A stretch of DNA of 47,627 nucleotides, filler included, from Jimgerdemannia flammicorona (taxonomy: Eukaryota), in assembly GCA_003990765.1 (NCBI GenBank). It is 2 parts of 2 records of this genome, joined end to end, with 100 filler letters (N's around TTAATTAATTAA, not from the genome) between each part and the next. Parts side by side here need not be neighbours in the genome. Positions count along the whole stretch, not along the records: positions 1 to 23,771 come from RBNJ01001068.1; 1 more part is not named here. One strand, 5' to 3'. Within the stretch, counting starts at the first letter, position 1. Each line of letters starts with the position of its first letter. The position numbers and the translations under genes were made by a program. Under the pieces are notes generated by a model. The model was not told where the DNA came from, did not search any database, and saw nothing but the letters and a program-made list of their open reading frames with translations. Shown here piece after piece: positions 1-47,627 of this stretch.

Positions 1-1440
1 TTTTTTTTTATTTTACGGACTCATGTCCCGTGGATTTTTATTCAAAGGGAACCTAGACTATATAAGCCAAAACCCTCCCCCACCACCCACCAAGCACTGC
101 CCCCCCCATTAACCTAGGCTAGCTATTGTCCAGCAGCTCAACCATACCAGACACAGCAGGGCTGATAAGCCTGCACCTCATTCTGCGCACTATGCTCTCC
201 CTACTACCAGGGGAAATCCAACCATATGCCGATGAACAAAAGCATATGCCTGAGAACCCAAATATATACAAGACCACACCCGAGCCAAATAGAATAGCCC
301 CTGCCATCCCAAAGAGAATGACAGGCAAATAAAAAACCCTCATCAAAGTGTAATACAGTAGGTAGGGCCTGGTTCTCTTAGTCAAAGTGAGTAAAGGACT
401 TATACATGAGGTGGGAGGAAACCCCCAATACCCCACTACTCAAGTCTGTGGGCCTCGATCACATTGCTGTGTCAGCTCCCGGTTCTAGTTGAGTATAGCC
501 AAGATGTCTGAAATGGGTAGCCTTGGCCCTCCTGACCCCCCCTGATGACTGGGGCCCAACCCTGCTGACCGCCAAAAGAAGCCGATAGTAACACCTACCA
601 CCTAACCATACTACACCAATCAAAAGGCCCCACCAAAGCAGCACCTGCCCTAGCCCAGATGACTGCCCCCAGCCTGGCACCCTACTGGTTTACCGTAATC
701 GCCCTTCTACCTATCTGTGATGGCCATCTCTCCTCCCATCCCAACAACACCTGACAAGCAGTCACCTACGCCAGAACCGCGCTCGCTGGGAAGCTCGCCA
801 AAGCCAGAGGGCCCCACCACAGGCACCGAGGACCTGCAGGTAACCTATACTGAGCACTTGATGCCCAAGGTTGGCCAACTCCCTATGTAGCCCGAGACAC
901 ACTGAGACAACTCCTTGTTGGCGATGGCAAAAGGAAGAAGGCACCGCACCAAAAGAGGTACACTCCAGACGCAGCTGAAGGCACCAGAATCTGCAAAAAA
1001 GTGGAGGAAGCACCTATCCGACACTGATAAAGGAGCAACTCATCACCATTACCCTCCTCCCACCATGCCCCTGCAGGCACAGCAAACCAACCCAAGGTAG
1101 AGGGGGTAATATTAGGGGAAAGGGGACTCAGAAGGTCGCCTACCAAACCTTGTGACTGGTAAGGTAGTGGAGAAAGAGGCTGAGGGACCAGGTCCTCTCC
1201 CAGTCCCACTGGATACTGATCCTCCTCCAAAGTCTTCCCCACTCTTCAATCCTCCAGAAGCCCCTATTCTCAGTCTATAACCTCTCTTTACCTTTTGCCA
1301 GCCAAAAGCCCCAGGTCTACCCGATCCAGTATGTATATCAGAACTCTTGCTTGATGATATTGTTATGGTATCTTTATTCTGAATTATGTCAAAAACTATT
1401 GCTTAAAGTTGATATAATATGAATTATATAGAAGAAAGGT
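1..1440 (-). mobile_element. Internally deleted or chimeric LINE derivative: family-A 5' end joined to a different poly(A)-tailed 3' segment
   Basis: Reverse complement of ~1210-1440 aligns with 12923-13150 (ACCTTTCT..AACTTTAAGCAAT..ATATCATCAAGCAAGAGTTCTGAT..GTAGACCTGGGGC; peptide TGSGRPGAFGWQ). 1-1200 is a Trp/Gly-rich stop-interrupted frame ending in AATAAA and an A-tail (T-run at 1-9). Confidence 0.65.
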
Positions 1441-1740
1441 GGCCATTCTTTGATATATAGCTCTAAGTTATACAATTATTATAACTGATGAGCTTACTTT
1501 GTAAATTCTATTTGAATAGAGAGATATGAGACTATATTAGAATCTTAACTGCTTATAACTGATAACTATCCTTATGCCTGACCACCCTTATGACTGATGA
1601 GACCAACTATCTCTATAAATACAACCAGTAGCATAATATATAAAACTATCTTAGTGGTATGATTTCATATTTAGCTATTACTAGATTTGAGTTTTATTTT
1701 TATTCTTATACTCATTGGTAATAATGAACTAGTGGAGATA

Positions 1741-1806
1741 TCTAATATATCCTCTGATATATCCTCTGATATATGCTCTAATATATGCTCTGATATATCA
1801 TCTAAT
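1741..1806. repeat. 12-bp tandem repeat (TCTGATATATCC-like, ~5.5 copies)
   Basis: tctaatatatcc tctgatatatcc tctgatatatgc tctaatatatgc tctgatatatca tctaat read directly. Confidence 0.8.
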
Positions 1807-2227
1807 GGTTTCAAGATTTCTCCTAAATATACTTCTTGATCTTTAGATATTTTGAATAGTATTTAATAATGACAGAGACTGAGAATATGAGTGAGAGGCT
1901 GAGAGCTAGAAAGTGACTAAGAAGTGGTGAGCTAAGTAGTAGCATATTGAGAAGTAAGCTAGGAGAGTAGTAAACTAGGGGGCAGATATTTAGAGATAGA
2001 GAGTTAGGGGTTATGAGCAGTATGGGAAACCCAAAACTATGAAGCCTAGAACAGGGGTCTGCAAGCCAATGGACAGCAAAATGGAGAGCAACAAGGTTGT
2101 GATATAAGATATAATAGCCAAAGATCAATTGTAGATAGAGAGTGAATAAATAAATATACATAGATGATAAACTGATACCTATCTGTAAATAACAAATACT
2201 TTGAAGAGTCAGCTATAGGCCCCAATT

Positions 2228-2345
2228 AAGTAAGATTTGCAATGATGTTTGAGTGAGATTTAAAGTAAGATTTGTAGTAAGGTTTAAGTGAGATTAGCAG
2301 AAAGATTAAAGCAAGATTTGTAAGTGATATTTGAGTGAGATTTGT
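2228..2345. repeat. Degenerate ~11-12-bp tandem repeat (AGTRAGATTT core)
   Basis: Recurrent aagtaagatttg / gagtgagattt units. Confidence 0.55.
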
Positions 2346-3064
2346 ATAAACCAGGCTTTGCAAGCCTTACACTTGTAACTGTATAAGCTCAGTCTAATAA
2401 GTTGATATAATATATATAAGCTAATATAATATGATACATATTAGCTATTAGCTGAGCAGAGCAAAGCATATACTTATACTTATACTTATGCTTACAATTT
2501 GGAGCTTTTCTCACTATATTTCATCTCTTGCATTCTACTCCTCTTGTATAACTCTCATATATTTCTCCACCTCACTCACTCGCATTTCTCAGATTGCAAA
2601 CAATATGCAATTTAGAAATAGTTTTCAAAAGAGATTTCAAAGTGATTCTAAAAGAGCTTCTGAAAGAGATTTTGAAGAGATTCCAAAAGAGATTCTGAAA
2701 GATATTATAGCTTTTGAACATTTAAGATATTGAAAGCTTACTTTTATCTCTAGTTCTTTTTGCCTTATTCTTTACTTCACCTCATCCTTTACTTTATCTT
2801 ACTTAAATCACTACTATATTGAGAACATATAGATATAACTGCCCAGTTAATAAGTATTTATCTGGTCCCACCCAAGCTTGATATACTTCAATTCACTATT
2901 CCAAAGCTTGGTACCTTAAAGATATCTAACTTACTGATACCCAGTTAGCTGTGCTTGCCAATACCTAAGTTGCTAAGCTCACTGATCTCCAGCTAGACCA
3001 CCAGCTCACTGCTGGTCCACAAGTTCAAGATCACTATCAGATTTCAATAATATAGCTTGAAAAA

Positions 3065-4015
3065 GTTAGTTTTTTTTTTTTTTTTTTTAAATCAATATCT
3101 GAATTTTTTTCCTAATAATATTCAAAATATACATATCCTCTAGCTTCTAAGCCTGGGCCAGAGTACAAATCTTTCTATAATTATCATTTTTGCCATCAAG
3201 TTTGCCCAAGTACTATCTGGAAGTATTGCCAAACCAATTTCTCAGATACCTCAAACTTTACAGAGAAAAGGTCTTACAAATCAAACATTAGGTATACTTT
3301 CACTATAGTTAATAAATGCATTAAGAAAGTACATGATGACCAATTGAGGTAAGAAGTCATGAAGATGATAGAAAACTATGTAAAAATTATAGAATATTCA
3401 TTATACCATACCAGCTTTAAGATAAATGCCAAAGTATGAAATAAGTGAGATTGTCTAGATAGAATTGTTATTATAGATAAATATGAAAAACAGCTGTCCA
3501 TATTTGAACAAGTATTAGTAAAAAATAACAAAATGCTTTATATATAACAAAGGATGGCAGACTTATGTATTTTATTAAGAGAGGTGGCAGTTGAGGAGAT
3601 AGAGAGGTGGAAGAGGTCAGTGTCAGTAGAGAGGTTGGTGCCAGTAGAGTAGTTGGTGGAGAGGTCAGTATGAGAGAGATTGGTGCAGGTGAGGTTAGTG
3701 TGAGAGAGTTCAGTATAAGTAAGGTTAGTGTGGGGGAGATTAGGATAAGTGAGATTGGAACAGGTAATATTAATATAAGGGAGATTGATAAGAGAGATCA
3801 GTATAGAGAAGATTAGTATGAGAGGTCAGTGCAAAAGAGATCAGTATAGAGGAATATAGAAAGGTTGGTACAGAGGAGATCAGTATAGAGAAATATAGAG
3901 AGATCAGCATAGTAGATGAAATGAAGGTTAGCATAGAGAAGATCAGTACAGAGAAGAATATAGAGGAGGAGAATATAGAGGAAAGCAGTTCAGAATATAT
4001 GGAGGAGGAGGATCA
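3065..4015 (+). pseudogene. Possible decayed intron-containing gene of unknown function with a low-complexity repeat tail
   Basis: GTTAGT donor at 3065 with T-tract and CTCTAG acceptor at 3143. Then a ~150-codon frame (YKSFYNYHFCHQVCPSTIWKYCQ...EVAVEEIERW) with only 4 stops, followed by 15-bp GAGAGRTCAGTATAG-like repeats (3590-4015). Confidence 0.3.
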
Positions 4016-4269
4016 GTTGGTTTATAGTAATGAAGAGTATAATATATTTATACTGATAAGTTCTTTATTTTTCTGATTTACTTCCTATTTATTTCCAATT
4101 TTAATTTGATTTCTGATTTCTTATTATATTTCTGTTTATTTATTCTAAATATATATCTTAGATATATATATATATATATATTTTTTAATACTTTGTAGCT
4201 TAAAGGTTGATTAAAGATAGGTTTGTATTAGGTTAAATATAGATCAGAGTCAGTTTATATATATTTCTT

Positions 4270-4445
4270 CGATTGGGTTAAAGATATATTACATATAATT
4301 TCAGGTTAGGTTAAAGATAGGTAATATATATTTTCAGGTCAGGTTAAAGATAGGTGATATATCATTCTAGATCAGATTAAAGATAGATAATATATATTTT
4401 CAGATCAGATTAAGGTCAGGTTAAATATATATAAATATCAGCTCA
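4270..4445. repeat. ~33-bp tandem repeat (TTTCAGGTYAGGTTAAAGATAGGTAATATATA, 4-5 copies)
   Basis: Units visible at ~4299, 4332, 4365 and 4398, with progressive G>A decay. Confidence 0.7.
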
Positions 4446-4463
4446 GGTTATGATACACTATAT

Positions 4464-4537
4464 AGGGGGCTGCATAGTGGGCTGGGATACTGTATTTATA
4501 TTTGATAGACTAGTACTAAATAGTGAAGTCTAAGAGA

Positions 4538-4610
<73 letters not shown>
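4464..4610 (+). mobile_element. Extremely 5'-truncated LINE (family A 3' tip plus 70-nt poly(A))
   Basis: GCTGCATAGTGGGCTGGGATACTGTATT..ATAGACT..TAAATAGTGAAGT..AAGAG matches the LINE 3' end at ~20688-20753 (GCTGAATAGTGGGCTGTGATACTGTATT..ATAGACT..TAAATAGTAAAGT..AAGAG). A-run 4541-4610; possible TSD ACTATAT (4457-4463 / 4610-4616). Confidence 0.75.
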
Positions 4611-4612
<2 letters not shown>

Positions 4613-5779
4613 ATATTCTAAAAAAAAAAGAAAAAATGCAAATTAGAATAAAATACAATATATAATATATTCAAAAACTAGAACTATATATAACTGAAAT
4701 TACTATTTCAAAATCCTATATTTAAGGAATTTTTGTAGATTGAAAAATATTCTGAAAAGTGCAAAATATCTACTTATAGATAAGTGATATTAATATATAC
4801 TTAATATTAGTATTTTGAGAGCCTGAAAAATACTGATTAGCTATTAAACTTTGTCTATACTTCTGCTTAATCTAATGCCATTACTATAGCAATTACTTTT
4901 ATTATATCTTTAGAATATATATTATTATTAATACTACTAGTACTGCCTATAGTACTAATTTATAGTACTTATTACTATATTTTTAAAAATATATTTGACA
5001 TCAAATTTGATATATTCACTGGATATTATTGATAGTATCTAGACTACTAACATTATTGATAGTGCTTATACTAAGCTTGGGTTTAAGTTTATCTATATTA
5101 CTCTTATTTATAATTTACCTCATCTGGACTTATTGGTTTCTTTCTGATCTTATCAGTTATATAGGTCTTTTCTATAACCTTTTTGCTAACCATATTACTG
5201 ATCTTGTTTGCTATATCTATACTTTTGACCTTAGATTCAAATTTATCTCTATTGATCTCATTACTAGTCTTATATATACTAACTTTGTTATAATTTCCTT
5301 TATCTCTTAGAAGGACCTCAGAATTGCCTTGATACTAGAGTAAACTTTATCTATTATTTGGGAAGACTTATAATTACCTTGAATATCTAAGTAGCCACCT
5401 TTGTTATAATTATCTTCTACAATTAGGAAGGACTTTTTTATTATTATTAGCAGGCTTCTTCAGTATATCTGGATTGGTAATAACTATATTCATTATTTTG
5501 AATTTATCTGGAATTGTTCTTTTGACTATACTTATAGCAGGAACTATATTTCTATTATAGAGAGTCATTGTAGAGATACTCATCTTAGTACTCTGACTTA
5601 TACCTATATTTATTAATATAGAAGATAAACTAGAGATATTCTAGCAACTAACTGATATCTACTAACTAGGCTATATTGCAACTTAGTTATTAGCAGAGTT
5701 TATAATCTTTATTATATAATAGTGGATTCATAAGAGACTGTATAGTTGAAATGATTTATTCAAAATATATAAGTTGTTT

Positions 5780-6755
5780 TTTTATATATCTAATAGTAGG
5801 AAAATAATAAATATCAATAATCAAAACTATATATCTGAAATTTCAATATATATTAAACTATACTAAAGCTAGATAACAAGTCTCTAACATACTAAATAGA
5901 ATAACAGATAAAGAAAAAAATCTCTAAAAGATATAGAAAAGTAGATAGAATCTAGTTCTCTCTAATAAGATAAGTAAAGAACTTATATATAAGATGAGAA
6001 AAAACTTTTAATATCTTATAACTCAAGTCTGTAGCCTTAATTATATAACTATATTAGCTTATCTCTAGTTAAATATAGTCTAAATATCCAATCTAAGTAG
6101 TCTTAGATCTATTAATAATTCTAAATAATTAAAAATCAACTCTATATATTACTAAGAGTAGCCAAGTATAATATCAACTATCTAAATCTAATACAAATCA
6201 GAAGGCCCATCAATATAGTATCTGTCTTAGTTTAGATGAATATTACTAATTTAATATATAATGATCTATCATAATTACTCATTTACTTATCTGTAATAGT
6301 CATCTCTACTTCCATCTCAATACTATCTAAAAAGTAGTTATCTGTATTAGAATTATACTCACAGAGAAGCTCATTAAAGTTTGAAAATCCTACTATTAAT
6401 ATCAAGAATCTGTAAGTAATCTGTATTAATAATTAATACCTAAAATTGACTGACTTTTTATCGAGTCTATAATATATCTAAACAATATCTTATTAGTTAA
6501 AATAAAAGAAAGAGATACTATACTAAAAACAAAAATACTTCAGATATAGTGAGAGATATCAGAAACTATAATAGGGTAATGAAAGCATTAATTTAATACT
6601 AATAAAGGAGCAACTCATCACTATTATCTCCTTTTTACTATCTTATAATAGTTATAGCAATCTAATCTGGGGTAGAGAGAGTATAAGTTATAAAAAGAGA
6701 ACTTAGAAGGTAATTTATCAAAATCTTGTAACTGATATAGTAGTAGAGAAAGAAT
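5780..6755 (-). mobile_element. Heavily mutated homolog of the element at ~190-1180
   Basis: Colinear over ~1 kb, e.g. ATAAAGGAGCAACTCATCAC at 1028 and 6602, ACTCAAGTCTGT at 438 and 6021. Differences are overwhelmingly C>T and G>A. Confidence 0.8.
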
Positions 6756-7463
6756 CTATACTTTAAAAGTTCTTTATTAGTTATTTATAATTTTTATATT
6801 ATTTTATTAAAGTTATAAAAATTATATATTTCTTGTATTATTGATGAAAATAATATAATTTATCTCAATAGAATGAAGTATAAAGTTACATACTTATATA
6901 TTGAGTTACTATTTCAATTAATTGTTTTTTAATTTTTTTTTATATATATTTTTTAATTAATATAAAATTCTAAAAATATAAAATAATTAGGTAATTATAT
7001 AGAGATATACAAGAGATAGAATTTTCTCCAAACTAGATATAATAACACGGAAAAATTGCACTAGAGTCAGTGAGGTCAGGACCAGAAGACAGCTATATGG
7101 GAAATTATACTATTGGGGTTTTAAATAGATTCTAGTTATATTTACCATTAACAGCTGTAATATAGTACTGAAATTCCTTGAATACAATGATACTAGGGGA
7201 ATGCATGATATTTGTGGAGGAATTCATAAGGAGAACTTTTATAGAATAAAGGTAGATTGGAGATTATTTATGGACGTTGAGCTAAGAAGGTAGAGTATGA
7301 CAAATTAGCTGTTGCAGTGATAATTTTGGTCACCCATTTCTGTGACTGCCCACGACGGTTAATCCTTGTTATATATATATATACTTTTATTTGTTTTTAA
7401 CGTCGTACCTTGTTCTTTGTTGTTCCTTCACAAACTGTCTCGGACGCCTAGCTGAATCATTTA

Positions 7464-7545
7464 GTAAGGTCCTGATCTCTTGTCATTTCCAGCTTCACAC
7501 TTTGACCTTGGTTATTCTTTCGCTCATTCTCTGTCCGTTTTTTAG
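7464..7545 (+). other. Putative 5'-UTR intron of the CRN gene
   Basis: GTAAGG donor at 7464, pyrimidine-rich interior, TTTTTAG acceptor ending at 7545, 8 nt before the ATG (AAAATGG context). Confidence 0.5.
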
Positions 7546-7553
7546 AATTCAAA

Positions 7554-7900
7554 ATGGGCGACACTGTTACCCTCACTTGTTACACTCCCAGCACGCGGTC
7601 CATCTTTGACGTCATCATTGAGAAGGCGCACTCCGTTGCAAATCTCAAGCACCATCTATGGGAAAGGAAGGCATCGACCTTCCCCGACACTGACCCGGAG
7701 GATCTCCAAATCTATCGTGTGAATATTTCTTGCGATTCTAGCAATGCCACCTTCGACGCTCTTCAGCGCGAATACAGACCAGACATCGAGTTGCTTGGAG
7801 GTGAGGAATTACATCCAACGCAGAAAATATTTGAGGCGTTTTTCAATGTCCCCCAAGAAGGAAGACATATTCATGTGATCGTGGTGGCTCCTGGTACGTC

Positions 7901-7978
<78 letters not shown>

Positions 7979-10082
7979 CGTTACTTTATTAGATTGCGAT
8001 TAGATTTGCTTTTTATTTCTACCTTCGCGTGTCCTATCTTCGGGAACTCGATTAGCACTCTTATCTGTTTCTCTCTGTAACTGTGCTTTCGCTGCTTTGA
8101 TTCTCCTTAACTATCAACACATCAAGGTACGTGCATACTCTAATTAGGGTTTGGGAAGAAAAGAACTGCAAAGAGTGGAGAGGATATACAAAAGTTCATA
8201 GAACTAGGGTTTCCAAAGACTTTCGTATTCCGTGTCTATGTATATATCTATTTTTACTGAAGCTTTATATTTTGTTTCTTATATTTTATTTCACATTCTA
8301 CATGGATTCTACCCTATTCGTTCATTAGTGCTGTGGTACCGGTGGGAGAACCAAAAGGAACCTGGGACATTATCAACAAAATTGTTGACTAAATGCGTCA
8401 ATTTGGGAGGCCTTGCCGTTGAACTTTCTCACAGTAACCCGTACGCCCAAAACCTTTATCCATTTGAGATCTCCTTTGTTGAAAGTGATGATCTCCGCCG
8501 CACCAAAATCCTTCGCAGGGGCATTCCCCTTCGTGAGCTGAAAACATTTGACGAATCTCCTCTCATCATTCGTTTTCCATTCTCGGGGCGTTCCGGTGAG
8601 TCAAGTTATTTCTCTCTCTCTGATAGTGCCAGTAACCTAAACAACGTGGTTTTGCTTTTTATACGAATTTGTAATTAAGCCATTGCTTATTCGACTTCAT
8701 CGTACCTTATAGTACATGTGAATCTCAAATTTCTTAACGTTCCCGTTGCGATAATTCTTGGCCACGATACCGGGTCGTGGCATATGCTTTTGGATGGCAC
8801 CAAGAAGAAATATCCGAAGTTGGAAGAGGCCGAGAATGAAATCTACTATGTTGACGCAAAGAAAAATATTATCGAAAATGATTTTACTTTCAACAACTAT
8901 TTGAAGAATGCTCCCTTGAACGATCAAGATGAAATTTGTCTCACTTTTTTTGTTCGAATCAAAGGTGCCTTTTTTTTTTTTTTTTTTTCGAATTTGTAAA
9001 AATGTTGCTGTACTGTTATGGAATTTTTACACTCCTCTTACATACTATTTCTTAACGCTCTTCGGATAGGCAAGAGAGCTTACGGCGAGTGGGACGCAAA
9101 AGACGTGATCCGGGAGATCTTGCACCAACAATATGCGAACATCACCTTCTTGCCTGAATTCGACATAGGTAAAGTTTTCACGTCACGCTCTTCCCGTTTT
9201 TATGAATCAGCATTGTTACTGCGTCACTGCATTTTTATTAATTGATCGGGATCTTTTCTCGTAGAGGACGCCTTGGAGAACGAAGTCGAGATCACCGACG
9301 ACGATAAGCGGACTTTCGTCACTGCCCTCAACGAAATTACAAAAGCATTCCATTATTTGGTAACCAGCGACGAAGCTACAGCGCGGAATTACATAAACCC
9401 TTTTATGATCAAGGCAGTTGCTATTGTCCAACGTAAACATCCTTCGGCCCGTCTCGCAGTAGAAGTGGACTTCGATGGAAGTCGCGGCTTTGGACGTCTA
9501 GACTACGTGATATTTCTGCTCGCATTTGCGGTACTTGTGACGGAGGCCAAAATGACCGAAGTTAATAAGGGAATAACACAAAATCTTTTACAACTTCATT
9601 CTGCGGCAGAGGTATGCAACGTTGTTGCTTTTAGACAGGTTCTACTTTATTTCTCCATATTCAAGTCTCATTAAGCCTTTCCAATTTAATTACATATTTC
9701 CCAGAATATTCGCAAGCGCAAGCGTAAAGAGTCACATCACCCCACTGATTATCTCGCCAATGTGTATGGGATAGTCACGACTGGATTGGAGTGGCGATTC
9801 ATTCGCTGGTCGGACACACTGGAATCCCCGAAGGTGGTTATTTCCAAACCTTACAGGTGTACATTTAACGGAGAAGGCATGGAGGACGCCGAGAAGGTGC
9901 TCTCTATCATAATCCGCATAATTCATTCGCAAGCCATTTTCGTGGAATCGCAAATCGGAAGCAGCGAAGGAATATATGAAGTGGCAATGAAAAAAGATAA
10001 TGTCCTAAGACCATCTCAACACCAACGCTCTGTCAAGGACGACGAGGAAATCGTAGAACCTGAACAAAGTCTTTTTGAGTGA
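7554..10082 (+). CDS. CRN: Crinkler (CRN) family effector-like protein with C-terminal PD-(D/E)xK restriction-endonuclease-like domain, ~560 aa, 6 exons
   Basis: Exons 7554-7893, 8329-8595, 8713-8964, 9070-9168, 9265-9611, 9705-10082. All GT-AG and phase-compatible; total 1683 nt = 560 aa + stop. The N-terminus has CRN hallmarks (F-x-V-x-I..SVANLK..LQIYRVNI as the LxLFLAK/LWKV-equivalent; HIHVIVVAP as HVLVxxP). The C-terminus has GFGRLDY..VTEAK..GITQNLLQ, RKRKRK and YGIVTTGLEWRF. Confidence 0.9.
7903..7978. repeat. 76-nt poly(T) tract in CRN intron 1
   Basis: Uninterrupted T-run beginning 9 nt into the intron; it explains the spurious poly-Phe in the ORF track. Confidence 0.95.
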
Positions 10083-11089
10083 TACAGCATGGACGGAGGA
10101 TTGTTTTGTGAAAATGTTTGAAGTTGTCTCCTCTTCCTCTCGTTTTGCTTGCGAATAGTTTTGTAATTGTATTTCAAATTGTCATGCTATGTTTTGTCAA
10201 TGGAAGAAAGTCATCTCAGAATGTTGTGTTTTAGTTTGAATTATGACATCTCTCTCAATAACACGCTCTTCCGGAGTAGTCGAATATTGATACTGAGGTG
10301 GTTTACAAATGCAGAAAGATGCATAATCGGCAATGTTCCTTGGAAAATAATTTTTTTCGTTAGTAATTGGCTTTCGTTTTGATGTTTGTAGGGAAGAATT
10401 TTTTACAATAACTCTATTTACATATATATCTTAAGAGCATCAACTTGTTGTTCACCTATTTCTATTTTAATAATATGAAAATAATCTGGTACTCCATATT
10501 TAAAATATTAAAATAACTATTTATAAGTATCTGTATTTAACTAATTCTATCTAAAATCTCAATCATTCAACTTCTGAATAAAGCCAAAGTAGATAATCTG
10601 CAACTATATTTATAATATAATATTCTTATAAATGAGGTAAATTTATTTACTATAATTATAACTGGGGTGATAAAAAATAAAGATATATAATATTATTATA
10701 ACTGCTATATACATATATAAATATAAAATAATAAGTATCATCAATAAGAAGTTAATCTAGGAGATAGTACTAATAATAATGAGAAAACCTTCTATAACTT
10801 ATAAAGATAAAACAGAATTAAGAATAAATAAGGTCTAAAAATAAGTCAATAAGTCTAAAGTGTGATTAAAAAAGATTTAACAGTTATGGTAATTATTATA
10901 GAAAGTATAAATATATAACTATTATAATGATGAAAGAGTAGTAAAATTTATTATTAATAAGAGAATAATAAAGCCAGTATAGATAGTAATATAAATAGTA
11001 CTAAAACTAGTAAAAATAGGATTCTATTCTTTACCTAAGTAATATATATTAGTGATAATATTTTTTTTTAATAAATGAAAAATTATACT

Positions 11090-12345
11090 AGTATCAGATC
11101 TATTATCAGATCTATAAGTAGTATAATATACAATATAAGTACTAGATATCTAAATAATGTGACTATATATCATAATTACCCTCATAGTTAGCTAGTTGCT
11201 ATGGAAACTATATAAATAGCACCAGATATCTAGATTAAGACAACTGAATTTCAAATATACTATACTTAAAGGTATAATATCCTGAGAGTATAGTAGAAGT
11301 CATATATCATATTTAGCTATACTGTGTATTATATAATTAACTAGATAGTAATCAGATACATAGTAACTACAACTATATAAAATACCTCAGAGATAAGAGT
11401 GAATAAACCTCAGTCTAAAAAGTCAAAAAAAAGTAGAAAGTCTTCTTTTCCCTAGTCAGGTTATAAAGATTGATTTATACATCTACTAGATAAGCTTAAA
11501 GAACTTAAAACATCTACCAGAAGTTTGAGTAAAGAACTTTGCCATGATTTTTAAGAAGTCTGCTATTTTGTCTCAAAGACAGTCTTTTAATACAACTTTG
11601 TAGTAAACTTGTTTATATAAATGAAGCCAGTCTTGATATAACTTTGTCAAGAATCTGAGTTATTATTTAAGAAGTCTGCTATTTTCAGAGAGCTTGCCTT
11701 AAGAAATCTTATATAAGTCAGTCTATCTGATGCAACTTTATAGTAAAGCTAGTCTATAATATAAGCCTGTATAAATGAAGTCAGTCTTAATGTAATTTAC
11801 TAAGAATTCCTGCCATCTGAATTATTCAAGTTATCTAAATTCTCATTATATGAGTTATCTGAGTTATGTATCTGCTATCCAAGTTATTTCCCAGAAACTC
11901 AATAATTGAGAAAGAATCCATATTATCCAAATTATCTAAGTTATAGTTATCTTAGTTATTAAGTTATCAGATATTTCTAGAGAGCCCAACAATTCAGAAG
12001 AATTAGTATTAAACTGAGTTATCTACTAAAAACTATATAAGGAATACTACTCAGATTATTACACCAGAAACCACATACTTTTGAAGATTATCACTATATA
12101 GAGATTATTATACAGAGATCATTACTACCTAAGAAGGAAACTGCTAAATTACCAGACTATCCTGGATAAGAAAACCACTATACTATATAAGACTATTATA
12201 CAGATTGCCTATACCATATACAAATTGCCACTATATCCAAGAACTGTTCTAATAAGAAAATTAACTATTAAATTCAGATTGACTACTATATCACTAAATA
12301 CTCAAGGATCTTAGAAATCTTAGAACATTTATTTGATTTTTGACA
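11090..12345 (+). repeat. Decayed LTR-like sequence (copy A)
   Basis: Shares blocks with 22260-22995 (CTATATAAAATA..AGAGATAAGAGTGAATAAAC..AGTCTAAAAA; AAGTTTGAGTAAAGAACTTT; TATATAAATGAAGCCAGTCTT). TATA box then AATAAA order; followed by a possible decayed PBS (TAGTAGC, ~12353). Confidence 0.5.
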
Positions 12346-12922
12346 AAGTAACTAGTAGCTTAAGCTAAACTACATTAACTTCCAATCTTATAATTTACCT
12401 CTATTGAGCCAGGTATATTATATTTCAGGGCTCAACTGAGAAGATTTCAAAATTAACATAATTTTTTAGCTTATAAAAACCCACAGTCAAACTAGAATAT
12501 TTGATACAATATCTATCTCTGTCACTACAGGAGAATCAGTCATTACTAGTATTTGGACAGAAAGAGAAGTAATTACTTCAAGACTTACCAACTACTCAGT
12601 ATTAGAAAGATCTCAATAGAAATCCAGCATAGTATAGAATTCACAGCCAGTACCAATAGCTTTATTACTAGATCAACTAGATCAACCAGAGTATATAAGT
12701 AGTTCTGTCAGATTCTTTGATGAGCTTATATAACAACTTGAAGATCTCATTGAATAAGCCTGATTTTCTATATGAGATCTATCAATTTTGTCCATTAAAC
12801 TTCTACCATCAGCTATTATAAAACAAGAAGATCAAGAAGTAGCTTCTTCAATAATACTCAGATCTATTTCATCTCAACCAAGATCTCCAACACTATTATC
12901 AGAATATCCAAGTATTCTGAAT

Positions 12923-15900
12923 ACCTTTCTCCTATAATTCACATTATACCAACTTTAAGCAATGGTTTTCAATACAACTCAGAGAAAAGATACTATAAAA
13001 ATATCATCAAGCAAGAGTTCTGATGGGTGTACTGGGTCAGGTAGACCTGGGGCATTTGGCTGGCAGAATGTGGGAAGAGGTTATGGCCTGGAAATGGGGG
13101 CCTTTGGAGGATCAAAGGATGGAGAATACTCTGATAGAGGATAAGTATCAGATGAGAAGGCCTGGCCCTTTTAGTTTTGTAGATAAGGTAAAGGTGAGTA
13201 GATGGCCAGCTGGAACTAGAGCTAGTGCTGCTGAGGGGAAGGGCAAGATGAGCATCAGAAGGGAGAGTGGTGCTTAGGTGGAAGATGCAAGCATAGGTAC
13301 TGAAGGGGCTAGGGTTGGGGGTGTTACTGTTGATGAGAGTGTAATGGAGAATTAGGAAAAAAAAAAGAAATGTAATAGCTGATGGTAAGATGGCACAGGG
13401 GTTTCTGATGTGGAAGGGGAATCTGGTGGATGGTATGATGGGACTGGCAGTAGCACTATTGCTCAAGAAGTCAATTTCGAAGTTTGCAGCCATCTTGTAC
13501 TTCTGGGGCTTGGCAGTGACAGCAAGGATGGTCCTGGGGCTTATCTTGAAGCAGATGGCTGGAGCTGCCTCAGTGAAGTTTCTGAAGGGTCTGGAGGAGG
13601 TTGAGGTGGGATTTGAGGAGGTGGGCTCACTGGAAGAGGCTCTGAAGACTAGAGTGGTAGTTGGAGAAGTAGTGGTCCCCATGGTGTGCTGTCTGAGGTG
13701 AGACCCCAGGGTAGTGCAGTTGCTGGTGAAGGGGGTGCCTACAGTGATGAAGAAAGAGACTAGGAGGAGGGTGGAGGAGGTGATGGTGGAGTATAGTAAT
13801 ATGGTGGATGTCAGCTTTCAGGTATGAGAGGGGACCTTCATCAGGATGGGTAATATGGATGTCCAAATTTGACTGGCTGGAAGAGAGGCCATGGGAAAGA
13901 CGAGTGACTGGCCCTCATTATTGATGTAGTGAGCTTTTATCTATAAGGTATCGAGAGTGAGAGGGAGTGAAGAGGAGGGGGAGGACTTGTTAGAGGCCCT
14001 AAAGAAGTTGAGTAGTGCTATTGAGTGAAGGGCAAAGGCCTGAAAATTGTATGAGAAGTTGAGACATCTGGAGATTATTGATGGGAAGTATATTTGCATA
14101 GATAAGAGGCAGTGGGAGAGGGCTCAAGAGTGCAGAAGGCAGAGGGAGTTGCTGGTGATATAGAAGAAGGGGCAAAGATAAAGGCTGAGGGCTCTGAGAA
14201 GTCTGAAGGAGTGGAGGCAAGTGTCTGGACTAGTAATAGAGATGGCAATAGGGAGGAGGACCTGAAAGGGGCTGAGAAGGTGACTCTCAAGGACCCATTT
14301 ACTGATGGTACATTTGAGGTCTGGAATCTGATCATAGATGATACTCTCCCTCTGATCAGGTGGAGTCTGACTGCGAGGGATTAGGTAGCAGAGGATGAGC
14401 TGATATGGGGTGCTCAGTGGGTATACTTTGGGATTTCTGATGTAGCAAAAGGAGGACAGGTAGTGGCCATTGGCAAGGATGAGCTGGTGGATGTCCCTGA
14501 GGAGAGATGGGATGAGACTACCAGTATAGGGGTAGATATCACAATGCTGAATACAGAACAGCCAGGGACACCTGGAGGAAAGAAGGTGGGAAATCTGCTA
14601 TAGATGAACAAGGTGATGGAAAGCCTCATAGCTGAGGAGTTGGGGGAAGTAGATCTGTGAGTGATGAGTGGGGAGCATTGGGCAGAGATTCTACATAGAG
14701 AGAGAGTGGTTGGGGTACTGAAGGCAGAGATCCTTGTAATTTTCCTGGAGAAGGAGGGATATGAGGTTGATAAGGTGAGAGAGGCAGAGCTGGCAGTTGT
14801 TACTGGTGAGCAGGCTGCCTATTATTGGGCTGAGTATTATAATTTGCAACTCTGGCAGAAGGCATGTCTGAAGAATTTTAAGAACTTTAAGGAAAAGGAG
14901 GATGGGACAATGGCTGAACTTCAGGAAGGGTTGGAGGCACAGATGACTGAAGAGAAGGGACTGGCTGCAGAACATAACTTGGATATAGCACAAGAGGAGT
15001 TAAATGTGGATTTATAAAGGATGAAATTGATAATCAATATTATTTCCAATGAACAGTATAACTAATATTTTATCTCTGAATGTGAATGGATTGCAGGGTT
15101 CTGGGTGGTGTAAGAACATTTTTACTTGGCTTAAAAGATTGGAGGGTGATCTCTTTTTACTACAGAATGTCCAGTGTGAGAATGAAGAAGAGCAGATAGA
15201 GTGGACTAGAGAATAGAGAGAAGCTACTGCTTGGATTGGCAAATTAGCAATTCTGATAAGAAAGAGTAGAGGAGATTTGGGTAGAATCAGGAGCTGGAGT
15301 GACTGCTTGGTATGAGGAGAGTGATATAGACCTGAGTGGGAATTAGTAAAGGTTGGCTCCTGCTACTGCCCTGTGGTTAGGGGTGAGTGGATTGAGTAGA
15401 TTAGAGATCTTTTAGAGGAGGGCATTCTCTTAGAGGAAGGTATCAATATTCTGAGAGGTGACTTTAATATGGTGTGGGATCTACAGTTAGATAGAACTGA
15501 TAGAGGAAGGAGTGTGGGCAGGAGGAGTGGTGGTCTGAATAAATGGGAGGAGGTGGAGAACCTTAGCTCCTTAGGAGATATAGATAGAACATGTTGGGGT
15601 AACAGGAGAGTCTATATGCACTGGGTAAATGGGTTAGATATGAGGATTGACTAGATTCTGACAGCTGAATATTGGGGTATTGATGTTTGGAGGACTCTAG
15701 AGGTGGAGTAGTGTCTATGGTCTGATTACTGGGGGCTGTTGGGATAGGGACAGTTTGGGGGGAGTGGAGATGGACTCAGACATTGGTATCTTAACTCCTC
15801 TCTGCTGGCTGAGAAGGGGTTGTAGGACCCATGGGTGGAGGAAATCTAAGTGAAGATCACTCACTAGATATATAAGGATTTGTCTGTAGGTGCCTACTGG

Positions 15901-18900
15901 ATAAGGCTACAATGGTGTATTGGAGAGGAGCTGGTAGGGAGACTGAGAGACAGCAAAGGAAAAAAGTGAGGTGTACTTCTAATAGGCTGATTAGATTGTA
16001 GATGGAATGGGCTAATTTGCTTTTTTCTGAAGAGGTGGAGTATTGGAGGTTAGAGAGAGTAAAATTGGAGGTGGGGAAGTTGTAACAGATACTGAGAGAG
16101 GAGGAGGAGATTCATATAAAAGGAATGGCTGCCAGACTACAGTAGCAGGGGCTTGAGAAGAGAGAGCAGCCTACTAGGTACTTATCTAGGCTTCTCTAAG
16201 CTAAAAGAGTACAACATCAATAGGATGAGGTCTTTGATGCTGAGGGGGAAATGGTGCATAGTATGCAACAGATCTTAGAGATACTAGAGATAGAGAGGTC
16301 TGTAGAGTGAGGAGGAAGTGAATGTAGATAAAGGAGTGATTGGTGATATGCTGGAGGAGTGGGATCTACTACAAGTAAAGAGACTTAGTGACCTAATTGT
16401 ATCAGTCCAAGAGGAGGAGATCCAGAAAGTCCTTACAGCAACCAAGCTTGGAAGAGTACCGAGAGAAGATGGGTTAGCTTCATTAGGTCACAGCTGGAAT
16501 ATGGCCTTTCCTTTCTATAAGCATTCTGTCTGACTATTACTATGGGCTTCAGATATTGAAGCATCCTAAACAGGTCTTTGATAATACTGTCACTTGGGCA
16601 GTCAGGTTCTCTAGCCATTCCTTGCTTGACAGTTTAATCCTTGGTCTCCCTTCCTTCCTTCATCATACATTAGACCTCTGCTGTATGTTGTAAGCTGATC
16701 TGGATTAGTGTAGTAAGTCTGGCAACAACCCTATCAGCCCCTTTAACAAGCACTTTATCACACATCCCCCAGGTTCTAACATTTACAAGTTCTGACATTA
16801 GACCTCTTGGCTTGACTTTCTCAACTGGTACTAGGACCTTTGTCTCCAGGTCTGTAAGACTTGCTTGCTCTGCTTCTTTCTTCAGTCATTCCTCTGGAAC
16901 CAGCTGCTACAGGAATCAATCTCCTCCTCCTAGGCTCTTATTCAGTACATCACTTCTAAGAGCTGTTTATGGTCTTGGGGTACTGACTGCATTCTCTTCT
17001 TCTCCCCCAAGCTTGTACATTCTACTCTCACCTGGTGTTATGGCTACTTTGGCCAGCCCTACTTCTGCTCCTGTAGAGATAAGTTTCATCATAGATATTT
17101 TCTCAGGTGCAGTCTTCTCAACAGTTTCTATTCCACCTTCTGAGGCAATTCCAATTATAATGAATAGCTCAATTGGTTTACCAGTGATGAATGACAGGAA
17201 GAACTTTGTACATACTCTCTTCACACTCTTCATGAGATAGTCTACCACACTATCAACACTATGTGTAATTCTGGTAGCTATCTCACAGTTAGGTTCTACC
17301 TAACTGAGATTATAAAGATGCTTAATTGATTGAGTAATTACATATTTTCTTTATTTTTTTCTTTTCCCTCATTTGTCTTAGTTGGTTTCCTTATAGTTAA
17401 GAGGACATTAGTTATATATCTCATATTAGCTATTTGGTATTTAGGTGTTGATATTGTTCCTATAATAGGAACTGGGCATTTGTATATTTTACTTTAGCCT
17501 CTCTCTTCTTTGCTTTCTATATTTATTATCTTTATAGTTATAACAAAATAGGTTTATCTAGTCGATCTCTAGGGTGGTTACCTCTCTGATCTTTATTTGT
17601 TCTTCTTAGCTAGTTGTTTACTTTGCTGACCTCTTTTTTGCTTTTTGTGTCTCAGCAATACTAAGCCATCCTTGTCTTGCAACAAGCTGGACAGCTTTTC
17701 CTTGACTACTTTCCTTTTCTCATCTTAGGAGTCTTTGCTATTTATTGCTCTGATGTATCTTATCTTCTTTACAATGAATAAATCCTTACTTGAAGCCTAA
17801 CTCTAATCTTCTGACTTGACTTTCTCAACTGGTACTAGGACCTTTGTCCCCAGATCTGTGAGACTTGCTTGCTCTTGTCTTTCTTCAGTTGTTCCTCCAG
17901 GACTAGCTACTTTTGGAATGGGCCTCCTCCTCCCAGGCTCACATTCAGTATATCACTCCTAAAGACTATTTATAGTCTAATAGAGATGACGACATCCTCT
18001 TCTTCCCAGCTTATGCATTCTGCTATTATAGCTACTTTGACCAACTCTACTCCTGCTCTTGTTGAGATAAGTTTCATTGTAGTTATCTCCTCAGGTGCAG
18101 TCTTCTCAATAGTTTATATTCTACCTTCTGAGGTATTTTTGTTCTTGATGACTAGCTTGATTGTTTATCAGTAATAAATGATAGGAGGAACTTCACACCT
18201 ACTCCCTTCATACTCTCAATGAGATAGTCTACTATGCTATTGATGCCATGTATAATTCTGGTAGCCATTTTGCAGTTGTGTTCTACCTGACCAAGATCAC
18301 AAAGATGCTTGAGTGATTAAGTGATCACACATTTTCTTTATTTTTTTCTTCTCACTCATTTATCTCAATTGGTTTCTTTGTTGATGAGAATACATTGGGA
18401 TATATATCTCATGTTAGTTATTTGGTATTTGGGTTTCAATATTATTCCTATAGTTGATACTGAGCATTTGTATATTATATCTTAGCTTCTCTTTTCTTGC
18501 TTTTTGTATTTATTATTCTTATAGCTATAATAAAATGGTTTATCCAGCCCATCCCTAGAATGGTCACCTCTCTGGTCTTTATTTTGTTCTTTTTAGCTAG
18601 TTGTCTACTTCACTGCTCTCTTTTTGCTTTTTGCATCCTAGCCTTACTAAGTCATTATTATCTCATGATAGTCTGGATGCTTTTCCTTTTCTCATCTTAT
18701 TAGTCTTTGCTGTTTATTGCTTCAATATATCTATCTTATCTATAAATGAATTCTTACTTAAAGCCTAGCCCTAACCCTCATCAGAGATGGTACAGCTTAG
18801 GTTCATAATATTATTGAAAGGACTTAAGCCTATAGGCTGGATGGGAAATTGGTCTTCCTAGATTAAGAGTAGGCCTATAACTGTGTCTGGCAGGTTTGGT

Positions 18901-20764
18901 CAGTAAGAGTACTGGATAGGATTAGAGTCCTCTAGCAGTTCTGAGTTTTAATGCTCAGTCTACTAGATGGGAGTAGTGCAGTACTCATATATAAGTAGCA
19001 TTCTCTCTAGATAGAGATATTCACTAGAAGAACTTATAGTTCTCTATTTTATATACTCTATCCTTAGGGTATTGATGGATAGAATAGAGTACAAGATAGT
19101 TGCACTCTTTGTATTTGAAATTATTAGGAAGATTGGAGTCTTTATAAAAGATATATAGGTAGGCCTTAGGTCAATTGCTGATATAGAAACTCTTCAGAAG
19201 ACAGTAGAGTAGTATGAGGTATACTCTGGAGTGAAACTCAATTGGTATAAGTGTGAAATGATGGTGTTAGGCAATAGTATGGTGGGAGGAGATATTATTG
19301 GAATAATTGTCCTTATTAGAGATACTATATGATCCTTAGACATCTTTCTCTCTGACTATAGATCTGTTCAGTTTAGGATTTGATAGAAGTAGAGTGTGAC
19401 TATTTGGGGTGAGACTCTGTAGAGCTGGAGAGGCCCTAATATATCTTTAGTATGCTATATTTCAATCTTGAATATTTACTGGCTTCTAATACTATAGCAT
19501 TTGGCATATTACTATTACTTGAGCTTTCTAATCTAGGTAGTAAAGAGACTTTTGAAGCTAGCCAAAGACTGAATCTGGGCTGGGAGAAGAAGTCAGATTA
19601 GTTGAAAGATTCTGTCATTATCTATAGAAAGAGGAGATCTTAGGCTAGTTGACTTCTCAAAGAGACTTTATTATCTAAGAGAATGGTAGCTAAAGAGAGC
19701 TATAGAACTGAGAGGGAGTAGCTGGGTACCTCTGATGCAAAAGGTCTAGAAGTGAGATTTTCTACAAGAGACTTATCTAGAGATCTATATTTCTTGGCTG
19801 GGCTTAGAAGTAGTGAGTGAATATAGTATAAGAGTTTCTGGTGGGAGATAGTTGATAGAGTGCACTATATTAGTCTTTGCTGACAAGGAGCTGAGAGAGA
19901 AATACCATGGAGTCTAGTAATATAGAGATGGAACTATATATTACTGAGAATACTCTACTGATTGACTTCAATATTGATAATAGAATAGAGTTCCTGAGAG
20001 GGTTAGGACAGGATTCATGGCCTAGTAGCTGGTAGATAGTAGATATTGGAGAGGAGTGAGAATGAAATAGAATCTGGACATGGAGTATGAGATATAGTAT
20101 CAAATATGTCTAAGTTCTAAATAGTATAAAGGTGCTTACTAAGAAGGAATATCATACTCAACTTCTACTTAGGCCATCTTATAGAGGGGAGACAATTTGA
20201 ATGTAAAGAGTGCTATAATATAGGTTAAAATGGATTTTGCACAGATGCCAGAATATTGACTTAGAGAGTGTAAGGTATTTAGAGACTTTTGATTAATAGT
20301 TAAGACTTAACTAGAACTGGTGAGGAGAGGAATTGATGAGCAAGATAGATGGAGAGACCTGAGAGATAAATTGGTAGGTGGAAATAAAATTAAGTAGCTT
20401 ACAGTTAGATGGGCTTTAGCTATATAGATGGAACTAGCTAGACACTGATTATTTGTTTTTGAGGAGAGAAGGCAATTGAGTTTGAGAGAAAAACTGATAA
20501 GATAAGAAGAATTGATGGTAGATGTGTTTATATTAGTGGCTGAGATGGATCTACAGTGAAGTCATCAGTAATACTTAGTTGAGAAGATCTGTGGGTAGAG
20601 TTGAGAGAGGATTATAGTAGCAGATAGTAAGGAGGTCTTCAAGTATGAGAGTTTAGAGAGAGCCCATCTAGGGGGATCAGATAAAAGGCTGAATAGTGGG
20701 CTGTGATACTGTATTAATTGAATAGACTGATAATAAATAGTAAAGTTCAAGAGAAAAAAAAAAA
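12923..20764 (+). mobile_element. L1/Tx1-like LINE, family A copy 1: both ends present, decayed, interrupted at 16481-18777
   Basis: ORF1 remnants 12962-15017 are homologous to 32.9-34.95 kb. ORF2 from ATG 15049 has SLNVNGL, GDFN, RID, WSDY, EDGL, RT remnants and a C-terminal Cys motif. Poly(A) at 20754-20764. Confidence 0.9.
16481..18777 (-). mobile_element. Non-LINE insertion containing a ~1-kb tandem duplication; probable decayed gag-like fragment
   Basis: LINE homology stops after EDGL (16480) and resumes at IRDG (~18779). Units 16811-17810 and 17815-18777 both start CTTGACTTTCTCAACTGGTACTAGGACCTTTGTC. Minus-strand TGT TAT AAC TAT AAA GAT AAT AAA TAT could be a decayed C-x2-C-x4-H knuckle. 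Confidence 0.55.
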
Positions 20765-20789
20765 TAATAAATTATATTATTAGATAATA

Positions 20790-21515
20790 TTTTTCAGAGA
20801 TAGAGAGTAGATATAATTAGACTTTTATATACTAGTTATATTAAGAAAGAATAAATATAATAGTATTGGTAGAACATCTGACCAAATGGTCCAAAGCTTT
20901 CTCAAGATATCTTAACTATTATTAGTTTTCACTATAGACTTATACTTAGATATAGACTTTTAGAAAATCATATTACTAACTAAGGTATAGAATTGATTAA
21001 TAATATAATTATAAGTTATTTCAGTCAAATAGTATAATTGAATAAATAAATCAAACTATTAAGAAAGAACTTATCTAAATTAATTCTACAAACTGAGAAC
21101 TTTGCTTATCTGAGGTTCTATAGGAAATTTAGATTATCTCTACTATCTCTGCTAAATTAAAGCTATTTGAGATAATATTTATTAAAAATCTTAGAATTTC
21201 TAATTATGAGAACCTTAGAGACCTCATCAAAAAGATAGAATAATTTTATTATTTAGTCTGAGCTCAGATAATTGAGACTTAAGATAGATAAATGAAGTAC
21301 TATAATCAGAAATAGAAAGATCAGAAGATCAAAATTAAAGATCAAGTACTAGTCTGAAAAAGTATAATTGAAATAAATTTTACTTTCAATTTAGTGCTTA
21401 AATAGAAAGGACCTTATATTGTATATAATATCAGAGTAACCAGTATCTATTTAAGAAGTATAGATAGATGACCTCTCAGAATATTAATAAATATTAATTA
21501 TCTCAAGCTATATCT
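20790..21515 (+). pseudogene. Decayed Ty3/Gypsy integrase (rve core plus GPY/F module)
   Basis: IIVLVEHLTKWSKAF, ITN*GIE (ITDQGTE-like), QSNSIIE*INQTIKKEL, K*KGPYIV, ININYLKLY in the expected order. Confidence 0.75.
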
Positions 21516-22049
21516 CTTTTTTTACTATTAATCAAAAGTTTGATCAGTATCTCCTGATCTTTATTTTTAACTTCTTCAAAGCTCTACTTATTCTCCTATC
21601 TACTAAAAGAAATGCTAATGCAATTAATTCAAAAATACTAAGAAACTCTTATTATCACTTAGAACTTATTGTATATCTACAATCTACAGATCTTCTATGA
21701 TATCAGATAACTACTATATAAATAACTACATATAAGAGAACCAAATAGTACAACTTATCAAGAAATTCAAACTATAAAAAGGCTCTATATTTTATATAAA
21801 TAAAATGAAGGAGCTCTGTTATAAGTTCACTTATATCTAACTGATATTTATCAGATAAATAATATGATCTTTCAGAGTATTCTTCAATAAGTAGACATCC
21901 TATTCTCTGAAGAATACAAGGAAGATTCAGAATTAGATTAGAGTGACTCTGCTTCAATGAAGATAATAGTACTGGTATTAATACAGAAGATACTTATATC
22001 TATTAGAATAATATCTAAAAGATAGTCTATAGATAAACTATTCTTTAGT

Positions 22050-22995
22050 AGAGGCTGATATAATATTTAAAATATTATAGAATAACTAGATAATATAAAA
22101 CCCATAGTTACTCTATTATTGCAGAAATTGTATAAATAACCTAATTGCAAGGAAAGAAAATAAATAATAAATATCTACTAGATAGGTGATATCTACTATA
22201 TAATATATAGTAGATATCTACTGTTATCAATTATCTATCATAAAATAGTAAAATCTATAGTTAGCTATATAGTAACCAGATATTAACCAATCTATATAAA
22301 ATATTTTAGAGATAAGAGTGAATAAACTATAGTCTAAAAATCAAATACAAAGCCAATTATCTTATATACTTAGGAGGAGAATCTGTTAAAGAACTACTGC
22401 TAAGAAGTTATGAGCTTTCTTTTCTCACTCTAGTCTACTTTCTGATATAAAGTCTGAAAAATCTATCAAGGATAAGTAAAGAACTTTGCTATTATTTAAG
22501 TAATCTGCCAAGTTTGAGTAAAGAACTTTACCATCATTTGAGTAATCTAATACTTAAGAAAAAGTCACCATTTTTAAGAGAAGTTCATCTTATAACAAAG
22601 TTAGTCTCTTTAATATAACTTTATATGAAGCTAGTTTCTCAATATAATTTTATATAAATGAAGCCAGTCTTTAATATAACTTTACTAGAAAGAGAATCTA
22701 AGTTATCTACTATACTTTGTTATACTTACCAGATAAATCCAGAAGTCTACTGATTCAGAAAGAATCTATATTACTATTAATTTTCAATTAATCTATATTA
22801 TCTAATATTTTTAAGTAATCTGAGAATCTGCATTATTTGCCATTTTGAGAAATCTATATAAGAAAGTCCTTTAAGATCATCATATAGATATTAATATGAA
22901 TTATCACACTATTATATAGAAATCACATAAAGAAACTTACTTACTAAGATTATTATATATATAAATCATTGCTATACCCAAGACTATTCTAATGG
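22050..22995 (+). repeat. Decayed LTR-like sequence (copy B), probably the 3' LTR of the integrase-bearing relic
   Basis: Block homology with 11090-12265; lies downstream of the integrase remnant; left boundary uncertain. Confidence 0.5.
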
Positions 22996-23282
22996 TTACA
23001 GTCAGATATAATGTTAAATTCTGCAGATTTCTCTTGTAAAATTAGAAGAATATGATTTTGGGAGAATTTCTTACTTAGAAAATATCTGAACCCAAATAAT
23101 ACCATATCTACTATTACTAACTACATGCTTATCATATTGTTAGTACTTATAGTATCAATAAATAACCTTCTTTTATTGACCATGGCAGTGACTGTAGCCT
23201 CTTACTTACCACCTATATTAAACTCTCATAGGCTGGACCAACCTAAGTTTACAGTTTGGTTCTGAGAAATTCTACTTACTAT

Positions 23283-23759
23283 TGTAACGTAGCAGACGCT
23301 TACTCTTGAAAGTACGTCGGATTTCTGTATCTTGAAAACTTGACTGTTCTGACTCTCGCAGAGTCTCTTGAAGTGGCAGGGGAAGGGTGGGTGAGTTCGA
23401 AGTGTATCTGCCCGCAGGCTTACTAGTTCCTTTGCTATCTCTTTGCTTTGAACTATTTCGATCTGAGGTTTATTCACTCAAAGATACTGGGTTATTTATA
23501 CAAGTTTGCTAGCTATGAGAGGGTGGCTAAGTAATAAATGAGTCATTTGGACTTTGTCGAAACATTTGGACAATGTCTAAATGCTATACTAAATCGGGGT
23601 ATTTGATTTGGATAATGTCTAAAATTTAGACAATGTCTAAGAATTTAGACAATGTCAAAATCGAGGACTGCTAACTATGATGCTATACTACTTTGGGAAT
23701 GGGTGCGATCAAGTGTCTATTCCCTATTTCCTTCTTCCAAATCTGGCTGTACCGTCACA
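23283..23759 (-). mobile_element. Relatively young 477-bp LTR; probably the 3' LTR of a minus-strand element running off the contig end
   Basis: TGTAACG...CGTCACA termini (TG..CA, imperfect inverted repeat). Minus-strand TATAAATA then AATAAA. Purine run AGGAGGAAG immediately upstream on the minus strand (PPT-like). ~18-bp TTRGACAATGTCTAA repeats at 23545-23660. CpGs retained. Confidence 0.7.
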
Positions 23760-23771
23760 ACTTCCTCCTGA

Positions 23772-23871
23772 NNNNNNNNNNNNNNNNNNNNNNNNNNNNN
23801 NNNNNNNNNNNNNNNTTAATTAATTAANNNNNNNNNNNNNNNNNNNNNNNNNNNNNNNNNNNNNNNNNNNN
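23772..23871. other. Artificial contig-joining linker / assembly gap
   Basis: 44 N + TTAATTAATTAA (stops in all six frames) + 44 N = exactly 100 bp. Confidence 0.97.
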
Positions 23872-23880
23872 AAAAAAAAA

Positions 23881-24240
23881 AATTAACTAGTTACTAGTGG
23901 GAGAATACTGAGATAATATATTGAATAAGATAGATATCCAGTAGTATCTCTGGTCAGATTATTGAGAAGTAGAGGCTAGAGGTACTTTTCAGATGATCAA
24001 GAGTAGTAGAGGTTAATGGTATCTAAATGTAGAATTATTAAAAGAAAAGACTAAGAGAGATAAATTCATTATATTAGTTCAAAAGAAGATAGAAAGGTAG
24101 AATATAAAGAAAAAACAGTAAAAGAATAGTGAAGAAGCTTCAAATACCTAACAGATACTTACTAGAGAGATATGAGAGAGATGGTAGAAAAAAAGAGAAA
24201 GAATAAGGAGAAATAAGTTGATAAAGAACTATATTATCTC
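23881..24240 (+). mobile_element. Decayed LINE ORF2 fragment (end of endonuclease domain), family B-like
   Basis: Aligns with ~40849-41200 (TGGTCAGATTATTGAGAAGTAGAGG vs TGGTCAGATCACTGGGGTGTAGAGG; W-x-LNV-x-LL). Confidence 0.65.
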
Positions 24241-24259
24241 TGTAAAAGATATGAACTTA

Positions 24260-24905
24260 AAAAACTTGGCTCCAGCTATCTTAATGCTAAGAATCTTAAG
24301 AACTTTCCTCACAGTTAGTACAAGTCTCAGGAAATTTACTGATACTGTCTATATAGATATTAATTTATAGAAAATAGATCTTACTACTAGTTCTCTAATT
24401 CCTATCACTAAGATATTATCTCTACCTTTTTTGGCTCTCAAAGTTATACTAGTTATATTACTAGTTACTTTCTTCTATACTATAGTTTCAATACCAACTA
24501 CTAACTCAGCTGCTAGATTTGTATTCATCTTTTATCTCCTACTAGTTATCTGATTTATTATCTGATCTCTCTTTCTATTAATATTATTTCTCTTCTTTAT
24601 ATCATCTATCTATATTCTCTTATCTCTCCTATATTTCCTCTCTTCTTCTGAATTCTCCTAAATCAGTAGTTATGATATAGCTCCTAGAGAACTTAAGTTC
24701 TGGTTCTCTTCTCTTTAATAGCTCTAATTTTATTTAAGTTGCCATTCTCCAAAAATATTACCAAATTATACTAAACTAGTTCAAGTATATAGCTAGACTC
24801 CTTAGTTGTCTTATATATTACTATTTACTAAAAAGTATTATATAGCTTAGTTGTCTCTATTTGGTTTAAGTAAGAAGAGTCTATCTAGTTATAAAGGAGT
24901 ATCTA
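24260..24905 (-). mobile_element. Decayed 5' end (5'UTR plus ORF1 start) of a family-B LINE
   Basis: Reverse complement aligns with ~38190-38920 (GGAGTCTAGCTA; GAACTRGTRGT..TTCYAYAAAT..; AAYTTYYTGRGRCT). Confidence 0.7.
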
Positions 24906-25022
24906 TTATAGAAATTTAAGTATTATAAATAAATAAACCTCAGATTGAAAAAAAAACAAAAAATATCCATAGATAACATACTCTTGAAAGATCCAATGAG
25001 ATAATGAAATAGACTATCACAA

Positions 25023-25809
25023 TGTAATAACTCTTAATTCTATCCCTCTCTGATCCTTTAGATACTTAGGAAAATAAGATATTACTTAGAGACTTAGTAC
25101 ACAATATATACCAAGAAGCCTTCAGTTTGAGGAAGCACTTACTTGAAAGTAGTTGTAGTAGTAGTATCTTATCTTTCAAAGGTCTTTCTGATTTGTCCTA
25201 TCTTTCAAGGATCTTATTCTTTGTTGTGTACAGACTGAATTCACCTTAGAATTCAGGTTCAATGGGTTTACTTAAGTTTTTAGAGATTTATATACCAGTC
25301 TCAGTTCTGGTAAAAGTTAGCTAGGCTTCTGAAGTTTAGTCAGAAATACCAGAATCACTTAGATATCATTACTAAGACTCAGGGAAATGTGTATGTGTGT
25401 GTGGGAGACTTGATTCTTATATCAAGGACTGAACTAAAACTGCTTTATTTTAGGTGGAAACTAGGGGGTATTTATATAAGTTGGTCCATAATTTCTGTCT
25501 AAGTATGAGTGACTAATTTGGTAACTGTAATAAGGTTTGTGATTGTGACCTTTGTCAGGTGGTTTGTGGCAAAAAATCTTTATGATTAGGACCTCAATTA
25601 CTAGACAATGATCAGCTGCTATGGTAATAGTTACTGCAGTATCAATTGTCAGAGATAAGCTGGATATCATTTTTTACATCATTTTGCATCATTCATTCAT
25701 TGTTCATAATATTGTATATTATGCTTGATCATATGATATCATTGTTTGCCAGATCACATTATTGCTCATATCATTACATCTTATCTATTTGTTCATTCAT
25801 TCTATTACA
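25023..25809 (-). mobile_element. 3' LTR of an older copy of the Gypsy family at 43553
   Basis: Reverse complement is colinear with 43553-44328 end to end; TGTAATA..TATTACA termini; no matching flanking TSD; PPT adjoins. Confidence 0.92.
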
Positions 25810-25822
25810 TCCTTCTCTCCTT
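25810..25822 (-). promoter_or_regulatory. Polypurine tract (plus-strand priming site)
   Basis: AAGGAGAGAAGGA directly precedes the LTR TG on the minus strand. Confidence 0.8.
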
Positions 25823-25844
25823 AGAAATTAATATCCTCATTGAT

Positions 25845-26648
25845 TTAGAAATTGAGAACTAGGGGAGAAAAAGGTGGAGAATTTTCCTCAGTATTGTTGC
25901 CTTCTTTTTTAGTAGCAGGAGAGGCAGTTGCTGATGACTTGCTGTCCAGGATATAGAAGTCAATGACATCTGCAAATGGTTCTTGTATTGGTATAGATAT
26001 TGGTGTAAGAGTTCTCTATCTAATACAGTTGGAATCATCTAAGTAGAGTTCTTGATCCTTATGTCTGGGGATATCCATTCAGATAGATGGTCCTTCAAAG
26101 AGGTCAGAAAGGTCTTAAAGTCAATGGTCTGGGTTATCATTCAGGAGGGGGCTCTAGTAGAGTTTACAATTAGTAGACTTGAGAGTAATTTAGGAGTTGA
26201 CTTCTTGGGCTACCTTGATCTCTAGCTCATCAATCTCAGGAAAGGAGAGATTCTGAAAATCCTTTAGTTGGACATAATTGAGGTTGGGGATTATAAAAGA
26301 TATATGCCATATAATTTGATAGATCTTCTTGGCTAGTCTTTGTTCATACCTATCTAGGTGGGTCCAGTCTGAGATCTGATCAGTAGGTAGGTCCTTTATA
26401 TGTTGGAGGAGTTGATGGCTGATTTTGTATTCATACCAGATCTCTAGGTGGCTAGTAGCAAGGTAGGCCCTTTTAATGAGTTCATAGCAGTCAAGTACAC
26501 ACTATCCTAGGTCCTAGCTAAAGAGATTAAGGGCCTCAGAGTGACAGTTCCTTCTTTGGATAGTAATCTGGATATGTCCAAAGAGGCAGTCAATCTGACT
26601 TGAGAGGGGCTGGCTATAGTGGGCAGTTTGGTGATGGGTAGCAGGCAT
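25845..26648 (-). pseudogene. Decayed accessory ORF (268 codons) immediately upstream of the PPT
   Basis: One frame from ATG (MPATHH) with no frameshift and 8 internal stops, including a 103-codon open stretch (CVLDCYELIKRAYL..RLAKKIYQII..EVNS). No integrase or chromodomain motifs. Confidence 0.55.
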
Positions 26649-27309
26649 TCTTATCTTATCTTTTCTTTTTGAAGAGAGAGAGATAAGGGTTATAGTATAT
26701 TCTTGCCTTGGGTATTTATACTTATTCATCTGTCTGGTGTGACCTTCTTTTGATTATGCTTTCTAGCAGAATATATGACCTATTACTCTAAGCAGGACAT
26801 GTGCTGGTCACATGGAGAAATTCTGAATATAAAGATATTGCTATATACAATTGTGGTTATATAGGATTGACAGATTTTGGTTCTCCTTTTTTTTATCTAA
26901 TTGGTATATTTGTAAGGACTGGCCATTCTTGTCTAGGGCAAGGGCTCTTATTGTTACAGCTCGGAGTTTGAACCTCTCAGAAATAGTATTTCTTATAATC
27001 CAAGACAATTCTTAGTAATAATATCTATCATGCAGATGGACTTAGATTGGTTTTGACATTATCAGCTTTCTTAAGTTCTATATGAAGCATTTATTATCAT
27101 CCAGTAGAGATGACACAGATGGTATAAAATAGAGTTGTTTAAATGTATTTTTCTACACCATCCTGGATTGTCCTTTGTCTGAGTATCTTCTTATTGATTA
27201 ATTATAGTATTCCTTTTTCTGCAATATTCAATATTATATTTTTTGATAAAATATGTAGTATCCTTCTTATTTGTTATGTACTTTAAATTTTAGAGCTGCA
27301 GTTCCTTCC

Positions 27310-30300
27310 TCTGCTGGAGGCAAATAGAGCTAATCAGAAAGTTCTGATAGAATTAGAGGCTAAGAAAATAGAGAAAGCTAAAGTAAAGACTGAATATCAG
27401 ATGGATCTATTAAGAATAGATATGAAATTATAAAAGATTTGGAAAAGATATGCAATACTTTAAAAATATTTTTTTATGAATAATATAATATCTATTTTCT
27501 TAATGAATATCAATAGATTGTAAGATAGTATATAGTCTTGGAATATTTTTACTTCACTGAAGGATTTGGAGGTAGATCTTTTTCTACTTTAGAATATATA
27601 ATGTGATAATGCTTTGAATAGGCAGACTTAGACTAGAAAGTAGAGAGAAGAGGTAGAATAGTGAGAAAAGATTAGAATTCTGATATAAAAAGAAAAGAGT
27701 GAGTTAAGGAATATTGGAGAATGAGAGAAATAATTGCTATATAGAAGTATAGACTAGACTGGGGTGGGGTCCTATAGTAGTTAGATCTTATTATTATCCT
27801 ACTATTCAGGAAGTAAGAGTGGGTGGTTGGAGAAACTATTGAATGATATACTGGCAGAGGTGGGGGGTAGACTTACTAGGTAGTAACTTTAATATAGTAT
27901 AAAATACTATAGTAAATCAGTCTGATATAGGGCTGAATATAGCCAGCAGACTGCTGGGAGATGAATATTTAGAAGAAGCTAGAAGTAGTGTAGTATCTTT
28001 AGTCAGATTATTGAATAGTACTAGGGCAGAGTAACTTTGGAGAGAGTGGAGATGAGTCTGAATATTAGTAGCTTAACTATACTATTTTAGAGAATAGAGA
28101 GATATATAAGAAATAGAGTAGAGATATAACTGTACTTATTGGTTAATGGAGATAGAAGAAGCATCTAGCTAGAGTCTATTGATTGAAGTTAAAGAAGACA
28201 ACAAGGTCCTTCTGGAGAGAATTGGAGAGAGTGAAGGGTAGACTCAATAGAAAGAGAGTTGGATGAACCTTATAGTAATGAAATAATTACTATTAAGGTT
28301 ATCAGATCTATAAGGAAGGAAGAAGTAGAAGAACTAGTAGACAGAGAGAGTACAGATAGAAATAGAAGAACTTAAAGAGATCTTATATCAGGAGAAGGAG
28401 GAGCATATTTAGATATTAGTAGTAAGATTGAGATAGCAGTAACTAGAGAAGAGTGAGAGATCAATAAGGTATCTTTCTAGGATACTACATATGAGAAGAG
28501 TATAGCAGCAATAAAAAGAAATTATTAGAGAGAATAATATTATTAACTGGAGCCCAGGGAATCCTAGGCTTACTTAGGGATCAGTGGGAAACTTTGTAGA
28601 GTGAAGAGAAAGAAGAGGAGGATAGAGAGACCATTGAGGCATTTCTGGAAATTTGGAGTCCTCTCTAGATAGAAAGTATTGAGAACTGGAGTAACTAGTT
28701 AAAAAGAAAGATATTTTAAGTATTCTCTCTACTATGAAGCTAGAGATGGCCCTGGATGAGAATAGTCTGCCCTGGAATTTCTGAAAGAAAATAGTAGTAG
28801 TTGAGAAAGTTCTTCAAAAAATAAGTAGGATATACATATATATAATATAATTATTGATTCTGATAAGTAGCTGAGAGGTTAAAAGGTAGAGCTAGTGGTA
28901 CTATTGTATAAAGATAAAGGAAGGAGAGAGAATTGAAAGAACTGGAGACTAATTATACTTCTGAATATAGACAGGAAATTTATAATAAAAGTACTTGTAG
29001 TAAGACTATAGATAGTAACCTAATAGATTCTTAATGAGAAGTAAAAGGACTATATTAGTGAATAGTTGATCAAAGATAGCATAGTGTGGATATATAGTTA
29101 TTGAAGAGATAAGAGCTACTAGAGTAGATGGAAGACTAGTCTTCTTAAACATATAATAGAGTTTAGCAAATTTGACTTAGGAAAGTCTTAATAAGAATTG
29201 AAATCTCAGATAGACTGAGTATATTACTTATCTTTCTTCTGAAAAGGAGCAAGGCAGTAGTTATAGTGAATGGATATTAGGGCACTTTATTTTCTTTGAA
29301 ATAAGAGATACTACAGGGAGACTCATTATTATCTATATTCTATATTTTATTACTGAAGCTATTGTTGAATAGAATAAGATAATAAGTTGATGAACTGATG
29401 ATCCTGAGGGTGAATTGGAAAGTAGGAGCCTTTATAGATAATATAGTAGTAAGTCTAGAGTCTACTGAGGATGTGGCTGAACTTAAGAAGACAGTTGATT
29501 AATATGAATAATACTCTAGACAGAAATAGAATTGATATAATTATAAGATAATAGTGCTAGAAAATAGAGTAGCTAAAGAGGATATTATTCATTCTATTAT
29601 TCTCTCTAGAGAGACTATATATTATCTTAAAATATTCTTCTCAGTATATGGATCAGTGCTGCCTAAGATCTAGTAGAAGGAAAAAGTAAAGATATGAAGA
29701 GACTCTTTAGAGAGCTGAAAAGAATATCATATCTCTGGTAGGCAGAGTGATGATCATGAATATTTGCTGGATACCAAAGTTATAATACTTAATATATTAT
29801 TTAGACTTTCTGGCTTAAGTAGTAAAGAAATTATTGAAGTTGACTTAGGATTAGATCTGAATAGATAAATAAAGTCAGATTAGCTAGGAGATATTATTAT
29901 TATCAATAGAAAGAGAGGGGGAACTAGATCTGGTAGACTTTCTAAAGAAGCTATACTGTCTTTAAGCCTAGTAACTGAAGAGAACAGTAGAGTTGAAGAG
30001 AGGTAGATAAATTTCTTTAATATAGAAGATATAGTGAACTTAATATACTCCCAGAGATACTTCTGGAGATTTACTAGTAGTTATTAGAGAAGGGAGAAGT
30101 CAGAGGCTATAATATTGGGATTTTTGATATAGAGTAATTAAAGGTACTCATTGGATTGAACTCTATTGAGAAGACAATGTAGTGACTAAACAGTGATATC
30201 TAGAGATATAGCAGTGATATATATAAGCTACTGTTAGAGAGTTTATCAGTAATTGAATTTGATATAAGAGTAGAGATAGAGAGTCAAGTATAGATTAGAA

Positions 30301-30560
30301 TCTGTGACTAGAGAGTTGATAGTATATAAAGATTGATAAAGAGAGAAATTGAATGAGTCTATAGATCTAGAGAGCAGAATGAGAAAGTAGATTCCCTCTA
30401 AGTTTTGGGTGGTCTGATAGAGATTACTGAGATGGAATATTATATTGAATTTCTGGTCAGGGTACTTAATTATAGATGGAATATTTGTATATAAGAAGTG
30501 TATAAGAGTCAGGTAAGAGAAAGGAGAAGTGCAGACTCCAGAATATTGATTAAGTTCTTA
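27310..30560 (+). mobile_element. Heavily decayed LINE (family A-like): ORF1 C-terminus through ORF2 zinc finger, 3' end missing
   Basis: ELEAKK (ORF1 end), LPWNF*KK, WRLIILLNIDRK, LQGDSLLS, WKVGAFIDN (FADD), QTPEY; colinear with 34850-38180. Confidence 0.85.
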
Positions 30561-30564
30561 GTAA

Positions 30565-32845
30565 TTATTGGAAAAAGATAGAAAGATATTTGGATGGAGA
30601 CTTTGGAGAATAAGAGATTAGATACTGAAATATATTGAAATAATATATACTGACTGACAAAGGAGTATCTGTTAAATCAGAAATAAAAGAAAAGAAAGTT
30701 GAAACCTACTTAGAGAAATAGTAAATATAAGAGATTTCAAATCTTTGAGAGTATATTATACATACATATAATCATAATAAAGAAGATATATAAGATATAA
30801 ATGAGCTCTTCACTAGAGGCTAATAGATTGTCATAGGAATTTTGGAAGAAATTCTAAATGGAGTTTAGAAGTTGGCTAGCTGAAATAATAAATAAAGTAA
30901 TAAAGTATAGTATCTAGTTAAATAATAGTATCTTGGATTTAGTTTTATTGATTTATATAAACAAAGGTAACTGATAAGTCTGGTATAATTAGTAGCCTAT
31001 AATGCTCTTGAATATAGATTGTAAAATAGTATTAAAATATTAGTAAGATAATTATAAAAGAAAATAGGACATATTATTAGAAGAGATTAGAGGAGCTTTA
31101 TAAATAGAAGACAGATCTGGAACAGTATAATATGAGTCCAGAATGTCTTAGAGAGTTGCAGAAGTCAATATATAGATAGAAGACTAATTTTTCTCAATTA
31201 AGAGAAGACATTTGATAGAGTATATTAGAGATAATTAGAGATAGTATTAGAGAAGGTGAGCTTTACTTACTTGGCAGAAAACTGACTAATGAGATTACTA
31301 AGAGGCGATCAGACTACCATCCTAATAAATGAATAGTATGGTAAAGAGTTTAGATTAGACAGGGGGGTATCTGAGGAGACCCACTATCTCTACTATTATA
31401 TATTCTCTCACTGGAGCCCCTACTTGATAGATTGTAATAATAAATATCTAGACTATACTTCAGTGAGGTGGTTTGATAATTGAGAATCTTTACCAATGAT
31501 ATAGTGACTAGATTGAAAAGAATAGAGGATATTGACTTTATTTAAGAAGAAATTCAGCAATATAAGAAGAGATCTGGGGCCAAACTAAACTGAAATAAGT
31601 GTAAAATAATAGATATTTGAGAAAAATTGAGAGAGGACAGGAGATTTAGCAAAATAATTCCTAAAGATAATATAATAAGATATCTAGAGATCTGGTTTTC
31701 TATCTATAGAACTATACTGAAAGAAAATTAGTGAAAAAGAATAGTGAAGAAATAGATAATAGTGCTATAAGGATGAGCAGAAAGAAACTTCTCTCTAATA
31801 GGCTATATGATGGTTCTAAATATTTATTAGCTATCAAAATTATAGTATCTTGACTATTATCTAAATTTTTCAGAATGAGTAGTAAGGAGACTACTGAAGA
31901 CAATAGCTGGATAATTATAGAAGAAAAAGAGACTATAAGTGAGTTAGAAGATCTTAGTACCAAAAGTTAGAGATAGAGGATTGAGTCTTATTAATCTAAG
32001 ATAGTATCTTAAAGTTCTTCAGAGATAGTAGGGGAAGTGAATAGTTGAACTAAGTAATAAGAAGTGGTGCAGACTAATAAAAGATAATTAGAGAATCTGA
32101 TTCTACCCTGGAGGGAAGAATGGCTAAGATATCCAGAGCATTCTTCAAGTTAAAGATATAAGAGGACTATATTATAAGAAATTCTGATAGAGAATAGTGA
32201 AAGCATAGATTGATATAGGAATGAGAGAACTGGAGAAGACAGGATGGAAGGACTGAGAAATAGTAGATTGGAATATAAAGAACATTTGTCTAAGTAGGCA
32301 GAAGTTATTAAAATATTCTTTAGAAGATATAATAGAGTAGCTAAGAATTAATTCTATAAAGAAGTAGCCTATAGGATGGCAGAAGACAGGGCTTGGAGAG
32401 AAGTAGAGCTGGCTAGATATTTGGTAGTAGATTAAAAAAATGTAATGTTTCATATCTTTTAAGTATTGAGTAGTATAGTAATAGTTATTAAGATAAAATA
32501 TAATATTAGTATATGAAATAGATTGAATATATATATGAGAAGGGTCAAAGAGAGTATGAATGATGTGAGGAGCTGAGAGATACCCACACTCAGACTCTGG
32601 AATATATCTTGATAAATTGTCAAAATATAGAAGGATACTTATATCAGATGGAAGAAATATAGAAAGATAGAAGCTAGTAAGTAGAAAAGACAGTAGTCAT
32701 TATAATATAGAGAAGATTAATTAGTGATATTGATGATATATAAGAGAGCCTAGAAAGAATTATTGAATTATATATATTAATAGCAATATACTAGAGGTAG
32801 ATATTTGGAGATAATCAGTAGATAGACATTGGAGATCTAGTGATC
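30565..32845 (+). mobile_element. Heavily decayed, 5'-truncated LINE (family B) ORF2
   Basis: SSSLEANRLS*EFWKKF*MEF (GSSPGEDGLPWEFWKEF), GDPLSLLLYILSLEPL, RYLEIWFS, QTLEYILINC; colinear with ~41.1-43.6 kb. Confidence 0.85.
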
Positions 32846-32885
32846 TCCTTTTTCCAGTAACATTCAGGTTACACAACCTTTTGGC

Positions 32886-34955
32886 AATACCTTCAACACA
32901 GTTTCTGGAGATAAGCTACTAGTATCATAGCAACCAATGAGCATCCTGAGGTACGTACTGGGCAGGGTGGTCCTGGAGCATTTGAATGGCAGCAAGTGAG
33001 GTGAGACCCAGGCTTGGGGAGAAGTATGAGGGGCCTGTTTGCAGGAGGACATGGTGGAGGAGGGAGCAGAGCTGGAGGTCAAGGGTCTGATAGAGTGAGC
33101 TTTGTAGAGAAGGTGAAGGGGGGTCAGCAGGGGGCTGGACTGAAGAGCTGGCTGAGGGGGGGGAAGGTACCAGTGAGGGCTATAAGACAGTAGCCTCATG
33201 GGGGTACCCCTCTGAAGGGCCATAGGGGTGGAGCTGGGGGGGTAGTATCTGAGGTGGGGACTGCTGATGGGGGTGTGATGGGCAATCTGGAAAAAAATCT
33301 AAATGGGACTGCTGATGGTGGGCTGAGCAGTGGGAAGGGCATGAGGCCCAGGGATCTGGCAGATGGTGTAATGGGACTAGTGGTGACCCCATTACTCAAG
33401 AAGTCAATCTCAGAATTTGCAGTCACAATGTGCTTCCAGGGTCTGGTGGTGATGGCAAAAATGGTTCTGGGGCTGATCGCAAAGCAGATGAGTAGAGCAG
33501 TATTGGTTAAGTTCCTGAAGGGCCTAGAAGGGGTGGAGGTGGGATTTGAGGAAGCTGGACCATTGGAGGAGGCTCTGAAGGATGGGATGAAAGTGAGTGA
33601 GGTGTGCATACTAATGGTGAGATGCCTGAGGTGGGACCCAAGAGTAGTGCAGCTTCTGGTAAAAGGAGTTCCCACTGTTACTACAGACAAGGAAGAGAGT
33701 CAAGGAGATCATGGCAGAGTATGGAGAGGTGGTCAATATTGGATTCAGAGTGTGGGAAGGAATCTCTCTCTGGACAGGAGATGTTGATGTCAGGATTCGG
33801 CTGGCAGAGAGAGAGGCTACTGGGAAGACTCAGGACTGGCCCTCAGTAATAGTGTGGGGAGCTTTCTTGTACAAGGTAATGAGAGTGAAGGGGAGCAAGG
33901 AGGAGGAGGAGGATTTGTTGGAAGCACTGGAGGAGTTGAGTGGGGCGGTAGAGAGGAGGGCGAAGGCATGGAAGGCATTTGAGGAGTTGACACATCTTGA
34001 GGTAGTTGGAGGGAAGTGTGTCCACATCAATAAGAAGGTGTGGGAGAGGTCCCAAGGGTGCCAAAGGCAGAAGGAGTTGCTGGAGAAAATGGGGGCAGAG
34101 GCAAAGAGGAAGGCAGGAAGTGGTGCAACCTCTGGAGGTGCTGCGGCAAGTGTCTGGGCTGCTGGTAGTGGAGAGAATGAGGAGGGGGGGTTGGAGGAGG
34201 CTGGGAAGGTACCGAGCAAGAGTCCATTTGAGGATGGCACATTTGAGGTTTGGGTGGAAACCTGAGAGAATTCGCCTTCACCCTCCCCCCTTATCAGAAG
34301 GGGACCAGCAGTGAGAGGCAGGGTGGTGGAGGATGTGCCAATGTATAGTGCTCAGCAGGTGTACTTTGGAGTTCCAAATGTGGAGAAGGGGGGATTGGTA
34401 GAGGCGACTGGAGAAGAGGAATTGGTGGATGTCCCAGAGGAGAGATGGAATGAGTCAGCAAGTATAGAGGCTGATACTATGATGTTGGATGGAGGGAGGC
34501 CAGCGACCCCAGGAGGGAAGGAGGTGGGGAATTTGCTCTGGGTGTGCTGGATGATGAACAACCTAGCAGCAGAAGAGCTGGGGGAAGTCGACCTCTGAGT
34601 GATGAGTGATGAGCATTGGGCAAGGATTCTGCAGGGCAATGGAGTGGTGGTGGCATTGAAGGCAGAAATTCTGGCAATATACTTGGAGGAGGAGGGGTAT
34701 GAGGTTGATAAGGAGAGAGAGGCTGCTCTGGCAGTTGTAGCGGGTGAGCAGGCTGCCCACTGTTGGACTAAGTGGCATGGACTGCAGCTCTGGCAAGAGG
34801 CTTGCTTGGAGTACCATGAGAAGTTTGAGGAAAAGGAGGATGGAGAGATGGCTGAGATCCTGGCTGAATTGGAGGCTAAAAGGGCTGAGGAGGCAGAAGC
34901 TATTGCAGAGTGCAACCTGGATAGGGCACAGGAGGAAGTGGACATGGAGCAGTAA
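32886..34955 (+). pseudogene. LINE ORF1 (RRM-like nucleic-acid-binding protein), disrupted
   Basis: Fragments 33254-33787, 33711-34265, 34311-34598 and 34599-34955 join into one protein homologous to 13390-15017 and 38383-40224 (RCLRWDP, V-x-G-x-PT, YGEVVNIGF). Confidence 0.75.
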
Positions 34956-34986
34956 AGAACTTATTTGAAACTATATAATCTTCCTT

Positions 34987-37900
34987 ATGAATAGTACAAC
35001 CAATATTCTTTCTTTGAATATAAATGGGTTATGGGGGTCTTTTCGGCACCGGAACATTTTTACTTGGCTAAAGAGATTGGAGGCTGATCTCTTTCTTTTG
35101 CAGGATGTCAGGTGTGAGGATGACTTAGAAGGTCTAGAATGGATGAAGGAATGGGGAGGGGAGGCAGTTTGGATGGGGAAGGTTGGGATTCTGGTTCAGA
35201 GGGGCAAAGGGGAGATCTGGGATGTGAGGAACTGGGGTGACAAGCTAATTTGGGGAGAATAGATATGAGCAGGTTGGGAGCCAACCATGGTGGGTTCCTG
35301 CTACTGCCCTGCTGTGAGGATTGAGCATGTGGGTTGGGTGAAGGGCCTCAGAGAGAGTGGGGTCCTAGCAGAGGTGGGCATAGACTTGCTTGGTGGGGAC
35401 TTTAATATGGTCAGAGATGCTTTGGTGGATAGGACTGACAAAGGGCAGGGGGCTGAGGGTAGAAGTGGAGGGCTGGAGGTATGGGAGGAGGTAGAAAGGT
35501 TGAGTGCTCTGATGGATTCTGGTAGGGGGCTCTGGGGTGACAGGAGGGTATACATACATTGGACAGGAGGCCTGGGGACAAGGATTGACTGGATTTTGAT
35601 GGCAAGCTACTGGGGTCTCAATGTGTGGAAGTCACTGGAGGTTGAGTGGTGTCCATGGTCAGATTATTGGGGTCTGTTAGGGCAGGGACACTTTGGGGGG
35701 AGTGGGGATGGGCCTGGACATTGGTGCCTCAATTTCTCTTTGCTAGCTAATAAGGTATTGTGGGATAAGTGGGCAGTAGAAATTCGACAGAAGGTGGAGG
35801 ACTGGATACAGGAGGGTACTCCAGTTGGTGCCAGGTGGATGAGGTTGAAAGATGCTGCCAGGACCTACTGGAGCGAGGCTGGCAGAGTGGCTGGGAGACA
35901 GAGGAGAAGAAAGAGGAGTTGGGCCTCTGCTAGATTGGCTAGGCTTTTGGAGGAGTGGGCTGATCTGGTGGGGTGGGAGGGGGGAGAGGACTGGAGAGTA
36001 AGGAGGGTGAAAATGGAAATTGGGGAACTACAACAGGTGCTGCAGGATGAGAAGGAGGTGCAAGTGCAGGGCCTGATGGCAAGGCTACGATGGCAGGGGC
36101 AGGAGGAAGGAGAAAGGCCTTCGAAGTATCTTACAAGGGCCATTTGGGCAAGGAGAGTGAAGTAGAGATGGGAGGGAGTAGAGGCACCTGACAGGCTGCT
36201 AGTACATAGTATGCAAGACATTCTTGGAGTGTTGAAGGGGTGCTGGAGTGGCCTTTGGAGTGGGGAGGAGGATGGGGCAGGTGTTGCCGCCATTGATCAA
36301 GCTCTAGAAGACTGGTACCCACCACAAGTAGAAGGATTGGGGGACTTGGTGTTGCCAGTTCAGGAGGAGGAGATTCATCAGATACTGGCCACATCTGCTT
36401 GGGTACAGCTCCAGGGGAGGATGGTCTGCCCTGGGACCTCTGGAAGAAGATGGTGGGAGTTTCTGGAATACTGGAAGAGTTGACAGAATTGTGTGATCTG
36501 ATACTACAGTCAGGGAGATGGGTGGGGGAGCAGGATCTTGGGCTGGTGATGTTGATTTTTAAGAACAAAGGGAGGAGGGAGGACTGGAAGAACTGGAGGT
36601 CAATTATGCTGCTGGATATGGACAGAAAGTTGATCACTAAGGTGGTGGTTGCTAGATTGCAGAATGTGGCCCAGCAGGTCCTGGGTGAGGAGCAGTGTGG
36701 CTTTGTAGGAGGTCGGCTTATTAGAGATGGCATAGCTTGAGTGCATGGAGTTATTGAGGGGGCATGGGCATGTGGACTGGATGGCCAACTGGTCTTTCTG
36801 GATCAGGAAAAGGCATATGACTAGGTTGGACAAGCCTGGTTGGTGAGGGTACTGGACAGAATTGGTATACATCCTCAGTTCAGGAAAGCAATGATCAGTC
36901 TACTGAAAAGGAGTAGGGCTGCTCTCATTTGCAATGGACACAGAGGGGTGGCTTTTCCCCTGGGCATAGGAGTACTGCAGGGTGACCCTCTATCCCCTCT
37001 TCTGTATAGTCTATCCTTGGAGCCACTGATGGATAGGATTCGAAGGAAAATAGTTGGACTTTCCATCTATGGTATTGGGTGGAAAGTTGGTGCCTTTGCA
37101 GATGATATAGTAGTCAGTCTGGGATCAATTGAGGATGTTGTGGAGTTCAAGAAGACAGTGGAATGATATGAAGCCCACTCTGGGGCTTGGCTCAATTGGT
37201 ACAAGTGTGAGACAATGGTGTTAGGTAATGGACTAGTGGGAGGGGACATCATTGGAACAATTGTCCCAGTGGGGGAGACAGTGTGGTACCTGGGCATCTA
37301 TCTGTCAGTCTATGGGTCAGTTCTCCCAAGACCCTGGTGGGAGCAGAGAATTGCCATATGGGGGGAAGCTTTGTGGAGTTGGGGAGGCCATCAACTGTCT
37401 TTGATGGGGCGAGTCTCAATTCTGAACACTTACTGGCTTCTGAAGTTGTGGTATTTGGTATATCACCTGGAGTTTCCAGCCTGGGTGGTGAAGAGGTTGA
37501 TGAAACTGGCCAAGGGGTAGATTTGGGCTAGAAAACAAAGTCAGATCAATTGGGAGGTTGTGTCTCTACTGGTGGTTAGAGGGGGCCTTGGGCTGGTTGA
37601 CTTCCTGAAATAGCTATTCTGTCTACATGTATGGTGGCTGAAGAGGGTGGTAGAGTTACATGGGGGTAGCTGGGTCCCCCTGATGCAGAAGGTCTGAGAG
37701 ATGAGGTCATCACCAAGAGGCTCTACAGGAGATCTACTGTCCTTGGTCAGACTTCAGAACATTGGAAGAATACGATTCAAAGGCTTCTGGTGGGGAGTGG
37801 TAGATGGTGCTCACCATATTGGAGTCTATTGGCAAGAGAATGAAGGAGAGGAGCCTTGGGGACCAGACATGTGGAGATGGGACCGAGTACTGTTGGGGGG

Positions 37901-38186
37901 TACTCCCCTTATTGACTTTGATATTGGTGATGGAGTGGAGTGCCAAAGAGGACTAGGCCAGGATCTTGGGCCCAATACCTGGCAACTAGCAGGTATCGGT
38001 GAGGAGTGGGACTGGAGTAGCATTTGGGCATGGAGTGATAGAGTGCGATACTGGATACCACCAAAGTATTGTGTGGTATGATGGCAGATGCTAAGGAGGA
38101 ATGTTATGCTCAACTTCCAATCAGGGCACCTTGTTGAAGGAGGGAGCTTTGACTGTGAGGAGTGTCACAATGTCAGACAGAAAGGG
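34987..38186 (+). pseudogene. LINE ORF2 (APE endonuclease, reverse transcriptase, partial CCHC finger), disrupted
   Basis: SLNINGL, LLQDVR, GGDFN, RIDWI, WSDY; APGEDGL, NWRSIMLLDMDRK, DQEKAYD, QGDPLSPLLY, AFADD, YLGI; in-frame stops and a frameshift near 36400. Confidence 0.93.
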
Positions 38187-38382
38187 AGTTTTATACACCT
38201 TGCCAAAGCAGGGACTCCTTTTGCTCGAACCATTCAGAGCAAGCTAAGCAACACAGACATCTTTTCATGACAAGCAACGCATTTTCAAGTTTTTCCGTCA
38301 TCTATTCTGGTGTACAAGGTGCGGCTGGAGTCTAGCTACAGCATACAACAAGTCTCGTCTATTTTGGTAGAGTTTTCGTCAG

Positions 38383-40224
38383 ATGGTGACCCAGGGTTCA
38401 TCAAGCTCTGAGTGTTTGGAGAGAAGGAGGCCTGGTCTGGGTCTCCCCAAGAGTTTCGCGGCAACAGTTGGAGCAGGTATAGGGGCAGGAGGAGTAGGTG
38501 GTCAGGGGAGGCAGGCTGGCATTGTGAGTTGGCACACAGTGATGGGGGGCAGGAGGGTAGCTACTAGGCCCATAGGGGTAGGGCAGGGGGGGCATAGTGT
38601 TGACAGGGGTAGGAGTCAGGTGACCAGCCAGGTGACAGGTCAGGTGACTGGTCAGGTGCCTGCTAGGGGCCAGGGATCCGGAAGTGGTGTGGCTGGGACT
38701 GGTATTCCTGGGGCTGGGCCAGTGGCTGGGGTGACTGCTGGAGTATCAGAGAACAAGAAGAAGGTGACGATGGCAGCTGGATCTGGTGAACTGGTGGTGC
38801 GTCCCTTCTTCCACAAATCAGTGTCGACATGGGCCATATCAGCGAATTTTTTGGGGCTGGGGATGTCGGCGAGAGAGGTCTTGCAGCTAGTTGGAGAGGA
38901 GATTGCAGGGGCAGAGTCGCTGAAGTTCATCCCATCAGCTGAGGCAGTTGAGATAGGATTCATCAAGGAGGAGGAGATAGTGAAGGCCTTGGAGAAAGGG
39001 CTGATCATCAAGAGCATCAAGGTTGGTATGGCAAGGTGCCTGAGGTGGGACCCATGGGCAGTGTGACTGGTGATTGAAGGGCTGCCGACACTGGGGAGAC
39101 AGGAGACCAAAGGAATGGTGGCAGAGGCACTGGGGGCATTTGGTGAGATGGTTGACTTCGGGTTCATATTTTGGGAGGGGACCAAGTTGAGGAATGGCAA
39201 CTGCGAGGTGATGGTGAGGCTGGAAGGCAAGGAGGCCATAGGGCAAGGGAGGGACTGGCCAGAAGTAGTTCGCATCGGAGGGCAGGAGTGCAAAGTATGG
39301 AGAAGGAAGGGCTCGGAACAGGAGGAGGAGGAATTGCTAGTCGCCCTAGAGGAGAGAGAGGCTGCGAAGGAATTGCGGAAGAGGAAATGGGAGGAGTTTG
39401 CCAAGGATTGGATCTGGATTCCTACTGATGGGAAGAGGAAGAGGTGGTGAAGGGCAAACTGGGAGTGTCTGCAGACAGTCCTCCAGGGCTTGAAAAGGGA
39501 GGAGGAGGAAAAAGCAGAGATGGCCAAGAGTCAAATGGAAGGGTGGAGATGGCTGAGGTGTCCTTATCACAACTAGGGGGTGTGGCAGATTCTACTCATG
39601 TACCAGTGACAGGGAAGTGGGCGAATAAGGAGGAGGCAACCACTGGGGGCTTTGAGGAGGTTGTCGAGGTGGTACCAGAGACCCAGTTGGAGGATGTTCA
39701 TATGGCGGGAGCAGCAAATGTGCATTGGGAATGCCCAGAGGCAGGCGAAGTAGTTAGGCTGAAGAAAGGCACTGAGGAGGATGATCTGGTGGATGTGGCT
39801 TCCGATGTTTCGGCAGATAGAGAGATGCTGCAGGAGGAGCAGGACTCCAAGGCCTGCCACCCTGGGGCCCATGGTGATGACGGCAGATGACTGGTATCAG
39901 GCAGTGCTCAAGGAACTCATGGAGGAGGATATCAAGGAAGTGGATGTGTTTAATGGATCACAGGAGGCCTGGGAAGGATTTCTCAATGTGGCATTGCAGG
40001 GGCCAAAATTGGTGACAGCAATGGTGGCGGCTCTTCTGGATGATGAAGGATATGAGGGTGATGAGGACCATATGGCTGAAATCAGAAAGGTGGCATCAGA
40101 GCGAGTGGCAGTCTTTTGCAATGGGGTGAATGGAGCATGCATCTGGAGGGGTATCTGCGAAGAATGGAAGGCTATTACTTGCAGTAGGGCTGAGAAGGTG
40201 GCGGCGAATCAGGTGGAAATTTAA
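38383..40224 (+). pseudogene. LINE ORF1 (~610 codons, RRM-like core), disrupted
   Basis: IEGLPTLGRQETKGMVAEALGAFGEMVDFGFIFWEGTKLRNGNCEVMVRL is an L1-type ORF1 RRM pattern; TGA stops at 39064 and 39448; two compensating frameshifts (~39540, ~39845). Confidence 0.8.
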
Positions 40225-40236
40225 ACATTTACATTC

Positions 40237-43200
40237 ATGATGATGAACAGTCTACATATATTATCACTAAATGTCAATGGTTTGCATGATGGAGTGAAGC
40301 GAAGATGTTTGTTTCAGTGGCTGAAGAACAGGAGGTATGATTTGATATTTCTGCAGGACGTTCGGGCCTATGGGGAGCAAGATTATGAGGAGTGGAGCAA
40401 GGAATGGTATGGTAGCACAGGGTGGAATGAGCAGGTGGGCGTTCTGGTTGGCTTGGGGAGAGGAGAGCTGTAGGAGGTCGAGAGGTATAGTGATCAATTG
40501 GTCTGGAGGAGACTGAAAGGAGGAGCAGACGATGGGCTTGTAGTTGGCTCAGTGTATCTGCCAGCAGTTGGCAGAGACTGAAACCAATGGGTGGATGGTT
40601 GGCTGGATTGGGAAGGCCGAGAGGAGATTGGGCTGGACATTTTGGGAGGGGACTTCAACATGGTTCGTGAAAGGACATTAGATAGGTCTGATGGTGGAGT
40701 TGGCGTGGCGGTTTCTACAGGGCTCTCACAATGGATGCAAGTTGAGAAGGAAATGGGATTGGTTGATGGAGTTCGACAACGTCAGGGTGAGAAGTCAGGG
40801 CCATTTACTAGGTGGCATCTGGTTGGTGAGGATTTGGTTGGTACAAGGATTGACTGAATTCTGGTGGCAGAACGCTGGGGTAATGTTTTCGATTCAACTG
40901 AGGTACGGTGGTGTCCCTGGTCAGATCACTGGGGTGTAGAGGTGTGTGGGAGATTCTAGGTGGCCAGTAGTGGTGGAGGCAGATGGTGACTTAATGTGGC
41001 ACTACTCAAGAGACGGGTGGAGCGGGACTAGTTTGTTAAAATTGCAAGACAGGAAGTGGCACGGTGGGAGAATAGTGGCTAGTCAATAGCACAGTGGTGG
41101 GGAAAATTTAAACATCTGGCAGGTGCATACTGGCATGATGTAGGAGAGGTAGCGGGAAGGGAGCAGAAGGATAGAGAGAGGAGAGTAGAGCAGGGGCTGC
41201 GCTGGCAGTTGAGACTTTTAGAGGGAGAGAACCCCTCAGGGAAATGGCGCTCCCTGTTGATCAAGGAGGTGGCAGAGTTGTGGTCGGATTTGAAGGCTGC
41301 AGAAGATAGGGTGGTGGATAGGTTGCTGGCAAGATTGTGAGCCAAGTGGCTGGAAGAAGGAGAGTGACCCACCAAATACTTGTCCGGCATCTTGAAGGCC
41401 AGGAGGGTGAGGCACAGCTGGGCTTCCGTGTTGTGGGAGGATGGCACTGAGGTGACCAATATCACAGACATGCTTGGGGAGATTTCTGGTCGATGGTGCA
41501 CCCTATGGCAGGATGATGGAGGGCTGGTGGAGGGAGAGGCAGCACTGGAGGACAATAACAATTTGGTCGGCAGCTGGCCAGTGGTGGCAGAGCCGACAAT
41601 TGGTGGGGCAGTAATAGGTAGGGTCCCTTGAAGAAGTGTTAGAGGTTCTGAGGAAAGCGCAGACTGGTTCATCGCCAGGGGAGGATGGACTGCCTTGGGA
41701 GTTCTGGAAGGAGTTTCAAACTGAGTTTGGGGAATGGCTTGTGGAAATGGCGAACTTTACACTGGGGGAAGGCTGCTGGATTGGCAATGGCTCCTTATGG
41801 CTAGTCTCTCTGCTATATAAGGAGAAAGGGGACAGACATGTGTGGCAGAACTGGAGACCCATCATGTTACTGAATGTGGATAGGAAGTTGGTCTCCAAGA
41901 TTCTGGCAGGGAGAATGCAACAATAGATTGGCCGATTGGTAAGCGACGAACAGCAAGGGTTTGTGAAGAGGAGACAGATTAGAGACAGTACAGCATGGGT
42001 GCAAAATGTTTTGGAAGGTTGTCGAAGCCGGCAAGTAGACGGAAGGATGGTGTTTTTGGACCAGGAGAAGGCTTACAACAGGGTGCGGTGGAACTACTTG
42101 GAGGCAGTTCTATGGAAGGCCAGGTTTGATATGGGGGAGGCTTGAAAGCTGATAGGTCTGATGCAAGGTTGCCGGGTTGCAGTGTTGATGAATGGGTAGA
42201 GTGGTCCGGAGTTCCTCTTAGGGCGAGGTGTGCCACAGGGAGATCCTCTCTCACCCCTGCTTTACATTTTATCTTTGGAGCCCTTGTTGGTGTGGTTGAA
42301 GGGGAGGCTTACCGGATTGAAAATGGGGGATGTGGTCTGGAAGATGGGGGCCTTTGTGGACGATATAGTAGTAGGGTTAGGCATGTGGAAGATGTGGCGA
42401 GCTTACAGGAAGGGGTAGGACAGTATGAGATGCTGGCAGAAGTGAAGCTGAACTGGGGCAAGTGCGAGACTATGGAGCTTGGAGCTGGATTGGGGGAGCA
42501 TGTACATTTTGGACAATTAGTTAGACCTGGGGAAGCAGTTCGATATCTGGGCATCTGGTTCTCAGTTTATGGGACAGTGCTGCCAAAAGAGTGGTGGTGT
42601 GGAATGATACAGAAGTGGGAGAATGCCTTGGTGGGCTGGTCTGGAAGGGGCTTCTCCTTGGTTGGGAGGATTGTAGTTTTGAATGTATATTGGTTACCGA
42701 AGCTGTGGTACTTGGGGTACCACCTGGACTTTCCAGGATGGGTGGTTCAAAAGCTGAAGAAGGTGGTCGAAGGATGGCTGTGGCAGGGAAGAAGATTGCA
42801 GATTAGCTGGGAAATTATGGTGATGGCGAAGGCAGATGTAGGTCTGGGGTTGGTGGACTTCAGAAGGTGGCTAAAGATACTTCGAGGCTGGTGGGGTTGT
42901 CGAATGGCAGAATTAGGAGGGGAGGGTTGGAGCAAACTGGCTATGGATAATTGGGAAGTTAGGTTCTACCCCCAGAGCGAGGCTCAGAAGGACATGTGAG
43001 GTTTGCTCCAGGTTGGAAGGGTTAGCAGGTTATGCTATAGGGGATTTTGGTGGGGTATTGTAGAAGCTTGGCTGGCAATAGGTCTCATGGGCCCAGAACC
43101 TGGCGAAGAGGAGGAGGACTCAGATCGACAATGGTGGCAATTTGGTGTGATTCGTATTGGCAGCTTCCCGTTGGTGGAATACTCTTTGTCTGGGGCGATG

Positions 43201-43552
43201 GAGTGGATCTGGACAGGTCCGCTTGAGAGGTGGCCAGTTAGTTGGCAGAAGGCTGGGTTTGGAGAAGAATGGGAGTGGGGTCGGGTTTGGGGCTGGGGGA
43301 CCTTGCTACTCAAGATTGCCCCACCCAAGTTCTGGGTGGTATAGTGGTGATTTCTGCAGAGGAACGTCATGCTGGGGTACAGGACAGGGTGGATGGTAGA
43401 GGAAGGTGTAAGGGAATGTGAGTGGTGTTGTGAGCTGGATGGGGGAGTAGTGCAGACTCCGGAGCAAGTTCTGGCTGCCTGTCCAGGGGTTGAAGGATTT
43501 TGGCAGATGTTGGAAGGGTATTGGGGGGAGAAGAGTGAGCGGGCAGGGGGCC
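40237..43552 (+). pseudogene. LINE ORF2 (APE, RT, zinc finger), disrupted
   Basis: SLNVNGL, FLQDVR, GGDFN, RID, WSDH; SPGEDGL, NWRPIMLLNVDRK, DQEKAYNRV, PQGDPLSPLLY, AFVDD, RYLGI, CEWC..QTPEQVLAAC. Confidence 0.93.
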
Positions 43553-44328
43553 TGTAATAGAACGATGAATGATGAATGACAAACGACGAGCGATCACATG
43601 ACCTGATGAGCGATGACGTCATCATATGAACGAAGCGCAACATATGAATAACGAAAGAATGAACAATGTGAAATGACACAGAAAACGATATCCAGCTTAT
43701 CTCCAACAATCGGCGCCACAGCAACAGTTACCACAGTTGCTGATCATTGCCTAGTAATTGAGGTCCTGATCACAAAGTTGTTTTTGCCAAAAACCACCTG
43801 ATAAAGGTCGCGATCACAAACCTCATTATAGTTACCAAATTAGTCACTCATACTTAGTCAGAAATCGCAAACCAACTTGTATAAATACCCCCCAGTTTCC
43901 ATCCGAAATAAACCAGTTTTAGTTCAGTCCTTGATACAAGAATCAAGTCCCCCCCACACACACACATTCCCCTGAGTCTTAGTAATGACATCTAAGTGAC
44001 TCTAGTGTTTCTGACTAAACTGCAGAAGCCTAGCTAACTTCTGCCAGAACTGAGACCGGTATATAAATCCCCAAAGACTTAAGTAAACCCATTGAATCTG
44101 AATTCCAAGGCGAATTCAGTCTGTGCACAGCAAAGAATAAGACCCTCGAAATAGGGTGCAACAGAAAGACCTTTGAAAGATGAGGTACTACTGCTATAAC
44201 TACTTTAAGCGAGCGCTTCCTCAAACTGAAGGCTCCTTGGTATACATTGTGTACTAAGTCCCTAAGTAATAGTCCACTTCCCTAATTATCCTAAGGATAA
44301 GAGAGGGATAGAAGTGAGAGTTATTACA
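43553..44328 (+). repeat. 5' LTR, 776 bp
   Basis: TGTAATA...TATTACA 7-bp inverted termini; TATAAATA at ~43880 and AATAAA at ~43907; second copy at 25023-25809. Confidence 0.93.
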
Positions 44329-44331
44329 ACT

Positions 44332-44343
44332 TGGTAGCAGTGG
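44332..44343 (+). promoter_or_regulatory. Primer-binding site, probably initiator tRNA-Met
   Basis: TGGTAGCAGTGG 3 nt after the LTR; TGGTAGC is complementary to the GCUACCA 3' end typical of fungal/animal tRNAiMet. Confidence 0.75.
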
Positions 44344-46028
44344 ATTACCAGCTAAGAAGGCACCAAGGAACACACTCCTGAAGTTAGAACAAGACCAACC
44401 TCGGACAGGAGTAACCCCCAGAAATAACTGTAGATCCTCAAACCAGAGCCAGAGAAGCCCTTGCCATTAGGACCAGGTGGTACCAGGAAACCACAGACCT
44501 AAGGACCCACCAGCTTGTAATTGACCAGGCTTACAAGGATCTATATCAGGCCTTTAGGACATATCACCCAGGACTTAGGAATATTGTTAGCTGCCATAGG
44601 TTCTACGAACTCCTCCGAGGACACATTGGAACCACTAGGACCCCAGAAACTACTATTGCAGCCACCCAGGATTTTTTAGATTATATTACACCCCCTGCTG
44701 CAAGAGAAGCAGCTGCCAAGTGGATTGCCTCTGACAGATATCACCATACTCCAACCAAGACCTCCCTCTACTACAGGCTAGTTGTATACTATGCCTCTGC
44801 CATAACTAGGTATAAGAATGAGCAAGCAGGCCAACTATCCCCTACTGCTGAACAAGGAGCAGGCCCATCAATTCAGCCCGAGACTGATATCCTCTTTGAA
44901 GGACCTAGTCAGTACGAGGATGCACTATCTCATCAGAGAAGGGAGTCAGACGAAGAATCTACATGTCACCAGTCTGACGATAGCCAATGAGGAACAGCAG
45001 GCCTAGGAATTTACCAAGGAACTACAGGTCAAGAAGATCAGACCTCAGAACCAACTCAGCCACCTATACCGAGATTTGGTTTACCCTCTCTCACAGGACT
45101 CTTTGACTTAATATCCGGGAATCAAGCAACCCCAAGCCATACAGCACCACAACCCCACCAAGTGGAACAATCTTCAGGAGAATCTACCCCAACAGTTCCA
45201 CCACCGATAGTCAACACAATGGTAGATGCTAATATTACAGCACTGACCACCCAGCTAGCAGCACTAGCAGGGATAGTAGGACAGATTGCTGAACATAACA
45301 AACCAACCAAGACCTTGCGAATCCCAACATTCAGTGGAAAAAACAGTGACATCAAAAACTTCATCAATGTAGTTGATACAGGCTACCGAGCAAATCAATG
45401 GAATGACAACTGAGTACCTATAGGAATGCTCACCAACAACCAGAACAGCACCCTTCAACAGCTGTTTGCCACATCAGCAGCACAAGTAGAAACAGTAGCC
45501 ACATTCTTCACTGGAATATCAGCTGAATTCTGGCAAACCTTGGAACAACACCCAGTAACCTGGGAATCCCGCCCTCAAGTCAATGGACAAGTACCTGGCA
45601 ACAATAGACCAGGTTGGGATAACTATGAAGCAGGCCCAGGACTCAAGGCCTTGCTACTGACCAAATTCCGAAATGCAGCCTACATATAAGAAACATGGAA
45701 CAAACTGTCCCAGATGAAGTTCCACAAGAATGGCAAAGAGGATCTAGAGACCTTTGCCACCAGAATGGATGCCTATCTCAAAACAGTTGGACTAACCTAT
45801 CAGGAGAACAATTTGGCCATCAATGGTACCAGAGCCAACCATCTCTTTGCAGCCCTACCAGACTGGCTCACCCAGAAGATCAAGGAACGAGGTCTTCCCC
45901 AAGGATGCCCCCACTACTCATGGTGCTTTGCCCAAGTACAAAGAAGAGCCCACGAAATCCTTGCTGCACAAGCTCCACGAAATCAAGAACACAAGAAAGA
46001 TACTCAAGACAGGAGAAATCCTACCAGA

Positions 46029-46085
46029 AGAAATGATCAAAGAAATGACCAAAGATATGATCAAAGATATGATCAAAGGAACCAG
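46029..46085 (+). repeat. 12-bp coding tandem repeat (RNDQ RNDQ RYDQ RYDQ RNQ)
   Basis: AGAWATGAYCAA units upstream of the zinc knuckle. Confidence 0.85.
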
Positions 46086-46286
46086 CGAAACCCCAGAGGA
46101 CCCAGACCTCCCACTGAGGATGAGAAGAAGCAGCTCCGCGAAAAAGGATTGTGCTTCATCTGCAAGAAGGCAGGACACATCTCAGTCAAATGCCCTGAGA
46201 AGAGAAACAGATTGGGTGAACCCAGTAACCAGAACATTACTGTCATTAGAGAAGGCCCAGGAAAGAAGAACCCTGAGAATATCATC

Positions 46287-46694
46287 AAAGTACAGAAGAT
46301 ATGGTACAAGGCTACCATCCCCACCAAGGCTCACCCAACTGATGCTGGATATGACCTCTACAGCAGCCAAGACCTCACCATCCCACCAAGTACTAATGCT
46401 ACAGTGCAAACAGGAATTGCAATGCAAGCCCCCAGAGGTACATACATCCACCTTGCTGAGCGAAGCAGCCTAGCCAAAGAATTCAACATTGGGCTAGGAG
46501 GAGGAGTAGTTGACCAAGGATTTACTGGTGAAATCTGTGTCATCTTGCGAAATTTTGGAGATACCACATTTGAAGTCAAAACAGGCCAAAGGATTGCCCA
46601 AGCAATCATCGAAGAAATCTGTCAAGATCTCACTATTGAAGAAGTCCCCGAACTCTCTCAGACAGACTGTGGCAAGAAAGGGTTTGGATCTACC
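46287..46694 (+). CDS. dut: Trimeric dUTPase domain within the Gypsy polyprotein
   Basis: All five motifs in order: DAGYDL, ERSSLA, GVVDQGFTGEI, GQRIAQ, CGKKGFGST (R>C explicable by CGT>TGT); no stop within the domain. Confidence 0.95.
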
Positions 46695-47627
46695 AACAAA
46701 CCTCCCAGTCAAAAGGTCACTACCATGAAGAAAGTTAATGAAAACTGGTACAAGAGAATTGCAGATGGTTATGCACTATGTGGATGATGCCCTCATTCCA
46801 TTCGAATGTACTGCATGGAACATGTTGGTGAATGCCATGCATGCCTCTCCAAAGTTTTCAAAATTCAATCTGAGAAATGCCAAGCTCAACAGACTGAGGA
46901 AACCAAACAAGACAACCCTCCTTGTGAAGGATGGGGAGAAACTGACTTCGAGGAGACTGACAGCAATTGGAACAATAATGAGGATGAAGAGCTCAATACC
47001 ATCAAGAAGGAGGATAGTTGCATCAAGTTCACAGGCTAAGTCCACAGACAAAATGTTAATGTCTTGCTTGATAGTAGTGCTACTGGAAACTATATCAGTA
47101 CCAAGACTGCCAAGAGGATTGGAGCCCGAAGCAGACCAACTACGGAGAAAAGAAGTGTTACCTTTGGTGATGGAAAGACTGCACCATTGACTAAGATCTG
47201 TGAAGACCTTTTGCTCAAGATTGGCAAATATCAAGAGAAGTTGGACTTCAGCATTGTAGACCTCTCAGGACAAGACATTATCTTAGAAAAAGCCTGGTTG
47301 ACCCAGCACAACCCAGACATCAACTGGAGAACCAACGAGATTAACCTGACCCATGAGGGCAGAAAGATTACTCTGATACCCCAGGAAGGTACCAACCACC
47401 AAGGAATCGAAATCATCTCTGCCATTCAAATGAAGAGACTCTCTCGAAAAAAGGGAAACACCTACTTCATCTGTACTGTACAAGAAGTCACTGAAGCTAT
47501 GAGCAGCCCAATTCCAACAGAAGCTTAAGAACTGTTTGAAGAATTCCAAGATGTATTCCAAGATCCTCAAGGACTCCCACCCAAGCACCAAATCCAACAT
47601 GGAATTGATCTTATTCCGGGATCTGAA

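Follow-up and report, generated by a model that had tools for sequence, protein, structure and literature searches.

The window, the whole stretch of 47,627 nt that was analysed (two joined parts of the Jimgerdemannia flammicorona assembly GCA_003990765.1), contains one gene island (7001–10100, plus strand) among transposon copies. The island carries an ORF with a Crinkler N-terminal domain (7551–7898) and a downstream ORF set (8841–10079). The sole database matches of both Crinkler-locus ORFs are J. flammicorona proteins (289 of 315 residues identical; 88% identity), which bears out the early-diverging, non-Dikarya host proposed in the first-pass annotation, here a member of the Endogonales (Endogonaceae). 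Three young elements lie on the plus strand: a family 1 LINE (32839–38200; GC 0.52, CpG observed/expected (o/e) 0.06–0.10, CpA 1.2–1.3) in which the reverse-transcriptase and endonuclease-like matches fall in broken frames and which served as the near-ancestral reference, a family 2 LINE (38300–43550; GC 0.52, CpG o/e 0.21–0.33), and a Ty3/Gypsy element (43586–47627; CpG o/e 0.25, CpA 1.26) that runs past the window end and encodes gag with a zinc knuckle, a dUTPase and an aspartic protease. The 5′ LTR of this element (43586–44338) is 84% identical to a more mutated copy of the same LTR family on the minus strand (25013–25769). As these copies are oppositely oriented, they are not two ends of one element, which corrects their earlier description as the two Gypsy LTRs.

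The degraded copies on the plus strand comprise a moderately mutated LINE (12937–16472; GC 0.45, CpG o/e 0.02), two tandem units of ~1 kb (16801–18779, divided into 16801–17811 and 17805–18779; 79.6% identical, with 164 transitions and 34 transversions), a relic of a LINE reverse-transcriptase region (18777–20230; GC 0.36) that may represent the 3′ portion of the LINE at 12937–16472, an old LINE relic (27338–30524; GC 0.31), and an old relic of a second LINE family (30792–32688; GC 0.29). A further repeat family, P1, is represented by a GC-rich, little-mutated copy (190–1180; GC 0.53, CpG o/e 0.29, CpA 1.19) and a heavily mutated relic (5780–6755; GC 0.23). The segment adjoining the GC-rich P1 copy (1204–1437), once reverse-complemented, is similar to the LINE 5′ ends at 12924–13157 and 32839–33024.

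A transition-tolerant local alignment of the P1 pair (150–1300 with 5701–6900) spans 985 columns at 61.5% identity and contains 303 transitions, 76 transversions and 30 gap columns. Relative to the GC-rich copy, the relic shows 284 C>T or G>A changes (165 and 119, respectively) versus 19 in the reverse direction (5 T>C and 14 A>G), and ~55% of its C/G positions are altered versus ~4% of A/T. BLAST with purines and pyrimidines collapsed matched 226–1178 to 5811–6754 at 90.6% identity over 955 columns. The two segments are therefore copies separated mostly by C>T and G>A with few indels, as originally proposed. Cytosines in this relic were mutated in 31 of 40 CpG (0.78), 88 of 121 CpA (0.73) and 102 of 166 CpC (0.61), compared with 27 of 126 CpT (0.21), and these fractions are similar on either strand.

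Context counts were pooled over four heavily mutated copies and revealed a strong effect of the 3′ base (chi2 220, p 2e-47): C was mutated at 93/140 sites when followed by G (0.66), 451/758 by A (0.59), 495/1100 by C (0.45) and 190/772 by T (0.25). The effect of the 5′ base in the same pool was small (chi2 21), with 5′ T lowest at 0.36, and most of the changes fall at non-CpG sites. The same context order recurs in the old LINE copies (CpG 0.61, CpA 0.59, CpC 0.43 and CpT 0.27 in 27338–30524; 0.68, 0.65, 0.47 and 0.32 in 30792–32688), in the LTR copy at 25013–25769 (0.57, 0.26, 0.20 and 0.07) and in each tandem unit (0.50, 0.24–0.25, 0.19–0.22 and 0.08–0.09). Within CC pairs, the 5′ C was mutated in 405 of 706 cases (0.57) when the 3′ C was intact versus 172 of 605 (0.28) when the 3′ C is now T. 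A context-free simulation passed through the same pipeline gave 0.485, 0.485 and 0.477 for CpA, CpC and CpT and was flat in the CC test (0.482 versus 0.489). The claimed bias far beyond CpG, with C>T and G>A on both strands, thus holds on counting, and tabulation of the aligned copies yields the order CG>CA>CC>>CT. The earlier wording that CpG, CpA and CpC are erased and CpT spared is right in its order and too absolute, as the rates are ~3.7:3.1:3.1:1 and CpT is spared only ~3-fold. Because CpA and CpC mutated ~3 times faster than CpT, the decay reaches beyond CG.

A forward model with four rates (CpG:CpA:CpC:CpT 3.7:3.1:3.1:1), starting from the composition of the young LINE, reproduced the dinucleotide composition of the relics: it gave CpG 0.07, CpA 0.69, CpC 0.96, CpT 1.68 and TpA 1.05, and the relics as counted show 0.01, 0.69, 0.99, 1.75 and 1.14, respectively. 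A context-free decay model yields CpA 0.86–0.91 and CpT 1.3 instead. AGAG (o/e 4.52), CTAG (2.36) and TATA (1.6) are over-represented in the relics, in agreement with the TA-, CTAG- and AGAG-rich relics first described. In-frame stops make up 25 of the 211 codons compared in 27338–30524, 12 of them from TGG, and 27 of 261 codons in 30792–32688; stops in the relics mostly derive from TGG, CAG, CAA and CGA. Context-specific C>T decay of transposons thus accounts for the two-part GC make-up of the window (52% versus 21–30%).

Cytosines not followed by T are mostly gone from the dead transposon copies, and the neighbouring gene is untouched. The island holds 138 CpG against 125 expected, versus 234 against 1569.5 in the rest of the window, and CpG o/e is 1.27 in its exons and 1.05 in its introns. 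The process is limited to transposons, with this one 3.1-kb island as the presumably unmethylated control. Only CpG has been lost from the young copies (o/e 0.17–0.29, with CpA kept at 1.19–1.29), as the first-pass annotation had noted for younger copies.

It is improbable that no targeting beyond CpG methylation was involved and that a genome-wide AT-biased pressure, together with an ordinary neighbour effect, eroded unconstrained GC-rich inserts. Such a pressure would fit the AT-rich flanks that lack a relic signature (6800–7500, GC 0.28; 10001–11000, GC 0.26 and CpG o/e 0.75), the mutation of CpT sites as well (0.21–0.32; K(CpT)/tv steady at 2.7–5.1 across all eight pairs), and the parallel build-up of transversions (tv). 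However, introns of the gene hold GC 0.39 and CpA 0.94, CpT/CpA is 1.0–1.2 in the AT-rich flanks versus 1.9–3.4 in relics, context-free decay does not yield the relic composition, and C>T at CpA reaches 13–17 times the per-site transversion divergence in clean pairs. The overall GC of the J. flammicorona assembly (42.8%; PMC12543289 Table S1) is also far above that of the relics. Every affected sequence seen is a retroelement (LINE or LTR element), which would suit an AID/APOBEC-like single-strand deaminase that edits retroelement cDNA or transcribed DNA, such that copies arrive pre-mutated. This origin is scarcely credible, as C>T and G>A are equal per available site on both strands, the specificity lies in the 3′ rather than the 5′ base, and both tandem units and both LTR copies bear changes of their own. 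Separate relics mutated almost independently of one another (two relics share a T at 122 common reference C sites versus 107.8 expected; 244 are discordant), and in each of 5 copies strand runs of C>T and G>A were no fewer than the null predicts (z +0.07 to +2.18). With neither 5′-neighbour specificity nor strand-coordinated clusters present, editing of this type is disfavoured.

A true RIP-like defence is a more serious candidate, although still an unlikely one: duplicates recognised by homology would undergo active C>T mutation, either premeiotically or in vegetative nuclei, through a DNMT-like enzyme (a RID-like relative or one of DIM-2 type) that acts on any C not followed by T. The extreme base bias of 5780–6755 favours this, and by standard RIP indices the relics score positive (TpA/ApT 1.15–1.21, composite index +0.18 to +0.52), unlike the gene and the young copies, which score negative. 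Dependence on the 3′ neighbour is typical of DNMT-type enzymes. Mutation load varies among copies of similar transversion distance (0.21–0.36 per 300 columns in the LINE at 12937–16472 versus 0.37–0.41 in the piece at 18777–20230, at equal tv of ~0.09–0.10) and increases towards the 3′ region of the LINE, normally the part of such an element present in the greatest number of genomic copies. Fresh RIP products have a much higher transition/transversion ratio (ts/tv) than the 4.0–5.2 found in clean pairs, that is, pairs free of master-lineage divergence; LINE pairs gave 2.1–2.7. In the three clean pairs load scales with tv, K(CpA)/tv being 17.1, 16.0 and 13.1 as tv climbs from 0.026 to 0.077, so transversions do rise with load there, which in part undercuts the RIP-like reading. 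Over all eight pairs the load is not a clean clock (Spearman 0.60 for tv against K(CpA), p 0.12; K(CpA)/tv 4.0–17.1). Strand-coordinated runs are absent, the first loss is CpG and not CpA, and multi-copy elements of high GC survive next to one another. Published evidence also points both ways. DIM-2 is able to drive RIP in Neurospora (bioRxiv 10.1101/115501), Dim2 drives mitotic C>T in Zymoseptoria tritici (PMC8016269), and a RID-type gene is stated for the arbuscular mycorrhizal clade, with loss in sister Mucoromycota (PMC8298701). Against this, PMC9963178 reports RID-1 in Pezizomycotina only, the k-mer screen of PMC12543289 files J. flammicorona as 'no_rip' (23/0/0), and Table S3 of that paper lists 37,472 repeat matches of 95–100% identity <1 kb and 274 <5 kb for this species. 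An active DNMT-driven C>T repeat mutator outside Dikarya, with a DIM-2-class enzyme and the rule 'C not followed by T', seems doubtful for the Endogonales.

Gradual methylation-linked C>T decay of transposons by a DIM-2-class preference, rather than classical RIP, is probable, though by no means assured. The ts/tv of 4–5, the rise of load with tv in the three clean pairs, the unclustered strands, a load spread evenly along the copy and the early loss of CpG argue for gradual deamination over a RIP-like burst. The first-pass annotation had offered a repeat-directed mutator or heavy non-CG methylation plus deamination; the second option fits best, and the burst side of the first is weakened by the unclustered strands. 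The counts establish in which direction and context the changes run, their symmetry between strands, their independence from copy to copy and their restriction to transposons, and the host lineage is also established; we infer that methylation is the cause, that the enzyme responsible has this preference and that deamination was gradual and non-induced. Transposon DNA in the Endogonales host would be kept cytosine-methylated, and genes not, at CG, at CA and CC as well but scarcely at CT, by a methyltransferase of DIM-2-class preference, probably beside a DNMT1-class enzyme. Methylated C would then deaminate to T on both strands, one site at a time and over long periods, with CpG lost first, CpA and CpC next at ~3 times the CpT rate, and any CpC protected once turned to CpT. 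Conversion of TGG, CAG, CAA and CGA codons into stops would make inactivation permanent, and elements of 52% GC would become relics of 21–30% GC rich in TA, CTAG and AGAG.

The rank order CG>CA>CC>>CT is that published for Dim2 methylation of Z. tritici transposons (CG 43–61%, CA 10–22%, CC 3–8%, CT <0.01%; PMC8016269), and the spectrum, initially called unusual, thus has a precedent. DIM-2-like homologues are reported in Endogonales (PMC9963178). Z. tritici Dim2 likewise acts on transposons and spares genes, and it requires no meiosis, which allows changes to build up gradually. However, that host is an ascomycete, and >98% of its Dim2-dependent C>T changes in mutation accumulation were at CA, not CG (PMC8016269), whereas CG, CA and CC are all struck here; the match is thus to the methylation map and not the mutation map. 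DIM-2 preferences vary among species, and a review gives CpT as the favoured context of the Neurospora enzyme (PMC13297926), so the agreement is with DIM-2 of a single species. Early-diverging fungi are described, in general terms, as having near-undetectable 5mC, and a literature search found no Endogonales methylome.

Classical RIP is premeiotic, homology-triggered and almost purely transitional. As in Neurospora crassa (RID; DIM-2/DIM-5/HP1 pathway), C>T and G>A changes inactivate repeats here, leaving AT-rich relics with a TpA excess and turning TGG and CAG codons into stops. The two differ in that CpG>=CpA~CpC, ts/tv is 4–5 and CpG is lost first in the present case. RIP favours CpA (PMC12543289 section 9), and that preference is not what the pooled fractions show, in which no one dinucleotide stands out and CpC rises to 0.57 beside an intact 3′ C. 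The RIP-like TpCpG hypermutation described for Pucciniomycotina (PMC3318451) is also a C>T signature in transposon copies outside Ascomycota, recognised by context counts in aligned copies, but it targets the TCG trinucleotide, whereas here the 5′ base is minor and non-CpG sites predominate. CpG-only transposon decay of the DNMT1/DNMT5 type in Basidiomycota (PMC13297926, PMC7862722) resembles the strong transposon-restricted CpG depletion already present in the youngest copies; it differs from the present decay in the faster mutation of CpA and CpC.

RIP-type mutation is regarded as a feature of Dikarya, and the abstract of PMC12543289 concludes repeat-directed signatures for Ascomycota only. 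The strong, transposon-confined and context-specific C>T signature described here comes from a member of the Endogonales, an old group of plant symbionts whose genomes measure ~231–240 Mb, with 77% reported as repeats. Composition screens that use annotated repeats miss such decay, since annotation captures the young GC-rich copies as repeats and leaves the relics to be counted as plain non-coding DNA. The decay model supplies four rate parameters that are testable genome-wide. If an active Endogonales mutator were true, the k-mer screen made across the kingdom in 2025 would have overlooked it, and repeat mutagenesis with a CT-avoiding DIM-2 preference would predate the Mucoromycota/Dikarya split. 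If methylation is the cause, substantial non-CG 5mC (CA and CC, not CT) would be predicted where little 5mC is claimed, and the CT-avoiding DIM-2 preference may be ancient.

GC-rich blocks (45–55%) alternate with AT-rich ones (21–33%) across the window. Ordinary self-BLAST returned few repeats; once purines and pyrimidines were collapsed, 37 long matches emerged, and these link every AT-rich block to some GC-rich element. They join 226–1178 to 5811–6754 (90.6%), 12937–16424 to 32862–36377, 18777–20230 to 36717–38182, 27338–30524 to 34854–38188, 30792–32688 to 41654–43550, 25013–25769 to 44338–43586 (inverted) and the tandem units 16801–17811 and 17805–18779 to each other. Pfam searches placed a Crinkler (CRN) N-terminal domain at 7506–8000 (E 3.9e-14). 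Fragments of LINE-type endonuclease (a match under the Pfam cut-off) and reverse transcriptase lie between 35269 and 37163, and 45690–47525 encodes a zinc-knuckle gag of Ty3/Gypsy type, a dUTPase (E 7.4e-32) and an aspartic protease. A tRNA scan of the window found none.

The GC-rich repeat at 190–1180 and its decayed relative at 5780–6755 are 61.5% identical over 985 aligned columns; the alignment has 30 gap columns, and the differences comprise 303 transitions and 76 transversions. Most transitions run one way: 165 C>T plus 119 G>A make 284 forward changes, against 19 reverse ones (5 T>C, 14 A>G). To tabulate contexts, transition-tolerant alignments of each pair were used to set up a pseudo-ancestor that takes C over T and G over A; when five LINE copies were aligned with MAFFT, transversions were inflated. 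The decayed member has lost 73% of its cytosines in CpA, 61% in CpC, 78% in CpG and 21% in CpT, equally on both strands, and the context order is the same in all remaining mutated copies. The first-pass annotation had described, by eye, C>T and G>A changes on both strands reaching beyond CpG, which these counts bear out; its wording that CpG, CpA and CpC are erased and CpT is spared stands as an order, but the sparing of CpT is relative only.

Pooling of the four heavily mutated copies gave mutated fractions by 3′ base of 0.66 (G), 0.59 (A), 0.45 (C) and 0.25 (T) (χ2 220, p 2e-47), so that tabulation by context does place the bias beyond CpG. In the same pool the 5′ base makes only a minor difference (0.36–0.49, χ2 21), and the second downstream base adds little, with CTA, CTC, CTG and CTT all at 0.23–0.29. 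The middling CpC value arises because the process itself turns CpC into CpT: the 5′ C of a CC pair is mutated in 405/706 cases where its partner is still C, versus 172/605 where the partner is now T. The target rule is therefore C before any base but T.

A context-free simulation run through the same aligner and counter gave 0.485 for CpA, 0.485 for CpC and 0.477 for CpT, with a flat CC test, thus indicating that the context bias is no method artefact and ruling out CpT sparing as a by-product of the pseudo-ancestor. Forward simulation from a young LINE with rates of 3.7:3.1:3.1:1 matches the dinucleotide odds of the relics, the decayed AT-rich copies, whereas context-free decay fails. The relics are enriched in AGAG (4.5-fold), CTAG (2.4-fold) and TATA (1.6-fold), in agreement with the AGAG-, CTAG- and TA-rich character previously assigned by eye. 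The observation of a context-dependent C>T spectrum is thus confirmed and quantified.

The direction of change follows from comparison of independent relics. At C sites of the young LINE, T's in two relics coincide 122 times versus 107.8 expected, with 244 discordant sites; this near-independence implies that each relic was mutated separately and that the young lineage gained no C. In-frame stops number 25/211, 10/282 and 27/261 in the relics, mostly derived from TGG, CAG, CAA and CGA. The independent T's and the 10–27 in-frame stops per relic rule out the reverse polarity, in which the old copies would be ancestral and the young lineage would have gained C and G.

The process does not extend to the Crinkler gene island (7001–10100), where CpG is normal, as nowhere else in the window: 138 CpG are observed there against 125 expected, compared with 234 against 1569.5 in the rest of the window. 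Gene introns have a GC content of 0.39 and observed/expected ratios of 1.05 (CpG), 0.94 (CpA) and 0.95 (CpT), while the corresponding ratios in relics are 0.01–0.08, 0.60–0.69 and 1.75–1.78. These contrasts indicate that the process strikes transposon DNA and ends within about 1 kb of the gene, with one island as the control. In young elements CpG stands at 0.17–0.29 and CpA at 1.19–1.29, as expected from the earlier remark that younger copies show mainly CpG loss; CpG is lost earliest. Elsewhere, 13 CpG cluster at 23288–23753 amid CpG-free DNA, directly before N runs at 23772–23815 and 23828–23871 (44 bases each), and may represent either a further small island without methylation or the seam of an assembly join.

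Both database comparisons at the island lead back to Jimgerdemannia flammicorona (Endogonales, Mucoromycota). The single relative of the Crinkler exon is one protein of this species (88% identity), and the single relative of ORF 9246–9671 is another J. flammicorona protein, whose full length matches the window exons at 289/315 residues. Neither record is reproduced exactly in the window, whose source is therefore a closely related fungus, a different strain or a paralogue of the locus. The Crinkler ORF, from 7551, ends in HVIVVAP and is followed immediately by a perfect T(76) at 7903–7978; a perfect A(70) run of opposite sense lies at 4541–4610, just downstream of tandem-repeat arrays (30–39-bp; 33/66-bp) in AT-rich, CpG-free DNA at 3607–4441. 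The 315-residue relative begins only at 8841 and is without the Crinkler domain. The domain and the downstream ORFs may be separate genes or one broken gene.

Several features of the repeats themselves merit mention. A 2.3-kb insert at 16473–18776, containing two ~1 kb tandem units (79.6% identical), separates two pieces of LINE, both colinear with the same young LINE (its coordinates 36424 and 36717). This looks like a nested insertion giving a relative age order, and 12937–16472 and 18777–20230 may be a single LINE copy interrupted by it. On the sense strands of the LINEs, G strongly outnumbers C (GC skew +0.33 to +0.52 at 33000–43500 and 13000–16000), with 33–38% G and 14–16% C in the reverse-transcriptase region, and the skew is still present in decayed copies. 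In the Gypsy element the dUTPase (PF00692, 45690–46784) sits between gag and protease; a transposon enzyme that excludes uracil may deserve attention in a genome with such heavy C>T decay. A protein search with the Gypsy ORF found two close relatives (94% and 93%), only in JGI and ENA records. The Gypsy LTR (43636–44302) has by far the top summed contig depth in both sequencing runs (74 and 372, versus mostly <10 elsewhere); this family is highly abundant or else transcribed.

How the mutations accumulated bears on the mechanism. C>T and G>A changes show no strand clustering in five copies (z +0.07 to +2.18), and load, the C>T/G>A burden, is even along the first pair (0.45–0.68 per 100 columns). 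In the three pairs not confounded by LINE master-lineage divergence, ts/tv is 4.0–5.2 and the ratio of CpA divergence to transversions is 17.1, 16.0 and 13.1 while transversions span 0.026–0.077; for CpT the ratio is 2.7–5.1 in 8/8 pairs. Such steadiness is the expectation under steady accumulation (n=8 pairs). Two results speak against a perfect clock: the rank correlation over all eight pairs is 0.60 (p 0.12), and the LINE pieces 12937–16472 and 18777–20230 carry loads of 0.21–0.36 versus 0.37–0.41 at equal transversion level. The choice between RIP-like and clock-like load is thus divided, with load tracking transversions in the three clean pairs but differing between these two pieces. The two sequencing runs share 0.58 and 0.40 of the words found in 7300–10300, and no RNA run with these words was listed. 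Only 48 and 60 short contigs of these runs match 27628–47627 at 80% likeness, too few for analysis copy by copy; run X1 shows 69 C>T, 62 G>A, 31 T>C and 27 A>G changes, and run X2 shows 16, 13, 21 and 23, respectively. Metagenome scans yielded 66 pattern matches for a LINE ORF2 piece and 48 for a Gypsy gag–dUTPase relative (P0001), 0 confirmed in either case.

We consider the most likely mechanism, by a modest preference, to be transposon-confined methylation by DIM-2/DNMT1-class enzymes, which would methylate CG, CA and CC of transposons only, with the methylated cytosines then gradually deaminating. In Zymoseptoria tritici, Dim2 is reported to methylate transposon CG at 43–61%, CA at 10–22%, CC at 3–8% and CT at <0.01% (PMC8016269), the same rank order as the mutations counted here. 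Dim2 there also raises mitotic C>T in repeats nearly only at CA (PMC8016269), whereas CG, CA and CC are all mutated in the window. Neurospora DIM-2 is stated in a review to favour CpT (PMC13297926), and 5mC is described as nearly undetectable in early-diverging fungi generally; these two points argue against carrying the Z. tritici model over directly. According to Navarro-Mendoza et al., both Endogonales and Glomeromycota have DIM-2-like homologues, and RID-1 is confined to Pezizomycotina (PMC9963178); another account assigns RID to the arbuscular mycorrhizal clade and its loss to sister Mucoromycota (PMC8298701).

A true homology-triggered, RIP-like mutator is a less probable alternative. 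DIM-2 is reported to be able to perform RIP in Neurospora (bioRxiv 10.1101/115501), and PMC11105155 describes RIP from Dikarya only, with a compositional hint in Zoophthora. Against such a mutator stand the pattern of CpA divergence over transversions, which is as in steady accumulation, and the many near-identical repeats that persist, as not expected under efficient RIP: Table S3 of a 2025 study that screened 1,239 genomes gives, for J. flammicorona at 95–100% identity, 37,472 repeats <1 kb and 274 <5 kb (PMC12543289). That screen reports repeat-directed k-mer signatures as confined to Ascomycota; its Table S14 lists 23 k-mers enriched in non-coding DNA of J. flammicorona, 0 in repeats, and the label ‘no_rip’, which we regard as weak evidence, and TATA is given as 4.0-fold enriched in the non-coding DNA (PMC12543289). 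Plain genome-wide mutation bias is improbable, since transposons are struck while CpG in the gene island, the one control, is normal. Single-strand deaminase editing is more improbable still, and both readings are disfavoured.

The literature searched, which did not include the Endogonaceae genome paper (Chang et al. 2019), yielded no account of this signature and no methylome for Endogonales. Both the chemistry and the probable class of enzyme are familiar; as far as this literature shows, what is new is the lineage, the targeting of CG, CA and CC with exemption of CT as a mutation spectrum, and that the kingdom-wide screen missed it.
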